DNA from: a virus
Length of the DNA: 40,229 nucleotides
Virus record (IMG/VR): IMGVR_UViG_3300028410_000001
Reading direction: 5' to 3' (one strand)
Part shown: positions 1 to 40,229 of the stretch, in pieces
Layout: every line of letters starts with the position of its first letter
Position numbering within the stretch: position 1 is the first letter of the stretch
The notes under the pieces: generated by a model
Told to the model about the DNA's origin: nothing
The model's input: the letters and a program-made list of their open reading frames with translations, nothing else
Database searches by the model: none
Position numbers and translations under genes: made by a program

Positions 1-127
1 ACACATCCCAGGACGAATTAGACAATTAAAAAAAGATCAAAATGGATAACAAATGCGGCGTGTGCATGGAGCCTACGCAAAATGAGGGCCTTTGTGCTCT
101 TTGCCAAATAGCTAAGCGTCGTACATG
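1..127. repeat. Terminal direct repeat, copy 1 (identical to 40103-40229)
   Basis: acacatcccaggacgaattagacaatt... through ...gctaagcgtcgtacatg is repeated verbatim at the window end. Confidence 0.95.
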
Positions 128-287
128 CGACATGATAAAGAAACATCGCCTTGTTTTTTCAGAGGATGACATAAAAAGTATTGCTCAGGCTGTTGAGCAT
201 CACGCTGGCTCGCTTGCCAGAGCAAAAATTTCGCATTCTAAGTTCCGCGAACTAGTGCGAAACGCTCTCTTGATTTATGGCAGATAA
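42..287 (+). CDS. Small hypothetical protein with an N-terminal CxxC...CxxC zinc-ribbon-like motif
   Basis: 81-aa ORF; MDNKCGVCMEPTQNEGLCALCQ has four Cys in two CxxC pairs. Confidence 0.5.
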   Translation: MDNKCGVCMEPTQNEGLCALCQIAKRRTCDMIKKHRLVFSEDDIKSIAQAVEHHAGSLARAKISHSKFRELVRNALLIYGR

Positions 288-405
288 TGACCAAGCAGCC
301 ACGCAGGGCCGCGTTAGCTGGCCTTGTCGTGGACTGCGTTATTATGCGTTGCTTTTTATTTTAGTCTTATCTTGAATAACACCTGTGTATATGAAATAAG
401 GGTTG

Positions 406-413
406 TATATTTG
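406..413 (+). promoter_or_regulatory. Bacteroidota-type -7 promoter box TAtaTTTG
   Basis: TATATTTG matches the TAnnTTTG consensus and ends 18 nt upstream of ATG 432. Confidence 0.35.
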
Positions 414-431
414 TACTATCGAAGGTTGGCA

Positions 432-830
432 ATGTTGCTGACAACGCTAAAACAAAAGACCATGCCAATGTTTGCCTACCGCGCCCCAACATGTTCCTCC
501 ACTCTTCGCGCCCAAATCAACCTGGACAAGATGACGCGCCAAACTTTGCCAGTTGGTGCTATTGGCGAATCAAACGGCTCAAATTACGGTTACGACGGCG
601 AATCGTACTATGTGGAGATTGGGCATTTTGGGCACTCTGCTTTCGGCAAAATGAAGATGACGATGGAACAAGCTAAAGCGGCTTACGACGCGATCTTGTT
701 CTTTGATATTGACCCATTGAATTGGGACTGGATCGGCGCAAAATCCGTTCTACTGGCAGCTAGAAAATCCAAGCTGAAAGGCGATGCGCTTATGTTTCTA
801 TTTGGCGAAAAACTAACAGCAAATGAGTAA
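432..830 (+). CDS. Hypothetical early protein
   Basis: ATG 432 is in frame inside track ORF 324-830 and lies downstream of the -7 box. The upstream extension reads like a hydrophobic artefact. Confidence 0.5.
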   Translation: MLLTTLKQKTMPMFAYRAPTCSSTLRAQINLDKMTRQTLPVGAIGESNGSNYGYDGESYYVEIGHFGHSAFGKMKMTMEQAKAAYDAILFFDIDPLNWDWIGAKSVLLAARKSKLKGDALMFLFGEKLTANE

Positions 831-1014
831 AAAGAACCCCACCCACGGCGGGCAGCGCAAAGGTGCTGGCCGCCCACCAAAAGACGGACCAAAGAAATAC
901 TACTCATTGTATCTAAAAACTAACCACATGGATTTAGTGCCAGACGAAAAAAGTAAGTTCGTAAGCGATGCGATAAAAGCTAAACTGATGGCAGACGGGC
1001 TTTTGTCTGAGTAA
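823..1014 (+). CDS. Small basic protein, possible DNA-binding (GAGRPPK AT-hook-like N-terminus)
   Basis: 63-aa ORF. Its ATG overlaps the stop of the upstream gene. N-terminus is GGQRKGAGRPPKDGPKK. Confidence 0.45.
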   Translation: MSKKNPTHGGQRKGAGRPPKDGPKKYYSLYLKTNHMDLVPDEKSKFVSDAIKAKLMADGLLSE

Positions 1015-1080
1015 CGCATAATGTGACGCTACCTGTCAGCCGGTTTAGCTTAGTTAAAAAAACGCGTTTAACTTTACAAC

Positions 1081-1533
1081 ATGGAATTTTTAAATAAATT
1101 AGATGATCTAATCATCGAATTCGTGCAGGGATCACCTGCTCAGCTTCAGGAGATGTATTATACGGGCCCTGCGAAACTTATTTTTCTTGTGCCAGTATGG
1201 ATGCTCAAATGTATTGAGGTCGAAGGGCAGCGATTCTCAATAGAAACTGAGATCATTGTCAGAGGGGTACGCCTATTACCCAATCATGAAGACAGCTTGG
1301 TATTGTATCACCCTGAATATGGCATCTACAAGGACAAGCGATACATACGCAAAGTAACATTGCTAGAAGGGTATATTCCGACAGAGGTTCCGAATGTAAA
1401 GCTAATTGATCATCGATCCGAACCCCGTAAATACCCTAAGCTAAAATATGATAGGAAGTTGAATGACCTGATTAATTCGTTATTGAAATTGGCTTTGCCT
1501 GAGAACCCTTTGGACAGCTCATTTCTACCTTAA
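1081..1533 (+). CDS. Hypothetical early protein
   Basis: 150-aa ORF with no competing ORF. Confidence 0.55.
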   Translation: MEFLNKLDDLIIEFVQGSPAQLQEMYYTGPAKLIFLVPVWMLKCIEVEGQRFSIETEIIVRGVRLLPNHEDSLVLYHPEYGIYKDKRYIRKVTLLEGYIPTEVPNVKLIDHRSEPRKYPKLKYDRKLNDLINSLLKLALPENPLDSSFLP

Positions 1534-1556
1534 CCAGCGGGCGACCGCACAAAACC
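1534..1556 (+). promoter_or_regulatory. Early-region repeat motif, copy 1: CCAGCGGGCGACCGCACAAAACC
   Basis: Begins right after stop codon 1531-1533 and ends 7 nt before ATG 1564. Contains GCGG-GCGA-CCGC, a 4-bp stem with a GNRA-type loop. Confidence 0.6.
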
Positions 1557-1563
1557 TAAAGAG

Positions 1564-1773
1564 ATGAAAAAGAGTATTGTTACAGATCGGACAGCAGTAG
1601 CATTTCAACCCGGAAACAGATTCTGTTTTCCAGACGATGAAACGGAGTATGAATTTTGGGGTATTGAGTACCACGACAAAGTTCCGCGTGTTACTTACTA
1701 CGACTCAGATAAGAAAAGAAAAAGGAAAGGGTTTCATCTTTTCGATTTGATTAGGCCAAGACGAAATGGATAG
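1564..1773 (+). CDS. Hypothetical early protein
   Basis: 69-aa ORF preceded by the early motif. Confidence 0.5.
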   Translation: MKKSIVTDRTAVAFQPGNRFCFPDDETEYEFWGIEYHDKVPRVTYYDSDKKRKRKGFHLFDLIRPRRNG

Positions 1774-1815
1774 CACTATCCTTGCGCGTTTTTTGTTTCT
1801 TTGTACCTTAGCGAC

Positions 1816-2091
1816 ATGGAAAGACTAAAGGCAGCAGAGGGATACATTGATAAATGCAAGGATCAGTACCGAAGATTTCTGAACGAAGAAATTGAGCGCG
1901 GCAACGAGGAAGGCATAAAAGCTATGAAGTTGCAATATTATCGATATCACAGACTTCGCGAAGCGATTCGTAATGACTCTGTTCTTGCGGAAAAACTGAT
2001 CTACGAGGCTACTTACAAGAACAGTATTAGCACGTCTAGTATTGGACCTTGCTGGGAAAGGTATTTGCTCGAATGCTATGAGGAAAGGTAA
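1816..2091 (+). CDS. Hypothetical early protein (charged, helical)
   Basis: ATG 1816 (MERLKAAEGY...) is in frame with the track ORF that starts at TTG 1801. Confidence 0.5.
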   Translation: MERLKAAEGYIDKCKDQYRRFLNEEIERGNEEGIKAMKLQYYRYHRLREAIRNDSVLAEKLIYEATYKNSISTSSIGPCWERYLLECYEER

Positions 2092-2149
2092 CGTTTTACT
2101 TTTGAGCGATAATGCCCAAACAACCCAGCCGCACAAACAAAAAAGAACT

Positions 2150-2359
2150 ATGATCGCTATTTTTTGCCGATATTATGACGACTTCAACGAACTGGAATTG
2201 TACCCGAAAAACATGTTCGTTCGCATAAAAAGCGTCCAAGACATGCGAGGTGTAAATTTTACTGGCGTAATACAATTTAAAGGTTGGTACGGAGCAGACT
2301 CAGCCATTATAGACGCCTTTTACGATCTTAAAGATCGTCAGCCTGAGCTGTTTCTATAA
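2150..2359 (+). CDS. Hypothetical early protein
   Basis: ATG 2150 (MIAIFCRYYDDF...) lies within track ORF 2042-2359. An earlier in-frame ATG at 2078 is also possible. Confidence 0.45.
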   Translation: MIAIFCRYYDDFNELELYPKNMFVRIKSVQDMRGVNFTGVIQFKGWYGADSAIIDAFYDLKDRQPELFL

Positions 2360-2381
2360 CCGCATAAAGCAAAAAAACAAC

Positions 2382-2402
2382 GAGCGGGCGACCGCACAAA
2401 CC
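2382..2402 (+). promoter_or_regulatory. Early-region repeat motif, copy 2: GAGCGGGCGACCGCACAAACC
   Basis: Ends 8 nt before ATG 2411. Confidence 0.6.
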
Positions 2403-2410
2403 ACAAAAAA

Positions 2411-2674
2411 ATGAAACCTTTCCTCTTCAATCAAATTTGCGCCAGGCAATGGCAGCTAGCAGGATGCCAAGCGATGCGCGACCACAGAACAGAAACAGTC
2501 GCAACCCTCCTTCATTGCAGCAGGTACAATAGTGATACAAGCGTAAGGCTGTTGCTGATCGAAACAGCGACCGGAATTGCGCACACCGACTTGCACGGGC
2601 GAAGCCTGTTGGGGTTCGGGCAGACGGACGCGAAGGTTTTTGTTCAGTTTATGTTTCTAACTATATTCTTTTAG
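2411..2674 (+). CDS. Hypothetical protein
   Basis: 87-aa ORF bracketed exactly by motif copies 2 and 3. The composition is not strongly protein-like. Confidence 0.35.
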   Translation: MKPFLFNQICARQWQLAGCQAMRDHRTETVATLLHCSRYNSDTSVRLLLIETATGIAHTDLHGRSLLGFGQTDAKVFVQFMFLTIFF

Positions 2675-2696
2675 CCAGCGGGCAACCGCACAAACC
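2675..2696 (+). promoter_or_regulatory. Early-region repeat motif, copy 3: CCAGCGGGCAACCGCACAAACC
   Basis: Starts directly after the stop codon that ends at 2674 and ends 8 nt before ATG 2705. The loop variant GCAA is still GNRA. Confidence 0.6.
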
Positions 2697-2704
2697 AAAC
2701 CAAT

Positions 2705-3055
2705 ATGCTGGATCAAAAAGAACTGTACAACCACATGGAGGAACAGCACGGCCTGATCCTCGGCCAAGACGAAATGGATAGCATCATCCACCTCGTCATT
2801 CAGGGACTGAGGGAGGAACACCCTGAATACTTCCCCGCGCCATCGATCACGGAAAAACCTACCTCCTCAACAAGCCTCTTCGATGAGCTGGAGGTGGGGG
2901 ACTGGGTTAGAACCAGGCCCTATATCGGTGGCGACTGGAATCTGAGCAGAGTCTTGTTAAAATCTGATGACGACATTCTCTTGATATCCATGAGTGGCCA
3001 AGAAGAGATTAACAGAGAAGAGATCGACGAAGGCGACTATTTCCGATCCCTCTAA
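2705..3055 (+). CDS. Hypothetical acidic protein
   Basis: 116-aa ORF followed by a strong terminator hairpin. Confidence 0.55.
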   Translation: MLDQKELYNHMEEQHGLILGQDEMDSIIHLVIQGLREEHPEYFPAPSITEKPTSSTSLFDELEVGDWVRTRPYIGGDWNLSRVLLKSDDDILLISMSGQEEINREEIDEGDYFRSL

Positions 3056-3073
3056 ACCACCACCGCTCCCTAA

Positions 3074-3110
3074 GCCCTGCCAGCCACTCGCGCTGGCAGG
3101 GCTTCCTTTT
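3074..3110 (+). terminator. Rho-independent terminator
   Basis: 10-bp perfect stem gccctgccag / ctggcagggc, 9-nt loop, then ttcctttt. Confidence 0.7.
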
Positions 3111-3170
3111 CTGCATCAACGTCCTTCTACCGCCAGGCGCAGGGTGGCCACCTTGCAGAAAAATATAAAC

Positions 3171-3599
3171 GTGCGCAAAATCCTACTCCTGAACCTTTCC
3201 CGAATCTTCGATTCCCCTTTCTGGCAGGGTGCGCTTTCGATCATGACCGGGTGGGTGCTCTCATTCCTCGCTCCGCTCTGGCCGTTCCTGGTGTTGATGT
3301 TTGCGTTGGTGCTGGCGGACCTGTATTCTGGTGTGAAGGCAGCACGACGGCGCAAGGAAATAATTACGTCGAAGGGGTTTCGCAGAACTGTGGAAAAGAT
3401 CACGATGTACACCCTGGCCATCATGCTGGCGCATGGCATGAGCGTGGTCTTTCTCCCATCTTTCGATCTGGCTTGGCTGCCTGCTTTCGCCATTTGTGTG
3501 GCCGAGATCAAAAGTAACTTCGAGAACATCTACAGCATCACGGGCGTCGACGTGGGCGAAGAGGTGATGGAACTCCTGAAGAAAAAAATAAGGAAGTAA
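3171..3599 (+). CDS. Holin (phage_holin_4 / LL-H-like family)
   Basis: Multiple hydrophobic segments. LVLADLYSGVKAARRRKEIITSKGFRRTVEKITMYTLAIMLAH resembles the D-x-x-(S/T)-G ... S-K-G ... K signature of that family. Start is GTG 3171 or ATG 3243; the track start at 2994 crosses the terminator. Confidence 0.55.
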   Translation: MRKILLLNLSRIFDSPFWQGALSIMTGWVLSFLAPLWPFLVLMFALVLADLYSGVKAARRRKEIITSKGFRRTVEKITMYTLAIMLAHGMSVVFLPSFDLAWLPAFAICVAEIKSNFENIYSITGVDVGEEVMELLKKKIRK

Positions 3600-4198
3600 T
3601 GGATGCGCTGACCCAGTACATTACCACGACAGCAGAGACATGGACGATTGAGTTCGTCCAGGATAGCATCTCGAAGCTGCGCGCGCGAAAGTCAGAAGTG
3701 ACAGGCGATCTGGTGCGTAGCCTGATCGGTGCCGTACTGCCAGCAGCAGGGGAGGCTGCGGCAACCATCGCCATCCAGTTCGACAGCTCCGGCCGATTCA
3801 TCGACATGAGACGCATGAAACCGCCCGCTGGGGGACGCGAATACGTCGAGGAAATAATGATCTGGCTGGAGCGCAAGGGACTGGCAGAGAAGTTTATCCA
3901 GGGTTACCTGGAATCGAGGAAACTAATTAAGCGGCCAGAAGATGTTCTCCGCTACGTCGCTTTCGGCATCGTGAAGAAAAGGGCGAAAGGCAAGTACCGC
4001 CGAAAAGCGTGGTACAATAAATCGAAAGAGGCGCGCATTCGGGGCGTCGGTGGCCTGTACAATAGCATCGCGGCAAATATGCCCGACGAGGTGGCGCAGA
4101 TGTTGAGGGCTGGCCTAAGCACGGGGCTGGAAGATCGGGAATACAGTAGCAGCATCCGCGCCCTGCGTGGCTATGCGAAAGGGCGGGGGCGAACCTGA
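3599..4198 (+). CDS. Hypothetical virion-associated protein (possibly HK97 gp10-like tail/neck completion)
   Basis: 199-aa ORF coupled to the holin by a TAATG overlap and lying just upstream of the tape measure. The VTGDLVRSL stretch is reminiscent of gp10-family proteins; this is weak evidence. Confidence 0.5.
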   Translation: MDALTQYITTTAETWTIEFVQDSISKLRARKSEVTGDLVRSLIGAVLPAAGEAAATIAIQFDSSGRFIDMRRMKPPAGGREYVEEIMIWLERKGLAEKFIQGYLESRKLIKRPEDVLRYVAFGIVKKRAKGKYRRKAWYNKSKEARIRGVGGLYNSIAANMPDEVAQMLRAGLSTGLEDREYSSSIRALRGYAKGRGRT

Positions 4199-4213
4199 TC
4201 ACCTTGCTTTTTA

Positions 4214-4244
4214 ACGTCCTTCCTATTGCACCTGCGGCCGCGCC
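4214..4244 (+). promoter_or_regulatory. Late-block repeat motif, copy A: ACGTCCTTCCTATTGCACCTGCGGCCGCGCC
   Basis: Core TGCACCTGCGGCCGCGCC at 4227-4244, with 11 nt between it and ATG 4256. Confidence 0.6.
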
Positions 4245-4255
4245 ACCTTAGCTTC

Positions 4256-7249
4256 ATGGCGCTAACTACCGACAAGTATCAGCTAGAAGTTTCCTTCATT
4301 ACCGACCAGAGCCGCGCCCTGGCCAAAACCCTGATGGAGACGGAAAAGCTACCCAATGAGCTAAAAAAAGCACAGAAGGAAGGCAAGGGCGTCGCGGAGG
4401 TGATGGCCCGCATCGAGGCAGCAGGGAAGAAAGCGGAGGGGATTGACCTGACGAAGGTGTTGCCAGACCAACTTATCTCCAGGGCGCGGCAACTGCGCCG
4501 CATCCTCGACCAACTACCAGCAAGCGCACCCCAAGTGGCTGCGCTGGAAAAAGAATATAAGGCGATAAACGACCAGCTGGCGACGACGCGATCGCGCACG
4601 CGAGGGGTAGTGGCCGCAATGAATAAGGAAGATGGGGGCGGCTTGCTCGGCTTTTTCAAGCGTGGTCAGGTGGCCATCGTGGGCTTTGTCGCGGCCTTTA
4701 GCGGGGCGTTCGCGGTGCTCTCCCGGATTGCCACCACCTCCGCATTATTTCAGAAGTTCGAGGCGGTGCTGACCAACTCCCTGGGCAGCAAAAGCGCAGC
4801 CCAGTCTGCCCTCAACGACCTGCAGGATTTCGCAGCGAGGACCCCTTTTCAGGTGGAGGAACTAATAGGAAGCTACGTTAAGCTGGTCAATCGTGGCCTG
4901 AAACCCACGCAGCTAGAACTTACGAAGCTTGGCGACATCGCAGCCAGCCAGGGAAAAGGGTTCGACCAGCTGACTGAGGCTGTGCTCGACGCAACGACGG
5001 GCGAGTTTGAACGCCTGAAAGAATTCGGCATAAAAGGAAAGAAGGCGGGCGATGATATTGCCATCTCCTTTAAGGGCCAGACGGTGGAAATCAAGAATAC
5101 CCAGGAGGCTATCCTGCAAGCCATTGTTGGCTTTGGTGATTTGGAGGGCGTACAGGGGAGCACCGCCGCCATCAGCGCGACCCTCGGCGGGAAGATTAGC
5201 AACCTGACCGACCAGTTTACGCGCCTGCTGAAGAACCTGGGCGAGGGCTTCCTTGGCCGGATCATCGCGGGGGCAGTCGATAAGGTCAGCAAGCTGGTCG
5301 GCATGTTCGTCAATCTGACAGACAATACGAAGACGCTGAGCCAGAGCACGGCATTGCTGCAAGTAGCGTTCAATCAAGAAATAGCCACCCTGGAGCGGGG
5401 CAACATCAGCACAGAGAACCGGGCCAGACTGATCGCGCGAATCAACGATCGATACGGCGACCTGCTGCCGAACATGCTGCAAGAAACAGCGAGCCTGGGA
5501 GAGATCAAGCGAGCGCAGGAACTGGCCAATCGTGCTTTTGAAAAAAAGATAATTCTCCTGGCTGCGGAGGAAGCGTTCGTAGCAGTAAAGGAAAAGCAAA
5601 TTCAAGTCAGCCGCGAAGAGCTTCAGCTCGCCGACGAATTAACTGTCGCCTTTAAAAATGCCAACAGAGTTGCTGAACTTGCAGACATAAACCAGGTACG
5701 AAACCAGAAGTTTGCGGGCAACAACTCTTCAGAAGAAGCTGCTTCGCGCCAACTGAGCGGCGCAAGGGCAGCGGTCAAGGCAAACCAAAAACTTCAGAAA
5801 GAGCTACAAAAGGAATTTGACGAAACGACCAGAGCCGCTTTAAAGCTGGGCCTTGACCTCTTAACGCTTGGCGACCCAAGAGGCTCGGACCGAACAGTGA
5901 CGGACGGACCAGTCGGGCCTGGCAGTGGCGACCCGCTCAAAGAAGCCCTCAAAAGACTCAAAGAAAAATTCGACATCCAAAGCCAGCTCGCGGAACAGCA
6001 ACGCCTTCGTGAGGAGATCAGCGAAAGCGATTACCAGAAACGTGTACTGGAATTGCAGGCAGCGGAATACGTGCTGCAACTCCAGCTATTCAAGAAATTC
6101 AACGCCAACAAAACGCTGGCGGCAGAGGAAACGCGGACGGAATTGTTGCGCGTAGAGAAAGAGCTGAACCGCAGCGCGCCAGCGGCGGTACAGTCCATCG
6201 AAGGCGGTGAGCAAATTACCCGCGTTGATCGGCGCGGGATCAACGCGAGGCTGGACGCCCTGGCCAAGGTAGAAGAGGAGCAAGGGAAGATTACCCAGGA
6301 CGCGCGCAACGCTGACCTCATCAATGAAGACCAGTTTGCAGTTGCCAAGCTGGCCCTCAAACGATTGATTCTCAGTCAGGAAATTGAAATACTAGGGGAA
6401 GGGACCACCGCCGAGATTGCCCTGGCCAGGGAGAAAAAAGACGAGCTGGTGGCCATTGACCAGGAGCTTTTCGATAAGCGCAAAGAGCTATCCCTGCGTG
6501 AGCAGGAGCTACGCGCCGAGCTAGAGCAGCAGAAAACAGCGATTGCCACTGAGGGTCTGAGCACCCTGGAGGATCTGCTGGGCCGCGACGAAGCCGCGCG
6601 AAAGAAGAATGCGGCGGTCATCAAAGCTTTTCAGGCGGGGCAAGTCTTCGTTGCTGGCTTTGCGGAGCAGCAGCAGATAGCAGCAGCTACCGCCGCCCAG
6701 GTCGCTACCGCATCGCTGACCGTGGCCGGTCTGGCCCTGGTGCCAGGCATCATCGCGGCCGGAAAGATTCGCGCCATCTTCGCGGGCGTCCGCACCGCCG
6801 CCAACGTGGCGAAAATCGTATCGACGAAGTTCGAAAGGGGTGGAAAGGTGGGCACTTTTGGCGGCAAAAGCCATCGCGCTGGCGGCACAAAGCTGTATGG
6901 CGATGACGGAACCCTCGTCGAAGTAGAGAAAGGGGAGGACTTTTTCGTGATCAACAAGCGCAGCAGCGACATGCGCCGCCGCCTTAGTAATATGAACGTG
7001 GCAGGGGGCGGCGTTCCTTTCTTCAATAGGGGAGGGGATGTATTCAATGCACCCAACACTACGCCATCGTTGCCCGCCAGCCTGCTGGGCGGCGGGCAGG
7101 CTGACAACGCTGCCCTGCTGGAACGCATCGACCGCCTGACCGCCGTCACCGCCAACATGCAGACAAGCCTGCGCGCCACGGTCTCCCTCACAGAAATCAA
7201 CGATGGCAATGCAGACCTCGCTGAGCTGTTCGATATTTCGTCTGTTTAA
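4256..7249 (+). CDS. Tail tape measure protein
   Basis: 997 aa with long coiled-coil A/E/K/Q/L-rich segments and a hydrophobic segment VAIVGFVAAFSGAFAVL. Contains a tape-measure core-like stretch AARTPFQVEELIGSYVKLVNRGLKPT...GDIAASQGKGFDQLTEAVLDATTGEFERLKEFGIK. ATG 4256 is preferred over TTG 4226, which lies just upstream of and overlaps the motif core. Confidence 0.85.
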   Translation: MALTTDKYQLEVSFITDQSRALAKTLMETEKLPNELKKAQKEGKGVAEVMARIEAAGKKAEGIDLTKVLPDQLISRARQLRRILDQLPASAPQVAALEKEYKAINDQLATTRSRTRGVVAAMNKEDGGGLLGFFKRGQVAIVGFVAAFSGAFAVLSRIATTSALFQKFEAVLTNSLGSKSAAQSALNDLQDFAARTPFQVEELIGSYVKLVNRGLKPTQLELTKLGDIAASQGKGFDQLTEAVLDATTGEFERLKEFGIKGKKAGDDIAISFKGQTVEIKNTQEAILQAIVGFGDLEGVQGSTAAISATLGGKISNLTDQFTRLLKNLGEGFLGRIIAGAVDKVSKLVGMFVNLTDNTKTLSQSTALLQVAFNQEIATLERGNISTENRARLIARINDRYGDLLPNMLQETASLGEIKRAQELANRAFEKKIILLAAEEAFVAVKEKQIQVSREELQLADELTVAFKNANRVAELADINQVRNQKFAGNNSSEEAASRQLSGARAAVKANQKLQKELQKEFDETTRAALKLGLDLLTLGDPRGSDRTVTDGPVGPGSGDPLKEALKRLKEKFDIQSQLAEQQRLREEISESDYQKRVLELQAAEYVLQLQLFKKFNANKTLAAEETRTELLRVEKELNRSAPAAVQSIEGGEQITRVDRRGINARLDALAKVEEEQGKITQDARNADLINEDQFAVAKLALKRLILSQEIEILGEGTTAEIALAREKKDELVAIDQELFDKRKELSLREQELRAELEQQKTAIATEGLSTLEDLLGRDEAARKKNAAVIKAFQAGQVFVAGFAEQQQIAAATAAQVATASLTVAGLALVPGIIAAGKIRAIFAGVRTAANVAKIVSTKFERGGKVGTFGGKSHRAGGTKLYGDDGTLVEVEKGEDFFVINKRSSDMRRRLSNMNVAGGGVPFFNRGGDVFNAPNTTPSLPASLLGGGQADNAALLERIDRLTAVTANMQTSLRATVSLTEINDGNADLAELFDISSV

Positions 7250-7356
7250 TTGCGAAGTAGCAGAAAGGAGTAGCCTTATCGCCGAAAAGGTTCATGGATA
7301 GTCTACCTTTATTTCTCATCCTTGTGACGTTTTTAAACCGCCTATTTAATAATCTC

Positions 7357-7364
7357 TATCTTTG
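7357..7364 (+). promoter_or_regulatory. Bacteroidota-type -7 box TAtcTTTG
   Basis: TATCTTTG matches TAnnTTTG; a T-rich stretch lies 22 nt upstream at 7331-7334. Confidence 0.4.
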
Positions 7365-7369
7365 CCCTT

Positions 7370-7527
7370 GCCTGACAGCATTACTATCATACTCTCTTAT
7401 GCCCATTTCTCAACAGATCGACACGTTGGATGCCCCTCCCCGCAAGGATGGGGGCGAACTCGTAAGGGGGAGTATGCTTGTCAGGCTCATCCAACGTGTT
7501 CTTAATTTCCCTTTATTATGCCTGACA
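7370..7527 (+). promoter_or_regulatory. Structured 5-prime leader with interleaved inverted repeats, ahead of ORF 7518
   Basis: Arms are gcctgacagcat (7370-7381), acacgttggatg (7421-7432), atgcttgtcaggc (7464-7476) and catccaacgtgt (7478-7489). gcctgaca recurs at 7520-7527, overlapping the ATG. Confidence 0.5.
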
Positions 7528-7736
7528 ACAACCACACTCCATTACAGACGCTACTTCGTAGCCTCGCCCGCGTTGCCATCGACGAAGATTTCCAGACGGA
7601 AACCCGGCGCATTGCACTTTCCACGCTTCACCGATACCTCTCTGAGGTATTGTTAATTCCCAAGGAATTAAGTGATGACCCTTACCTTGACCGACTCGAT
7701 AAGATTATTGAGGAAAAGAAGCGGGCGGTAAGTTGA
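7518..7736 (+). CDS. Hypothetical small protein
   Basis: 72-aa ORF with a strong terminator just downstream. Confidence 0.45.
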   Translation: MPDNNHTPLQTLLRSLARVAIDEDFQTETRRIALSTLHRYLSEVLLIPKELSDDPYLDRLDKIIEEKKRAVS

Positions 7737-7754
7737 ATTACGATGCCCGAATTA

Positions 7755-7790
7755 AGCCCCGCCACGATCAACCGTGGCGGGGCTTTTCTT
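7755..7790 (+). terminator. Rho-independent terminator
   Basis: 12-bp perfect stem agccccgccacg / cgtggcggggct, 6-nt loop, then ttttctttg. Confidence 0.8.
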
Positions 7791-7799
7791 TGCCCATTA

Positions 7800-7830
7800 A
7801 CGTCCTTCCCTTGCACCTGCGGCCGCGCCC
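7800..7830 (+). promoter_or_regulatory. Late-block repeat motif, copy B: ACGTCCTTCCCTTGCACCTGCGGCCGCGCCC
   Basis: Core at 7812-7829, immediately after the terminator, with 60 nt between it and ATG 7890. Confidence 0.6.
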
Positions 7831-7889
7831 ATATTGTGGTTCATTACGATTCAATTACCTGAACCGTGTAACCCACAATACCCCCATTC

Positions 7890-8348
7890 ATGAATAAGGA
7901 AATTAATAAACTCGGCACCGACAACCTCAAGCGGGTGCTCGCCTTCCTGCTGATGATCAGCTTCGCGATCAAGGAACTCATTGAAAACTTCACCTTCGCC
8001 AAGGCGGTAGAGCTGGGATTCAAGCTCGCTCAAAACCAAGACCTGCTGACCGTCAGCACGGTCGCCCTGGCGGAACTGCGCGACCTTGATGTCTTCGAGA
8101 CAGAAGACGTAATCAAGTTCATCGGCATCAATTTCGACCTGGAAAACGACAGCCTGGAACAGCGCATTGAGGAAGCCCTCGACATCATCCCTGAAGCCTA
8201 CGCCCTTATCCTCGCTAACCTTGCCCTCTACACGAAAGTGAATCGCATTGTCACGAATTGGGGGAAGGTCACTGAGGCCCAGGTGAAAGACCTGCAAGGC
8301 CGCTTCGACGTCGCGACCCGCTTGGCCAGCGGGAAACGGGGCAATTAA
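7890..8348 (+). CDS. Hypothetical tail-module protein
   Basis: 152-aa ORF coupled to the next gene by a TAATG overlap. Confidence 0.55.
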   Translation: MNKEINKLGTDNLKRVLAFLLMISFAIKELIENFTFAKAVELGFKLAQNQDLLTVSTVALAELRDLDVFETEDVIKFIGINFDLENDSLEQRIEEALDIIPEAYALILANLALYTKVNRIVTNWGKVTEAQVKDLQGRFDVATRLASGKRGN

Positions 8349-9139
8349 TGACTGCCATCACCTGCGGCAGCTTCTACCAGGAGCTGCCGACCAGCTGGGA
8401 AGAAGCCGGGCCAATTGCGTGGGAGCTCCTGCGCGACTTGGCCCGGCATCCACCCGGCGAGGGAAAGCTGAAAGCCCTGCGCCGACTGTGCCAGCTGACA
8501 AGCAGCGACTTCGCCAGGTTCACGCCTGACGATGTCGCTGCCCTGGCGGCAGGCACGGAATGGCTCGACGTTGGCACCGCCCTAGACGTGCCAATTAAGC
8601 AGATGATGCGCTGCCGCTGGCGGGTTTATCACTGGCCTGGCTACCAATTCGTCGATGGCCAAGCCCTGGCCTACGCCTACGCTGACGAGTATTACGAGGA
8701 AGCCATTCAGGGCGACGCGAAGGGCTCGGCGGAAGCTACGCGAAACCTGCTGGCCACCCTGGCGCGGCCCATGCGAGGCCTGGAACGTCAGCCGATTGTC
8801 AGCCGCGCAGACATCGAAGCGAGGGGCGAACGCTTCCGCAAGATGCCGCCGGAATGGTACGCGCAAGCATTGATGTACTGGACTGGCGTGAAGCTTGCTA
8901 TTCATAAAACGTATGGTGATTACCTGTTCACGAAAGACGATAGCGGACCACCTTCTACTGCGCCCACCTTCAGCTGGTTCACCTGGTTTCGAGACATTGC
9001 TACGGAGGGAGCGTTCGGTGATTTAGCCGCCGTGCACCGCGCCGATTTTCACGACATCTGCCAGCACCTGGTGACCCGCGAAGGTCGCCGCCGCGACCAG
9101 GAACGAGCCATAGAAACCGCGCGAAATCAACACAAATAA
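8348..9139 (+). CDS. Hypothetical tail-module protein
   Basis: 263-aa ORF, tightly packed with its neighbours. Confidence 0.6.
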   Translation: MTAITCGSFYQELPTSWEEAGPIAWELLRDLARHPPGEGKLKALRRLCQLTSSDFARFTPDDVAALAAGTEWLDVGTALDVPIKQMMRCRWRVYHWPGYQFVDGQALAYAYADEYYEEAIQGDAKGSAEATRNLLATLARPMRGLERQPIVSRADIEARGERFRKMPPEWYAQALMYWTGVKLAIHKTYGDYLFTKDDSGPPSTAPTFSWFTWFRDIATEGAFGDLAAVHRADFHDICQHLVTREGRRRDQERAIETARNQHK

Positions 9140-9140
9140 T

Positions 9141-9596
9141 ATGCTCACCGAATACGCGCAATACAAGGACTACTTTCGTCAGCTCGCAGCTGATCACGTC
9201 GCCATCAACGACTTTGTTTTTGGTGGGAGCGACCGGATCATTAGCCGCCGCAATAGCAAGATCAACTACCCTTGCCTGTGGCTGACGACACCGACCGAAG
9301 TGAGGAAGCCGGACGGCCACAAAATGTACGACACCCTGATCGTGATCCTGACGAACGTGCGCCAAGACCACGAAGAGGAAGACGAGGTAAGCGAGCAAAT
9401 GAAGGTGATTGCTAATGATATCTATCTTCGCCTAAAGGAAGACGCCAATAAGGGGCTGTTCAATTTCGGATATAGCGACGTTGCGTTGCAGCCCAAGTTT
9501 CGAGCAGGTTCGGAGAACGATACCGGGTGGTCGATTGATTGCGATATCACGTTCGGCGATGGCGATTGCTATGACCCCGAAAAATTCAGAGCATAG
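9141..9596 (+). CDS. Hypothetical tail-module protein
   Basis: 151-aa ORF abutting its neighbours. Confidence 0.6.
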   Translation: MLTEYAQYKDYFRQLAADHVAINDFVFGGSDRIISRRNSKINYPCLWLTTPTEVRKPDGHKMYDTLIVILTNVRQDHEEEDEVSEQMKVIANDIYLRLKEDANKGLFNFGYSDVALQPKFRAGSENDTGWSIDCDITFGDGDCYDPEKFRA

Positions 9597-11078
9597 ATGG
9601 CCATTACTATTTTCACCGCTCCGCGCAGCCCTGCGCTAAGCCAGGACGACAATTACGTAGTACTCGAAACAGACATCCCGACCGCTTCCGCGCGGCCGGG
9701 CTTTCTCGTTTCCGGGATCGGCGCGAACACGAATGTGCTGCGCCTGCGCTGGGGCACGACGCTGGTGGAAATGACGTTTGTCGCGAACCCCACCAGCCCC
9801 CTCGAACTACGATCTGCCCTCAACCAAACCGCCGAAGAGTTCTATCCCCTGCTGATGGAGGGCTTGTTTTCTGTGCCGGCCATCGAGTCCGCTTTCATCA
9901 TTACCCTGACGGCGACGGGCGTATTGCTTACGCTGCGTGGCATCCCGAACGGGGCTTTGCTTGCAGGAAGTTCGGGTGTCACGGTGACTGTTTTCGGGGT
10001 GGGGGCGACGGCCAGGCCCAATCTCTCGGCGATGGTCAGCGTCTACCAGGTCGGCCGGGTGGCTCCGCTGGTGCGGCTGGAAGGCACCTATAACCCTGCC
10101 GGATTTACCGAAATTAATTTCGCTAATCTGTTGCCTGTGCAGGTCGGCTTACCCAACGCCAGCCTGATGGCGGGCGGGAATTACGGCGTAGAAACGCCCG
10201 GAGGATTCGCCGAGTTCTTCTTCAGGTACGCAGACCAATATGGTAGCCCGCCCCAGCCTGAACGGCTGACGAAATCGGCAAACTTCGCGGTGGTGGCGGG
10301 CGGTAGTGCGGGCGGATCACGGCGGCGGTGGGGCGCGAGCGGGAACATCCAGCTTTGCCACGCCTACTTCAATAGCCAGGATCAGTTTTTCTCGAAGCCC
10401 ATCGGTCGGCAGCAACCAGACTGGGTATATCTCTACGTCAATGCGGCGACCGCGACGACGGTATTCGTTACGGTGACCTTTTCAGATGGCACGACGGCAG
10501 AGCGTCAGGTGTCGGCATCGGTCGCCCTGGCGAAGGGTTTGCATGCGTTCCCCAGCGGGCCACTGCAAACTGCCATCGCCAGCGTTACCGGAGCGGACAC
10601 CAAGTTGGCGGTTCGCTACACCTTCGAGCTGCGCAGCCTTGGCCCCAGCGTCACCTACGATTTGCTTCCAGATTTTCACCCCTGGCAGGTGGTACTTGCC
10701 TACGATAATGGCGCGGGGGGCATCGAAACAGTGGCCATGCGCGGCATCGCAGAGCGTGGCTATCGCGTAGAGGCCAGTACTTTTAGGCGGGCGCAAAAGC
10801 GGGTGCAGGGATCTGATGAAGGGAGCATAGTGACCTACGACGCAGAGGGCGCATTCTCACACCGCCTCCGGTCTGGCTATTACCCAGCTGACTATATTGA
10901 GCACCTTCGCGCCCTGATGCTGGGGCGGGTCTGGCTGGTCGACACCCTCGCGCGTCGCTTCGTGGCCGTCCAGATTGATGGTCGAAGCCTTTCCCTCACG
11001 ACTGACGACGACGACCTGCATGCACTAGAGTTCACCATCACCAGTGCGACGCCCGACAGAGGCGCACACAATTTCTAA
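9597..11078 (+). CDS. Large tail/baseplate structural protein (function unassigned)
   Basis: 493-aa ORF downstream of the tape measure. Confidence 0.55.
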   Translation: MAITIFTAPRSPALSQDDNYVVLETDIPTASARPGFLVSGIGANTNVLRLRWGTTLVEMTFVANPTSPLELRSALNQTAEEFYPLLMEGLFSVPAIESAFIITLTATGVLLTLRGIPNGALLAGSSGVTVTVFGVGATARPNLSAMVSVYQVGRVAPLVRLEGTYNPAGFTEINFANLLPVQVGLPNASLMAGGNYGVETPGGFAEFFFRYADQYGSPPQPERLTKSANFAVVAGGSAGGSRRRWGASGNIQLCHAYFNSQDQFFSKPIGRQQPDWVYLYVNAATATTVFVTVTFSDGTTAERQVSASVALAKGLHAFPSGPLQTAIASVTGADTKLAVRYTFELRSLGPSVTYDLLPDFHPWQVVLAYDNGAGGIETVAMRGIAERGYRVEASTFRRAQKRVQGSDEGSIVTYDAEGAFSHRLRSGYYPADYIEHLRALMLGRVWLVDTLARRFVAVQIDGRSLSLTTDDDDLHALEFTITSATPDRGAHNF

Positions 11079-11083
11079 CGATC

Positions 11084-12793
11084 ATGCTGAAACTGTACAT
11101 CAACGATGGCCTGGTCGATCTACCTCCCGACGTGGCCATCACCATTAAGCGTAGCAACCCGGCCTACATGGGGGAAGATGTGAACGTGATCAAAAGTACC
11201 TTCTCCTTCCCTTTCACCCTGCCGCTTTCTGCGCGAAACAGGGAGATACTTGGCTTCCCTGATCGCCTGGACAATGCTGCTACGCTGCCCGAAAATATGC
11301 CAGCCTACCTGGTTGCAGGGGCGGGCACCTTGCTAAAGGGACTGGTGACAGTCCAGGCAGCGACCCGCACCACCGCGAAGGTTTTCTTCTATAATAATCC
11401 CCTGGCTGATCTCGCGAAGCAGTACATCGACGACACCGACCAGGGCGTTTTCCAGGCCAGCAGCGAGGCGGACCTGGCCACCCGCATGAAGTTCACCGCC
11501 GAGAATCCGCTGGAACAGGATTTTATATTTTGCCCTGTGTACAACTTGGCCCTGCGCGACGATGACGAGTTCATCCCACCCGTCAGCGACTTCATGAATA
11601 GCTGGAACTATGATGGCCAGCGTTTCATTACTGCGTTTCATGTCGCGCCTTTCCTTCGCGTTGCTCCGATGTTGCGCAAGGCCATCGAGGCGGGAGGGTT
11701 CACCTTCACGGATGGCTTCCACGTCACACCCGAATTACAACGTCAGATACTGATCACGAACCGATCGCTACGTTTTGAGACCGCGCTGAGCTTGCGCATC
11801 CCCCTGAAGATGTGCCTGCCGAAAACGAGTATTACAGACTTCCTGAAAAGCCTTTGCCGGACCTACTGCCTGGCACCCTTCACAAATTTGAATGGTACCC
11901 ACATAGACCTGAGCCCGCTCGGCCCTCTGGTCAATGGCCCCATCGCTCGCGACTGGAGTGCGTACACAGAGGATGATTATGAACGCCAGTCCGCCGGCGC
12001 GAACGTGGCGCGCTATGAGTGGGGGGAGGAGGCGCATACCCTGACCTACTACTTCAGCACCTGGTCGCAGGATCACCCGATCCCGGTGCTGACCGTGGCC
12101 GACTTCGTGAACGAATCAAACCAGATAATCCAGATCCCCAACAATCAGGTCTACTACTTTCATGGCCGCAGTGCGGTGTCTATCCCGAAGCGGATCCCGG
12201 GCCTGTTGGGCCGGGAATTCCAAAACAGTTTCGGGTATATCGAGAACCCGGGCGGGGGAGAGACAGTCTCCCCTTCGCTACTGCCCGCTCAGACGCACAT
12301 CGTGTACAGCTTCCCCAGTAATCGCGACCAAATCGTATTGCCTACTGTGTCCATGCAAGTGGTAGGAATAGAGACGGCACCCTTCGAGGTGCCCGTCGCG
12401 TTCGGCGAAATCACCAGCCAGACGGGGGAGATTGTGGGGCAGCTATCGTTCTATCGTGGAATGCGGACGACCCGAAACGGTCAGCGGTTCCCTATGTCGA
12501 ACCACGCGCCGAGCAACGCCTTTTTCCGCAAGCTGCCTGAAGACAACGTAAGCCTGAACTGGCTTGGGCCGAACGGCCTCTACGAGCAGTGGTGGAAGGA
12601 ATGGGATGGGATGCTACGACGTGCCAGCGTGGTGAAGCGTCGCTTCCTGCTGCCCCTTACTGAGCTGATCGCCTTCGACTTTCGCGATAAAGTGCGCGCT
12701 GGTAATCGGAATTACTTCGTCCGCGATATGGAGTTTACTGTGTCAGCGAAGGGGGTAAGCCCAACGACTTGCACGCTGGTTACTGTATCTTAG
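11084..12793 (+). CDS. Large tail/baseplate structural protein (function unassigned)
   Basis: 569-aa ORF in the tail module. Confidence 0.55.
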   Translation: MLKLYINDGLVDLPPDVAITIKRSNPAYMGEDVNVIKSTFSFPFTLPLSARNREILGFPDRLDNAATLPENMPAYLVAGAGTLLKGLVTVQAATRTTAKVFFYNNPLADLAKQYIDDTDQGVFQASSEADLATRMKFTAENPLEQDFIFCPVYNLALRDDDEFIPPVSDFMNSWNYDGQRFITAFHVAPFLRVAPMLRKAIEAGGFTFTDGFHVTPELQRQILITNRSLRFETALSLRIPLKMCLPKTSITDFLKSLCRTYCLAPFTNLNGTHIDLSPLGPLVNGPIARDWSAYTEDDYERQSAGANVARYEWGEEAHTLTYYFSTWSQDHPIPVLTVADFVNESNQIIQIPNNQVYYFHGRSAVSIPKRIPGLLGREFQNSFGYIENPGGGETVSPSLLPAQTHIVYSFPSNRDQIVLPTVSMQVVGIETAPFEVPVAFGEITSQTGEIVGQLSFYRGMRTTRNGQRFPMSNHAPSNAFFRKLPEDNVSLNWLGPNGLYEQWWKEWDGMLRRASVVKRRFLLPLTELIAFDFRDKVRAGNRNYFVRDMEFTVSAKGVSPTTCTLVTVS

Positions 12794-12843
12794 GGCTTTG
12801 ATATTCAAAGGCCTCTAAGAACGAACGTCTCACCTTGCTTTCC

Positions 12844-13605
12844 ATGAAACAGATTACACTGCCAGTTTCCGGCCTGACTTGGGCGGTCATGCGTCACCGA
12901 TATGGACCCGGCGTTATCCGCCTGCATCGAAATGATCTGCGCAGGCGAGAGCTGAGACACGTTGGCCCTACCGATATCCACCTTGAGCGGAAACAGTATG
13001 CCCTCACCCACGCCGTGACGATCGAAGTCAGTAGCCAGGAATACGACCACTTGGCAGGTCGCTTGCCTGAAGTAGGGTTCTATCTCTACGCCCAGGACAA
13101 AAACAGGATGTCGGCATTCGTCTGGTCGCAGGTCACGGCCGGGCTCCCTGCTCTCGCTGCGCTGAAAAACTATTACCTGCTACGCGGGATTACTGACGAC
13201 GAGCACGACATCGAGACCGCAGAACGACAATGGAAGCGGTGGCGAAAAGAATATGAAAAAGAACGGGTACCAAATACCCCGGATAATGTCCCCCGTTTGG
13301 TACCCGTTCTTTTGTCGGAGCGTCAAGCGGAAGTATTGGCTGCCAGGTTAGTCAGCCTAGCAAAGGTGGTTTGCACTGGAATGGACCCGCGATATCTTCA
13401 AGCTATCCCTATTTGGGTTTTTTGCGACTTCACGACGATGACACACCAAGAGGTTGCGAACAAGTTTAAAAGATGGCGACCCAAGGTAACAACAAGTGCA
13501 AGGCGATTCAGGGATTACCTTTCGCACCATTCTGAGCTTCGAATACTCGCCAGCTACTGCCTGAAGACGACGCTTGCCAAGCCAACGCCCTCGGCTGCGT
13601 CCTAA
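12844..13605 (+). CDS. Basic R/W-rich protein with an HTH-like C-terminal part; not obviously structural
   Basis: ATG 12844 (MKQITLPV...). LSERQAEVLAARLV ... MTHQEVANKFKRWRPKVTTSARRFRDYL loosely resembles sigma region-4 / LuxR-type HTH. Confidence 0.45.
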   Translation: MKQITLPVSGLTWAVMRHRYGPGVIRLHRNDLRRRELRHVGPTDIHLERKQYALTHAVTIEVSSQEYDHLAGRLPEVGFYLYAQDKNRMSAFVWSQVTAGLPALAALKNYYLLRGITDDEHDIETAERQWKRWRKEYEKERVPNTPDNVPRLVPVLLSERQAEVLAARLVSLAKVVCTGMDPRYLQAIPIWVFCDFTTMTHQEVANKFKRWRPKVTTSARRFRDYLSHHSELRILASYCLKTTLAKPTPSAAS

Positions 13606-13637
13606 CGATTGCCAGCGAATAGCACGATTATTGTATC

Positions 13638-14372
13638 GTGTCATTTTCTATCCCCAACATTGAGCGATATTTCGGAGCCAGCTTTGCGGGCTTGCAGCCG
13701 ATCGTCAAGGTCGTCGTGCCTGACGATGTGCTGAGCTTCAACGATGCTAATGCAGAGGCTGGCGTCACAGTGAAGCAGGGCAAGCAGATATACACGCTCA
13801 AGGTGGAGCCGCGCAGCGGTGTAGCGCAGGAGCAATTGCGGGGCGGGGTGCATGGTGATCATCACGAGCGTTCGCTCGCCTTCACCTTCCGACACAATCG
13901 CCAGGAGCTGGTGGACCTGCGCGCCAGCTGCATGAATCAGCGCGTACACGTGATCTTCACAGACGCGAATTGCACCACCTACCTATATACGAACCTGCGC
14001 CTTCGCGCTGCGGATGCGACGAGCGAGACGGCAGTCACGTCGCTACGCTTCGAGGGTAGCAGCGTGCAACCCACCAGCTTCGTGCAGGGCGTTATTTTGC
14101 CGCCCGCGCCCAGCCCCGAAATAGACGAAGACAATACGGGCATCGACGAAACGCCCGACGGTATCGACACCTCCGGCGGCATCGATGGCGGTGCCGCAGA
14201 CGTAGACCTGGGCGGGCCTACTGATGGCGGAGACGGCGGGGACGGCGGCGGCGATGGGGGCGACGGCGATGCGGGCACGGACGTTGGCCGGCTGCTTCAG
14301 CCCTCGACTGGCGACTACTTCACGCTGACCGTCACGGCTTGTGAAGGCCTACTACTCACGAAAATTACCTAA
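13638..14372 (+). CDS. Hypothetical tail-associated protein with a Gly/Asp-rich C-terminal linker
   Basis: 244-aa ORF with a GTG start; contains the GGDGGDGGGDGGDGDAG tract. Confidence 0.5.
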   Translation: MSFSIPNIERYFGASFAGLQPIVKVVVPDDVLSFNDANAEAGVTVKQGKQIYTLKVEPRSGVAQEQLRGGVHGDHHERSLAFTFRHNRQELVDLRASCMNQRVHVIFTDANCTTYLYTNLRLRAADATSETAVTSLRFEGSSVQPTSFVQGVILPPAPSPEIDEDNTGIDETPDGIDTSGGIDGGAADVDLGGPTDGGDGGDGGGDGGDGDAGTDVGRLLQPSTGDYFTLTVTACEGLLLTKIT

Positions 14373-14375
14373 CGC

Positions 14376-14687
14376 ATGTCTCTAATTATCCCACTGAAGA
14401 CGGGTACCCGCGCGGACATCATCGCGATTGGTGTGGCGGGCACGGCTTGCCCTTCGGCCCTCTACCGCGCGACTGATCAGAAGGCGGTATGGTTCGGCGC
14501 GGAGGATGGAAGCCTGATTGGGCCCTTCATTACAGAGGCAAACGCGGGGCCTCAATTCTATGCCAGCTACGCGAACGATACCGAGGCGGGCAACAACAAC
14601 GTGCCGCTCGGTGGCATATACTTTCTTACCCTCACAAACACCTATGGCGGCATTGAGGGTACTCCGAAAAAACGAACTGAACAATAA
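14376..14687 (+). CDS. Hypothetical small tail-fibre-associated protein
   Basis: 103-aa ORF whose stop overlaps the fibre ATG (TAATGA). Confidence 0.5.
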
Positions 14688-17600
14688 TGAAGCAATTACT
14701 TTCTCTGCTCTTTCTCTGCCTTCTTTGCACCGGCGTCCGCGCCCAAAACGCTGCCCCCCTGAAGGGGACGGGCGTACTGCACTATAAGGACATCCCGACC
14801 CACGTGCCCGATACGCGATCCCCACAGGTGGTCTTCGTCGTCGATTCGCTGAAGTGGTACGTGTACGACGCTGACGCTACCGCCTGGCTCCAGCTTTCTG
14901 GTGGCGGTGGGCAAGGGATTGACGGGAAAAGCCTGCTCAATGGGCAAGGCGCACCGGCCAACAGCCTGGGCAATAATGGCGACTTCTATATTGACACTGA
15001 TGCCGACCGCATCTACGGCCCCAAGGGCGGCGGCGTGTGGGGAAACGGGACACTGATTACTGGCCCGGCCGGCCCGACTGGGCCAGCGGGCGCGGGCGTC
15101 GTGATTGTTGGAACTGTGGCCAACGCTGCCAGCCTGCCGAGCCCCTACAATGGCAACATCGGCGACATGTTCATTACAGAAGATAACGGTGGGGGCTATG
15201 TATATAATGGTAGTACCTACACTTACGTGGGTCCGATACGGGGGCCCCAGGGTGAAACGGGAGAAACAGGATTGACCGGCGGGGTCGGCCAGACGGGAAC
15301 GGCAGGAGCTGCTGCGACCGTTGCGGCGGGTACGACGACGACGGGGGCCGCTGGCACGAATGCCACCGTCACGAACGTGGGGACGCCACAAAACCGAACG
15401 CTTAATTTCGTTATCCCGCGCGGGGATACGGGGGCGACTGGTAGTACGGGTGCGACTGGTAATACAGGGGCGACCGGCCCGGCGGGTGCTGATGGTGCGA
15501 CTGGGAATACGGGGGCGGCTGGTGCTGATGGTGCGACTGGGAATACGGGGGCGACTGGTAATACTGGCCCGACCGGCGCGGCTGGTGCTGCCGCGACAGT
15601 AGCGGCAGGGACGACAACGACGGGTGCAGCGGGCACCAACGCCACCGTCACGAACGCGGGAACGCCACAAAACAGAACGCTTAATTTCGTTATTCCCAGA
15701 GGGGATACAGGGGCGACTGGTAATACAGGGGCGACTGGATCGACCGGCCCGGCGGGTGCTGATGGCCCGGCTGGTGCTGATGGTGCGACTGGGAATACGG
15801 GGGCGACTGGTAATACTGGCCCGACCGGCGCGGCTGGTGCTGCCGCGACAGTATCGGCAGGGACGACAACGACGGGTGCAGCGGGCACCAACGCCACCGT
15901 CACGAACGCGGGGACGCAGCAAAACCGAACGCTTAATTTCGTTATTCCGCGCGGGGATACGGGGGCGACGGGTAGTACGGGGGCGGCTGGTAATACAGGG
16001 GCGACCGGGGCGACCGGCCCGGCTGGTGCTGATGGCGCGGCGGGTGATGATGGCGCGACTGGCAATACTGGACCGACCGGCGCGACTGGTGCTGCGGCAA
16101 CAGTAGCGGCAGGGACGACAACGACGGGGGCCGCTGGCACTAATGCCACCGTCTCAAACGCGGGGACGCCACAAAACCAAACGTTTAATTTCGTTATTCC
16201 GCGTGGGGCGACTGGATTGACTGGCGATACGGGCCCGGCTGGTGACGATAGTACGGACGATCAGACGTTAGCTGAGGTTCTTTCGCAGGGGAACACCATG
16301 AACACAAGCTTGAATACCGATGGAAACTTCATTCAAAACGGCACCGGCCAACACGGGCTGACCATGCTAGGAAACGGCGGGATGCTTTTGCGCGGAAATG
16401 GCGTTAGCAGCATCGATGGGGTTAATTTTATAGATTTCAGATATACCGCAACGCATAAGCTCAATACGATTGGAGCTTTGCGCGGTTCCAGCAATTTTGT
16501 TTTTGCCTACGCTGTTGAGCCAAATCCCCTGGTAAATGAGCAATACATTTCAAGTGCAGATAATATCGCGTGGCCACGAACTTCTTTTGAAACAGGTGAC
16601 GCGCTAATTTGGCGCGGGCTACCCGCAACTGTCGCTGCAATGGGGTCAGTCGTTGCGTTGCCAGAATTATTCAAAGTTGAAACAGACGGACAAGCTTTCT
16701 TTCCTAGTGCGCAAGCGGCAGGAGGTGGAAGCGACGGGGTACTGTATGGTAATTCTGCTGGAAGACTTCAAAAGTATTCTAATGGAGTTCCGCAAAACCT
16801 TATCAACAGAACCAACCTTGACGCTGACCTGCTAGACGGTCAGCATGGGAGCTATTACTATTCGCCTGCTAATTTGCCCGCCACAGACGGCAACGGCATA
16901 TACTCCACCTCCGCAACCATACCAGTCGGCCGCGTTGCCTCAGCAGCCAGCCACACGGGCGGGACGGTCGGCAGGACAAAGCTGCATTTTGCCGAGGCGG
17001 GCGCATCCAGCAGCCGACACACAGGGTTTCAATCCTTTGCGCAGGCGTCCGACACAGGCGTAAAGCTGGATCATCGCGTGAACAACGTGGGCGCAACCCT
17101 TTCGTCAAGCCTTGAGTTGTCCAACCTGGTGGACAAAAGCAGCTTTTCAAATGATACCTGGTATTATAATAATGCAGCTAATACAGTACTTAGGGGATTC
17201 AGATTTGTAGGCGATAAGCCTGCGATACGGGTCGGGTCGGCTAGTTTCATTGATATGCCAGCCGCGTTGCCAACGCACGACAACAGCGCGTGGATAGTGG
17301 ACGCAAATGGATCGGGCGGTAAGTACAAACCAGTCAGCTACCGAGCGGCAAAGGATCGGGAGGTGACCCTCACAAACACAAGTTTTGCGACTGATGCTGA
17401 ATTGCAATTAAATGTGCCAGTAGGTGTTTACGACGTGCGCTGCAAGCTTATTTTTCAGGGCGAAAACACAAACAGCGAACTAATGTACCGCGTCACAGCA
17501 GCAGCAACAACAGGCAGGGTAAACGCCTATACGTCGAAGGGGGAAAGCGTGTTGACGCAAGCCTTTACTGGCAACACGTTTGGGGAACTGTACAGGACTG

Positions 17601-17764
17601 AAAATGCGGCGGGCGTTCACATGATTATTATCGAGGGAACATTACAGGTATTTGGAGCATCAACCCTTGTGGCGGTTCAGCGCGGCGTGCTAGATGCTGA
17701 CGATTCTGTCACCCTTGAGCAGGGTTCGTTTATCGAATTAACCCTTAATACCGTTGGCCTTTAA
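14687..17764 (+). CDS. Collagen-like repeat tail fibre protein
   Basis: 1025 aa with long G-X-Y runs ([37 protein letters not shown]...). Four repeats of [38 protein letters not shown], then a non-repetitive C-terminal domain. The N-terminal boundary is uncertain. Confidence 0.8.
14719..14744 (+). promoter_or_regulatory. Late-block repeat motif, copy E, lying inside the annotated 5-prime end of the fibre ORF
   Basis: CCTTCTTTGCACCGGCGTCCGCGCCC; core at 14726-14743. A 22-nt run ctttgcaccggcgtccgcgccc (14723-14744) is identical to 34761-34782. Confidence 0.55.
15308..16250 (+). repeat. Four tandem repeats of about 250-280 nt within the fibre gene
   Basis: Units start near 15308, 15587, 15839 and 16091; each opens gctgc.gcgac.gt..cggc.gg.acgac.acgacggg. 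Confidence 0.85.
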
Positions 17765-17776
17765 AATCAAAACCCT

Positions 17777-18115
17777 ATGAAGCCTGGATACCTCAATTAT
17801 GGCGAACACCCTCGCGGCGATACCATAGACGCCAAGACATTCACGCTGACCACCACCAGCGCAGGCACAACTGCGCCTATCAACCTGACCGGCGCGGACG
17901 TAAGAATGACGTTCAGCCTTTCAGGTGTAAAAGTCGCTTTCACCACAGGTGGCGGTATTACGCTGACCGATGCCGCAGCGGGTATTTTCAGGAAAGATAA
18001 GTTCTCCTTGCCCCACGTGGGGGTGTGGAGCTTCGACCTTCAGGTTATCCTGAATGGAGATACGAAAACGTACATTGTTGGACAGATTGAAATAATTAAA
18101 GACATAACCGCATGA
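17777..18115 (+). CDS. Small beta-rich fibre/baseplate-associated protein
   Basis: 112-aa ORF between the two fibre genes, overlapping the next gene by 4 nt. Confidence 0.55.
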   Translation: MKPGYLNYGEHPRGDTIDAKTFTLTTTSAGTTAPINLTGADVRMTFSLSGVKVAFTTGGGITLTDAAAGIFRKDKFSLPHVGVWSFDLQVILNGDTKTYIVGQIEIIKDITA

Positions 18116-19893
18116 GTGCTGTAAATGTAACGATACAAGAAACGATCGAGCAGGTCACAGTAGCCGTAACGGAGACGGTCGAAACTGTGACTATTGAGGT
18201 GACGACTGGTGCTGATGGTGCGACTGGTGCGACTGGTGCTGATGGCCCGGCTGGTGCTGATGGTGCTGATGGCCCGGCTGGTGCTGATGGTGCGACTGGT
18301 GCTGATGGCCCGGCTGGTGCTGATGGTGCGGCAGCGACCGTGTCGGTCGGAACCACAACGACAGGCGAAGCGGGAACGGATGCCAGCGTGACCGAAACGG
18401 GGGACGCGCAAAACAAGACGTTCGACTTTCTTATCCCGCGCGGCGCAGCGGGTGCTGCTGGCTCGGCTACAGTATCAATAGGAACAACAACGACTGGAGC
18501 TGCTGGCTCTGCTGCTAGTGTTGTTAATTCAGGGACTGGGACGGAAGCAATACTTAATTTTACATTACCAGCCGGTCAAGAAGGAAGCGTGGGCACAGAA
18601 TTGACAACTCCAGAAGTCCTGCTTAATGACATTCGTAGAGCCGATACCGATAACGCTGCTTATACTAATCTAAGTACTTTTGTTTGGATTCCAGCAACAA
18701 ACAATACCGTCGATGGGTACATTACAAAAATATCAATCGAGGCAAATAACGCTTTGGCAGGAAGGAAGATGAATTTATTCCTTTTCACACGAGATGAGGC
18801 AACTAATAACTTTACTACTCAATATATTGGAACTGACGATTTTCCAGCTGAACTTGACGGGCTTAACGAAGCTACCTTACCCACTAGAATAGCAATTAAG
18901 GAAACACAAATGTTTGGCGTTTCGCTAAGCACAACTGTTGCGTCAAGCGCAGTACGTCTGTATTCTGGAGGCGGTAGTTCGTCAGACGAGGGAGGAACTG
19001 GGCACTTTCAGAATATAACAAGGCTAACCCTATTGGTGCCGACATCAATGTTGTTTCTGTCGAACCGGGGATTCTCCGCGAAGGCTTATGTTGAAGAAGC
19101 AGTAGCTTCTTCGCGCATAAACAATCCTTCAGGGCTAAGCGTGATTGCGGCAGTCGATAGCTTAGTTGGGAGCACAGTTTTTAATGAAAGAGATTGGTTT
19201 TTTGGCAAAAAAATACTTTATGTCGGCACGTCTATTCCCGCTGGGGGCACTACCCAGGAAGGTAGATACCCTGACGTCATGGGGCGCATATTAGGGGCAG
19301 ATGTGGAGAACGTAGCAATAGGAGGCTCAAGAGTGATATTTACTAATTTAGCGAGCGACAATTTCAACGTAAATGCGTTGATGGGGACGATTGCGGAAAA
19401 AGAAGCTTTGTTTTCAGATAACTCAACAGCGGTCATTGCAAACGCGGTAGCTGCTTCGTATGAAACGCTAATAATTGGGAAGACGTATGATTACCTAGTT
19501 ATCGACCATTACGTCAATGATCGCAGTCAAATACGATTTGGTTCCATGGGAACCATATCAGACACAACAGCAGCAACTTTTTATGGAGCGTTCAACGTAC
19601 TGCTAGCATCTGTATATGCCGACAAACCGTCCGCAAAAGTGTTGTTGGTTGCCTGCCCTAACATCTACACAACTGCAAATGCGCAAATAGATCAGGCTGG
19701 ACAAGATGCAATTACAGCCCTCAAGGAAATCGCTTTAAAGTATCATTTGCCGTTTCTGAATCAGGCCGAGGAAGGGTATGTAAACACAAGCAATTTCAGC
19801 GTTTACAATTCAGATGGCACGCACCCAACAGACGACGCAGAAAGAGCAAGGCGGGGCTACGCAGTTGCTCAATTCGTTAAAAGACATCCTTAA
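18112..19893 (+). CDS. Second collagen-like tail fibre with a C-terminal SGNH/GDSL-type esterase-like domain
   Basis: [19 protein letters not shown]... G-X-Y run and a TVSVGTTTTGEAGTDASVT...FLIPRG module. The C-terminus has KKILYVGTSIPAGG (block I-like, Ser) and SDGTHPTD (block V D-x-x-H). Confidence 0.7.
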   Translation: MSAVNVTIQETIEQVTVAVTETVETVTIEVTTGADGATGATGADGPAGADGADGPAGADGATGADGPAGADGAAATVSVGTTTTGEAGTDASVTETGDAQNKTFDFLIPRGAAGAAGSATVSIGTTTTGAAGSAASVVNSGTGTEAILNFTLPAGQEGSVGTELTTPEVLLNDIRRADTDNAAYTNLSTFVWIPATNNTVDGYITKISIEANNALAGRKMNLFLFTRDEATNNFTTQYIGTDDFPAELDGLNEATLPTRIAIKETQMFGVSLSTTVASSAVRLYSGGGSSSDEGGTGHFQNITRLTLLVPTSMLFLSNRGFSAKAYVEEAVASSRINNPSGLSVIAAVDSLVGSTVFNERDWFFGKKILYVGTSIPAGGTTQEGRYPDVMGRILGADVENVAIGGSRVIFTNLASDNFNVNALMGTIAEKEALFSDNSTAVIANAVAASYETLIIGKTYDYLVIDHYVNDRSQIRFGSMGTISDTTAATFYGAFNVLLASVYADKPSAKVLLVACPNIYTTANAQIDQAGQDAITALKEIALKYHLPFLNQAEEGYVNTSNFSVYNSDGTHPTDDAERARRGYAVAQFVKRHP

Positions 19894-19894
19894 T

Positions 19895-20653
19895 ATGATT
19901 GATCTAATCCCCACGTACCCAACCAAAAACATATCATCAAAACTCCCCCGGCACGCCACCAAACGACCACCCTATCTCGCTGAGGAAAAGGTCACAAAGG
20001 TGATGGTGCACCATTCAGGCGCGGAGAACGACGTTTACAAAGATGTGAGCTGGCAGGTAAACGGGCGTGGCTGGTGGGGATCCTCGTATTATATGTCAAT
20101 CGACTATGATGGTACTCGATTCATTTGCCGCAAGCGCACAGAAAAGGGGTGGCATTGCGGTGGTGGCGGAAGGAACCACGATACCCTGGCTATCTGCCTG
20201 CGCGGCAATATGGACAATCACCCGCCAACAGCTGACCAGCTGGCCAGCCTCCACGAGGCCCTGGTGGGGGAAGATGAGCATTTTGGGCGGCGGCTTGAGC
20301 TGGTGTGGCATGATATGTATATAGCGACCAGCTGCCCGGGAAAGATGATGCCGCGCGAATTGATTTCTGGCCAGCTGCGCGATCATTACGCGCCTGTGGT
20401 GGTGGTGGTGCCAGCTGACGAACTACCCGTCGCCGCCCCGCCAGCCGAGGTAACAATTGACACACCCCCGCCGCCCGATCCAATAGCCCCCATCAGAGAA
20501 CCCAAAAACAACATACCAATGAACCCTACTGACGAGGACCGCCCTGGCTGTGCTTCCGCCATCTTTCTCCTGATTGCCCTGCCCTTCGTTACTGGTGCTG
20601 CCTTTTTCCTCCTCATGCTGGCCGCGCTGGTCGGCATACCAATCCCTTTCTAA
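19895..20653 (+). CDS. Endolysin: N-acetylmuramoyl-L-alanine amidase (Amidase_2/PGRP type) with Pro-rich linker and C-terminal hydrophobic anchor
   Basis: VMVHHSG ... GWHCGGGGRNHDTLAICLRGN ... WHDMYIATSCPG matches the His/His/Cys zinc-ligand layout of T7-lysozyme-type amidases. The C-terminus is AIFLLIALPFVTGAAFFLLMLAALVGIPIPF. ATG 19895 follows stop 19891-19893. Confidence 0.8.
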   Translation: MIDLIPTYPTKNISSKLPRHATKRPPYLAEEKVTKVMVHHSGAENDVYKDVSWQVNGRGWWGSSYYMSIDYDGTRFICRKRTEKGWHCGGGGRNHDTLAICLRGNMDNHPPTADQLASLHEALVGEDEHFGRRLELVWHDMYIATSCPGKMMPRELISGQLRDHYAPVVVVVPADELPVAAPPAEVTIDTPPPPDPIAPIREPKNNIPMNPTDEDRPGCASAIFLLIALPFVTGAAFFLLMLAALVGIPIPF

Positions 20654-20856
20654 TGCCTAATTTCAAGGACCCCATTACCCTCATCACCGCCGTCATGACC
20701 TGGGTGAACACCCTTTCCGACTGGCTGCCCACCCTACACCAGAGAATGGCCAATCGCGAACGTCGCAAACGCCTCCAACACGCGAAGGGGAAAATCAGTG
20801 ATGCGGAGCTGGAGATTGAACTCGAAGCCATCCGCCAGAAACTGGCCGCTACCTAA
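20653..20856 (+). CDS. Small protein adjacent to the endolysin (possible lysis accessory)
   Basis: 67-aa ORF overlapping the endolysin stop by TAATG. Amphipathic N-terminus and charged helical C-terminus. Confidence 0.4.
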   Translation: MPNFKDPITLITAVMTWVNTLSDWLPTLHQRMANRERRKRLQHAKGKISDAELEIELEAIRQKLAAT

Positions 20857-20857
20857 T

Positions 20858-20880
20858 GCGTCCTTCTTATGCAGCCCCCC
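20858..20880 (+). promoter_or_regulatory. Degenerate copy of the upstream half of the late-block motif (GCGTCCTTCTTATGCAGCCCCCC)
   Basis: Resembles ACGTCCTTCCTATTGCACC of copy A and lies 19 nt upstream of ATG 20900. Confidence 0.3.
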
Positions 20881-20899
20881 GGTGCCCGATCATTGTAGT

Positions 20900-21742
20900 A
20901 TGAACAAGGCCCAGGGCCACGCCCCTAATTTATCGTTTCCTTTCGCCATGCTGCCCGCAGGACCGCTCCTCGTGGAGTCCGATTACCTGCTGAGCCAGCT
21001 ACTGAGCGAGGCGGCAAGACTGGCGCAAGGCGGGCATCCCCTAAAATCATCCGCCGAAACCGTGACCGGCCACCCCCTGGTAATGGCTGGTTACGGCGGG
21101 AACGGGAAACCGATGACCGCCGCTCGCGTCCGCCTTGCTGGCCTGATGAGAGACGAGAAAGCAGAATACCAGGTAGAAGCCCTTCGCGCTGCCTACGCTG
21201 ACCGTGGAATTTCCGGTATTCTGCTGGAAGTGAACACTGGCGGCGGAGCCGTGACGGCTGCCGAAATGGTCCGAGATGCCGTCAGCAGCAGGAACAAGCC
21301 AGTCGTCGTGACGACTAATTATATGGCAAGTGGCGGCGTACTCGCCACGCTAGGAGCTGACGAGCTGATCGCAATGAGTGAGTCGGCCCTGATCGGCAGC
21401 ATCGGTGTCGTTCAGCAGATCGCCACCTTCATGCGTGACCTCCTGAATCGCTATTTTGTATTCGAGTACGCCGATACCAGCCCCGAAAAGAACGCCAGTA
21501 CGCGGGAGTTCCTGCGCACTGGCGACACCTCCGTTTTCAAGCCCCTGCTCAACGATCTCGACGCCATATTCATGGCTGCCGTCACCGCTGCGCGCCCGCT
21601 TGACCCCAAAACAGCCGCCGACACCCTGAAAGGTGGCACCTGGCTGGCCGTCGAAGCGCAGCAGCGCGGGCTGATCGATGGGATTGGCGGCACCAACTAT
21701 TCTCTTTCACGCCTCGCCGAGGCAATCAATAATTATCAATGA
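20900..21742 (+). CDS. Prohead protease, S49 (SppA/ClpP-fold) family
   Basis: GILLEVNTGGGAVTAAEMVRDAVSSRNKPVVVTTNYMASGGVLATLGADELIAMSESALIGSIGV matches the S49 pattern (SPGG-like, KPV, aaSGG, GSIGV). ATG 20900 is inside track ORF 20798-21742. Confidence 0.75.
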   Translation: MNKAQGHAPNLSFPFAMLPAGPLLVESDYLLSQLLSEAARLAQGGHPLKSSAETVTGHPLVMAGYGGNGKPMTAARVRLAGLMRDEKAEYQVEALRAAYADRGISGILLEVNTGGGAVTAAEMVRDAVSSRNKPVVVTTNYMASGGVLATLGADELIAMSESALIGSIGVVQQIATFMRDLLNRYFVFEYADTSPEKNASTREFLRTGDTSVFKPLLNDLDAIFMAAVTAARPLDPKTAADTLKGGTWLAVEAQQRGLIDGIGGTNYSLSRLAEAINNYQ

Positions 21743-22194
21743 TCACCACCCTATTGGCGAAGGCCCGCGCTCATTTCGGGCTCGCCCCCAACGCTTCTCT
21801 TTCTCAGCTCGACGCGGCGATTGACGCCGACACCCTCCCTGTAGTTCCCGCGACTGATGCAGATCAGGGCGCGGACGCAGGTGCAAAGAAGGTGGATGTG
21901 CCAGCCGCCGAAACCGCACCAGGAACCGCCCTTACCCGCGAAGATGTTGCCACCATGATTGCCACAGCCAGCGCAGAAATGTCGCAAGCCATTAGCGATC
22001 TCAACGCCGCCAACGCCGAGCTGACGCAGGCCAATACAGCACTATCTGACCGACTCAGCGCAGTCGAAGGCCAAGACGCTGCCAGCCACACGAGTGGGAA
22101 GACCGACGCCGTCGACCTGACCACGCCCTCGCCAATTTACGCGCAGAACCCCGCGAACCTTCGCGCCGCTGCGCGCCTGAAAGGTCTAGCCTAA
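21739..22194 (+). CDS. Probable scaffolding protein
   Basis: 151-aa Ala-rich helical ORF between the protease and the capsid gene. Confidence 0.45.
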   Translation: MITTLLAKARAHFGLAPNASLSQLDAAIDADTLPVVPATDADQGADAGAKKVDVPAAETAPGTALTREDVATMIATASAEMSQAISDLNAANAELTQANTALSDRLSAVEGQDAASHTSGKTDAVDLTTPSPIYAQNPANLRAAARLKGLA

Positions 22195-22236
22195 ACCCGG
22201 CCCCGAGCCAATTATTAAATCTAAACAAACCCTATT

Positions 22237-23199
22237 ATGGCATCTACCGATTACTCCGCCGTTGCAGGCTACCGCAGCTACGTCGAGACAATCAGCGAAG
22301 ACATCTTTCGCAAGCTCTTTTTCGAGTTCAATACCGCCAGGCTGGTGACCATTCACGAAGGCGTGAAAGGGAAAAAGGTATGGACTGAGATGAAGCTGCT
22401 GAACCTGGCGAAAGCCTATTTCCCTGCTTTCTCGGCAGGCGATACCAACCAGCTGGTACCCATCGAAATGGATGTTTCCCCCTTCAAGGTGGAGCACAAG
22501 GAAATCCCACAGGAGATTGAGGATACCCACTTGGGCTTCCTGCGCCGCAACAGTTTCAATCACCAGGAGTGGCCCCTTGAACGCTACTCTGTCGAACAGC
22601 TTCTCGCGAAGCTACAGCAAGAGCTGGAAGTGGCCGTGTGGCAAGGAGTGAAGAAATCGACTGCGCTTGCCGCTGACGATTCCATCAATATCGTGTTCAA
22701 TGGCTACCTGAAGATTATCGCCGACGCGATTACCGCGACCACCGTCACTGCCGTCGTAACCGGAGCGATTACCGAAGCCAACATCCTCGAAAAGCTGAAG
22801 CTGATGTACGCCGAGCTCGCGCCAGAGCTGAAGACAAATGGCACTGACATCTTCGTGAGCTACGCGCTTTTCGATCACTACGTCGCTGCCATGGACACGA
22901 AGTTCGCTGGCAACTCTGCCCCCTACGTGGAGCTGGGTTCTGCGACATACCAGGGCATGCGCTACCGCCAGGGTGGCGGCAACACAACCCTGATTCCTGT
23001 CGCTGGAATGGGCGACAGCGGTCGCATCATCATGCTGCCCCGCGCCAATTTCCACATGGGCATTGACAGCCTGGCCGACTTCTCGAACTTCAATTTCGAG
23101 CAGCAGGTACGCGAGCTGCTCTACTGGCTGGATGCCAAGATCGGCGTTCAGATCACGCTCCTGCGCGATGGCATTGCCGTCGTGAACGACCAAGCGTAA
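22237..23199 (+). CDS. Probable major capsid protein
   Basis: 320-aa ORF directly after protease and scaffold and followed by a terminator. The call rests on position and size. Confidence 0.6.
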   Translation: MASTDYSAVAGYRSYVETISEDIFRKLFFEFNTARLVTIHEGVKGKKVWTEMKLLNLAKAYFPAFSAGDTNQLVPIEMDVSPFKVEHKEIPQEIEDTHLGFLRRNSFNHQEWPLERYSVEQLLAKLQQELEVAVWQGVKKSTALAADDSINIVFNGYLKIIADAITATTVTAVVTGAITEANILEKLKLMYAELAPELKTNGTDIFVSYALFDHYVAAMDTKFAGNSAPYVELGSATYQGMRYRQGGGNTTLIPVAGMGDSGRIIMLPRANFHMGIDSLADFSNFNFEQQVRELLYWLDAKIGVQITLLRDGIAVVNDQA

Positions 23200-23230
23200 G
23201 ACCTGCCCTTTGACCCTTATTTACCTCCCC

Positions 23231-23260
23231 GGCGGCGGGGCACTTGCTCCGCCGCCTTTT
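23231..23260 (+). terminator. Rho-independent terminator after the capsid gene
   Basis: Stem ggcggcgg / ccgccgcc with a 10-nt loop, followed by tttt. Confidence 0.65.
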
Positions 23261-23273
23261 CAACACAACTCCA

Positions 23274-23624
23274 ATGAAAAAGGAAAATCAAGAAGTTCCC
23301 GGCGACATGCCAGAACAAGACATTGAGCAGAAGCTAAGAGCTGCTGAAGAAGCCCTCCGCTTGCAGGAACTGGACGCTGCCGAGGCACTGGAACGCATTT
23401 CTACCCTCGAAGCCCAGGTAGCCAAGACCGCCCGCATCACCGAAGCAGCGAACCCAACCGGCAACCTCCCCGTCTTCGAGGCGAACGGCAAAAACTATCG
23501 TTTCAAGGTGGCCCGGCTGAATTTTGGGCACAAAAACATCCTAACCGCCGACCAGATTTGCGAGGACGAAGTTTTACTTCTCCAGCTGGTCGAAAATGGC
23601 AGCGACGCCATCGAGGCTGTGTAA
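23274..23624 (+). CDS. Hypothetical head-associated protein (coiled coil)
   Basis: ATG 23274 (MKKENQEV...); the track start TTG 23244 lies inside the terminator. Confidence 0.5.
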   Translation: MKKENQEVPGDMPEQDIEQKLRAAEEALRLQELDAAEALERISTLEAQVAKTARITEAANPTGNLPVFEANGKNYRFKVARLNFGHKNILTADQICEDEVLLLQLVENGSDAIEAV

Positions 23625-23659
23625 AATGCCTTCACTCCTAACCCCTAAAATAAAATAAA

Positions 23660-24229
23660 ATGTGCGAACGTAGCCGCCTGAAAAGTATTACGAAATGTAT
23701 CGACAATGCAGGCGGCAACGCTGCTGGCATGGTCATTACCCTAGACATCGCCAGCAAAAGCGTGATCACAAGCATTCCCGAACCTGGCGCGGGATCCAGC
23801 ATCATCACTGACAATATCGTGATGGTCGAAGACACGCGTACTGCTGCAGAAGTATCTGCATCCAGTCCCGCCGACCCAGTCCCTGGTGTTTTCAGTGAGT
23901 TCGAGTTTAGCGAAGTCGGCTTGGCCTACTCAGGAGCTGAGGAAGGCGAACCAGAAGATGGGAACCTCGTCCACACCGTCACGGGCATCATCACGAAGAT
24001 GAACCCCTTGAAAAGCTACATCCTGGAAGGGACGCGGGGTGGTCTGGAGCACATCGTTCGGTTCATCGACAGAAACGGCAACAAATGGCTCATCGGCGAC
24101 AACAACGAGGGTGCGAAAATCACTGTCGTACCCCAGACGAACGACCGAAACGGCTACACGCTCACCATCACCTGGCGCGCCTCCCGCCTGCTCTACGCCT
24201 ATACGGGTGCCATCGCACTCCAAGCCTAA
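23660..24229 (+). CDS. Hypothetical structural protein
   Basis: 189-aa ORF in the head/neck block. Confidence 0.5.
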   Translation: MCERSRLKSITKCIDNAGGNAAGMVITLDIASKSVITSIPEPGAGSSIITDNIVMVEDTRTAAEVSASSPADPVPGVFSEFEFSEVGLAYSGAEEGEPEDGNLVHTVTGIITKMNPLKSYILEGTRGGLEHIVRFIDRNGNKWLIGDNNEGAKITVVPQTNDRNGYTLTITWRASRLLYAYTGAIALQA

Positions 24230-24235
24230 GCGCCA

Positions 24236-24471
24236 TGGCGAAGCAGAAAAAGACTCCGCTCTTGACACCTACGCAGCCTCTGGTTGCGTGGGTGTACACC
24301 GGGCCCGCCTACCCGCGCGTCAAGATTGATGGCGTTCCGACCTTCGTGCCGGACACCATCAGTCAGCAACGCATCGGGGAATTGATGGCCCGCCACCCGC
24401 ACGAACTGGCCGCTTATTTCGAGCGTGCCAGGCGCGTGAAGCCGGGTATCGATACCGCTGCTGGCGATTAA
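24236..24471 (+). CDS. Hypothetical small protein
   Basis: ATG 24236 (MAKQKKTPLL...) in frame inside track ORF 24085-24471, just after the stop codon that ends at 24229. Confidence 0.45.
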
Positions 24472-24495
24472 GACTTGTGTGTTTTGGGATAAGAC

Positions 24496-24530
24496 AGCCC
24501 CCGCCCTTGTGATGAGGTGCGGGGGCTTTT
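24496..24530 (+). terminator. Rho-independent terminator at the convergent junction with the minus-strand island
   Basis: 9-bp stem agcccccgc / gcgggggct followed by tttt. Confidence 0.7.
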
Positions 24531-24561
24531 GGGGTTTGGGGGGGGCGGGTAAAACGCCCGG

Positions 24562-24822
24562 TTAACCCGGGTTTCCATACATTTCCCGATCCAGTCGATC
24601 GCAAGGACGTAGCCAAGCGTGATCGGGGTTTGGGTAACCCATGGGGAGTACCAAATCGGCCACCCGGAAAAAGAACTCTTCCCCAGTCTCCTGAGGTCTC
24701 TGGAAATACAGCACATCGCTGTAATTTCCCTCGCCACGCTGGGCGATCATTTCTGGGCTGTAAGGCCCCCAGAGTTGGCCGCAGCCAACTCCGATGCAGT
24801 TATTGATTACTACGGTTTCCAT
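24562..24822 (-). CDS. Hypothetical accessory (moron) protein
   Basis: 86 aa from an internal ATG (METVVINNCIGVGCGQ...) of track ORF 24562-24873. It is antisense to the late operon, and its stop sits in the 14-bp palindrome cccggttaaccggg. Confidence 0.4.
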   Translation of the reverse strand: METVVINNCIGVGCGQLWGPYSPEMIAQRGEGNYSDVLYFQRPQETGEEFFFRVADLVLPMGYPNPDHAWLRPCDRLDREMYGNPG

Positions 24823-24926
24823 TTTGCTTGGATTTATGCAGGGTTGCAGCATTGCCGCCCTGCACCACCCCAACCCCGCCCCTACCGGTTAGGGCTGGAG
24901 CGGGGTGGGAAGGCGGGCGGGTGGGG

Positions 24927-25067
24927 CTAAAATCGGACTTCTATTTTCGCGCCCATTGCGGCCGCAATGGCCTCAAATTCTTCGGCCCTCGTCCGAAGCC
25001 TACCCTTGTCGCGGGTAGAATTGGTCGGCTGGCGACCAAGTGCCTCCCCGATCTTGCCGGGTGGCAC
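24927..25067 (-). CDS. HTH-like ORF fragment (XRE/HigA-like C-terminal helices)
   Basis: Minus-strand frame reads ...TTLTTWLDQ-VPPGKIGEALGRQPTNSTRDKGRLRTRAEEFEAIAAAMGAKIEVRF-stop. The only in-frame start is GTG 25067 (46 aa). The open frame extends upstream to a stop near 25155. Confidence 0.3.
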   Translation of the reverse strand: MPPGKIGEALGRQPTNSTRDKGRLRTRAEEFEAIAAAMGAKIEVRF

Positions 25068-25093
25068 CTGGTCGAGCCAGGTGGTCAGGGTGG

Positions 25094-25396
25094 TTACTTT
25101 CCCAGGCCGAAGGCCTTTACGGACGCCGAAATATGATGTGGGACTTCTCCCCCATCATACCCATCTAAGATGGATATGATGATCAATTTACACACCGATT
25201 GCGTGTGTTTTTTCGTAAAAGAGTCCGGGAATGGCCCGGATAGAGTGGGGTCAAACATTCTCGAGCCGTAGCCCATTCCGCGAGCGTAGGTAACCTTTAC
25301 CTTTAAGGCTACTGTACCAAACACGATTGTGTTTAGCTCTTCGCACGGCGCGAAGGGAGTGATTATTTTATTAAACAGAGTTTGAATTGGGTTCAT
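25094..25396 (-). CDS. Hypothetical accessory protein
   Basis: 100-aa ORF in an AT-richer segment, separated by 1 nt from the upstream 69-aa ORF. Confidence 0.45.
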   Translation of the reverse strand: MNPIQTLFNKIITPFAPCEELNTIVFGTVALKVKVTYARGMGYGSRMFDPTLSGPFPDSFTKKHTQSVCKLIIISILDGYDGGEVPHHISASVKAFGLGK

Positions 25397-25397
25397 T

Positions 25398-25607
25398 TTA
25401 GTACGCTTTTAGTATTTTGATTGTAATTTGGTTTCCTAGCTGACCGGTTGTCCTTAGGTGACCAACCCGGTCTTGGAAGTCCTCAAAGGACTCGAGGGTG
25501 TGGCTGCTAACTAGTGTAGGCCCCCAATGGGATGCCTCGTAGTTATTTACGAGGACTTCACCCTTTACGGAATTGTGAAAGTCGGGGTCTATGTCGAAGT
25601 AAGTCAT
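25398..25607 (-). CDS. Hypothetical accessory protein
   Basis: 69-aa acidic ORF, the first gene of the minus-strand island. Confidence 0.45.
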   Translation of the reverse strand: MTYFDIDPDFHNSVKGEVLVNNYEASHWGPTLVSSHTLESFEDFQDRVGHLRTTGQLGNQITIKILKAY

Positions 25608-25706
25608 TGTCTCGGAATTGTGTGTTTCTCGTCAGCGATATTGCTTTCGATACTACAAAGTATAGTCCATTCAGACTAACCGCGCAACTATTCAATACTT
25701 TATTTA

Positions 25707-25768
25707 CTCTTTTTGGAATAATAATTCCAAAAAAGAGAACGCCCACCGGCTGGGGAGCTGGTGGGCGC
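25707..25768. promoter_or_regulatory. Two adjacent hairpins/palindromes in the divergent control region of the island
   Basis: ctctttttggaat-aata-attccaaaaaagag (25707-25737) and cgcccacc...ggtgggcg (25741-25768). Confidence 0.45.
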
Positions 25769-25805
25769 GGGTAATGGTGAGCCATGTCGGGCTTTTTGCT
25801 TTTGC

Positions 25806-25886
25806 CCACCTTCCCTGCACCTGCGTCCGCGCCCCCCTACCCTTACCACGTCCGCGCCTAAACCCTTTACGTCCTTCCTGCGTCAC
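25806..25886 (+). promoter_or_regulatory. Late-block repeat motif, copy C, plus two partial copies
   Basis: Core TGCACCTGCGTCCGCGCC at 25816-25833. CACGTCCGCGCCTAAACC at 25848-25865 matches the 3-prime half of copy D. ACGTCCTTCCTGCGTCAC at 25869-25886 matches the 5-prime half of copies A and B. Confidence 0.55.
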
Positions 25887-25908
25887 TCACGCTGCCAGAA
25901 ATTGCAGC

Positions 25909-26268
25909 ATGCAATCAGGGAAACAAGAAGAAATCAGCATACAGGCCGCTTACGCGCAGATGACCGACCCCAGCAGGGCGGATACTTTTTCGCTCGTCAT
26001 TAGGCTATCTGGAGGCAAGGAAATCGGACAGAAACGCACGCTATACCGCTGCCGATTCGGAAAGCGGGCGGGAAGCGGGAAAACGAGGGAGCAACGGGCA
26101 GAAGACCGCAAGGTCGCCGGGCTGGACAAATCCGGGCTGAACGGGACAGAACGGCGGCAGCACGTAGAAAACGGCACCATCCCGATTCACGACCTGGAGC
26201 AGAATCGCTATATCTCGCCCCTGATTAGCCACATCACCGAATTCAATCAATACAAAGTCATTCACTAA
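25909..26268 (+). CDS. Hypothetical protein upstream of the portal
   Basis: ATG 25909 (MQSGKQEEIS...) in frame in track ORF 25774-26268; its stop overlaps the portal ATG. Confidence 0.45.
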   Translation: MQSGKQEEISIQAAYAQMTDPSRADTFSLVIRLSGGKEIGQKRTLYRCRFGKRAGSGKTREQRAEDRKVAGLDKSGLNGTERRQHVENGTIPIHDLEQNRYISPLISHITEFNQYKVIH

Positions 26269-27638
26269 TGAGCGCAGACCTACAGAAATTTTCAGGGCCA
26301 GGGTGGTCCGCCTTCCCAGATTCAGGCATACTGATGACTGAAGATATACGCGTCACTCACTCCGCGAAGACCAGCCCCATAGGGAAACCCATGGCCATCC
26401 CTGGCATGAGTGACGCCAAGGAGAGAGCGATGAGCTGGGGCTTCGACGATATGCTGCCGAATTTCAGGGAGCAGCTAGTCAGCGAGAATGACATTGTGCC
26501 CAGCCTACTGGCCACGAAACGGGACATCCTGGTCGGCGGGGGCATTATGGCCTACACGAAAGAATATGTGGAGACCGCGCAGGGGCGGAAAGAGGTGAGG
26601 CATGAGGTAGCCATCCCTGACGTGGTGCAGGCCTTTTTCGAGAAAATCGACATTGACGAATACCTGGAGACGACAGCGAGGAATTACGTAATGCACTCAA
26701 TCATGCCGGTCGAGATCATTGCGAGAAAAGACAGGCAGAGCATCGCGAGCATAAAAGCCCTGGAATGCCGACACATCCGATCAGCAGAAATGGATGTAGA
26801 AGGCAAGATTCCTGCCTGGTACTGGTCAGGGAGCTGGGGCCATCGCCGAACAGAGGGCCGGGGAGAGGTGAAATCTTACCGGATTCCTGTTTTCGATCGA
26901 ACAGAAGATCGCTTGGCGCCAAAGTCTATCATCGTCATGATGGACCGCCTGCTTTGCCTCGACGAATACTACCCTACCCCATACTGGTGGGGCAGTGAGG
27001 AGTGGATCAGGCTGGCCAATTGTATTCCCGAGTTTCACTTGGCAATGCTGAAAAATGGGTACTCGTTTCGAGTGCACGTCCAGGTCCCGAAAGACTATTT
27101 CTACGATAATACGCCACTGGACCTCGACAATAATGTGAACGAAGCGAGCCGCAGAACGGCCGAGACCGCCGCAAAATTGGTCTTTGTGGACCGGCTCAAC
27201 CAGGTGCTGCAAGGCCACACCAAGGCGGGAAAGCTGATCATCACCGAATACGAGGTTGACAAGGCCCTCGGGAAAGAATACCCTGGCATCAAGATTACCC
27301 CGATCAGCCTTGACCTGAAAGACGAGGCTATGCTGAAGCTTTTCGACGCCTCGAACACAGCGAACATGTCCGCCCAGGGAGTTGCGCCCGCCCTGGCCAA
27401 TATCCAGATGCCCGGAAAACTGGGATCTGGCAGCGAGATTCGTAATGCGCTGGCCATGCACATAATCCTGAAAACGCCAGGGCCGCGACGGCGGATGTTC
27501 TCCCCTATTCACTTGGCCAAGCGACTAAATGGATGGCCAGCAGACGTATATTATGACATCCGCGACACCCTCGTCACGAACCTGGACCAGGACAAAAGCG
27601 GAACCACTACCGGCACTGAGAAAGAAACTGCGCTATGA
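26268..27638 (+). CDS. Probable portal protein
   Basis: 456-aa ORF in the packaging block. The call rests on size and position; no motif was verified. Confidence 0.5.
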   Translation: MSADLQKFSGPGWSAFPDSGILMTEDIRVTHSAKTSPIGKPMAIPGMSDAKERAMSWGFDDMLPNFREQLVSENDIVPSLLATKRDILVGGGIMAYTKEYVETAQGRKEVRHEVAIPDVVQAFFEKIDIDEYLETTARNYVMHSIMPVEIIARKDRQSIASIKALECRHIRSAEMDVEGKIPAWYWSGSWGHRRTEGRGEVKSYRIPVFDRTEDRLAPKSIIVMMDRLLCLDEYYPTPYWWGSEEWIRLANCIPEFHLAMLKNGYSFRVHVQVPKDYFYDNTPLDLDNNVNEASRRTAETAAKLVFVDRLNQVLQGHTKAGKLIITEYEVDKALGKEYPGIKITPISLDLKDEAMLKLFDASNTANMSAQGVAPALANIQMPGKLGSGSEIRNALAMHIILKTPGPRRRMFSPIHLAKRLNGWPADVYYDIRDTLVTNLDQDKSGTTTGTEKETAL

Positions 27639-28246
27639 CCCTGGATGAGTACGACGCAATCCTCGAAGTCCTGCGCCGCGTGATCCCTGAGAACGCGCTT
27701 TTGCCACGCCTACTCAGTGGGTACACCAGTACGAACGCTCGCTACGTGGCCCGTCTGATGGCTGAAAACGTTGCGCCGGCACGAAAACGCAGCACGCGAC
27801 TGGTGACCCAACCAAGCACCGAAGAGCCCACAACGCCAGAATGGGCAGCGATGGCGAAGCGAAAAAGCAATCTCTATCAGCAGCGGGCGAAGCTCAGCAA
27901 TCGTTTTCACGACTTCCCCAACGACGTGACGGCCTGCGCCGACATTAGCAGGGAAATACGATTCCTGCAGATTAAGATTAGAAGAGTACACCAAGAAATG
28001 GGCTATTACCGTGTTCACGGGAAGATGCCAGAAATCGAAGCCGAGCAGGAGCGAGCAGTCTACACCGAGGCGGAGCTTATGAAACAACGCCAGGCAGTCA
28101 ATTCGAAAATGACCCGCCTGCGGGCAAATCTGAAACAAGCCGCCACTTCCAAGCCTGCGAAGGTGAAGAAATGGCAGGCGCAATTAACTGAATGTGAGCA
28201 ACAGCGCGAAATCATTAATGGGAAAATTGGACAGTTCCGTCTATAA
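27635..28246 (+). CDS. Hypothetical coiled-coil protein
   Basis: 203-aa ORF with a 4-nt overlap with the portal gene. Confidence 0.5.
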   Translation: MTLDEYDAILEVLRRVIPENALLPRLLSGYTSTNARYVARLMAENVAPARKRSTRLVTQPSTEEPTTPEWAAMAKRKSNLYQQRAKLSNRFHDFPNDVTACADISREIRFLQIKIRRVHQEMGYYRVHGKMPEIEAEQERAVYTEAELMKQRQAVNSKMTRLRANLKQAATSKPAKVKKWQAQLTECEQQREIINGKIGQFRL

Positions 28247-28784
28247 CCAGGCGGAGTTCAAGAAGGCCGACATGGCCGAACGAATCAGGATGTACCTGGT
28301 CGGAGGCGGTTATAAAAGTCACTTTCAGCTACGTGATAACGAAATAGAGTACCTAAGGTACATGGAAATCGCCTACACCCTCAGCCAGGAAAACAGGAGC
28401 CAGCGCGAAGCGGTGCGGCTGCTCAGGACCCAGGTGAGAACCGACCGATTTCGGGCAACGCAAGTGATGCGGGATGCCTGCAATCTGTTCGGGAGTTTCG
28501 AGGATGTACACCGCCCTACCCAGCGCGCAATGATTCGCGAAGGGCTGCTTCAGGACATTGCACAAATAGAAAAGGAACTTGAAGAAGCGGAAACGTCGAC
28601 AGAGCGCAATTCCTGGATGAAAGTCAAGCAAGGGTATTGGAAAAACCTGATGGAACTAGACCAGGTCAGCAAGCTGGAAGACGCAATCGCCAGGGATACG
28701 AAGCTGCCAGAGATTTCTTTCACCACCGACCCCTCCGCGCTCATGTCAGCAGAGGCAGAAGACATTGACCACGAAGTGATATGA
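28218..28784 (+). CDS. Hypothetical protein, possible small terminase subunit by position
   Basis: ORF directly upstream of, and overlapping, the large terminase. The start is ambiguous among 28194, 28218 and 28272. Confidence 0.4.
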   Translation: MGKLDSSVYNQAEFKKADMAERIRMYLVGGGYKSHFQLRDNEIEYLRYMEIAYTLSQENRSQREAVRLLRTQVRTDRFRATQVMRDACNLFGSFEDVHRPTQRAMIREGLLQDIAQIEKELEEAETSTERNSWMKVKQGYWKNLMELDQVSKLEDAIARDTKLPEISFTTDPSALMSAEAEDIDHEVI

Positions 28785-30241
28785 GCAAGGAAGTCTACCT
28801 GAACGAGAAGCAGATGAAATTCCTCACTGCCCCACAGAAAACGAAAGTTTTTGTGGGGGGGCGTGGCGTTGGGAAGTCTCGTGTCCTGGCCTATGGGCAG
28901 GCAGAGAAAGCGACCCTGATGCCCAGGAGCAAGGGGTTTTTGGCGTCGACGACCTACGGGCAGCTGCTGACGAAGACCTGGCCAGCCATTGCGGAAGCGT
29001 GGGAGGCCATGGGCTATGTAGAGGGGATTCATTATGTGATTGGGGTTCGCCCGCCAAAATACTTCAAGTCAGCCATCAGCCCGCCCAAACAATTTGGCAA
29101 CGTGGTGACATTTATCAATGGCCGAACCATTGACCTCATCAGTATGGACCGCCCGGAATTGGCGCGGGGTGGTAGTTACGACGATGGCGACATTGACGAG
29201 GCCGCGCTAGTGAAGCAGGATGAGTGGGCGGTCATCCTGCTACCCTCCATTCGGGGGAATAAGTGGCGATTCGGCCAGGTGAAGACGTGGCAGATGGTGG
29301 GCTTCTACACTTCCCTGCCCTGGAAAGCGGCAGGCTATTGGGTGCTAGAATACGAAGACAAGGCGAAAGCGGAGCCGGGCAAATACTTCTACCTGGAGGC
29401 CAGTGCCTACGACAATATACATGTGCTTGGTCAGGAAGGGATAGACAGGATGCGCTCAGAAATGAGCTACATCCAGTTTCAGACAGAGATTATGAACGTG
29501 CGCATCCTCAAGGTAGAAGATGCCTTCTACAATAGGTTCGATCGTGATCGACACATGTACCAGCCTGGCTACCTATATGGTCAGGACAGCACGACAGGAC
29601 GCGATGTCATTACCGCGACTACTGATGTGGACAAGAAGCAGTTCCTTGAGATCAGCCTCGATTTTGGTGGCTGGATTTCCTGCATGTGTGTGTTTCAGGA
29701 GAAGCCCAACAGGGAGGAGTGGATGGTGGACAGTTACTTCGTGAAGGGAGACAACAAGATATCTGAGCTGGTGGCCCGGTTCTGCGAGACCTATAAGGAG
29801 CATAAGTACAAGCACGTACGTATGTGGGGCGAGCCACGAGGCCACGACCGCAACGCCACGAGTGGCACGATATACCAGCAGCTGGTGACGCTCTTCGCCG
29901 CCCAAGGCTGGAGGGCAGATGTACATGCACCAGCCAAGCAAAGCGCACAGCACATTGAGCGTCAGCACTTCATGAGTGCAATACTAGCCGAGGAGACCAG
30001 GGGCTACCCTACCCTGCGCATGAACGCTGAGACCTGCAACGACGTCAGGATAGCACTTCAGACCGCGCAGTCGATGGCAGATGGCAAGAAAGACAAGCGT
30101 AATGAGAAGGTCCGAGAGTTCCCCCAGGAACACGCGACGCACTTTACTGACGTGGTCGACTACTACTTCGAGCAGAAGTGGGGCAAGCGAGTGACGACAG
30201 GCAGCGACGCCGGCCGGGCGAGCGAGGCCATGTTCGGGTAG
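28781..30241 (+). CDS. terL: Terminase large subunit
   Basis: 486 aa with an N-terminal Walker A-like VFVGGRGVGKS and a Walker B-like DDGDIDEAALV; size and layout are typical of TerL. Confidence 0.8.
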   Translation: MSKEVYLNEKQMKFLTAPQKTKVFVGGRGVGKSRVLAYGQAEKATLMPRSKGFLASTTYGQLLTKTWPAIAEAWEAMGYVEGIHYVIGVRPPKYFKSAISPPKQFGNVVTFINGRTIDLISMDRPELARGGSYDDGDIDEAALVKQDEWAVILLPSIRGNKWRFGQVKTWQMVGFYTSLPWKAAGYWVLEYEDKAKAEPGKYFYLEASAYDNIHVLGQEGIDRMRSEMSYIQFQTEIMNVRILKVEDAFYNRFDRDRHMYQPGYLYGQDSTTGRDVITATTDVDKKQFLEISLDFGGWISCMCVFQEKPNREEWMVDSYFVKGDNKISELVARFCETYKEHKYKHVRMWGEPRGHDRNATSGTIYQQLVTLFAAQGWRADVHAPAKQSAQHIERQHFMSAILAEETRGYPTLRMNAETCNDVRIALQTAQSMADGKKDKRNEKVREFPQEHATHFTDVVDYYFEQKWGKRVTTGSDAGRASEAMFG

Positions 30242-30424
30242 CTCGCTGAGTGGAATAGCCAGCGGTGGGAGCCGCTGGCATATAATACCGAATTTTGTGT
30301 TGCGTGGATCACGCAAACGCTAATCCGCGCCCTACGGGGGGGGAGAAGGTCAAGGCAAACAGAAGTTAATTTTGACCCCCAATTGGTTAAGAATCAGTAC
30401 CTTTAAAAATCAAAGTAATACAAT

Positions 30425-31471
30425 ATGCAAAGCTTATTCAGCAACCAAATCAACATCGAATTAAAGGAAACGAACTTCCTTGAGTTCCTGCCATCTGCCC
30501 ATCGCAGCATGGCATGGTCGAGCATGAGACCCTACGAAACGCCCGCGATGCGCGAGTATCTGGCCCCCTACCTGGGGGAAGCGTTCATGGCCGAGATCGT
30601 GACCTACGCCAACCTGCCGGATTCCGATCAGGATGTAGCCATTTTGAGCAGTTGCTTGAATCGCGTGAGATTAGCCCTCGCCTACTACATGGGCTACAAT
30701 TTTACAGTAGACCAGAACGTGCAGCTTTCCGACCTTGGCCCACAGACGCAGAGCGCAAGCGAAGGCGGCAGCAGCCAGCCCAGTCAGTGGGCCTTCAAAA
30801 ACAAGGTATGGAACCTGATTAGTAAAGCAGACCAGTACACCGACCAGCTACTTAATTTTCTGGAAGGTAGGGCGCGGGCGCAGGATGCAAGCTTTGCGAC
30901 GTGGAGCAATGATGAGCTACGCCGTCGCCAAACCTCTGCCTTTTTCACCAGCACAACGGAAGTCGACAACTACCTGAACATCGAAGGAAACCTTCGTGCC
31001 TGGAACAACATGGTGCCCAGCTTCCGAACGGCAGAATGGCGACACGTACTACCAGTGCTGGGATCAGCTTTCAACACAGAGCTAGTCGGGATGTATAAAA
31101 CTGGCGCCAACATTACCCCGACCCACCAGACGGTAATTGTGCTGGTGCAGCGGGTGGTCGCTCATTACGGCTTACTGCTGGCCATACCGAATCTCAGCTG
31201 CGTCATTCAGGGAAACGGCATCGTAATGGTGAGCCAGATGGATGGCTTTGACGAGCGAGTGAGCAGCAGTTTGACGACTGAACAAACTGCCATTACTCGA
31301 CTTCAGCAAAGCCACGAAGGCCTTGGCCGCATTGCCCTGGCCGAGCTGCGAAACTACATTATTCGCAACGCTGACAATCTACCCACCTACAAAAACAGCC
31401 CCGCCTTCATCTCCGCCCCCGATCCCGTTTTGCCGATCGGAGATAAAGATGGTGGTGCCATTTTCTTATAA
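30425..31471 (+). CDS. Hypothetical head-associated protein
   Basis: 348-aa ORF after the terminase. Confidence 0.55.
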   Translation: MQSLFSNQINIELKETNFLEFLPSAHRSMAWSSMRPYETPAMREYLAPYLGEAFMAEIVTYANLPDSDQDVAILSSCLNRVRLALAYYMGYNFTVDQNVQLSDLGPQTQSASEGGSSQPSQWAFKNKVWNLISKADQYTDQLLNFLEGRARAQDASFATWSNDELRRRQTSAFFTSTTEVDNYLNIEGNLRAWNNMVPSFRTAEWRHVLPVLGSAFNTELVGMYKTGANITPTHQTVIVLVQRVVAHYGLLLAIPNLSCVIQGNGIVMVSQMDGFDERVSSSLTTEQTAITRLQQSHEGLGRIALAELRNYIIRNADNLPTYKNSPAFISAPDPVLPIGDKDGGAIFL

Positions 31472-31487
31472 CTAATCCCCCTACCCC

Positions 31488-31772
31488 ATGGCTACAGATA
31501 TGCTAAAACTAAAAAACGAAGTAACGCAGCAGCAGGTCACCCGCCTCGCAAAAGTCGAGGGGCTGATACGGCTAAAAGATAGCCTGCAAGAAGACCTGGA
31601 AAGTGCGCGAGAAATCGTAGGCGAAATGATAGAGCAACGAAGGGAGGAAGCCCTTGCGGTAGGCATTCAGCTCGACGATTTAGACGCGGGGTTGAACCAG
31701 CTCATCGGTCATTTTGCGGAGCAAAAAAGGGCTGTCGAATCGGCCCTGCACCTGGCGATCAAACAGGGCTAA
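31488..31772 (+). CDS. Hypothetical coiled-coil protein
   Basis: 94-aa ORF, the last gene of the plus-strand late block. Confidence 0.5.
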   Translation: MATDMLKLKNEVTQQQVTRLAKVEGLIRLKDSLQEDLESAREIVGEMIEQRREEALAVGIQLDDLDAGLNQLIGHFAEQKRAVESALHLAIKQG

Positions 31773-31805
31773 AATCTAGTGTTTTGAATGTGAAGTGTGT
31801 GTTTG

Positions 31806-31839
31806 TCCGGTCAGCTTATGTTGGCCGGATTTTCTTTTT
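31806..31839 (+). terminator. Rho-independent terminator closing the late block
   Basis: 8-bp stem tccggtca / tggccgga (one G-U pair), 8-nt loop, then ttttcttttt. Confidence 0.65.
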
Positions 31840-31873
31840 AAACAAATACCACACGTTAAATAGGTTAAATGGT

Positions 31874-31940
31874 GCTGACCCTTTGACCCTAGTTGACCCT
31901 AATACGAGGCCATTTGACACAAGTTGACACAAGTTGACCC
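31874..31940 (+). repeat. Cluster of six phased TTGAC(C/A)C repeats (candidate attP arm sites / iterons)
   Basis: TGAC cores begin at 31876, 31884, 31894, 31915, 31925 and 31935, giving spacings of 8, 10, 21, 10 and 10. Confidence 0.75.
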
Positions 31941-32055
31941 AATTGAATTTTTGCAACAGTATGATTTTCAGCAGATTACAAACGTTAGTGTCAAAAGTTC
32001 ACGAAACGCCTTAATATACAAGTACATAGAGAATAATGTTTGAAAAGATAGACAT

Positions 32056-33108
32056 TTAAAAAGTGGGATAATCCTCCGCTAAAGAGCCCATGTCCTTCCA
32101 TCCAATGCGGCTCAAATAGATGCTGGTAGTCTCTAAATTAGCGTGCCTATTCTGCTTCTGAATGTAGAGCAAACTGACCTTCTTATCTGCTAGTAAATAG
32201 TTGGCGGTGTTCTTCCATCCATACAGCTTGAACTCTAATCCGAAACCCAAGTGATTAAGGTGTTCACGGTACCTCCCGGCCAGGGTGTTGACACCAATTG
32301 GCTTCTTCTTATCTCGTCCGGGGAAAAGGAAATCACCTGGCTGTTTTTGCGAGAGATACTCGGCCAGCTCCTCGCGAAAGGTGACAGGGATGACGACATA
32401 ATCATCCTCTCCATTCTTCGAGATGTGAGAGGGGACATGTACGCGCCATTCGTCGAGCTCGAAGTGCATCACCTTCATCAAGCGTAGTTCTGAGCCTGGC
32501 CGCAGTAGTAGGTAGAAAACACACTGGCAGGCAAAAAGCAATTCGGGGTCGTGCTCTGAAAGGTGTTGATAGATGGCTCGACGATGCGAGGTCTGATACC
32601 TGCGATTGGTGAGTGCCTTGTGCTTGAGGCGAGGGATGTGGCTGAAGAACTCATCGTCGGTGATGGCTGCAAAGATTTGCTTAAGGTATCGAAGGTAATC
32701 ATTACGCGTTCCTCTGGCGACGTGGTCTTCCAGGTGCTCGAAGTAATCAGTCACCAGGTCGGTACTCATCTCTCGTTTTCCTTTCCACTTCAGGAATAGG
32801 CGAAGTTTGGAGCAGTAGCACAGGTAGCTCTTTTTGCGCCACGTTTTTTTCTTCTGCGCGATCCAATCCCAAGCGCGAGCTTCGATAGGCTTCTTCGCCA
32901 CGTAAGTTTCGATGAAGGCCAGCATTGACCGCTCGGCGAGCTTCACCCTGCCTTCGTAGGTTTTGGGGTCGGATAGGCCAGTGTAGATACGCTGCCGCCT
33001 TCCTTCCTCATCGTAGTACTGGAGATAGGGCTTTAGGCCAAGGTTCCGGGAGACATGTATCTTAATACGCGATGGTCCGTTTGGGGCAAGTTTTTTTTCT
33101 GCTGACAT
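32056..33108 (-). CDS. int: Tyrosine recombinase / phage integrase
   Basis: 350 aa. Contains YLLLRPGSELRLMKV (box I Arg) and C-terminal RHANLETTSIYLSRI (His...Tyr catalytic motif). The N-terminal arm-binding-like segment is RIKIHVSRNLGLKPYLQYYDEEGRRQRIYTGL. Confidence 0.85.
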   Translation of the reverse strand: MSAEKKLAPNGPSRIKIHVSRNLGLKPYLQYYDEEGRRQRIYTGLSDPKTYEGRVKLAERSMLAFIETYVAKKPIEARAWDWIAQKKKTWRKKSYLCYCSKLRLFLKWKGKREMSTDLVTDYFEHLEDHVARGTRNDYLRYLKQIFAAITDDEFFSHIPRLKHKALTNRRYQTSHRRAIYQHLSEHDPELLFACQCVFYLLLRPGSELRLMKVMHFELDEWRVHVPSHISKNGEDDYVVIPVTFREELAEYLSQKQPGDFLFPGRDKKKPIGVNTLAGRYREHLNHLGFGLEFKLYGWKNTANYLLADKKVSLLYIQKQNRHANLETTSIYLSRIGWKDMGSLAEDYPTF

Positions 33109-33170
33109 GATTAAGTGTTCAGCAGTCCCTCACGTGTGCGCGCGCGGATCGAATGAAGAAAGAGGTGCCT

Positions 33171-33316
33171 GGCGATGCGTCGCCAAACGAAAACCGCCCT
33201 ACCCCTAGTAGATACTAGGAGTAAGGCGGAAGGTGGAGAATATCGGAATCTACCCCACCCCCCAAAACCTAAGCAAACACTACCTCCCAACAAACCCAAT
33301 TTGGCGATCGCCAAAT
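33171..33316. promoter_or_regulatory. Palindrome-rich region upstream of int
   Basis: ggcgatgcgtcgcc (33171-33184); imperfect 17-bp-arm hairpin (33194-33229); perfect 18-bp palindrome atttggcgatcgccaaat (33299-33316). Confidence 0.5.
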
Positions 33317-33445
33317 AAATAAGGCGACGGCGCATAGGGCCAAAAGTTCTCGATACGGCCAGGTACATACTCATCAACAACTATTTATAGTGAAATAGAA
33401 AAACAATAAACAAAGAACCAAACAACACTCAAATAACCTGATACT

Positions 33446-33628
33446 TTGACCCTAATAGATAGAATCACTTAAAGTATCAAAGTACCAGAGATAGGTAAAT
33501 AGCTGATTCTTAATTACTTACTTACTATATACTAAGGGGGGGGTGGTCAATCCAATTGGGTCAAATAGGGTCAAACACCCCCCCTACTTGGGTCAAACAC
33601 CCCCCATATTAGGGTCAACTAGGGTCAA
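33446..33628. repeat. Second cluster of the same repeat, mostly inverted (GGGTCAA)
   Basis: ttgaccctaata at 33446-33457 is identical to 31893-31904. GGGTCAA begins at 33558, 33568, 33590, 33612 and 33622 (spacings 10, 22, 22, 10), with GGTGGTCAA at 33542. Confidence 0.75.
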
Positions 33629-33698
33629 CATGTTTAAACATGCACCTAGCAGCTAGGGGCAACTTTAAACAATACCACCCCCCACCCCGAGCAAACAC

Positions 33699-34123
33699 TC
33701 ACTTATCGAGGATTTCCAGCAGCTCAGATAATTGGTTCCCCAGTACCCCCCCAGCCTCTTTTGCGGCTGGCGACCGCAACAACGCGACCACCTGTTGACG
33801 CAGCTGCTCCACCTTCGCTTCCTGTTCCTCTACGGTGCCATGTAGGAGCGACTTCTCCCTGACTGATCGCTCCAGCTCCTTCACTACCCCCTCTTCGCTC
33901 GGCGGCCGGGTTTCTCCCTTCCACATGTCTTGCCCTACTATGTCGCCCACGTAGACGCCGAAAAGGTCAGCGTATTCCTGGATAACAGAGGCTGGCGGCG
34001 TTGCTTTCCCCTTCTCGTAATCAATGATGGAACTGGAAGTCTTGCCTAATCTCTCCGCAACGAAAGATTTCGACCATTTTTTTTCTCTCGTAAATGCTTG
34101 AGGTTCTGATGAATACGATTCAT
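33699..34123 (-). CDS. XRE/cI-type HTH repressor with its reading frame interrupted at an A8 tract
   Basis: ATG at 34123 reads MNRIHQNLKHLREKK and then goes out of frame at 34077-34084. The downstream frame reads KKWSKSFVAERLGKTSSSIIDYEKGKATPPASVIQEYADLFGVYVGDIV, a classic XRE HTH, continuous with track ORF 33699-33950. Confidence 0.6.
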
Positions 34124-34158
34124 GTGTAGTTATTATCTGGATTATTATAGTTTTAAAC

Positions 34159-34190
34159 TTGCTTATGTGAGTTCAAACCGACTATGTTTG
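34159..34190 (+). promoter_or_regulatory. Candidate rightward early promoter (TTG-N21-TAtgTTTG)
   Basis: TTG at 34159-34161 and TATGTTTG at 34183-34190, upstream of ssb. Confidence 0.4.
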
Positions 34191-34195
34191 TATTG

Positions 34196-34211
34196 CAATC
34201 GGTTCTGATTG
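34196..34211. promoter_or_regulatory. Operator-like inverted repeat CAATC-N6-GATTG between the divergent promoters
   Basis: caatcggttctgattg lies between the plus and minus -7 boxes. Confidence 0.35.
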
Positions 34212-34214
34212 TCG

Positions 34215-34222
34215 CAAAAATA
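34215..34222 (-). promoter_or_regulatory. Candidate leftward (repressor) -7 box TAttTTTG
   Basis: The plus strand reads caaaaata, which is TATTTTTG on the minus strand, about 90 nt upstream of ATG 34123. Confidence 0.35.
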
Positions 34223-34329
34223 ATAGACAATAGCAATGCAAATGCGATTTAGTCTTTCTTTTCTGCGATTAAAGCGAAGGTCGTCCGTAATCAAAATCGA
34301 TTTCAAACTCAAAACTTAAAGAAATCATA

Positions 34330-34752
34330 ATGTACAATCTCATCACGCTCATCGGCCACCTTGGCCAGGCACCTGAAACAAAAAAGATCTCCATGGGGAG
34401 TTCGGTAACAAGGCTTTCCCTTGCGACCAGCATAAGCTGGAAGAACGCTGAGGGCGTAAAGTCAGAGAAAACAGAGTGGCACAGCATCGTGCTGTGGAAC
34501 AAGCTGGGCCAAGTGGCTCAGGACTACCTGGAAAAGGGTAGCAAAGTCCTAATCGTAGGTCGGGTAGAATACCGGAAGGTTGAGAACAACGGGGAAACTC
34601 GCTATTACACTGATGTAATCGCATCGGAAATGAGGCTACTCAGCACTAAGTCCACCCCTACCAACAGCTCCCCTGAAAATAACCTCCCCAAAGGCCAACC
34701 TAAGTCACTAACCGCCTTGCGGCCAGACGACAAAGAAGACCTGCCTTTCTAA
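34330..34752 (+). CDS. ssb: Single-stranded DNA-binding protein
   Basis: OB-fold signature NLITLIGHLGQAPE...TEWHSIVLWNKLGQVAQDYLEKGSKVLIVGRVEYRKVE..GETRYYTDVIA, followed by a disordered tail ending in the acidic tip DKEDLPF. Confidence 0.9.
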   Translation: MYNLITLIGHLGQAPETKKISMGSSVTRLSLATSISWKNAEGVKSEKTEWHSIVLWNKLGQVAQDYLEKGSKVLIVGRVEYRKVENNGETRYYTDVIASEMRLLSTKSTPTNSSPENNLPKGQPKSLTALRPDDKEDLPF

Positions 34753-34760
34753 CCCCCCCC

Positions 34761-34788
34761 CTTTGCACCGGCGTCCGCGCCCTAAACC
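34761..34788 (+). promoter_or_regulatory. Late-block repeat motif, copy D: CTTTGCACCGGCGTCCGCGCCCTAAACC
   Basis: Core at 34764-34781, with 15 nt between it and ATG 34797. Confidence 0.55.
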
Positions 34789-34796
34789 AATTCTCA

Positions 34797-35123
34797 ATGA
34801 GCAATCTCAGTGATTTCATCTATTCGCGACACAAAGCCCTAGATATTTCTCCTGACGGGACATACGACCTGCTAGGGTCTAAGAAGAGGTTCACCAGAAT
34901 GATGAACACATCCCCTGAAAAGGCCAGCCTACTGGATATAATCCGCCTGGCACAGCGGGTGCAAGTGCACCCGCTGTGCCTAATCAACCGCTACGGAATG
35001 GGCGACCGATCCCTAAGCCAAGAAGACAAAGACCAATTGGGACTGCACTACGCAGTCCTGCCACTTCATCCCACACCAAAACACAATGCTATCCCATTAT
35101 CCCCCCCCGAAAACGTCGGCTGA
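34797..35123 (+). CDS. Hypothetical early protein, possible Cro/antirepressor-like HTH
   Basis: 108-aa ORF; KASLLDIIRLAQRVQVHPLCLINRYG is weakly HTH-like. Confidence 0.45.
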   Translation: MSNLSDFIYSRHKALDISPDGTYDLLGSKKRFTRMMNTSPEKASLLDIIRLAQRVQVHPLCLINRYGMGDRSLSQEDKDQLGLHYAVLPLHPTPKHNAIPLSPPENVG

Positions 35124-35295
35124 AATACGCAGCAGGATAACACAAATCCACGCGCAGCGCAAAAGCGCGCTGACAACCCAGCACAATTTCAAAAGCTCAA
35201 ACGACCCGGCCCTGGCCGAGTACTGCCTGAGACTTCACCTCCGCCTACATGAGCTGCACTGGGCTCTGGGCGAAAAACCAAAATACGATGCTTAG
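35086..35295 (+). CDS. Hypothetical small protein
   Basis: 69-aa ORF overlapping its neighbour by 38 nt. Confidence 0.35.
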   Translation: MLSHYPPPKTSAEIRSRITQIHAQRKSALTTQHNFKSSNDPALAEYCLRLHLRLHELHWALGEKPKYDA

Positions 35296-35566
35296 TCCTG
35301 ACGCCGCACAACGCAAAGCCATCCGATTCTTCGAGCAAAAGACATCCGAGGGCTACGACATGAGTTCTTGGAAGATTCTCCGCTCCCACCCCACCAAGGT
35401 AACTCCTGCCAACCTCGTCCTTCTTGCTGCGGCAACCGATGAAGACATTGGTACTCTGATAAGTCACGGAATCGGTCTGGACAACAGACTGAGCGACTTT
35501 GAGCCCCACGTTATCATCGATCGTCGGGGCATCCGCCCCCGGCATAATACCTACGAATTTGATTAG
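35288..35566 (+). CDS. Hypothetical early protein
   Basis: ATG 35288 (MLSPDAAQRK...) in frame in track ORF 35249-35566. Confidence 0.45.
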   Translation: MLSPDAAQRKAIRFFEQKTSEGYDMSSWKILRSHPTKVTPANLVLLAAATDEDIGTLISHGIGLDNRLSDFEPHVIIDRRGIRPRHNTYEFD

Positions 35567-35602
35567 GTCGTCTTTTTTTTCATGAGATTATGATAGTAGA
35601 TA

Positions 35603-35630
35603 CCCCCTGGCTTCGGCCAGGGGGCCTTTT
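35603..35630 (+). terminator. Rho-independent terminator/attenuator with a UUCG loop
   Basis: ccccctggc-ttcg-gccaggggg followed by cctttt. Confidence 0.6.
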
Positions 35631-35642
35631 AAAAAACTCACC

Positions 35643-36032
35643 ATGCTTGCAACAGATATAGGCGAAAAACTAAAAGCTGCCACTCGTGTGCTGGAAAGCA
35701 TGAAAGTGCGAGTCCGACAGTGGAATCAAAAATCTGAGGCAAAAGATCGCCTCAAAATAATGGAACGCGCAGACGAGATAATGACCATCGAGATGGCTAT
35801 CCTTAGTGCTTCCCGCGACCTAAAGCCCATAGTTATTTCGGAGGACTTTGATGGGGCGTACAAGCGAGGGTTTGAGACTGCTCGCCGCCGATTCTCCCCT
35901 TCCGAGCACGGTATTGTTGATCGTCGCCGTGTCGAATTCGACAACTTCGGTAGCCCTTACAATCCGGCCAACGAAGCAAAGCGCAAAGCGCACAACGCCG
36001 GGCAGGCAGAAAAGTGGGAAGACCACTACTAG
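35643..36032 (+). CDS. Hypothetical early protein
   Basis: 129-aa charged ORF. Confidence 0.5.
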   Translation: MLATDIGEKLKAATRVLESMKVRVRQWNQKSEAKDRLKIMERADEIMTIEMAILSASRDLKPIVISEDFDGAYKRGFETARRRFSPSEHGIVDRRRVEFDNFGSPYNPANEAKRKAHNAGQAEKWEDHY

Positions 36033-36078
36033 CCTCTCCTACCACATCCGACCTTTTCATATTTTATATTTCTTTTCC

Positions 36079-37578
36079 ATGTCACAAGACCCCTTTCTTC
36101 AGCTAGTCGAAGCAGAAATGGCGCAAGCTATGAGCCTCCTGAACGGAGGGGCTGCTATCCGGGAGCGCATCGCGAAGCTAGACCTGCGCAAGATCGCTTT
36201 CCCGCTTCATTGTCTTCCACTCGGTGTTGCCGAGTTTGTGCGGGCCTACATGGAAACCTTCAATAGCCCAGCAGATCACTATGGCCTGGCAATAATGTGT
36301 GCTGCGGGAGCCGCCGTGGGCAACGCTGCACGAATCAATGACCGGGGAACTATGCACCCGGCGGTGCTCAATGCTGTATTTGTCGACGTGCCCGGCAGCG
36401 GGAAAACGCCCACGATCGGAACGGTATTGAAGCCCTTCGTGAAAATCGAAGGTGAGCACCAGCGCGACTACGACCGCGCAATCCACGAGTATAAGCAGGA
36501 GCAAAAGCAGAAGAAAAAAAACGATGATGAGGGTGACGACGAACCACCCTGCCCTGCGGAACTTCTTGTCGGCGATTTTACCCTTGAGTCGCTTATCGAT
36601 GTGCTAGAGCACAATACCCGTGGGGTGCTCGCGTGGGCTGACGAGATAGAGGGATTTATCTCGGCCATGGATAAGTACCGCACGGGCAAAGGTGGCGACG
36701 ATAAGTTTTGGCTTTCGGCCTACACCGGCGAGCCCTACAAAACAAACCGCAGAAACCGCAGCCGACCGGTCTACATACCCCGGGTTTTCTGCCCTTTTAT
36801 GGGCGGCATCCAGCCGGGCTTAATTACTGTCTTCTCTGACGATAAGCGAGATAGTAGCGGGTTCCTTTCCCGCCTGTTGTTCACGAAACCCGCCTTGGCG
36901 AAAAAGCAGCATTACCACAATCAGCGTCCGCACGACAAGCATGCAGCGCACTGGGAGTACTGCGTTCGCCGGCTTTTGGCCGTTCCACCTCGCGAGACCA
37001 TCAGCGACTTTTCAGGCAAGCAATTAGTGACGCCACACGAGATTGAGATGTCGGACGACGCAAGGCAGATTTACGCCGCTTTCGTCAATGGAATCGCCGA
37101 CCGGATTAATGAGCTCGACGAGCTGGACATCACGACCAGATCTACCCTGGTGAAGTTCGAGACGCACCTGTTGCGCTTCGCCCTAATCCTTCACTACCTC
37201 GACTGGGCCAGCACTCCCCCACCCGCACCGATTGAATCGGACAATGAATTTGCCGATCTCCTGGCAGAAGGATACGTTCGCGAAAGCGACATCAGCAAAC
37301 AAAAGATTACTGGCGATGCCATGAAGCGCGCCACCGAAATAGCCGAATACTTCATGGCTACTGGCCTGGAAGTCGTCGGCAAGCTGAAAGACTACGTGAA
37401 TACACTCCCGCCGACGTACCAGGTGTGGTACGAAGAACTGCCCGAGGAGGGCATAACAACCAAGCTTGCGGTGACGCTCGGAGAAGAAGCGACCTTCAGC
37501 TCCAGCACCGTCAAGCGGATGCTTAAAGACCAAAAGCTTTTCAAGAAAGTAGGCCGTGGAGTCTACGAGAAAATTTAA
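36079..37578 (+). CDS. DUF3987-like replication ATPase (YfjI/primase-associated helicase-like)
   Basis: ATG 36079 (MSQDPFLQLVEAEM...). Walker A is VDVPGSGKTPT. LLVGDFTLESLIDVLEHNTRGVLAWADEIEGFISAMDKYR...KFWLSAYTGEPY is typical of DUF3987 proteins. Confidence 0.65.
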   Translation: MSQDPFLQLVEAEMAQAMSLLNGGAAIRERIAKLDLRKIAFPLHCLPLGVAEFVRAYMETFNSPADHYGLAIMCAAGAAVGNAARINDRGTMHPAVLNAVFVDVPGSGKTPTIGTVLKPFVKIEGEHQRDYDRAIHEYKQEQKQKKKNDDEGDDEPPCPAELLVGDFTLESLIDVLEHNTRGVLAWADEIEGFISAMDKYRTGKGGDDKFWLSAYTGEPYKTNRRNRSRPVYIPRVFCPFMGGIQPGLITVFSDDKRDSSGFLSRLLFTKPALAKKQHYHNQRPHDKHAAHWEYCVRRLLAVPPRETISDFSGKQLVTPHEIEMSDDARQIYAAFVNGIADRINELDELDITTRSTLVKFETHLLRFALILHYLDWASTPPPAPIESDNEFADLLAEGYVRESDISKQKITGDAMKRATEIAEYFMATGLEVVGKLKDYVNTLPPTYQVWYEELPEEGITTKLAVTLGEEATFSSSTVKRMLKDQKLFKKVGRGVYEKI

Positions 37579-37653
37579 CCACAACTTCATTTTTTAACCA
37601 AGTGCGCCCTACCCCGTGTCTGGGATAAGGCGCATGCACTCAAGTATTTACTA

Positions 37654-38571
37654 ATGATTACAAGTACAAATATAGGTAGCAACGCCCGGATGATGGGCAT
37701 CGTGTTCAACGCCTTCATCATTTTGTCCATTCTAGTCAACGCTGCGCTGACCGCGCAGTTTGGATGGGAACACAGCGGGGGCGTGTTCGGCGCGCTCATC
37801 ATGCTCCTCTTTTTCGATGGTGCGGCCATCGCCTGGTACCTCGCCCGGAAAAAAGAAGGACTCAGCAGCATGCAGCGAGGAATCGCGAAGCTACTTTCAA
37901 TCGGCACGATTATCGCCAGTACGCTGGTGAGTGTCATCCAGGTACTGCTGAACACTACCCTGGTCGCGTTCAGCACGAACGCCCTGGAAACGATCGGGAA
38001 AGGTGGCCTGATCTTGGTCACCGTAGCGGCGGCTGCCAATTTCCTCGCCCTGTTTGCCTTCCAGTACTTCAGCATCGAAGAACAGAAAGCCGAGCAGCTC
38101 GAAGAACAGAAAGCCCGCGCCAACGACGAGCGTCAGGACATGATAAACGAGGCCCACACGAAGGCCCACACCAAGGCCCGGGCCCGCCTAATGATGCAGA
38201 CGGACGCAATCGCGGAGCGCATGGCCAACGATGCCGAACGCGAGTTCTACGCAGCAATGGACTGCCTGGACATGTACGAAGCACCAGCCGCGCGACCTAA
38301 TAAGGGCGCGGGCGCGGGTGCAAAGAAGAAGGGAAAGAAAGCAAAGAAGGCTACCCCTACCCCGCCCGTAAAAGCGGCAAACTCTGCCTGTGACTGTGGC
38401 ATGCCGATAGGAACATCCGAAGGAGAGTGTGATTATGAACTCGGCGGTAACGGCTGCATGATCGACCTCCGGGCCGAGCAAGAAAAAGCCGCCGCCCGCC
38501 CTATTGATTTCGAGAGTGAGCCGCTCGAACTCCCTGGCTTCGGTGCCGTAACCGACCCGCCGGGAAAGTAG
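37654..38571 (+). CDS. Membrane protein: about 4 TM segments, a coiled coil, a Lys-rich tract and a Cys cluster
   Basis: 305 aa with a hydrophobic N-terminal half. Followed by EEQKAEQLEEQKARANDERQ, then KKKGKKAKKATP, then CDCGMPIGTSEGECDYELGGNGC. Confidence 0.55.
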   Translation: MITSTNIGSNARMMGIVFNAFIILSILVNAALTAQFGWEHSGGVFGALIMLLFFDGAAIAWYLARKKEGLSSMQRGIAKLLSIGTIIASTLVSVIQVLLNTTLVAFSTNALETIGKGGLILVTVAAAANFLALFAFQYFSIEEQKAEQLEEQKARANDERQDMINEAHTKAHTKARARLMMQTDAIAERMANDAEREFYAAMDCLDMYEAPAARPNKGAGAGAKKKGKKAKKATPTPPVKAANSACDCGMPIGTSEGECDYELGGNGCMIDLRAEQEKAAARPIDFESEPLELPGFGAVTDPPGK

Positions 38572-38585
38572 CCAGCCAGGCTGGC

Positions 38586-38699
38586 GTGTGCGGGTATTGC
38601 GGCACCAATTTCCCCTACAGCAATGCCCGCCAACGCTACTGCCACGCCCACCGCCAAGCCAAGTACCGCGACCGCAAAAAGCTGGCAGTAAAAAGTTAA
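38586..38699 (+). CDS. Possible 37-aa zinc-ribbon mini-protein
   Basis: GTG start; (M)CGYCGTNFPYSNARQRYCHAHRQAKYRDRKKLAVKS has CxxC...CxH. It is below the 60-aa track cutoff. Confidence 0.3.
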   Translation: MCGYCGTNFPYSNARQRYCHAHRQAKYRDRKKLAVKS

Positions 38700-38917
38700 G
38701 GTGTTACGCTCAATTAACTGATTGCGTGACATATACAGAAACTGACTGGTATCAGTACGGGCCGCGCCTTGCCCTGAACGCAGGGGAGGCGTGGCCCACT
38801 AATCACTAATTTTCCCATAATGTTTTTTCTGAGTATAGGGAAGTTCCTGTCAGCCTAAACGTAGGATGGCAGGGGGAAGGGCTTCCCCGCTCGGGTAAAA
38901 AACAACCAATATCAACC

Positions 38918-39577
38918 ATGAAACTATATCCAAAAGAAAAACCATCCACCGAGTTCTTCTATGTGCTATTCGTACTACTCGTGTGCGTATATCTCTACCA
39001 CGCAGGGCAATCGCATCTACGCAGCGAAGCCACTCAGGCAGCGATGACGCCAAGCCTCCAGCGCACCCAGCCCGCCCCCAAGCTACCAGATGGGGTGGGG
39101 CAGATGATAGGGAAGTACAGGATGGTCTTTGTTGGCGAGCAGATCAACGCCGAGCAGCTGACTGAATTTCTAGCCACCTACGACATCCGCCACGTCATCG
39201 ACCTGGCCAACGAGGCCAAGGCCGAAAACATACTGCCCAACAGGGAGGAAAGATTTATCGTCGAAAAGACGGGCGCGACCTACTGGCCCTTCAATATCGA
39301 GGGGGAAAATGACCGCCTGAACCAGGTGGTCTTGGCTACCATCGACAGTCTCGTGGACACAGGCCTCCCTCTTTTCGTTCATTGCCGCAATGGCATACAT
39401 AGGGTAGGGGTGGTCAAGGGCCGCGCCTATGCGCGGGATGGTCGACGCTGGAAGGAGGTCGTTGCCTTGCTGCGCTGGGAAAAGGTAGTCATTGATGCAA
39501 AGTACGATAGGTACACAAACGATGTCTGGGAGGCGGTGCAGGCATTCAATCAACCCCCAACCTTCTCTCAGCGATGA
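38918..39577 (+). CDS. Cys-based (dual-specificity/PTP-like) phosphatase with an N-terminal hydrophobic anchor
   Basis: The HCX5R P-loop VHCRNGIHRVG is encoded at 39380-39403. The N-terminus FFYVLFVLLVCVYLY looks like a TM segment or signal anchor. Confidence 0.65.
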   Translation: MKLYPKEKPSTEFFYVLFVLLVCVYLYHAGQSHLRSEATQAAMTPSLQRTQPAPKLPDGVGQMIGKYRMVFVGEQINAEQLTEFLATYDIRHVIDLANEAKAENILPNREERFIVEKTGATYWPFNIEGENDRLNQVVLATIDSLVDTGLPLFVHCRNGIHRVGVVKGRAYARDGRRWKEVVALLRWEKVVIDAKYDRYTNDVWEAVQAFNQPPTFSQR

Positions 39578-39789
39578 ACCATCACTACTCAGATTATCGA
39601 ACTTCGATCTTCGCGTATCTCCAGCACTTATCGCCCAGCCTGCCGTTGGCCGACGTCGTAAAGTGCCTGGAGAAAGATCAACCTGGCTACACTAAAACCG
39701 GAAAAAAGTCAGTAGACAACACCAATTACAATAGGTGGTTTCGGGTTTGCCAGGTCGCCATTCGTTCACGAAGTAAACTAATATCATGA
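39574..39789 (+). CDS. Hypothetical small protein
   Basis: 71-aa ORF with a 4-nt overlap with the upstream gene. Confidence 0.4.
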   Translation: MNHHYSDYRTSIFAYLQHLSPSLPLADVVKCLEKDQPGYTKTGKKSVDNTNYNRWFRVCQVAIRSRSKLIS

Positions 39790-40010
39790 GCAGATACTCG
39801 AAAATAGCAGGAGCCGCCATCGCTGGCATCATCGAAGAGGCGGGGCCTTCCGCATCCTTGATTGAGCTGAAAGGCTTAATCAGAAGAGCTGGCCCCCAGC
39901 GGCCAGACCGGCCCGAGTTTCGCGTCTGGCACCAGGAAGGGAAGCGGGCGATTGACGCGGTGAGAGCTGACAGACTGCGCCCGGTCTCGGGCATTGACCT
40001 TTTTTCGTGA
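39786..40010 (+). CDS. Hypothetical small protein
   Basis: 74-aa ORF with a 4-nt overlap with the upstream gene. Confidence 0.4.
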   Translation: MSRYSKIAGAAIAGIIEEAGPSASLIELKGLIRRAGPQRPDRPEFRVWHQEGKRAIDAVRADRLRPVSGIDLFS

Positions 40011-40102
40011 CTATAAAAATAAGGCAAACAACCACGTCAGCAAAGGCGTGTAACAACCTTAACCCTTGCCAGTACCTTACACAAATAAGCCTTTTTTAGC
40101 GT

Positions 40103-40229
40103 ACACATCCCAGGACGAATTAGACAATTAAAAAAAGATCAAAATGGATAACAAATGCGGCGTGTGCATGGAGCCTACGCAAAATGAGGGCCTTTGTGCT
40201 CTTTGCCAAATAGCTAAGCGTCGTACATG
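40103..40229. repeat. Terminal direct repeat, copy 2 (circular-assembly overlap; truncates a second copy of ORF 42-287)
   Basis: Exact 127-nt match to 1-127. Confidence 0.95.

What the first reader, a model, noticed from the sequence alone, without database searches (positions are those of the whole stretch)
4214..4244. 18-nt GC-rich core TGCACC[T/G]GCG[G/T]CCGCGCC repeated five times ahead of gene blocks: candidate phage-specific promoter or regulator site
Seen directly: the core occurs on the plus strand at 4227-4244, 7812-7829, 14726-14743, 25816-25833 and 34764-34781. Copies A and B also share the upstream half TTAACGTCCTTCC. Partial copies lie at 20858-20880, 25848-25865 and 25869-25886. 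The copies sit just upstream of the tape measure, the 7890 tail block, the fibre, the protease/capsid block, the portal/terminase block and ORF 34797. Copy B directly follows a strong terminator. The motif does not resemble the Bacteroidota TTG / TAnnTTTG promoter, nor sigma70. Inference: it could be a promoter for a phage-directed transcription factor or sigma, an activator site, or an RNA processing signal. Five matches to an 18-mer core that varies at only two positions, all in the same orientation, cannot be chance.
Basis: partly seen in the sequence, partly recalled or inferred. Interest (0 to 1): 0.7.

Follow-up and report, generated by a model that had tools for sequence, protein, structure and literature searches.

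The report
Host genome repeat carried by phage
The repeated 18-base motif is real, but it is not a phage invention: it is the core of a short repeat found throughout the chromosomes of Lewinella-type marine bacteria (the likely hosts), and this phage and its relatives keep unusually perfect, evenly spaced copies of it.

Summary
The core TGCACC[T/G]GCG[G/T]CCGCGCC is real. The five plus-strand copies are exact. Three of the seven copies lie inside genes. The motif is not phage-specific. A scan of 185,579 species' genomes hit mostly Lewinella/Neolewinella and other Saprospirales (Bacteroidota). There it is the core of a ~45-nt unit (TTGCTC box, pyrimidine tract, core, C-AAAA). I estimate about one unit per 8-9 kb, on both strands. 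Density is equal in tandem, divergent and convergent spacers. Copies also sit inside genes, in signal peptides (...LLCTCVRA|Q) and in Gly/Ala or Pro/Ala linkers. Neighbouring copies alternate in orientation and often form head-to-head doublets. Capsid relatives at 46-80% identity keep the core; relatives at ≤41% identity with lower GC lack it. Phage copies are purer than host copies (6/7 exact vs 17%), evenly spaced, and sense-oriented when intergenic. Canonical Bacteroidota -7 boxes sit elsewhere in the phage. Best reading: a DNA word of the host family, REP/BIME-like in layout and uptake-signal-like in distribution, probably bound by a conserved host protein and maintained by the phage. It is not a phage-directed promoter. 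Its function is unproven and no description was found in the searched literature.

The parts
4204..4252 (+). Unit A: TTGCTT box, TTAACGTCCTTCC tract and exact core at 4227-4244. It fills the 57-nt gap between ORF 3599-4198 and the tape-measure start codon at 4256.
   Evidence: E=2.4e-6; tape measure
7785..7837 (+). Unit B: exact core at 7812-7829 with the same ACGTCCTTCC tract. It starts right after the 13-bp-stem terminator at 7754-7785 and lies 60 nt before ATG 7890.
   Evidence: E=1.9e-8
14697..14751 (+). Unit C: core at 14726-14743 (GGCGTCC variant). It is in frame inside ORF 14687-17764, a collagen-repeat fibre-like protein, as codons 14-19 (CTGVRA) of a signal-peptide-like N-terminus.
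   Evidence: (E=6.8e-8); same usage in host proteins
21860..21912 (-). It lies inside the scaffold-like ORF 21739-22194 and reads GADAGA on the sense strand. It is an island of invariant bases in a hypervariable linker across 7 phages.
   Evidence: (E=7.8e-8)
25789..25841 (+). Unit E: exact core at 25816-25833. It follows two terminator-like hairpins (25741-25768, 25779-25794) at the edge of a variable moron (accessory-gene) region. It lies 75 nt before the probable start (ATG 25909) of the small ORF ahead of the portal-like gene.
   Evidence: (E=1.9e-6)
34737..34789 (+). Unit F: core at 34764-34781. It lies 12 nt after the SSB stop codon and 15 nt before ATG 34797. The 70%-identity relative L004 has a same-length 10/18 version at this site.
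   Evidence: (E=1.3e-6)
38297..38347 (-). The relative L004 carries the exact core at the equivalent site.
   Evidence: (E=4.4e-4)
25869..25878 (+). Second box ACGTCCTTCC without a canonical core. It also occurs at 3119-3128 (1 mismatch, after terminator 3072-3104) and as GCGTCCTTCT at about 20860. The arrangement 'core, then ~10 nt, then CGTCCTTCC' upstream of the small ORF is kept in relatives L007, L018, L185 and L186.

Best explanation
SHOWN. The 18-mer is the near-invariant core of a ~45-nt interspersed repeat unit of Lewinellaceae/Saprospirales chromosomes: (T)TGCTC box at about -21, pyrimidine tract aAACCtTTCCcT, the core, then C-AAAA. I estimate roughly one unit per 8-9 kb. Units occur on both strands and are enriched 8-9-fold in spacers of every type. 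They are also fitted into coding DNA by codon choice: signal peptides ...LLCTCVRA|Q, and Gly/Ala or Pro/Ala stretches. Neighbouring copies alternate in orientation, often as head-to-head doublets 26-110 nt apart. The window is the complete circular genome of a temperate tailed phage and carries seven units. Its relatives carry them only as far as they share this GC range. Unrelated phage contigs carry them too.

INFERRED. The word acts as double-stranded DNA, as the binding site of a host protein conserved across the family. In architecture it resembles REP/BIME elements. In distribution it resembles DNA uptake signal sequences. The phage keeps near-perfect, evenly spaced copies because recognition by that host factor helps the phage or prophage. 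The number and quality of copies are selected more than their exact positions. The sense orientation of all intergenic phage copies suggests one further constraint or use linked to transcription direction. It is not a promoter for a phage-directed factor.
For: Host origin:
The remaining rows are single hits in high-GC genomes (taxonomy).
- 190 copies with ≤3 mismatches lie in 676 kb, against about 2 in a reversed-sequence control.

Independence from gene context:
- About 1.1 copies per kb in tandem, divergent and convergent spacers alike.
- Neighbouring genes are unrelated housekeeping genes.
- No hairpin association.

Codon-level embedding:
- 16 signal peptides use the core in frame.
- Internal copies fall in natural G/A- or P/A-rich segments.

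Orientation and persistence:
- Neighbour orientations: -+ 47, +- 30, ++ 9, -- 9. The alternation does not depend on gene direction. There are 21 tight doublets, mostly between tandem genes.
- Orthologous spacers keep the element between species.

Phage side:
- The host-derived profile finds exactly seven units in the window.
- The core is kept in capsid relatives at 46-80% identity and is absent in relatives at ≤41% identity with GC 0.44-0.51.
- A degenerate copy persists at the scaffold-gene site at 62-65% identity.
- The 12 bases GGACGCAGGTGC are invariant in 7 phages while the flanks are about 50% identical with indels.
- 6/7 phage copies are exact, against 17% of non-seed host copies (P=1.4e-4). 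Total density is host-like: 7 observed against 5.6 expected.
- Spacing is more even than random (P=0.003-0.006).
- At one site a relative carries a same-length 10/18 version, which indicates in situ point changes rather than block insertion.
- Unrelated phage contigs (L005/L022, L040) also carry units.
Against: - No binding protein is identified, and nothing was tested experimentally.
- An 18-19 bp invariant core is much longer than known uptake signals or Chi sites.
- The head-to-head doublets and recurrent sub-variants (G10T, G13C) could instead reflect copy-and-paste spread.
- The orientation bias of intergenic phage copies (8 sense : 1 antisense) is not predicted by a purely strand-symmetric DNA function.
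- Host densities come from 8-kb windows that were chosen because they contain a copy. They pool several species and include about 6 non-Lewinellaceae loci.
- The host assignment rests on the shared word, the GC content and one distant Saprospiraceae MAG capsid homologue. It does not rest on a prophage found in a named genome (one search found none in the sample).
Confidence: 0.5

Rival explanations
1. DNA uptake signal, or another 'self-DNA' tag, in the strict sense. A competence or DNA-processing receptor of Lewinellaceae prefers DNA carrying the word. Biased uptake plus recombination then drives the word into every permissive site, prophages included.
For: The word occurs genome-wide on both strands and is shared across genera. 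It shows position-specific 'dialect' variation. It is embedded at codon level in permissive protein segments. It is enriched in spacers regardless of context. It is kept at orthologous sites. One phage site differs from its relative by point changes only. Spacing in the phage is even.
Against: Natural competence is not known for this family (my knowledge). The core is 18 bp, against 9-12 bp for DUS/USS. Alternating orientation and 26-110-nt head-to-head doublets are not features of USS. Uptake bias gives no obvious reason for phage copies to be purer than host copies.
Confidence: 0.2
2. A selfish REPIN/MITE-like miniature element. The head-to-head doublet is the mobile unit and single copies are decayed halves. 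The prophage was colonised while it sat in the chromosome.
For: There are 21 tight inverted doublets with similar inner arms. Recurrent sub-variants suggest copying. Most copies are intergenic. An orthologous spacer holds a doublet in one species and a single copy in another.
Against: The unit is not itself a palindrome. No target-site duplications were seen. About 40% of copies lie in coding DNA, in natural G/A- or P/A-rich segments without an inserted block. All phage copies are single. The scaffold-gene copy is conserved in place down to 62% capsid identity. A relative has a same-length degenerate version rather than an empty site. No RAYT-like gene was found in 0.68 Mb, although that test was weak.
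Confidence: 0.2
3. An expression signal used by the phage through a host factor: a promoter for an alternative host sigma, or a 5'-UTR, antitermination or processing element at the start of late gene blocks.
For: All four intergenic window copies are sense-oriented. Two of them follow strong terminators with no canonical -7 box before the next gene. In phages overall, intergenic copies are 8 sense: 1 antisense. The ACGTCCTTCC box recurs at five block starts. The upstream box TGCTCyTTtAAc loosely resembles the rrn/lambda boxA sequence TGCTCTTTAACA: 18/158 copies are within 3 mismatches, against about 1 in control windows.
Against: Host copies are equally dense in convergent spacers. They favour the antisense orientation between tandem genes (20:10). 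They lie inside genes on both strands and precede unrelated genes. Three of the seven phage copies are intragenic, two of them antisense. No phage sigma or transcription factor was found.
Confidence: 0.15
4. Portable homology for recombination. Repeats shared by phage and host act as crossover points for module or moron exchange.
For: Unit E sits exactly at the edge of a region that differs among 95%-identical relatives. One relative has a 748-nt lipoprotein gene inserted there. In L186 and L185 the minus-strand moron is flanked by inverted core-like arms with 95% and 85% complementarity.
Against: The breakpoint coincides with a terminator, not with the core. The window has no left-hand partner. 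18-26 bp is short for homologous exchange. Long-range host pairs show no extra arm similarity.
Confidence: 0.1
5. A Chi- or KOPS-like polar word that guards DNA ends from a host helicase-nuclease.
For: Phage copies are pure and evenly spaced, and density is about one per 6 kb.
Against: Neighbouring host copies alternate in orientation instead of being co-oriented. The strong spacer enrichment and the 18-bp length are unlike Chi.
Confidence: 0.05

Closest known systems
REP/BIME elements and REPINs of Proteobacteria
   Same: Hundreds of short GC-rich copies, mostly intergenic. Copies alternate in orientation. Inverted doublets of about 100 nt sit between genes of the same operon direction. The elements persist at orthologous spacers.
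   Different: The unit is not an imperfect palindrome. About 40% of copies are inside genes. The same 18-mer is shared across genera. Phages carry it. No RAYT transposase was found.
DNA uptake signal sequences (Neisseria DUS, Pasteurellaceae USS)
   Same: A family-wide word on both strands. It is fitted into permissive reading frames and enriched in spacers. It has an extended consensus with an A-tract, position-specific dialects and even spacing.
   Different: The core is twice as long. Density is about 8-fold lower. Doublets are head-to-head with 26-110-nt spacers rather than terminator hairpins. Competence and biased uptake are untested in this family.
Phage-borne multi-copy sites (Cluster A mycobacteriophage stoperators, Cluster K start-associated sequences, T7-type promoters)
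   Same: Several near-identical copies of 13-23 nt in one phage genome, some immediately upstream of start codons or gene blocks.
   Different: Those sites are confined to the phage and read by a phage protein or by the ribosome. This word belongs to the host chromosome and also sits antisense inside phage genes.

Membership tests
   Abundant in Lewinellaceae/Saprospirales chromosomes. Present in unrelated phage contigs.
   Only 4 of 7 copies are intergenic. Two are antisense inside genes.
   No such domain found in 40 ORFs. Many ORFs have no match at all.
Bacteroidota housekeeping promoter (-33 TTG / -7 TAnnTTTG) | TAnnTTTG box about 19 nt downstream of a TTG | tested here: not met
   The unit consensus has no such box. 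Canonical boxes lie elsewhere, at 30367, 34183 and 34215.
REP/BIME/REPIN | Each unit is an imperfect palindrome (stem-loop) | tested here: not met
   No excess folding around single copies. The core contains only a GCGGCCGC palindrome, and that palindrome is lost in the common T variant.
REP/BIME/REPIN | Inverted doublets with characteristic spacing | tested here: met
   21 head-to-head pairs, 10 of them with 56-86-nt gaps.
REP/BIME/REPIN | Essentially extragenic | tested here: not met
   About 40% of copies lie in predicted coding DNA, including clear signal peptides and linkers.
REP/BIME/REPIN | Cognate RAYT transposase flanked by the repeats | tested here: inconclusive
   tblastn with an E. 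coli RAYT sequence recalled from memory gave nothing below E=0.9 in 0.68 Mb. Whole genomes were not searched.
MITE | Terminal inverted repeats plus target-site duplication | tested here: not met
   The doublets have inverted ends, but no direct duplications flank them. Most copies are single.
DNA uptake signal sequence (DUS/USS) | Family-wide over-represented word, both orientations about equal | tested here: met
   99 forward and 91 reverse copies in 676 kb from several genera.
DNA uptake signal sequence (DUS/USS) | Copies inside genes occupy permissive segments and preferred frames | tested here: met
   Copies read CTCVRA, (P)APAAAP or GA[A/D]AGA.
DNA uptake signal sequence (DUS/USS) | Sequence-biased DNA uptake by a competence receptor | not testable with these tools
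   Needs uptake assays and a competence gene inventory of complete genomes.
Chi / KOPS-type polar word | Neighbouring copies co-oriented (replichore-wide strand bias) | tested here: not met
   Neighbours alternate, 77 alternating to 18 same-orientation, also at kb distances. A local GC-skew test was confounded by gene strand.
Known RNA families (Rfam 15) | Match at gathering score | tested here: not met
   No hit in the window or in 18 host loci.

The most novel reading that the evidence does not exclude
Lewinellaceae possess a previously undescribed 18-bp 'self-DNA' word, the first uptake-signal-like or genome-tagging sequence in Bacteroidota, read by a conserved DNA-binding protein. Selection or drive for the word is strong enough to fix the codons of dozens of signal peptides (LLCTCVRA|Q). 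Their phages are under selection to carry perfect, evenly spaced copies so that they are treated as host DNA.
Probability: 0.2. Interest if true: 0.85.

Novelty: new variant of a known kind. Interest (0 to 1): 0.6.

Why it matters
If the word is read by a host protein, it would be a new example of a genome-wide DNA signature shaping both proteomes and phage genomes. In the proteome it fixes identical codons in unrelated signal peptides and linkers. It comes from a phylum where no uptake signal, Chi-like or REP-type system has been described, to my knowledge and in the searched literature.

In practice it is a strong host-prediction marker for uncultured viruses. An exact 18-mer links metagenomic phage contigs to Lewinellaceae.

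It also warns against calling multi-copy phage motifs 'phage promoters' without first checking the host genome.

Tried and rejected
- Megablast of 25 kb of the window against GenBank phages: no match.
- Rfam on the window and on 18 host loci: nothing.
- Literature searches for the sequence, for Lewinella phage, for Saprospiraceae REP and for Bacteroidetes uptake sequences: nothing relevant.
- RAYT search: negative but weak.
- Prophage search: the window does not match the 0.68 Mb host sample by blastn or tblastx.
- Terminator association in hosts: no excess of hairpins next to single copies.
- Regulon idea: the genes downstream of sense copies are unrelated housekeeping genes.
- Divergent-promoter idea for the doublets: most doublets sit between tandem genes.
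- Invertible-promoter idea: I read the printed spacers of several tight doublets (L056, L068, L126, L134) by eye and saw no -7 box. The one box I saw (L095) lies between divergent genes.
- boxA/nut resemblance of the upstream box: real but modest, and inconsistent with the host orientation data.
- Local GC skew as a proxy for replication strand: confounded by coding-strand composition.
- Relatives from other hosts (L179, L184) show no word of their own at equivalent sites.

Full report
THE OBSERVATION

The degenerate 18-mer TGCACCKGCGKCCGCGCC has six exact matches in the window. None is expected by chance. The sixth is on the minus strand at 21868-21885. A 2-mismatch copy lies on the minus strand at 38305-38322.

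Every copy is preceded by a pyrimidine run (ccttctt / ccttccc). Several have a TTGCTy box about 21 nt upstream. A profile HMM built only from host-genome copies recovers exactly these seven units, with E from 2e-8 to 4e-4.

The window is a complete circular genome: bases 1-127 equal 40103-40229. It belongs to a temperate tailed phage with these genes:
- tape measure, 4256-7249
- collagen-repeat fibres, 14687-19893
- endolysin, 19814
- head protease, 20798
- capsid-like gene, 22237
- large terminase, 28781
- integrase, 32056-33108 (minus strand)
- SSB, 34330
- helicase, 35848

Four units are intergenic and sense-oriented (A 4227, B 7812, E 25816, F 34764). B and E follow terminators. Three units are inside genes:
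- C (14726) is in frame as CTGVRA, at the end of a signal-peptide-like N-terminus.
- D (21868) is antisense and reads GADAGA in the scaffold-like ORF.
- G (38305) is antisense and reads GAGAGA.

WHERE ELSE THE MOTIF OCCURS

A scan of IMG/VR gave 52 loci. They fall into these groups:
- near-identical relatives
- relatives at about 70% DNA identity that keep the exact core in diverged flanks (L004, L007, L009, L018, L031)
- unrelated phage contigs (L005/L022, L040) in which the core ends a signal peptide (...LLCTCVRA|Q)
- chance hits in high-GC phages

The decisive result is the scan of one genome per species. Of the 80 rows displayed, 60 are Lewinella, Neolewinella, Lewinellaceae, Saprospiraceae or unnamed Bacteroidia MAGs. 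Many of those genomes contribute several loci. All the other rows are single hits in high-GC genomes. Neolewinella belongs to Lewinellaceae, Saprospirales, Bacteroidota.

ANATOMY IN THE HOSTS

I analysed the 95 loci with GC ≤ 0.615 (676 kb). About six of them are not Lewinellaceae, which is a caveat for all numbers below.

Unit and abundance:
- The unit is about 45 nt: a (T)TGCTC box near -21 in 46/109 copies (against 8-9 in control windows), then aAACCtTTCCcT, then the core, then C-AAAA.
- There are 190 copies with ≤3 mismatches, against about 2 in a reversed-sequence control.
- Mismatches concentrate at core positions 0, 6, 10 and 13, and the same substitutions recur: G10T 58 times and G13C 23 times.
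- Leaving out one seed copy per locus gives about 1 copy per 7-9 kb.

Position relative to genes, using a codon-usage gene caller I trained on these loci:
- About 60% of copies are intergenic, an 8-9-fold enrichment.
- Density is nearly identical in tandem, divergent and convergent spacers: 59 copies in 56 kb, 31 in 24.6 kb and 15 in 13.7 kb.
- Genes downstream of sense copies are unrelated housekeeping genes, including gyrA, gyrB, a tRNA synthetase and GMP synthase.
- No hairpin enrichment flanks single copies.

Copies inside genes:
- They use a few reading frames. 16 are signal peptides of unrelated proteins (MK..LLLLCTCVRAQ).
- The others read (P)APAAAP or GA[A/D]AGA, within naturally Gly/Ala- or Pro/Ala-rich segments.
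- This indicates codon-level accommodation of a DNA word rather than insertion of a block.

Orientation:
- Neighbouring copies alternate: -+ 47, +- 30, ++ 9, -- 9.
- 21 are tight head-to-head doublets with 26-110-nt gaps, mostly between tandem genes.
- The alternation also holds at kb distances and does not depend on gene direction.
- Orthologous spacers of different species retain the element, sometimes as a doublet in one species and a single copy in the other.

THE PHAGE SIDE

Motif-independent capsid relatives show that the word tracks the host rather than the phage lineage:
- Contigs at 46-80% capsid identity and GC 0.53-0.58 carry it.
- Contigs at ≤41% identity and GC 0.44-0.51 have none.
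- Relatives at 62-65% identity have degenerate versions.
- One distant capsid homologue comes from a Saprospiraceae MAG.

At the scaffold-gene site, the 12 bases GGACGCAGGTGC are invariant in seven phages. The surrounding linker is about 50% identical and full of indels. Selection therefore acts on the nucleotides, not on the peptide.

At the SSB site, a 70%-identity relative has a same-length 10/18 version. At site G the roles are reversed: the relative is exact and the window has 2 mismatches. This turnover by point changes suggests that the number and quality of copies matter more than their exact positions.

Further phage statistics:
- Total density matches the host estimate, 7 observed against 5.6 expected. 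The copies are much purer: 6/7 exact against 17% of non-seed host copies, P=1.4e-4.
- Spacing is more even than random: minimum gap 3541 nt, P=0.003; coefficient of variation, P=0.006. This test was chosen after seeing the data.
- Intergenic copies in phages are sense-oriented, 8 to 1. Host tandem spacers show 10 sense to 20 antisense. The phage counts are not fully independent of each other.

WHAT IT IS NOT

It is not phage-specific.

It is not the Bacteroidota housekeeping promoter. The unit has no TAnnTTTG box. Canonical boxes sit where early or switch promoters are expected, at 30367, 34183(+) and 34215(-). No phage sigma factor or regulator was detected.

The host distribution argues against a promoter, a terminator or a regulon operator. 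The evidence is equal density in all spacer types, both strands, intragenic copies and unrelated neighbouring genes.

The alternation of orientation argues against a Chi/KOPS-type polar word. There is no Rfam family and no paper.

BEST EXPLANATION AND RIVALS

Shown: this is a genomic word of the host family that its phages share and conserve.

Inferred, at about 0.5 confidence: it acts as duplex DNA bound by a conserved host protein. It is REP/BIME-like in layout and uptake-signal-like in distribution. The phage maintains perfect copies because it benefits from that recognition.

Rivals:
- a strict uptake or self-tag signal (0.2)
- a REPIN/MITE-like selfish element (0.2)
- an expression signal in the phage that works through a host factor (0.15). 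This is supported only by the sense bias, the position after terminators, the recurring ACGTCCTTCC box and a loose boxA resemblance.
- portable homology for moron exchange (0.1). Unit E borders a region that varies among 95%-identical relatives, and inverted core-like arms flank the moron in L185 and L186.
- a Chi-like word (0.05)

VERDICT

Its interpretation as a phage-specific promoter is not supported. What is there appears to be an undescribed interspersed repeat family of Lewinellaceae that is shared with their phages. Its function is unknown. It is worth following up and is immediately useful as a host marker.

Noticed in passing
window 1535-1553, 2382-2400, 2676-2694 (+): A second repeat, [C/G]AGCGGGC[G/A]ACCGCACAAA. 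It forms a 4-bp GCGG/CCGC stem with a GCGA/GCAA (GNRA-type) loop. Each copy lies 11-12 nt before an ATG of consecutive small genes. It has no match in the 0.68 Mb host sample, so unlike the 18-mer it may really be phage-specific.
   Followed up: partly
window 14687-14760: The 1025-aa collagen-repeat 'tail fibre' ORF starts with a Sec-type signal-peptide-like sequence ([19 protein letters not shown]|QN). Its ATG overlaps the previous stop codon (TAATG). A cleavable signal on a virion fibre would be odd, so it may be a secreted or surface protein. Other phage contigs (L005, L022, L040, L186) also encode proteins with the same CT[C/G]VRA|Q ending.
   Followed up: partly
host loci L053-L172 (e.g. 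L058, L084, L104, L120, L163): Unrelated Lewinellaceae secreted proteins share the signal-peptide end LLCTCVRA|Q, encoded by identical codons. A DNA-level word appears to be shaping signal peptides.
   Followed up: partly
window 31883-31949 and 33446-33628: Clusters of TTGACCC (3 copies) and its complement GGGTCAA (5 copies plus 1 forward copy) flank the integrase/excisionase-like genes as inverted arrays. They are likely integrase arm sites or repressor operators.
   Followed up: no
window 25104-25789: An AT-rich segment with two minus-strand small ORFs sits between the head-tail genes and the small ORF ahead of the portal-like gene. It is replaced or extended in 95%-identical relatives. L024 has a 748-nt insert there that encodes a lipoprotein-like 195-aa protein. 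This looks like a moron hotspot.
   Followed up: partly
L186 12288-12307 / 12927-12946; L185 12339-12358 / 13912-13931: In two relatives, the minus-strand moron at the same position is flanked by inverted arms derived from the core (95% and 85% complementary). Each pair shares its own variant of the core.
   Followed up: partly
window 1-127 and 40103-40229: An exact 127-nt terminal overlap. The window is a circularly closed 40,102-bp genome.
   Followed up: yes
window 4256-30241: Unusual module order on one strand: tape measure and tail, then fibres, then lysis, then protease/scaffold/capsid, then connectors, then the portal-like gene and terminase.
   Followed up: no
window 38918-39577: This ORF has weak, sub-threshold matches to dual-specificity/tyrosine phosphatase domains (E about 3e-4).
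   Followed up: no
window 34183-34222: Back-to-back canonical Bacteroidota -7 boxes, TATGTTTG (+) and TATTTTTG (-), lie in the spacer between the leftward regulatory genes and SSB. This is probably the lysis/lysogeny switch promoter pair.
   Followed up: no

Follow-up and report, generated by a model that had tools for sequence, protein, structure and literature searches.

The locus considered here lies in a virus-derived stretch of DNA of 40,229 nucleotides (IMG/VR record IMGVR_UViG_3300028410_000001), which is called the window below, and its features are all on the plus strand unless stated otherwise. Upstream of the locus stands gene 4226-7249, which matches tape-measure families, and downstream of it stand genes that match no family, are 96-100% conserved in the relatives and can be read as a tail block by their position only. 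An earlier reading of the sequence alone had placed the element between the tape-measure gene and the next tail block; the upstream half of this placement is thus backed by family matches, whereas the downstream half is positional. Between the two, the segment 7357-7790 looks like a self-contained cassette, composed of a candidate −7 box of the Bacteroidota type at 7357-7364 (TATCTTTG, invariant in all relatives), a structured leader, a 72-aa ORF starting at ATG 7518 (7518-7736), which is proposed to be the regulated gene, and an intrinsic terminator at 7754-7790. The terminator, with a 13-bp stem (7754-7785, 10 G-C pairs) followed by a T-rich tail, is as strong as had been claimed and is 100% conserved in the relatives. 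The unit may be a phage moron, an autonomous promoter-gene-terminator unit in a late operon, although its promoter box has no statistical support: TAnnTTTG occurs 6 times on the plus strand of the window versus about 7 expected from a base-composition estimate, and since the box is not enriched, the promoter should be regarded as putative. The position of the box leads us to infer that transcription begins at about 7368-7370, where arm A (see below) has its first base. All known relatives carry the whole unit of box, leader, gene and terminator, so that an insertion cannot be demonstrated. It is also noted that a copy of a G+C-rich motif is located just after the terminator (7800-7832) and resembles a copy at 4214-4244 ahead of the tape-measure gene.

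The phage host is probably in Bacteroidota. The portal-like protein shares about 25% identity with its closest counterparts, from phages of Flavobacterium, Cellulophaga, Polaribacter and Microcystis. Reading of the sequence reveals no Shine-Dalgarno sequence at ATG 7518 or at the neighbouring starts.

The 72-aa protein is a hypervariable orphan, relatives of which are confined to a narrow phage clade. It is acidic (pI 5.6) and hydrophilic (GRAVY −0.51), has a maximum 19-residue hydropathy of 0.54 and no membrane segment, and is modelled as three amphipathic helices with a mean pLDDT of 77. It has no PHROG or Pfam match and no Foldseek match at E below 1, the atlas leads all scoring below 0.9; a search of 5.8 billion proteins found only seven close clusters, and one of 1.84 billion yielded a single representative cluster. 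The ORF forms a hypervariable island, with nucleotide divergence of 19-20%, dS of 0.29-0.42 and dN/dS of 0.53-0.91, between flanks that are 97-100% identical. The protein alleles are mosaic, the N-terminal types DN, SN and SR combining with three different bodies, and across all the alleles just two residues are seen at codon 3, namely, Asp (GAC, as in the window) and Ser (AGC, as in L006). Hypervariability of this kind is typical, we conjecture, of accessory genes that are engaged with the host or with rival phages.

The leader contains five arms in the 5'-to-3' order A-B-A'-B'-A'', so that their pairings cross. The positions were obtained by direct reading of 7200-7900 plus scripted re-extraction of the arms, which agreed with the earlier coordinates of the box, A, B and A'' and displaced the other two: A' had been put at 7464-7476 and B' at 7478-7489, while both actually lie 10 nt further downstream. 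Arm A, the 5'-proximal candidate anti-sequestor and partner of A', is at 7370-7381 (GCCTGACAGCAT; as RNA, GCCUGACAGCAU). Arm B is at 7421-7432 (ACACGTTGGATG; as RNA, ACACGUUGGAUG), arm A' at 7474-7486 (ATGCTTGTCAGGC; as RNA, AUGCUUGUCAGGC) and arm B' at 7488-7499 (CATCCAACGTGT; as RNA, CAUCCAACGUGU). Arm A'' is at 7520-7528 (GCCTGACAA; as RNA, GCCUGACAA), overlapping ATG 7518-7520 and spanning the G of the AUG and codons 2-4, with 7478-7486 of A' as its partner. The repeat finder agrees with the earlier statement that B and B' are perfect 12-nt complements, and also with the statement that A' can pair either with A or with the start-overlapping A'', through 12 bp with one bulged U in the former case and 9 perfect bp in the latter. 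The pairing of a C-run with a G-run that had been noticed between B and A' corresponds in folding to hairpin H (7432-7455), which has a G+C-rich stem and a GCAA (GNRA) loop; its sole change in the relatives is a 2-nt insertion in the loop, the stem being untouched, and it shows no relation to the repeated GNRA mini-hairpin found in the early region.

Besides these arms, folding of transcripts from 7368 predicts two helix extensions, M and X, with their 5' strands at 7383-7385 and 7392-7401, respectively, and their 3' strands within 7461-7473. Together with A', U7487 and B', the 3' strands of X and M make up what is called here the hub strand (7461-7499). An upstream AUG at 7399-7401 is buried within the predicted extension X in the minimum-free-energy (MFE) folds of both haplotypes described below. 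Because the positions of M and X are invariant, covariation speaks neither for nor against these two extensions. Between the hub strand and the start codon lies a U-rich unpaired spacer (7500-7517), likely the landing zone of the ribosome, in which three substitutions at unpaired positions in a relative extend the U run.

It is unlikely that these arms arose by chance. The motif GCCTGACA has three copies in the 40-kb window, all inside the leader, and the window contains six perfect 12-nt inverted repeats within 150 nt, of which B/B' is one, versus 0.26 in dinucleotide shuffles. The MFE by itself sets the leader apart from shuffled controls only modestly, the z-score being −2.1 for the plus strand, where 3 of 200 shuffles are equally stable, and −2.2 for the minus strand. 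The leader is also the most conserved local segment: between the window and L007 only 1 of its 161 nt differs, as compared with 7% in the upstream spacer and 20% in the ORF. A coding leader, in the form of either an overlapping 120-aa frame (7294-7656) or an upstream ORF from AUG 7399, was considered and rejected, the frame not being conserved; since the 120-aa frame is cut to 57 aa in a relative by a 2-nt insertion and 6 of the 7 substitutions in the aligned shared part are non-synonymous, the leader is non-coding.

The locus is carried by a very narrow clade, namely, four IMG/VR contigs and one metagenome contig. IMG/VR queries with the ORF, the 152-aa neighbour, the C-terminus of the tape-measure protein and two leader 20-mers returned the same four contigs each time, and a metagenome scan with the ORF alignment returned one contig. 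DNA search of a phage GenBank collection and of E. coli genomes gave no match, and a leader 18-mer gave only two chance matches, in Peregrinibacteria and Thorarchaeota, among the species-representative genomes. The relatives are collinear with the window, with no inversion. In all the collections searched there are only two leader haplotypes: the GA haplotype, comprising the window and L007, and the AG haplotype, comprising L004-L006 and L016, that is, four metagenomic records that are about 94% identical; the contig from the metagenome scan has the AG haplotype.

The comparison of the two haplotypes provides the main evidence on pairing. In the AG haplotype, GA is changed to AG both in arm A (7374-7375) and in arm A'' (7524-7525), so that GCCU-GA-CA becomes GCCU-AG-CA in each of them, and in arm A' UC is changed to CU (7481-7482), compensating both changes at once. 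The arms thus persist among the relatives, with A, A' and A'' changing together and their pairs kept. Two further changes in the AG haplotype, A7494G in B' and A7528G in A'', produce wobble pairs with U7426 and U7478, respectively, which are paired on the plus-strand RNA only. On the alignment 100% of the pairs are standard in every helix, and A:A' and A':A'' each contain two doubly compensated pairs. None of the 12 leader differences between the haplotypes breaks a proposed helix, and the six remaining ones, including the 2-nt insertion in the loop of hairpin H, are all at positions unpaired in every proposed helix (P about 0.009 for random placement). With the matched natural arms, the energy of A:A' is −17.9 and −18.0 kcal/mol in the two haplotypes and that of A':A'' is −14.0 and −14.1 kcal/mol, while arm combinations across haplotypes lose 6-7 kcal/mol. 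It should be noted that a shuffle control that counts pairs is underpowered here, the alignment having only three distinct rows: the observed value was reached in 64 of 500 and in 47 of 500 shuffles. The concerted two-base change in three partners suggests that the pairings are used. The restriction of codon 3 to Asp or Ser also fits the need of those bases to pair with A'. Since there are only two leader haplotypes, the covariation amounts to a single evolutionary event, and for this reason our confidence in the switch proposed below is moderate.

When the transcript starts at 7368-7370, the same MFE fold is predicted in both haplotypes: arm A, M and X pair with 7461-7486 to form a long interrupted helix capped by hairpin H. 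The predicted probability of A:A' is 0.91-0.94, with the AUG region largely open, and the nested alternative with A':A'' is predicted to be less stable by 1.2-1.9 kcal/mol. A hairpin at 7408-7430 that appears in the MFE fold of the window was dropped from the model, being broken by A7412C in a relative. Removal of the first 4-12 nt of arm A is predicted to reverse the balance in both haplotypes, with a probability of A':A'' of 0.98-0.99 and the first codons paired. Deeper truncation from the 5' end keeps this probability at 0.97-0.99 in the window, but gives 0.27 and 0.03 in G001. Lengthening the transcript at its 5' end makes the predicted balance vary erratically, and not in the same way in the two haplotypes. 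In the full-length folds arm A has no 3' fold-back partner, the best candidates having −9.4 to −10.9 kcal/mol with A:A' kept.

Now we consider the helix B:B', which crosses both A:A' and A':A''. The combination of B:B' with A':A'' has the layout of an H-type pseudoknot, with a junction of 1 nt, a loop 1 of 45 nt and a loop 3 of 20 nt in the sequence; the spacer 7500-7517 would be this loop 3 or else a U-tract after the B:B' stem. With A:A', B:B' could coexist only as a quasi-continuous helix of 25 bp, for which the free 5' end of arm A would have to wind into place. By rough estimates, the nested states have −48.1 kcal/mol with A:A' and −46.2 kcal/mol with A':A'', and the states containing B:B', for which the generic pseudoknot penalty makes the values indicative only, have about −46.4 kcal/mol with A:A' and −47.3 kcal/mol with A':A''. 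The four states are thus predicted to be within about 2 kcal/mol of one another. The part that B:B' may play is suggested by one wobble change together with the rough pseudoknot energies. As to the order of events, prefix folding predicts that the 5' helix is complete once 7487 has been transcribed, before B' and A'' exist, and it is thus expected that the default product should be the state with A:A'. Since the same helix wins in every full-length fold, the opposite state would need a trigger.

Based on these results, we propose that 7368-7530, the structured 5' leader of the small self-contained unit, acts in cis to switch translation, a reading that we regard as somewhat more probable than all else taken together. 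In the model, the hub strand, through A' and B', has three alternative partners. In the ON state, arm A, M and X would zip onto the hub strand; the resulting helix, about 25 bp long, would have hairpin H as its cap, and the U-rich landing zone, A'' and the AUG would stay unpaired. In the OFF state, A' would pair with A'', so that codons 2-4 and the G of the AUG are covered, and B' can pair with B, which together with A':A'' would give the H-type pseudoknot that stabilises the closed form; with the 1-nt junction and the 20-nt loop 3 holding the landing zone, the initiation region would then be buried. By prediction the ON helix folds before its rival, so that a trigger would have to act by removing or occupying arm A; the candidates are processing or decay of the 5' end, an RNA or protein acting in trans, and a ribosome on the upstream AUG 7399. 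Bacteroidota ribosomes do not use Shine-Dalgarno sequences and their initiation is tuned by mRNA structure (PMC6847099), and where ribosomes ignore the Shine-Dalgarno sequence, structure at the start codon is expected to be a main control point (PMC6847099). Burial of the start would be decisive for ribosomes of this kind, which need an unstructured start region.

The model also offers a history of the two haplotypes. A new ORF allele that arrived by recombination may have broken A':A'', which would have been compensated in A' and then in A. Compensation in this order requires that both pairings, A:A' and A':A'', matter. The earlier suggestion of a pseudoknot or riboswitch-like control element is consistent with the mutually exclusive pairings, with the covering of the start codon and with the joint change of A, A' and A''; its riboswitch part would require an aptamer of an as yet undescribed class, there being no Rfam aptamer. 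The search of Rfam that had been called for gave no match in the leader region, and in the whole window no family reaches the gathering score.

We then compare the leader with known systems. The closest principle is that of the mRNA of hok (hok/sok type I toxin-antitoxin family), for which alternative pairings were recognised from coupled covariations in which one position has two partners (PMC9841398 and refs 12 and 30 therein). As in hok mRNA, where the tac element at the 5' end and the initiation region (mok SD) compete for ucb, here A and A'' would compete for A', tac, ucb and the initiation region corresponding to A, A' and A'', respectively, and open versus closed conformers would decide translation. 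The coupled covariation expected of a three-partner exchange of the hok type is found here, on one evolutionary event. By contrast, the leader has no partner of A equivalent to the 3' fold-back element fbi, no conserved overlapping frame of the mok type and no Rfam match, and has an additional crossing helix, B:B'; the product is hydrophilic, acidic and three-helical, whereas hok is a hydrophobic toxin; and the element that would be sequestered is not a Shine-Dalgarno sequence but the AUG with the first codons. It is also noted that a leftward sigma-70-like promoter is present from 7413 to 7386 (10 of 12 matches), the RNA from which would be antisense to arm A; this is not the promoter type expected in Bacteroidota, and no terminator was found for it.

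In the mRNA of lambda cIII and the leader of the MS2 maturation gene, competing long-range pairings open or close the initiation site, and the co-transcriptional order matters. The proposed switch resembles them in that the translation of a phage gene would be set by alternative conformers at the start site, and differs from them in its sequences and hosts, in that theirs is Shine-Dalgarno sequestration in Proteobacteria, and in that they are not known to have a three-partner hub with a crossing 12-bp helix. The sequestor and anti-sequestor logic around the start site is also that of riboswitch platforms and translational attenuators, but no conserved aptamer or ligand is evident, no Rfam family matches, and the helices are long and near-perfect rather than forming a compact pocket. 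A by-eye comparison with an HDV-like ribozyme (order P1-P2-P3-P1'-P4-P2') was rejected for want of an Rfam match, and because the gap of 1 nt between A' and B' leaves no room for P4 or J4/2. The leader is new and unclassified, and would build on a known regulatory principle.

A different interpretation of the same arms is that a fragment containing A' and B' is processed from the transcript and acts in trans as an antisense RNA, binding A'' on other transcripts, including those of superinfecting relatives. In this interpretation the GA/AG difference would be a specificity determinant resembling heteroimmunity, and A and B would be the precursor partners, resembling a1 and b1. The model for it is c4 of phages P1 and P7 (the immI operon; Rfam C4), the layout of which was reportedly described by Citron and Schuster in 1990, related phages being said to differ by matched base changes in the antisense segment and in its targets. 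The general role of c4 is described in PMC8198154. As in c4, the antisense segment would be part of the same transcript as its target and precede it, that target is on the initiation region of a small ORF and complementary copies lie upstream, so that the upstream complements, the antisense segment and the downstream initiation-site target are all in one transcript. The concerted two-base change with identical stability also resembles a specificity switch, and the size of the regulated gene, 72 aa, is close to the 73 aa given for P1 Icd (PMC11897509). There are also differences. Only A' has a downstream target, the strong partner of B' being the upstream B only, and neither a B'' target downstream nor another convincing target in the genome was found; there is no downstream antirepressor gene, the unit ending in a terminator instead; and the leader is in a tail module rather than in an immunity region. 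Moreover, Rfam C4 has no match at E up to 10 in 6900-8200, nor has any other family even at that threshold, the stretch from the hub strand to the ORF contains neither a terminator nor a processing signal that could be recognised, and the hub strand is predicted to be fully paired in cis. We thus consider a trans-acting antisense RNA of this type to be unlikely.

It had also been suggested that the repeated sites are a DNA operator array. More generally, the copies of GCCTGACA, and perhaps B/B', may be DNA sites for a protein, either operators or recombinase sites. This would account for three copies being present within about 160 bp with none elsewhere in the genome, and for the same dinucleotide change in every copy, as expected of operator-repressor pairs or of recombination cores; A7528G, besides, makes A'' more A-like at the DNA level. 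On the other hand, the sites are short, non-palindromic and irregularly spaced, one of them having an extra base, and no copies are present in the immunity or integrase regions. The sole adjacent candidate protein is acidic (pI 5.6), with no HTH and no family or fold match, and its body does not track the type of site, as can be seen from the free recombination of the N-terminal site types with the three bodies. The relatives are collinear and show no inversion, and the change in B' degrades the DNA repeat and yet keeps the RNA pair. This suggestion is thus weakened, and we consider it a little less likely still than the antisense RNA.

The third interpretation concerns B:B' rather than A'. 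If B:B' and the U-rich run at 7500-7509 form an attenuator, they would end a leader RNA of about 135 nt, with A:A', which lies next to B:B' and competes with it sterically, serving as the antiterminator. Such a role is compatible with the translational switch. A perfect 12-bp stem does lie directly before a U-rich tract, the U run is uninterrupted in the AG haplotype, and the extension of B:B' invades three bases of A'. Against this, the stem encloses a structured loop of 55 nt, has a base that is not G+C-rich and was not flagged by the terminator scan, the U-tract is interrupted in the window, and the U-richness is equally expected of a ribosome landing site that has no Shine-Dalgarno sequence, so that we give this role about the same low standing as the DNA sites.

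A change of several bases can be copied from one inverted repeat to another in a single step by template-switch mutagenesis. Least likely of all is that the arms are functionless relics of local duplication or inversion whose concerted change arose by such template switching or by gene conversion between short quasi-palindromic repeats, since, although one-step copying is possible and only one event is observed, two separate conversions (from A to A' and from A' to A'') over repeats of 9-12 nt would be needed, and the avoidance of the helices by the other differences, the top local conservation of the leader and the overlap of A'' with the start codon would be left unexplained.

Returning to the translational switch, we note that it may be combined with action in trans, in which case the leader would be a two-way device, serving both as the cis gate on the orphan gene and as a trans hub that recognises the start of that gene on co-infecting or superinfecting relatives. 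Although we hold this combination to be a long shot, its implications are worth stating. If it is true, the GA/AG difference would be an RNA-level compatibility code, which is re-matched at each swap of the hypervariable gene, and the heteroimmunity principle of c4 would be present in a Bacteroidota phage outside any immunity region.

Finally, little has been charted of the cis-regulatory RNAs in Bacteroidota and in the phages that infect them. The leader, a compact system of about 160 nt that is phylogenetically very restricted, would offer a clear illustration from nature of control by the structure of the start region. Moreover, because the proposed switch extends into codons 2-4 of the hypervariable orphan gene, the re-tuning of a regulatory RNA upon exchange of the gene that it controls would be visible here.

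The 72-aa ORF of the cassette (window 7518-7736) constitutes a hypervariable island, with nucleotide divergence of 19-20% between related genomes, dS of 0.29-0.42 and dN/dS of 0.53-0.91, while in the same genome pairs its flanks are 97-100% identical. The alleles of this ORF are mosaics, drawn from at least three types of N-terminus and three types of body. In the relative L007 (3001-3230), the ORF carries a 4-nt frameshift deletion close to its 3' end, giving a 68-aa protein with an altered C-terminus. It is noted that a G+C-rich motif, AACGTCCTTCC..TTGCACCTGCGGCCGCGCC, is present in two near-identical copies, one located directly past the terminator of the cassette (7800-7832) and the other directly before the tape-measure gene (4214-4244).

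The leader also differs between the two haplotypes. Relative to the window, L006, a record of the AG haplotype, has three substitutions in the stretch immediately 3' of arm B' (7500-7509, UCUUAAUUU to UUUUUAAUU), giving a longer U run after the B:B' stem in that haplotype. For the junction of arms A' (7474-7486) and B' (7488-7499), window 14496-14525 (GGATGGAAGCCTGAT) forms the most stable non-self duplex with the 26-mer; it is a partial mimic of the complement of the junction, with −30.6 kcal/mol as compared to a background of −24 to −29 kcal/mol; this match is probably due to chance.

The leader also contains an upstream AUG (7399-7401), having a context like that of the main start (CTCTCTTATGCC versus CTTTATTATGCC). 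The frame from this AUG, 85 codons long in the window, is just 22 codons long in a relative, and in the predicted ON fold, where arm A and its extensions pair with 7461-7486, the AUG is buried by helix X. On the minus strand, a sigma-70-like promoter is predicted at 7413-7386 (TTGAGA, 16-nt spacer, TATGAT; 10/12 matches). This promoter type is probably not the one used in Bacteroidota. The predicted promoter, directed leftwards, would give rise to an RNA antisense to arm A.

Follow-up and report, generated by a model that had tools for sequence, protein, structure and literature searches.

A mosaic antisense operon with a conserved candidate −1 frameshift signal in a phage genome

In the window analysed here, a 40,229-nucleotide stretch of viral DNA (IMG/VR record IMGVR_UViG_3300028410_000001), a small island of antisense genes is flanked by the terminator of the head-gene operon on one side and by the portal/terminase operon on the other. 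A comparison with related contigs leaves little doubt that it is an accessory mosaic operon. Read on the minus strand, the operon would consist of a constant promoter/5′UTR, a swappable slot 1, a constant coding module, which we refer to as C, a constant spacer, and a swappable slot 3. Module C, which lacks a start codon of its own in the window, would be reached when some ribosomes slip by −1 on the heptamer G GGA AAG, which falls at the end of the slot-1 gene, just ahead of the stop codon. A slip at the end of gene B, the second gene of slot 1 in the window, would therefore yield the B protein of 100 aa and a minor B-C fusion, similar to the G and GT proteins of phage lambda. We consider it probable from the sequence evidence that C is expressed by −1 frameshifting. 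As for the best explanation taken as a whole, a moron-type operon in an insertion hotspot, with C produced by programmed frameshifting and a probable role in counter-defence, we lean slightly towards it. The counter-defence role by itself is given somewhat less than even weight.

The mosaic nature of the island emerged from a comparison set of about ten related contigs. Outside the island, the flanks of the relatives were 96% to 97% identical while the slots were reshuffled, such that six slot combinations were identified among contigs with flanks at this level of identity. Slot 1 contained either the gene pair A and B or an unrelated ORF for 73 aa, here called U; the possibility that B and U are homologues was rejected, as no BLASTP alignment was obtained. 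Slot 3 contained gene D in the window, a DUF1874/AcrIII-1-like gene in L004 and L008, and a 92-aa ORFan in L013, and was empty in L015. The breakpoints in homology were located exactly at the shared ATG (25599-25607), the heptamer (25104), position 24857 and the terminator (24530), leaving the promoter/5′UTR, C and the structured spacer as the constant parts, of which only C is coding. Both C and the same promoter were also retained in L014, a 9.46-kb satellite-like element. In the distant relative L009 the island was absent and the p78-like and p119-like genes were about 100 nt apart, and other inserts were found at the equivalent site in L012 and L006. At the level of sequence, these comparisons establish a mosaic architecture, and they bear out the earlier suggestion of a moron-like insertion that is accessory, opposite in orientation and distinct in composition.

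The GC content was 0.46 to 0.47 at 25200-25800 versus 0.55 to 0.60 in the flanks. The AT-richer segment described previously was thus recovered over the part that contains A and B, whereas C and D are not AT-rich. On one side, the island is bounded by a plus-strand hairpin that is rich in GC and has a U-run (24496-24530; −25.9 kcal/mol, followed by UUUUGGGGUUUGG), which folds as a terminator in the manner already proposed and ends the head-gene operon, with the cassette converging on it from the opposite side. Read on the minus strand, the same hairpin had a z-score of −4.4, without a U-run, and the homology common to all relatives stopped at 24530-24537. The motifs noted on the far side, a palindrome at 25710-25733, a hairpin at 25740-25767 and the repeated CGTCCGCGCC, proved to be real. 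Here, an intrinsic-terminator-like hairpin with UUCUCUUUUUU (25727-25768, minus strand; −22.3 kcal/mol, z = −4.2) is placed directly upstream of the putative cassette promoter and may serve as an insulator for the cassette. L004 and L013 have kept this hairpin, whereas another sequence takes its place in L008 and L014. The palindrome at 25710-25733 was rejected as an operator, since it was lost in L008 and L014.

The region at 25608-25726 on the minus strand, which extends as far as the first gene's shared ATGA, is the constant promoter/5′UTR module. It was nearly invariant in an alignment of five contigs, and was 92% identical to the satellite-like L014, whereas module C was only 78% identical to its counterpart in L014. 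We infer that this region is the cassette promoter from its sequence, which includes a candidate for a Bacteroidota-type −7 box, TATACTTTG, at 25664 to 25656. An exact TAnnTTTG was present in L014 (TATCTTTG), and L055 contained TATATTTG at the equivalent position. The invariant 5′UTR stretch also includes an imperfect palindrome, AGCAATATCGCT (25634-25645). A sigma-70 scan of the promoter region gave no match, and no conserved inverted-repeat operator was found in the cassette. The phages that carry the cassette are poorly studied and probably infect Bacteroidota.

The constant spacer after C (24857-24926, minus strand) is GC-rich and structured, forming a long imperfect hairpin without a U-tract (−52.4 kcal/mol, z = −2.9), and a second hairpin is formed by its pairing with 24823-24856. 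The spacer was common to the window, L004, L008 and L013, with only its first approximately 30 nt present in L014; it may serve as an attenuator or stabilise the RNA. Rfam and tRNA scans of the whole window gave no match.

The preliminary description had listed three or four small antisense ORFs, all of which were found on the minus strand where it had placed them. In a codon-usage scoring trained on the phage's own long genes, the minus-strand frame ranked first out of six for A, B, C and D. Gene A (25398-25607, minus strand; 69 aa, pI 5.3) represents slot 1a and gene B (25094-25396, minus strand; 100 aa, pI 9.0) slot 1b, the two being ORFans separated by 1 nt. A variant of A with an in-frame insertion of 12 nt was present in L008 and L006. 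The only homologues of B were copies with 95% to 97% identity; the gene was intact in four contigs, and the differences among its copies were mostly non-synonymous. Gene D (24562-24822, minus strand; pI 4.45), the ORFan in slot 3, encodes 86 aa from its ATG and 103 aa if counted from a TTG at 24873. The ATG is the more likely start because the TTG falls within the constant spacer, and the sole database match to D was D itself, called as a protein of 86 aa. Public gene callers disagree, one giving a plus-strand ORF at 24619-24930 and another giving D, with the minus frame modestly preferred by codon usage. The products of A, D, U and the 92-aa ORF are acidic, and the GRAVY values were negative for all products except B (+0.14), indicating a soluble-type composition.

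The evidence for frameshifting comes from the end of gene B, which encodes the C-terminus ...G-L-G-K-TAA and reads CTG GGA AAG TAA. The −1 slippery heptamer G GGA AAG (25097-25103, minus strand) is in phase with B, the stop codon TAA of B (25096-25094) abuts it, and the sequence opens exactly onto C in the −1 frame. Module C (24927-25103, minus strand) is a 58-codon −1 extension, GKVTTLTTWLDQVPPGK...AKIEVRF, with a pI of about 9.7, which ends at the stop codon TAG (24929-24927). The predicted B-C fusion would be 156 aa long with the junction peptide ...AFGLGKVTTLTTWLDQVPPGK. A frame without ATG had been described here, and this is confirmed: on the minus strand the C frame is open from 25151 to its stop at 24927-24929, and its first GTG is at 25067. 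It had further been suggested that this frame is joined to B either by a −1 slip or by a single extra G in the G5 run at 25149-25153. The frame relation is indeed −1, but the site of the slip would be GGGAAAG at 25097-25103 rather than the G5 run. The fusion through an extra G was abandoned, since the run, the C-terminus of B and its stop codon were intact in four contigs.

The 17-nt sequence GGGAAAGTAACCACCCT was invariant after four unrelated ORFs, namely B, U and two ORFs of 147 aa (in L025) and 85 aa (in L055), although L025 and L055 were retrieved with the exact 17-mer, so that the invariance of the signal in these two is ascertainment-biased. The codon before the heptamer varied (CTG, GTG or ACG, and CCG at a second site described below), with G always as its third base; the degenerate form of the slip-signal pattern is GGGAAAGTAACNACNCT. 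A heptamer in the zero frame, an open −1 frame under selection and conservation of the slip site across homologues were all found, and at the sequence level the comparisons demonstrate conservation of the slip signal. The heptamer G_GGA_AAG has been described as highly shift-prone in Escherichia coli (PMC5009743). The strong hairpin that follows the heptamer (−40 kcal/mol, z = −3.8) starts 17 nt downstream, where 5 to 9 nt would be expected, and was rejected as a conserved stimulator because it was at most partly kept in L014. In lambda, a downstream stimulatory structure is not obligatory for G GGA AAG.

A second copy of the signal was identified in the same genome. In the 40-kb window, GGGAAAG followed by TA[AG] occurred only twice. 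In both cases it coincided, in phase, with the final two sense codons of a long ORF, and the −1 frame was open for at least 45 codons, an arrangement that we take to exceed chance. The second site, G GGA AAG TAG on the plus strand (38562-38699), is placed at the end of an ORF for a 305-aa membrane protein (37654-38571), and its −1 frame would add 45 residues with a zinc-ribbon-like CxxC...YC..H motif. The match of this extension to Pfam Zn_ribbon_3 was weak (E = 0.06). In L023, with a protein identity of 68%, the heptamer, the stop codon and the zinc-ribbon-like extension were all kept, and the indels were in-frame. The sequence of the second site thus supports a use of the signal by this phage lineage.

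Selection on the C frame is evident from the sequence comparisons. Between the window and L004, there were 9 synonymous changes and 1 non-synonymous change in C. Within the B lineage the selection signal is weak because only 2 synonymous and 2 non-synonymous codons separated the window from L008. We considered whether C might be expressed with no frameshifting, either as a 46-aa product started at the GTG at 25067 or by reinitiation downstream of the stop codon of B, or might be a decaying leftover of which the 5′ end was lost when A and B replaced U. An in-frame ATG was present in L004, L013 and L014, where gene callers annotate an ATG-started C ORF of 72 to 73 aa, and L025 contained an internal ATG, so independent initiation is possible in some members. 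The GTG, which is located at a VPPGK motif, was kept in six close relatives, and the two non-synonymous changes in L008 also count in favour of this view. Yet no start codon of C was common to all members. The window, L008 and L055 lacked an ATG altogether, the GTG was missing from L025 and L055, and in L015 the ATG in the C frame was followed two codons later by a TGA stop, with C intact all the same. Furthermore, the first 15 residues of the ATG-started ORF were unconstrained: in the overlap of U and C, the U frame was conserved and the N-terminus in the C frame was not. Upstream of the GTG, in contrast, KVTTLTTWLDQ was conserved, with only synonymous differences between the window and L004. 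The heptamer and the stop codon were invariant while the start codons were not. This view without frameshifting is therefore considered unlikely, and we infer that ribosomes actually shift frame at the end of the slot-1 gene.

The view of this frame as a helix-turn-helix (HTH) remnant did not survive the comparison either, because C is the sole constant coding part of the cassette and is under purifying selection, as seen in the 9:1 ratio of synonymous to non-synonymous changes, and because four independent B-type contigs hold C open. A homologue with 43% identity was placed after a different ORF in L025, and a search for further relatives of C by peptide pattern in metagenome and genome collections found none. 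The AlphaFold2 model of C had a pLDDT of 81.8 and a beta/alpha/alpha/long-alpha/beta layout. Foldseek searches with this model against PDB and BFVD gave nothing below E = 0.8, sequence and profile searches of C against Pfam, NCBIfam and PDB identified no HTH or DNA-binding family, and the hhalign probability against XRE-type HTH domains was 0.9%, so that the HTH fold proposed earlier was found by none of these methods. The fold could still bind nucleic acid. The 18-bp palindrome reported within C (24953-24970) is exact but is not conserved in the relatives; it arises as a side effect of the codons that encode AIAAAMG, and as an operator this NotI-containing palindrome was rejected for the same reason.

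The constancy of C and its promoter also bears on another explanation, in which C, alone or as U-C or B-C, would be a core regulator of lysogeny or excision, perhaps acting as a recombination directionality factor or as a small transcription factor, and the variable genes would be hitchhiking morons. Like excisionases, C is small and basic, and in L014 the promoter-U-C unit is placed directly upstream of the integrase gene in the same orientation. In the window, by contrast, the integrase is 7 kb off, with the packaging operon in between, and C gave no match to HTH_17, excisionases or other DNA-binding families. Relatives of the L009 type are empty at the site, although the contigs are too short to exclude a location of C elsewhere. 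This regulator role for C is considered quite improbable.

The slot genes were searched extensively. No significant match was obtained in Pfam, PHROGs and NCBIfam for A, B, B-C, D, U-C or the 92-aa ORF, and PADLOC gave only a marginal match to A (E = 0.026) and none to the other five. The AlphaFold2 model of B-C had a pLDDT of 42, with values below 50 for the B portion, which was too poor for a structure search. A search of 5.8 billion proteins with B, D and C returned only near-identical copies or family members. An exhaustive HMMER search with A in a set of 1.84 billion proteins gave weak matches to repetitive proteins, which were not credible (the best, P0007, had a BLASTP E-value of 9.8). 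No matches were obtained when all cassette proteins were compared with isolate phages by tblastn, when the region was compared with phages by megablast, or in a portal-based prophage search of GTDB genomes, and PHROGs and Pfam searches of the L025 neighbourhood were uninformative.

The one exception came from the relatives. The slot-3 protein of L004 and L008 belongs to PF08960 (DUF1874; E = 1.4e-24) and matched the PDB entries 2j6b, 2j85 and 2x4i (AFV3-109, STIV B116 and SIRV1 ORF114), with the GH motif aligned. The DUF1874 family is the AcrIII-1 cA4 ring nuclease (10.1101/778746). PADLOC labelled the protein Csx16, and DUF1874 relatives occur in host CRISPR loci too. It is the sole recognisable cassette gene and is found in relatives, not in the window, which itself contained no recognisable anti-defence gene and gave no match to a validated Acr family. 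The link between AcrIII-1 and the cassette in the window is guilt by position.

These results weigh on the function of the cassette, which had been proposed to be defence, superinfection exclusion or toxin-antitoxin activity expressed from the prophage, with C as an HTH regulator or antitoxin. Lysogeny is plausible given the phage integrase gene at 32056-33108, and the moron architecture, in which a separate promoter region, convergent termination and an unusual GC content come together, would suit such a system, as would the tight coupling of A and B. At the hotspot in L006, there is also a 195-aa ORF with a signal- or lipoprotein-like N-terminus, as read by eye, a type that often serves exclusion. 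Set against this, no product or fusion had a significant match in PADLOC, Pfam, NCBIfam or PHROGs, toxin or antitoxin families were not found, and the products are non-hydrophobic. A small satellite-like element carries the cassette too, and the only slot occupant that could be identified belongs to an anti-CRISPR family. We regard the proposed defence function as very improbable; counter-defence rather than defence is indicated because the sole recognisable gene is of the DUF1874/AcrIII-1 type. The rapidly exchanged small, mostly acidic ORFans would most likely be counter-defence or host-takeover proteins. Module C would then be their shared functional handle, for which our first guess is a nucleic-acid-binding autoregulator like Aca and our second guess a targeting tag.

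On a more speculative note, the constant promoter, the G GGA AAG TAA junction and C might together form a portable frameshift tag, an idea that we hold to be doubtful rather than likely. Any gene inserted into slot 1 would then automatically give a fixed minor fraction of product bearing the C domain, by which autoregulation could be coupled to effector output or a share of diverse cargo proteins sent to one and the same place, for instance the procapsid or the ejected DNA. One device would be reused by the phage lineage, its satellite and unrelated viral contigs. The frameshift signal here, which has good bioinformatic support, would link a single conserved domain to accessory genes that are interchangeable, and it was found twice in one genome. 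If confirmed, this would open a wider territory for the annotation of recoding. At present, these genes are split or mis-called by gene callers. If true, programmed frameshifting in accessory genes would be modular and recombination-ready, beyond the tail-chaperone paradigm, and would provide phages with a simple route for attaching new genes to a module that already serves regulation or targeting. The cassette is also a positional handle for new candidates for counter-defence in these phages and their satellites, namely A, B, D, U, the 92-aa ORF and the partner ORFs in L025 and L055.

The similarity to the AcrIII-1/STIV B116/DUF1874 family is confined to the slot-3 protein of L004 and L008, which matches PF08960 with an aligned GH motif, whereas the corresponding slot in the window holds D, which is similar neither to DUF1874 nor to anything else. 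More generally, phage morons, such as those of lambdoid and HK97-like phages, are extra transcription units that have been inserted between conserved late genes. The cassette resembles these in being inserted between genes that are adjacent in L009 and in having a promoter-like region, bounding hairpins and an atypical base composition. Unlike morons, it is built as an operon of several slots, in which two variable ones assort independently around a constant core, and it is also common to a satellite-like element.

With acr-aca operons, the cassette shares a fixed hotspot, a conserved promoter, one constant small partner gene, a fast exchange of small, mostly acidic ORFans and, in the relatives, a gene of the AcrIII-1/DUF1874 family within the operon. 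It differs in that the constant partner C has no detectable HTH and is apparently frameshift-fused to the upstream product instead of being separately translated. Furthermore, no conserved inverted-repeat operator was found, the palindrome at 25710-25733 being lost in L008 and L014, and no known Acr was matched within the window.

The closest mechanistic parallel is the tail assembly chaperone G/GT of lambda, in which a −1 frameshift takes place on G GGA AAG. The heptamer of the cassette is identical, one mRNA would yield two products with a shared N-terminus, of which the longer is presumably minor, and there is no evident conserved stimulatory structure. Almost every programmed frameshift in annotated phage genomes belongs to a tail chaperone, as do 2397 of the 2476 in the SEA-PHAGES collection (PMC10885494). 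In contrast to the lambda genes, the cassette is not located upstream of a tape-measure gene and has no tail-chaperone homology, and its stop codon abuts the heptamer. The signal sits instead in an antisense accessory unit, where the extension is conserved and the upstream ORFs are unrelated and interchangeable.

The window, a metagenome-derived phage contig (ENA ERZ27315555 k141_325664), has a plus-strand gene order that begins with the tape measure, collagen-like tail fibres, an amidase endolysin and an S49 prohead protease. These are followed by a 320-aa gene with weak matches to capsid proteins, which we read from its position as the major capsid gene, and by three small head-region genes, the last of which ends at 24471. 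Beyond the cassette, the plus strand contains a 119-aa gene, a 456-aa gene that has a PHROG of unknown function as its sole match and that we read from its position and size as the portal gene, two small genes, and the genes for the large terminase and a DUF6712 protein. The integrase is encoded on the minus strand. It was also noted that the module order in positions 1-31500 (tail, lysis, protease and capsid genes, island, portal and large terminase) is unusual and that a Pfam holin_4_1 match (2994-3599) precedes the tape-measure gene; the genome may be circularly permuted in this contig.

Between 24471 and 25909, all credible reading frames were on the minus strand, namely the ORFs A (25398-25607), B (25094-25396) and D (24562-24822), and C, a frame that lacks a start codon and stops at 24927. 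The minus frame ranked first of the six for all four in codon usage trained on the long genes of the phage, and the GC content fell to 0.46-0.47 across A, B and the upstream region, so that the preliminary description of a minus-strand cassette with deviant composition was accurate. An ENA-derived gene call, a 103-aa plus-strand ORF at 24619-24930 that is antisense to D and crosses the conserved C-D spacer, scored below D in codon usage and is probably a mis-call.

Relatives were collected with the portal-like protein and with C as queries. In a distant relative with a portal-like protein of 47% identity (L009), the 78-aa and 119-aa genes had homologues that were about 100 nt apart with nothing between them, and at the same position L012 contained a different insert of 0.9 kb and L006 an additional plus-strand ORF of 195 aa. 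The latter ORF (804-1391, plus strand), which belongs to a close relative of the window, has the putative cassette promoter on one side and the 119-aa gene on the other. Its product looks lipoprotein-like, with a hydrophobic, Cys-containing N-terminus (MRTIILLLFLGQFAC...), and matched no family. The contents of the island were reshuffled among contigs with flanks 96% to 97% identical to the window. The first slot contained A and B in the window and L008, a 73-aa ORF, here called U, in L004 and L013, and its counterpart U' in L015, while the third slot contained D in the window, a DUF1874 gene in L008 and L004, and a 92-aa ORFan in L013, and was empty in L015; C was present in all five. The homology breakpoints fell at functional borders, which were the shared ATG (25599-25607), 25104, 24857 and the terminator at about 24530. 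From this reshuffling and these breakpoints, the constant parts are the putative promoter/5'UTR (25608-25726), C, and a structured spacer of about 70 nt 3' of C. Judged by these comparisons, the region is an accessory, mosaic island.

C had been described as a remnant, which is contradicted by the substitutions between the window and L004: of the 10 differing positions, 9 were third bases of codons, so that 9 of the codon changes were synonymous and 1 was non-synonymous. No ATG was present in C in the window, L008, L006 and L055. In L004, L013 and L014, an in-frame ATG for C was located 52 nt inside the upstream gene U, and is just the GGA-TGG (Gly-Trp) of U. Within the overlap, the U frame was kept between L004 and L014 with one substitution and one codon indel, and the C-frame peptide was scrambled (MVGWPCRGQYFPSGG versus MVRWTSGGKQFPPGGG). 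Furthermore, L015 contained a TGA two codons past this ATG, yet U', the junction and C were all intact. A GTG at 25067 was kept in close relatives only, and was replaced by ATA in L025 and CTT in L055. We therefore consider it unlikely that there is no frameshift and that C is initiated independently or decaying; the substitution pattern and the start codons indicate that C is alive, without a start of its own.

The 3' end of B reads CTG GGA AAG TAA, with the heptamer G GGA AAG (25103->25097) in phase, and the -1 frame at this point reads GGG AAA GTA ACC... (GKVTTLTTWLDQ...). The homology between the window and its relatives starts exactly where this -1 frame starts. A stretch of 17 nt, GGGAAAGTAACCACCCT, was invariant in all five contigs found by protein similarity, and two more contigs, L025 and L055, which were retrieved with this 17-mer itself as the probe, contained C-like extensions behind unrelated ORFs. 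In L025, a 147-aa ORF ends with ...NTGK* and the extension is 43% identical to C over 58 residues, and in L055 an acidic 85-aa ORF ends with ...RLGK* and is followed by GKVTTLTAWLTD..., truncated by the contig end. The codon preceding GGA AAG was Leu, Val or Thr with G as the third base in every case, a signature of selection on the nucleotide heptamer. G_GGA_AAG is the slip site of the lambda G/GT genes. In the window, a strong hairpin begins 17 nt downstream of the heptamer, and because of this distance and its lack of conservation in L014 it was not counted as evidence for frameshifting. The heptamer is described as highly shift-prone in E. coli (PMC5009743). The junction has the sequence of a canonical -1 frameshift signal, and C is probably made as a C-terminal extension of whatever gene fills the first slot; in the window, a 156-aa B-C protein would be produced beside the 100-aa B. 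L025 (IMGVR_UViG_2830033918_000001; locus 2943-4163, minus strand) is a viral contig unrelated to the window; behind the extension it has a 207-aa ORF, for which the P-loop/zeta-toxin-like matches were weak (E about 1e-3), and the neighbourhood apart from these genes could not be annotated.

GGGAAAG followed by TA[AG] occurred twice in the window, at the end of B and at 38562. The long ORFs contained six in-phase copies of GGGAAAG, two of them on the last two sense codons, where about 0.03 would be expected by chance according to our arithmetic from the ORF lengths. At the second site, the plus-strand ORF 37654-38571, which encodes a 305-aa membrane-type protein downstream of the DUF3987 primase gene, ends with CCG GGA AAG TAG, and the -1 frame (38562-38699) adds 45 residues with a zinc-ribbon-like CxxC...YC..H motif. 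Heptamer, stop and a CxxC...YCS extension were kept in L023 (68% protein identity), with indels in-frame.

A, B and D of the window, together with U and the 92-aa ORF of its relatives, are ORFans, for which family and homology searches gave no credible match. All of these except B have an acidic pI of 4.5-5.3, the pI values of B (9.0) and C (9.7) are basic, and the GRAVY values were below zero for all cassette proteins with the exception of B (+0.14). The predicted model of C (pLDDT 81.8) consists of a beta element, two short helices, one long helix and a second beta element, while the B part of the B-C fusion model was unreliable. The model of C had no structural neighbour at E<0.8 in PDB and BFVD, sequence and profile searches against PDB gave no match, and the probability against XRE-type HTH domains was 0.9%, so that the HTH label previously given to C is unsupported. 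The only recognisable cassette gene was that in the third slot of L004 and L008, the product of which is STIV_B116-like (PF08960, E=1.4e-24) and matched AFV3-109 (2e-15), STIV B116 and SIRV1 ORF114 in PDB with the GH motif aligned. DUF1874 proteins are AcrIII-1 viral ring nucleases that degrade cA4, with an absolutely conserved active-site histidine (10.1101/778746).

L014 (jgi 3300037300 Ga0400271_001311) is a small element that was assembled as a concatemer with a period of 9459 bp. It codes for an integrase, RHH and HTH_17 proteins, a DUF3987 primase and an S49 protease, and also has a homologue of the 126-aa head-region gene of the window. Four short segments, non-coding or regulatory, are common to L014 and the window, so that L014 looks like a satellite within the phage family of the window. 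The promoter/5'UTR is 92% identical between the two, whereas the identity of the coding part is lower, at 78%. The conserved upstream region has a TAnnTTTG-type box, exact in L014 and L055 and with one additional base in the window, and this candidate promoter fits a Bacteroidota host, as suggested also by the nearest isolate-phage relatives of the terminase. In L014, promoter, U and C are located directly upstream of the integrase gene, which would suit a role of C in regulating lysogeny or excision, with the morons as hitchhikers, a reading that we regard as improbable.

Several other elements were noted. One is a hairpin of about 65 nt, the loop of which (ACCCCGSATWATGTCCCCCGTTTG) is conserved; the window has a single copy (13248-13316) and L014 has four in tandem (8904-9170). 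The stems vary between copies yet remain complementary through compensatory changes, and the element could be an origin or iteron, a packaging signal or an RNA. Immediately after the large terminase gene, an intergenic stretch of about 100 nt (30278-30374) that includes an invariant CTAATCCGCGCCCTACGGGGGGGG is shared at 78% with L014, where it is inverted (2319-2415), and may be a site for packaging or regulation. The motif (G/A)CGTCCGCGCC(C) has at least six copies in the genome (25823, 25848, 14733 and 34771 on the plus strand, 21878 and 17901 on the minus strand), two of which, spaced by 25 nt, directly precede the 119-aa/portal operon, and its 18-nt version TGCACCTGCGTCCGCGCC recurs in inverted orientation at 21868-21885.

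The two independently assorting ORFan slots, the constant basic module and the slot occupant of an anti-CRISPR family make the layout resemble anti-CRISPR or anti-defence operons more closely than defence systems. The defence, exclusion or toxin-antitoxin function proposed in the preliminary description found no support for the cassette products in the family searches, and we consider it very unlikely. Our own functional model is tentative: the variable, small and fast-evolving genes would be counter-defence or host-takeover effectors and C the handle common to them, in the simplest case a nucleic-acid-binding module with an autoregulatory role, with the frameshift tying the dosage of C to effector output. 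C may bind nucleic acid despite the negative HTH searches, and in a sub-variant of this model it would be a targeting tag that, for instance, serves to load cargo into capsids.

The cassette is a real feature, and sequence comparison gives good support for its architecture and for the recoding signal. With phage morons it shares the presence/absence pattern among relatives and the deviant composition, and thus qualifies as a moron, as had been proposed. Its operon is similar in look to acr-aca loci, but differs from them in that no HTH was detected in C, and the window contains no validated Acr. No description of frameshift-coupled accessory cassettes was found in the literature searched, and annotated phage frameshifts are overwhelmingly those of tail chaperones (PMC10885494). 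The putative frameshift would work like that of lambda G/GT, but the cassette does not encode a tail chaperone, and here the extension is the conserved part, whereas the upstream ORFs are interchangeable.

Follow-up and report, generated by a model that had tools for sequence, protein, structure and literature searches.

The stretch of DNA analysed here (the window, 40,229 nt) comes from an uncultured temperate phage of Bacteroidota, whose circular genome, about 40.1 kb in size, it covers completely. Lysogens of this phage would probably be found among Saprospiraceae or Sphingobacteriales. All 13 close-relative contigs (13/13) are collinear with the window, and an invertible int segment bounded by inverted repeats was rejected because these contigs show one orientation. 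A search of the GenBank phage collection with the window gave no DNA match, and Rfam matches over 31.7-34.3 kb are at chance level only. Scanning IMG/VR with Int, helicase and DUF6712 alignments recovered few relatives; L numbers below denote relatives and other elements used for comparison. At the locus, a late operon ending with TerL, DUF6712 and a 94-aa gene is directly followed by two heptamer-containing units that bracket the minus-strand integrase gene and its attP (Table 1). Both heptamer arrays are located at the 3' ends of genes, in places of converging transcription, and about 70 nt separate the end of the repressor gene from the right array. Pfam and PHROGs searches of the early proteins and the TerS candidate annotated the helicase alone; several of the small early proteins, function-less by annotation, are co-conserved with the backbone.

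Table 1. Features of the integrase region and the helicase gene (positions in the window)
Feature	Position	Strand	Remarks
Terminator-like hairpin	31805..31830	+	closes late operon (94-aa gene), just outside left array
Left (int-distal) array	31875..31940	+	six heptamers: CTGACCC x1, TTGACCC x3, TTGACAC x2
AT-rich spacer, left unit	31941..31987	.	within 31941-32060, 71.7% AT
Lone inverted heptamer TTGACAC	31988..31994	-	closes left unit
Tyrosine integrase gene (int)	32056..33108	-	350 aa; N-terminal beta-beta-beta-alpha domain, lambda-Int-like layout
Palindrome O2	33170..33186	.	TTGGCGAC-GCAT-CGCCA on - strand; ~50 bp from core, int side
Intrinsic-terminator hairpin	33194..33229	-	directly after tRNA-like 3' end
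Predicted attP core	33232..33250	-	GATTCCGATATTCTCCACC; T-arm + acceptor 3' end of tRNA-Ala(GGC)
Palindrome O1	33301..33314	.	TTGGCGATCGCCAA; ~50 bp from core, side opposite O2
Lone heptamer TTGACCC	33446..33452	+	inverted relative to right array, beyond AT-rich stretch
AT-rich AGTA-repeat stretch, right unit	33453..33541	.	candidate DNA-unwinding element; layout conserved in 10 phages
Right array	33543..33628	-	TTGACCC x5 + variant TGACCA (33543-33549)
Repressor gene, HTH (XRE-type)	33699..34125	-	frame broken at T8 run (34077-34084)
DUF3987 (SF6/MCM-related) helicase gene	36082..37578	+	C-terminal winged-helix motif; candidate heptamer reader; Pfam 1.4e-48; PHROG DNA helicase

In the left array, heptamers start at 31875 (CTGACCC), at 31883, 31893 and 31934 (TTGACCC) and at 31914 and 31924 (TTGACAC), with spacings of 8, 10, 21, 10 and 10, whereas the exact copies of the right array are read on the minus strand at 33558, 33568, 33590, 33612 and 33622, with spacings of 10, 22, 22 and 10 and a C/G run within the 22-nt unit. 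The two arrays are collinear inverted copies of each other, with matches of 27 nt (93%) and 26 nt (85%), and the genome contains no other non-coding iteron cluster. There are 14 exact copies of TTGACCC versus 5.1 expected, a count reached in 0 of 100 shuffles, and a single 150-nt segment holds five copies versus a maximum of 3-4 in 20 shuffles. Outside the arrays, TTGACCCTAATA at 33446-33457 repeats 31893-31904 exactly, TTGACCCCCAATTGG is found at 30372, and a further heptamer site lies within int at 32288. The array coordinates, orientations and spacings described in an earlier note on this DNA, together with its identical copy at 33446 and its related site at 30372, were all reproduced. Three features go beyond that note: the inverted site at 31988-31994, the copy within int and the AT-rich DNA beside each array. 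The genome's two most AT-rich 120-nt stretches (33361-33520 and 31941-32060) each adjoin an array, and both units share one layout, in which the phased array points at the AT-rich stretch and an inverted site stands on the opposite side. No heptamers were found in the divergent repressor/early promoter region.

The integrase belongs to Pfam family PF00589, its alignment columns extend to near full length with lambda Int (1z1b, 1z1g, 5j0n), and an AF2 model (pLDDT 80) predicts the fold of its N-terminal domain (residues 1-72); the enzyme looks heterobivalent, with a lambda-like N-terminal beta-sheet domain. Just upstream of int lies what is evidently a compact attP of about 150 bp, composed of a tRNA-Ala(GGC) 3' end, a terminator and two flanking palindromes. 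The minus strand carries TCCGATATTCTCCAC, which is identical to a tRNA-Ala(GGC) 3' end; 15 nt of the core are exactly identical to tRNA-Ala(GGC) of L051, ATTCTCCAC is common to others, and a G3:U70 pair follows from the acceptor strand ATTCTCC. The adjacent terminator hairpin retains its structure but varies in sequence among relatives. Of 80 genomic homologues of int, 59 show this layout, with a tRNA or tmRNA gene on the same strand 100-900 nt upstream, and in L014 the end of a tmRNA (Rfam, 116 bits) coincides with the start of homology to the free phage L023, so that L023 and L014 evidently represent a natural attP/attL pair at tmRNA. The core is placed at 33232-33250 because of the tRNA-Ala identity, the 59/80 tRNA/tmRNA neighbours and this pair. 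The option that the earlier note listed first was an attP within the left array, its core perhaps falling in the 21-nt gap at 31901-31914; the tRNA-Ala match and the L023/L014 junction rule this out, and the core lies inside 33171-33316, an interval which that note had itself named as speaking against its proposal. It had rightly called the geometry of the arrays unusual for an attP. An exact-protein look-up and a pattern scan of metagenomes, both aimed at the window phage in integrated form, returned free forms only, and a junction was seen only in the pair L023/L014.

At least eight diverged relatives (Int identity 30-54%) have arrays in the two corresponding positions, each phage lineage having its own heptamer. 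Equivalents of the left array lie 40-180 nt past the int stop in L004, L005, L096, L098, L099, L100, L173 and L023/L014, and equivalents of the right array occur in 10 phages, including L188 and L190, which lack int. The inverted site matching that at 33446 is present in L004, L005, L098, L100, L173, L188 and L190, and the AT-rich spacer with an inverted site across it is found in relatives too. The relative orientation of the two arrays flips among relatives, and the distance between array and core varies from 220 to 530 bp. Comparison of the phages indicates that the heptamer family follows the phage backbone and not Int. The window phage and L096, both with TTGACCC, have helicases 76% and TerL proteins 83% identical, yet their Ints are only 45-57% identical; conversely, the closest Int pair, L096/L100 (72% over the core-binding and catalytic part), differs in its heptamers, TTGACCC versus TGGCAAC. 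The repressor side of L100 is L173-like, and these two phages have one heptamer in common. Overall identity of the Int N-domain shows no correlation with heptamer family.

The int-less phages are particularly informative. L188 contains five copies of TCGCCAT (spacings 10, 21, 21 and 21), with adjoining DNA of 70-74% AT and inverted copies beyond, and L190 contains five copies of CTTGCCA in the same layout. Since only remnants of int (20-23 aa of its C-terminus) and of the repressor (23 aa of its N-terminus) are left in L188, this phage is a deletion derivative that retained the right-type unit. The left-type unit is seen only in int-carrying phages and may therefore be linked to lysogeny. Comparable arrays next to int are absent from other integrated elements with related Ints (L006-L025), and the more distant relatives L105-L107, L122 and L185 have no comparable arrays.

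These patterns bear on whether attP is very large and split, its distal arm-type sites being the heptamers, which the N-domain of Int would bind and bridge to the core. An Int with a lambda-like N-terminal beta-sheet domain can be expected to use arm sites, the core has an array on either side (200-380 bp away on one and 1.3 kb beyond int on the other), the left unit is limited to int-carrying phages, and the 10-bp phasing of neighbouring sites recalls that of the adjacent lambda arm sites P'1-3. However, the heptamers track neither Int nor its N-domain, the right unit is intact in both int-less phages, one of them a deletion derivative, orientation and core distance vary as described, and such arrays are missing from other elements whose Ints are related. 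Moreover, the palindromes O1 and O2 beside the core travel with int, O2 moving as one with the int/core module rather than with the heptamers, and are the better arm-site candidates. We therefore consider arm-type sites of this kind very improbable; the heptamer arrays are independent of Int and, in our reading, form no part of attP.

Binding by a regulator was considered as well. The earlier note had offered looping operators for the repressor, which is unlikely: the divergent promoter region lacks heptamers, the recognition helix of the repressor is nearly identical across phages with different heptamers, and the array persists in an int-less relative that lost the repressor. In a broader form, the arrays could be sites of an early phage regulator, such as a small early protein, acting as a roadblock or looping element, and we regard this as improbable; the same low expectation applies to the suggestion that such an element would insulate the minus-strand lysogeny genes (repressor and int) from the converging plus-strand operons. 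The location of both arrays at convergent gene 3' ends, the backbone-conserved small early proteins of uncharacterised role and the restriction of the left array to phages with int would all agree with it. Nevertheless, L188 has neither repressor nor int and yet keeps a perfect five-site array with its AT-rich element, and iterons of 21-22 bp beside an AT-rich element are atypical of operators.

On balance, and with modest confidence, we regard the heptamer arrays as replication-origin-type iterons that would be read by a backbone-encoded protein. Each array has 5-6 sites at spacings of 10 and 21-22, compared with the three or more phased short direct repeats by which iterons are recognised, and in the window as in relatives an AT-rich element is flanked by oppositely oriented iterons, as in origins. 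Among the three options of the earlier note, left-array attP, repressor operators and an origin, the first two fell and the last, which it had mentioned in passing, is the best supported. Each array would accordingly belong to an origin-like unit made up of phased iterons, an AT-rich stretch and an inverted iteron beyond it. The likeliest binder of the heptamers would be the winged helix at the C-terminus of the DUF3987 replicative helicase, whose loading at the AT-rich element would follow the pattern of SaPI Rep, a self-loading helicase. The right unit (33446-33628) would be the ancestral, lysis-essential element, and the left unit (31875-31994) a second iteron cluster carried by some temperate members only; its free orientation suggests an auxiliary or control role, like that of P4 crr or of plasmid control iterons.

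Besides the DUF3987 helicase, nothing encoded by the phage is recognisable as an initiator. The sequence comparisons show the anatomy and conservation of the units, where attP lies and that the arrays are independent of Int; the binding protein and the origin function are inferred. The winged-helix motif of the helicase emerges from a C-terminal alignment, the C-terminal domain comprising about the last 80 residues. Its putative recognition helix occurs as a distinct variant in each heptamer family, a correspondence that comprises only 7 helicases and is confounded by phylogeny. In their C-terminal part, the L188 and L190 helicases share 85% identity and differ at two helix positions, and the iterons of these phages are one base apart. 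The DUF3987 family is SF6/MCM-related with a C-terminal wHTH (PMC4889955), and helicase activity has been shown for it (PMC11724360). In SaPI Rep helicases, the C-terminal winged helix binds 5-6-nt iterons, which lie in opposite directions on either side of an AT-rich centre of the origin (PMC9371898). None of the publications consulted reports a mapped origin for a phage whose replication relies on a DUF3987 (SF6/MCM-like) helicase. Speaking against an origin, the right unit lies 2.5 kb from the helicase gene, whereas SaPI origins adjoin rep, and the cumulative GC skew near 33 kb has a local maximum, not a minimum, skew being unreliable in small phages; the skew offers no usable pointer to an origin. 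Only the heptamer of L098 resembles a DnaA box, so that such a resemblance is not general.

Retention of the unit in lytic deletion derivatives and inheritance of the heptamer with the backbone would equally suit packaging sites (pac- or cosB-like), at which the small terminase subunit would bind the heptamers and the cut would fall in or near the AT-rich spacer. The position directly after the TerL operon fits as well, and short phased repeats around a spacer recall SPP1 pacL/pacR and P1 pac, whose hexamer clusters surround the cleavage region. Yet no TerS was identified with Pfam or PHROGs, pac sites usually lie in or next to terS, a gene that would here be over 3 kb distant, a packaging start made of two units whose relative orientation varies would be odd, and the ends of partial contigs show no pile-up at the units. 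We consider packaging sites unlikely.

Under the origin reading, the iteron units on both sides of attP-int would come to lie just inside both prophage ends after integration (attL-int-left unit ... right unit-attR); a deliberate placement of this kind is improbable. It is likewise rather doubtful that the initiator-helicase, bound to both units, pairs the prophage ends and thereby couples replication onset to excision, or fires in situ replication from both ends before excision. In situ replication ahead of excision is known from escape replication and lateral transduction. If true, an origin-binding helicase coupled to site-specific recombination would be a link not described before, and the placement of the units makes a coupling of replication initiation and excision testable.

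Collectively, our findings indicate that phased short repeats beside an integrase gene need not be arm-type sites. Comparative genomics, by way of module swaps, int-less deletion derivatives and an attP/attL pair, separates a compact tRNA-Ala attP from origin-like iterons and provides a candidate origin for phages with DUF3987 (SF6/MCM-like) helicases, in a family that offers swappable iteron and winged-helix variants for the study of specificity.

Several known systems resemble the units in part. The lambda attP is similar in its heterobivalent-looking Int and in short non-palindromic, 10-bp-phased repeats on both sides of the core, but the repeats here are not co-inherited with Int, persist without int, lie up to 1.3 kb from the core and flip in relative array orientation between relatives. 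P1 pac likewise has short-repeat clusters on both sides of a spacer; here there are two units with an AT-rich, DUE-like spacer, and terminase binding is hypothetical. In P4, ori and crr consist of octamer iterons in two clusters kilobases apart, with direct and inverted copies; the C-terminal domain of the alpha primase-helicase binds them, and the second cluster acts at a distance. The window shares the two clusters with direct and inverted copies, but its helicase belongs to another family, its clusters bracket int and attP, and the second is absent from int-less relatives. In P1 incC-repA-incA, the gene separates one iteron cluster from a second. Iteron plasmids (P1, F, RK2) resemble the window in combining iterons with an AT-rich DUE and in having extra control iterons, which in the plasmids flank the rep gene, although the enclosed gene here is an integrase gene and not that of an initiator, and no RepA-type initiator is present. 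In such plasmids, phased direct repeats of about 22 bp adjoin the AT-rich unwinding element (PMC4980987). SaPI origins share short iterons (5-7 nt, 6-12 per origin), an AT-rich centre and opposite directions on its two sides, and an MCM-like helicase recognises their iterons through its C-terminal winged helix, with specificity that differs between close relatives (PMC9371898). In the Bacteroidota phage, by contrast, the helicase is of the DUF3987 type and its binding is predicted only, 2.5 kb separate the unit from the helicase gene, so that it is not directly downstream of it, the main-array iterons have a 21-22-bp period and a G/C run, and two units flank int and attP.

The TTGACCC-type heptamers that the earlier note had described in two opposed clusters on either side of the integrase gene (int) were all recovered, with their positions and spacings. 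Exact TTGACCC occurs 14 times against 5.1 expected, a count reached in 0 of 100 shuffles, and one 150-nt window holds five copies, where shuffles yield at most 3-4. The left and right arrays are collinear inverted copies of each other, with 93% identity over 27 nt and 85% over 26 nt. In the right array the repeat unit is 22 nt long and contains a run of C. Beyond the sites already listed, we find an inverted heptamer at 31988-31994 and a heptamer within int at 32288. The non-coding DNA of the genome holds no iteron cluster besides these two arrays, each of which adjoins one of the genome's two most AT-rich 120-nt stretches. Together, the AT-rich stretches and the inverted sites define a unit composed of an array, an AT-rich spacer and one site of opposite orientation. 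The genome has nine CAATTG palindromes, four of which directly adjoin a heptamer (30372-30385, 31934-31945, 32288-32300 and 33553-33564), and two copies of the gapped composite TTGACMC(0-2)CAATTG are present where 0.01 would be expected. The composite is among the sites closest to the AT-rich spacer in each of the two arrays; isolated composites occur between TerL and DUF6712 and within int, and relatives do not conserve them.

Features of the phage genome and of comparison contigs
Feature	Position	Strand	Remark
TerL	28781-30241	+	weak match
DUF6712 gene	30425-31471	+	
Left array; left unit	31875-31940; 31875-31994	+ (array)	
int	32056-33108	-	
Palindrome O2	33170-33186		TTGGCGAC-GCAT-CGCCA; ~50 bp from attP core, other side from O1
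Palindrome O1	33301-33314		TTGGCGATCGCCAA; ~50 bp from attP core
Right array; right unit	33543-33628; 33446-33628	- (array)	
HTH repressor gene	33699 to ~34125	-	
SSB gene	34330-34752	+	
DUF3987 helicase gene	36082-37578	+	
Small ORF, relative L004	4658-4789		RLY..M....L..E[IV]R[LF]FAA..L..YL
Small ORF, relative L005	4661-4837		same motif
Small ORF, relative L098	about 560-700		same motif

The 127-128 nt at the start of the window are repeated at 40102-40229, indicating a circularly closed contig and thus a complete phage genome of ~40.1 kb. Almost all genes lie on the + strand, the exceptions being int and the HTH repressor gene; a search of the window for tRNA genes returned none. The repressor frame is broken at an 8-T run (34077-34084, A8 on the coding strand), a region in which four other assemblies are 100% identical to the window, and the repressors of relatives are intact at 142-153 aa. 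Either the frameshift is real, marking a lytic, clear-plaque-type variant of high abundance in the samples, or expression depends on slippage. Two large ORFs (14687-17764 and 18112-19893) contain long in-frame tandem repeats at 15426-16243 and 18198-18332, with a 252-nt period and GGT/GCT/GAT-rich sub-repeats of 18/27/36 nt, which are probably Gly-rich tail-fibre-type repeats; a relative's partial contig appears to break there.

Close Int homologues are few, and seven contigs were compared (L004, L005, L096, L098, L099, L100 and L173; Int identity 43-54%). Wherever the contig extends, all seven carry the arrays, in the repressor-int interval and 40-180 nt past the int stop. The heptamer varies with lineage: the window and L096 have TTGACCC, L004, L005, L100 and L173 have TTGGCAA(C), L098 has TGTCCAC, L099 has TTGACAA, and the more distant pair L023/L014 (30% Int identity) has TTGACA[CG]. 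When aligned, the right-hand units prove to be built alike and have the core G-N-CA in common. In the window, L096 and L023 the two arrays have opposite orientations, and in L004, L005, L098, L099, L100 and L173 they are direct; an invertible int segment is excluded, all 13 close-relative contigs being collinear with the window. In several relatives the interval from the right unit to the attP core holds a small conserved ORF of 43-58 aa, in place of which the window and L096 carry a different sequence.

The 80 genomic int homologues are all from Bacteroidota (21-34% identity). In 59 of them a tRNA or tmRNA gene lies on the same strand as int, 100-900 nt upstream, and several of these tRNAs are tRNA-Ala(GGC) with the 3' end ...TCCGATATTCTCCAC. 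The - strand of the window carries GATTCCGATATTCTCCACC at 33250-33232, including a 15-nt exact match to the tRNA-Ala(GGC) 3' end, followed by an intrinsic terminator (33229-33194); a phage that rebuilds a tRNA 3' end on integrating would bring such a sequence with it. Other relatives have a tmRNA-type 3' end in the position of this core. The Lewinella MAG contig L014 encodes a tmRNA (1687-2065; Rfam, 116 bits) whose last 17 nt open a 2.5-kb stretch with 96% identity to the free phage L023, where the same 15-17 nt sit between the upstream array and int; this natural attP/attL pair shows the layout for a relative that uses a tmRNA. The core-binding and catalytic part of Int clusters by attB type, tRNA-Ala versus tmRNA. 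Collectively, these findings place the attP core at 33232-33250, with the right unit 196-378 bp and the left array ~1.3 kb away, and the tRNA-Ala match and the L023/L014 pair exclude the left-array gap proposed earlier. Exact-protein look-up and a metagenome pattern scan found no integrated copy of this phage. A Sphingobacteriales MAG (L051, 9545-9619) holds the tRNA-Ala(GGC) that best matches the core, and the genomic homologues most similar to Int come from Saprospiraceae and Lewinella MAGs, which gives a hint of the host group. Within a single backbone family, attB is tRNA-Ala(GGC) in some phages and tmRNA in others.

The AF2 model of Int shows a beta-beta-beta-alpha N-domain, and full-length lambda Int structures align with the 350-residue model over 343-371 columns, so that Int looks heterobivalent in its predicted, lambda-Int-like layout. 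This would suit heptamers acting as distal Int arm sites, a reading we nevertheless judge highly improbable, because the heptamer family tracks the phage backbone and not Int. TTGACCC is common to the window and L096, whose helicases and TerL are 76% and 83% identical, yet their Int identity is only 45-57%; conversely, L096 and L100 form the closest Int pair (72% and 56% in the two parts of the protein) yet differ in heptamer, L100 being L173-like on its repressor side and sharing the L173 heptamer. Moreover, related-Int elements and phages elsewhere lack such arrays. The palindromes O1 and O2, in contrast to the arrays, move with the int/core module, those of L100 being L096-type and its arrays L173-type. 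Half-sites of the form TGGCGA occur in five phages, which have Int N-domain residues in common (beta1 H/N-V, beta3 R-[ILMV]-Y-x-G-L), whereas L098, L099 and L173 have other palindromes and differ at these residues; in L023 the core is flanked instead by the inverted pair AGAAGTAGGG and CCCTACTTCT. O1/O2 and the L023 pair are candidate true arm-type or int-regulatory sites. The exchanged unit is O1, core, terminator, O2 and int, with the arrays left behind on both sides; integration modules have been swapped between phage backbones in the L096, L100 and L173 int regions.

Two relatives found via the helicase, L188 and L190, also argue against Int arm sites, since they have no int at this position and keep a right-type unit. 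L188 carries five TCGCCAT copies (spacings 10, 21, 21, 21) with C-run spacers, a 70-74% AT stretch by the array and inverted copies beyond it; L190 has five CTTGCCA copies in the same layout. Remnants of the int 3' end (L188 1418-1486; 20-23 codons, E 0.001-0.007) and of the repressor 5' end (1890-1958; 23 codons, E 6e-5) show that L188 arose naturally by deletion from a temperate ancestor, with loss of int, attP and repressor. Its retention of the unit after loss of the lysogeny genes argues that the unit serves lytic growth. Looping repressor operators, another earlier suggestion, are untenable: L188 has no repressor, and the repressor recognition helix is near-identical across phages with different heptamers. 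A P1-pac-like site read by a small terminase would fit both the position of the unit after the terminase operon and its retention in lytic derivatives, and we regard it as unlikely; regulator or roadblock sites are also improbable.

We lean towards the right unit being a replication origin, as its anatomy suggests. SaPI origins carry 6-12 iterons of 5-6 nt, which are bound by the C-terminal winged helix of an MCM-like Rep and point in opposite directions on the two sides of an AT-rich centre (PMC9371898). Members of the DUF3987 family belong to the SF6/MCM-related replicative helicases and end in a wHTH (PMC4889955), and one from a Bacteroidota element has demonstrated helicase activity (PMC11724360). 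The C-terminus of the window's DUF3987 helicase has a wHTH-like motif whose putative recognition helix is not the same from one heptamer family to the next; L188 and L190, a close pair, differ by one base in their iterons and by two substitutions in the helix. This is consistent with the helicase reading the heptamers, the covariation, across seven helicases, being confounded by phylogeny. Pfam and PHROGs searches recognised no other candidate initiator among the phage proteins, and this absence, the SaPI-like anatomy and the DUF3987 helicase underlie the origin reading. Against this reading, the right unit lies 2.5 kb from the helicase gene and GC skew gives no origin signal, showing if anything a local maximum near 33 kb.

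The left unit may be an auxiliary iteron cluster. It is orientation-independent, is missing from L190, and would have been absent from the ancestor of L188, where the int 3' end adjoins a late gene. What is new here is a candidate origin for DUF3987-helicase phages and the arrangement of two iteron/AT-rich units bracketing a compact attP-int module, such that both prophage ends would carry them. P4 crr and plasmid control iterons are the comparators for auxiliary iteron clusters, and the left unit, in its orientation-independence and its absences, is reminiscent of them. Like origins of self-loading helicases, the units combine phased iterons, an adjacent AT-rich element and an inverted iteron across it; the likeness to SaPI/P4-type origins is one of anatomy.

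Follow-up and report, generated by a model that had tools for sequence, protein, structure and literature searches.

Does the phage presented here still make a working lysogeny repressor? The question is raised by a minus-strand gene (33699–34123) that a sequence-only reading had described as a cI-like repressor gene thrown out of frame by a run of eight adenines. That reading had proposed four explanations: a repressor-defective variant, slipped-strand phase switching, programmed recoding or a homopolymer error. We examined them over the window, that is, the whole stretch of viral DNA analysed (40,229 nt; IMG/VR record IMGVR_UViG_3300028410_000001), and among its relatives in sequence collections. 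Because the window begins and ends with an exact 127-nt direct repeat (1–127 = 40103–40229), it was taken to be a circular assembly with a unit of 40,102 bp. A short-read assembler working at k = 127 typically leaves an overlap of just this length, and the terminal repeat suggests that the window came from such a k-mer assembly.

Nearly all genes of the window lie on the plus strand, the minus strand carrying the repressor gene and the gene of a tyrosine integrase (int, 32056–33108), which is intact and encodes 350 aa. The region between the two (33380–33698) is, from its position and its repeat pattern, a putative attP with integrase arm-type sites. It holds at least six copies of TTGACCC(T)A in two orientations (33445–33459 and 33548–33663), with G/C runs flanking them, and these copies are likely to represent arm-type sites or attP. 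No tRNA gene that would mark the att core was found in the window. On its other side, the repressor gene is separated from the gene for SSB by a divergent intergenic region (34124–34329) with two near-palindromic AAATCG(C)ATTT boxes placed 53 nt apart (34239–34250 and 34292–34303). These boxes, which come without a strong repeat family, would be candidate operators. The SSB gene (34330–34752, plus strand) is the first of the divergent early (replication) operon, the expected target of repressor control, and is followed by three small ORFs and then by a DUF3987 primase-like gene. The order int (minus strand), att-like repeats, repressor gene (minus strand), SSB and DUF3987 genes (plus strand) was the same in all related contigs. 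A Cro/CI-type repressor gene that lies beside int and an att region and faces an early operon is the standard layout of a lysogeny module, and it is this synteny, together with family membership (see below), that points to the protein as the putative master lysogeny repressor. From its gene content, the window would thus belong to an uncultured temperate phage. Nothing in the annotated phage collection matched the immunity region at the DNA level, so the phage has no cultured relative there. In a genome collection, distant homologues of the repressor (30–45% identity) came from Saprospiraceae, Lewinellaceae and Phaeodactylibacter MAGs and from some Firmicutes; the first three, at 35–45% identity, may provide a weak clue to the host.

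Incidentally, other parts of the genome showed features of their own. Just downstream of SSB, a 108-aa ORF (34797–35123) without any family match shared 77.5% DNA and 75% protein identity with a relative that has nine As at the repressor tract (A9), as compared with 95–99% for its neighbours, and is a local hypervariable early gene. Two large genes of the tail region (14687–17764 and 18112–19893) contain 9-nt periodic repeats with 252-nt higher-order units, and strains differ in them by in-frame indels of 9, 18 or 27 nt. Judging from the DNA periodicity, the repeats may be collagen-like, and the pattern suggests rapidly varying fibre or receptor-binding proteins. Finally, a 38-nt motif (AACCAGCGGGCGACCGCACAAA...ATGAAA) is found at 1532–1569, 2379–2416 and 2673–2710, directly upstream of three consecutive genes, and may act as a promoter or translation-initiation element common to them.

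Reading of the repressor gene on the minus strand starts at ATG 34123, gives MNRIHQNLKHLREKK and then enters the A8 homopolymer (34077–34084; T8 on the plus strand). This run occupies codons 14–16 and is 1 nt shorter than the A9 run of the closest relatives. Past it, the 0 frame reads NGRNLSLRRD and meets a TAG, that is, the frame is lost once codon 15 has been read and codon 26 is a stop. The resulting 0-frame ORF (34046–34123, minus strand) encodes 25 aa, MNRIHQNLKHLREKKNGRNLSLRRD, comprising helix 1 of the helix-turn-helix (HTH) only and 10 out-of-frame residues. The remainder of the HTH, WSKSFVAERLGKTSSSIIDYEKGKATPP..., carries on in the −1 frame as far as the stop at 33699. This continuation (33699–34076, minus strand) has 125 codons plus the stop and covers HTH helices 2–5, a linker and an all-helical C-terminal domain. 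No start codon precedes GTG 33950 in that frame. From this GTG, an ORF of 83 aa is left (33699–33950, minus strand), or one of 75 aa if ATG 33926 is the start; of the protein it retains no more than the last part of helix 5, the linker and the helical C-terminal domain, and the 75-aa form is what gene callers give on 12 contigs. The tract lies in the context GAG AAA AAA AAT, and one added A yields an uninterrupted protein of 141 aa. The early stop in the ATG 34123 frame and the lack of a start before GTG 33950 in the nine-A frame had both been noticed from the sequence, and the ORF check bore them out. The same reading had anticipated that one extra A would give an intact protein of about 142 aa, and it was right about the protein and one residue off for its length.

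We next considered what the repaired 141-aa protein would be. It matched Pfam HTH_3 with E = 3.8e-11 and 43.3 bits (cut-off, 23 bits) over residues 8–59, corresponding to profile positions 1–52 of 55. Since the tract corresponds to codons 14–16, the frame break falls inside the HTH domain. The repaired protein also matched PHROG transcriptional repressor and regulator families, and its PDB profile matches included 434 repressor, P2 C and ImmR. An AlphaFold model predicted helices at residues 3–15, 19–26, 30–37, 45–55 and 59–63, a linker (64–76) and a helical C-terminal domain (77–140), with a mean pLDDT of 91–92 in 10-residue blocks across residues 11–40. According to this model, the A8 tract would sit inside the DNA-binding domain, at the end of helix 1. 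Foldseek placed the predicted five-helix domain on SinR, CylR2 and P22 C2 with a TM score of ~0.8 and an rmsd of ~1.3 Å, and the predicted HTH also superimposed on DdrO. The protein resembles Cro/CI-type XRE repressors that combine an N-terminal HTH with a helical C-terminal oligomerisation domain, such as SinR, DdrO and TP901-1 CI, as well as the DNA-binding domains of 434 and P22 C2; its own C-terminal tail is predicted to be helical, and an S24 peptidase domain is absent. It differs from them in that its identity to any solved protein is only 13–34% and in that its C-terminal domain has no detectable relative. We concluded that an ordinary repressor of the Cro/CI-type XRE (HTH_3) family is present here as a disrupted allele. 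There seems to be nothing special about the A run: a GAG (Glu) codon is followed by three AAA lysine codons at the basic end of helix 1, and such a basic end is typical of XRE proteins.

Comparison with relatives gave the direction of the change. The nearest ones, ~97% identical in DNA, had A9 and an unbroken 141-aa gene in 16 loci (L001, L004, L005, L006, L050, L051 and L057–L066), for which the sources were JGI samples (eight or more), several assemblies from ENA and one from Logan. These A9 loci span mosaic backgrounds, including SSB alleles at 76% identity and int alleles at 70%. An identical A9 repressor allele was found beside the divergent SSB (76%) in L005, L050, L051 and L065, and in L065 also beside a different integrase (70%), a distribution that shows module shuffling around the immunity gene. 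A sister immunity type, represented by nine loci (L002 and L067–L074), has an in-frame A7 and reads R-E-E-K-N at the tract. When these nine loci were compared with the window (33950–34330), the first ~55 repressor codons and the promoter-proximal DNA were diverged and the C-terminal half was nearly identical, indicating a recombination breakpoint inside the repressor gene. Runs of A9 or A8 occurred in a single clade; elsewhere the tract was A7, A6, A5 or missing, with use of AAG, AGA or CGC codons. The sequence-only reading would have been contradicted by homologous repressors that initiate downstream of the tract. Six out of six homologous proteins start upstream of it, by 7–16 residues, and share a conserved M..RI..N.K.LRE helix. 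Because all relatives read through in one frame, the ancestral repressor gene was in frame and the A8 of the window is a derived 1-nt deletion.

Little in the gene indicated how old this deletion might be. The changes found in the repressor gene of the window only are D78E, R110Q and one synonymous substitution, too few to date the lesion or to judge pseudogene-like drift; as an illustration, a binomial calculation under neutrality gave P ~0.11 for two or fewer replacements in an assumed five changes. When compared with the A9 strain, the repaired repressor gene and int both had a dN/dS of 0.08, with no visible decay, and the 125 codons downstream of the tract contained no stop or sign of decay. 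Such an open downstream frame, together with an intact int, implies that the lesion is either recent or partly compensated.

A homopolymer is an error-prone sequence, and the true tract might have been A9, the A8 arising from sequencing or assembly. The allele was not peculiar to one dataset, however. The 75-aa leftover ORF was present on the 12 contigs mentioned above, which come from JGI, ENA and Logan assemblies and 10 of which measure 20–50 kb. Three of these contigs were read, namely L052 (JGI 3300011186, a 40,225-nt contig), L053 (JGI 3300012145) and L054 (an ENA k141 assembly); all had A8 and were 100% identical to the window. Apart from the window, A8 was thus recovered independently from two or more JGI samples and one ENA assembly. 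Another contig with the same leftover ORF is 40,243 nt long, which equals 40,102 + 141, and the simplest view is that an assembler at k = 141 closed the same genome. These counts refer to a protein index; the A8 clone was absent from the viral collection and from the metagenome scan, and when tract lengths in the viral collection were surveyed by DNA pattern, a single A9 contig was all that emerged. A8 contigs share the 40 nt before and the 20 nt after the tract with most A9 contigs, one downstream SNP setting two of the A9 loci apart, and the same flanks yielded A9 in the 16 other loci. Moreover, tract length followed the linked strain SNPs without exception, a pattern that a systematic homopolymer miscall would not produce.

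The remainder of the genome was in keeping with this. Over ~36 kb aligned to a complete A9 relative, we counted ~1,500 substitutions and 21 indels, 10 of which were multiples of 3. The other 11 were not, and all of them were in non-coding DNA with the exception of A8, the only frame-breaking indel in a real gene. Two of these indels, near ORFs at ~3060 and ~7444, had looked like further broken genes, and both turned out to lie in non-coding DNA. The second location belongs to a stretch of ~640 nt (7250–7890) that appears non-coding, with a GC-rich hairpin at ~7432–7455; its ORF at 7294–7656 is not conserved as a protein, as a 2-nt indel splits it in the relative and the second segment has 59% aa identity. 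The sequence-only reading had also noted that the A8 runs in int (33091–33098) and in the DUF3987 gene (36514–36521) are in frame; as a matter of record, both genes are intact and their lengths match those of the relatives. A C9 run of the window is preserved and common to the relatives. The only other difference in homopolymer length is an intergenic G8 (33536–33543) that is G9 in all relatives, and this second nine-to-eight difference is the one observation, besides the nature of the tract, that would favour an error. Set against the recurrence of A8 in other samples and with another assembler, it leaves an artefact extremely improbable, and the homopolymer error considered at the outset is effectively excluded. 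The A8 deletion is real, fixed in the clone and the sole frame-breaking lesion in the genome.

Could the out-of-frame arrangement nevertheless be functional? One way would be programmed recoding, with a −1 ribosomal frameshift or transcriptional slippage setting the ratio of the 25-aa peptide to the full-length repressor. A slippery register is indeed present, since the A8 run contains the heptamer A-AAA-AAT, slippage into the −1 frame restores ...KKKWSK..., and the 0-frame stop follows 10 codons downstream. Yet the arrangement is confined to the window clone: all 25 related loci (16 with A9 and nine with A7) and the six homologous proteins have the gene in a single frame, and the long A run is limited to one clade. 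Furthermore, no stimulatory RNA structure was detected in the 106 nt from the tract onward, which fold no better than shuffled sequences (minimum free energy, −21.1 vs a shuffle mean of −23.7 kcal/mol; z = +0.77). Recoding, as suggested from the sequence, therefore finds no echo in the homologues or in the downstream RNA, and we give it next to no chance. A rescue that is not programmed is a different matter. The A8 allele might yield a small, biologically meaningful amount of full-length repressor, the phage then being still temperate and lysogenising more rarely, since either an insertion by RNA polymerase or a −1 slip on A-AAA-AAT would recreate the exact wild-type ...REKKKWSK.... Rescue by insertion with E. 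coli RNA polymerase is detectable from eight As up and amounts to ~5–10% on T7/T8 runs (PMC6260861), runs of nine As or Ts slip efficiently (PMC5009743), and ribosomes slip on iterated AAA codons (PMC4363877). The fully open downstream frame and the intact int fit with such a leak, as does the promoter region. There, a sigma-70-like match (CTCACA-16-TATAAT, 10/12; 34144–34171, minus strand) is located ~20 nt upstream of ATG 34123, and its −10-like box (34144–34149, minus strand) reads TATAAT in the window clone vs TACAAT in the A9 relatives. This change to consensus could raise transcription and compensate for the frameshift, or be a coincidence; the match is one to the consensus only, and the host is probably a member of the Bacteroidota, with a different promoter type. 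On the other hand, eight As are the very threshold of detection for a bacterial polymerase, according to E. coli data that may not hold for the polymerase of the host, the tract lacks a stimulatory structure downstream, and the open frame may merely reflect a recent mutation. A leak by polymerase or ribosome slippage, of at most a few percent, is possible; that it would keep the phage temperate seems to us doubtful, while deserving some weight.

Another way would be reversible phase variation, the tract acting as a contingency switch between a temperate (A9) and a lytic (A8) state. A regulatory gene that has, at its 5′ end, a coding homopolymer of 8–9 nt whose length decides between ON and OFF shows the classic anatomy of a slipped-strand switch and of homopolymer contingency loci in general, and both lengths exist naturally, the phages that carry them being close relatives sampled in one series. 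The alleles, however, were tied to strain background. Every A8 belonged to the clone identical to the window, and every A9 to strains diverged by ~2% in the repressor gene and by 3–5% genome-wide. The exact A9 protein of the window background (with SEEG and LRQQ) was not found in a collection of 15 billion proteins, and neither was an A6 version. Thus, as opposed to known contingency loci, ON and OFF forms did not coexist in one background, and the long run is not kept in the wider family. Two 75-aa variants in an A9/A7 background, P0013 and P0015, had resembled independent OFF alleles produced by separate frameshifts, but they are contig-end truncations, as the genes start at nt 7 and nt 20, respectively, of 2-kb contigs. 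Phase switching, as put forward from the sequence, is therefore unsupported at the consensus level. Switching at low frequency, through minor alleles within a sample, is possible; a genuine contingency switch is very unlikely.

This left the simplest reading, which we hold to be probable: a 1-nt deletion at a mutational hot spot, fixed in the clone, has produced a natural variant of the clear-plaque kind, either repressor-null or strongly hypomorphic. The hot spot would be the A9 run, a slippage-prone series of AAA lysine codons. Loss of one A from this coding run (Lys codons 14–16, end of HTH helix 1) ends translation from ATG 34123 after 25 residues, and HTH helices 2–5 and the helical C-terminal domain are not made from the normal start. 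The clone would then either lack the repressor or produce it at a few percent of the usual level. With so little of it, the clone presumably could not stably establish or maintain lysogeny and would propagate mainly lytically. The word null may really have to be read as hypomorph, because low-frequency correction of A8 would remake the exact wild-type protein.

The phenotype expected is that of known laboratory mutants. In the lactococcal phage TP901-1, frameshift mutations early in cI, ahead of the HTH or inside it, result in clear plaques and abolish lysogenisation (PMC4892519). The window clone is like these and like lambda cI mutants, with a frameshift early in the repressor gene, in or just before the HTH, and with int and the rest of the genome intact, and by analogy an inability to lysogenise would be expected. 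It is unlike them in being natural, recovered in many environmental assemblies and known from its sequence, and in carrying its lesion in an A9 hot spot, so that the defect may be leaky and revertible. A second parallel is provided by Buchnera and Blochmannia genes, Citrobacter tssM and reporters, in which poly(A)/poly(T) indels are rescued by non-programmed transcriptional slippage (PMC5009743, PMC4256274, PMC6260861). Here as there, a 1-nt frameshift lies in a coding A/T homopolymer and stuttering at the RNA level could restore the ancestral protein; the well-documented tracts, however, are of nine or more, whereas that of the window has eight, the number from which rescue by a bacterial polymerase is just detectable.

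A repressor-defective variant was also the option that the sequence-only reading had linked to the recovery of a free circular genome. The option is the best supported of the four, and the argument attached to it did not stand: A9 and A7 strains with intact repressors were likewise recovered as phage-form contigs, of ~38–39 kb, so a free circular genome does not discriminate. A search for prophage–host junctions in the contigs with P0007 and P0002 showed all of them to be phage-form, with no junction in any strain, and the genome collection contained no integrated copy, the homologues found there being the distant ones described above. A point against our reading is the distribution of the clone. 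It recurs in at least 12 assemblies, so that the lineage is a successful one rather than a transient mutant, and about ten datasets contained its complete assembled genome together with intact sister strains.

Two more adventurous ideas would assign a role to the broken locus itself, and we see only a slim chance for them. In one, A8 would serve as a lysogeny dial through A8/A9 reversion in DNA and slippage at the RNA level. If true, it would confer a low, heritable and revertible lysogenisation frequency and would explain why a broken clone persists beside intact siblings. In the other, the leftover ORF would poison the repressor of A9 prophages. SinI acts on SinR, and this provides a model for a leftover helical domain binding a repressor. 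If the leftover C-terminal domain (33699–33950) were translated and acted as such a poison, the clone would overcome the superinfection immunity of resident A9 prophages.

Returning to the repressor-null or strongly hypomorphic variant, the kind of event is well known from laboratory clear-plaque mutants and involves no new mechanism; the mildly noteworthy point is ecological. A caution for annotation comes with it, as pipelines annotate a 75-aa hypothetical protein at the locus and, on account of the integrase, would still count the phage among the temperate ones. The locus may conversely provide a natural marker for shifts from temperate to lytic lifestyles in metagenomes. If our reading is true, the clone would be a field example of a temperate lineage losing its repressor by a single slip in a homopolymer of lysine codons, and this repressor-less lineage would have persisted, dominant and clonally stable in many samples, beside its lysogeny-competent relatives.
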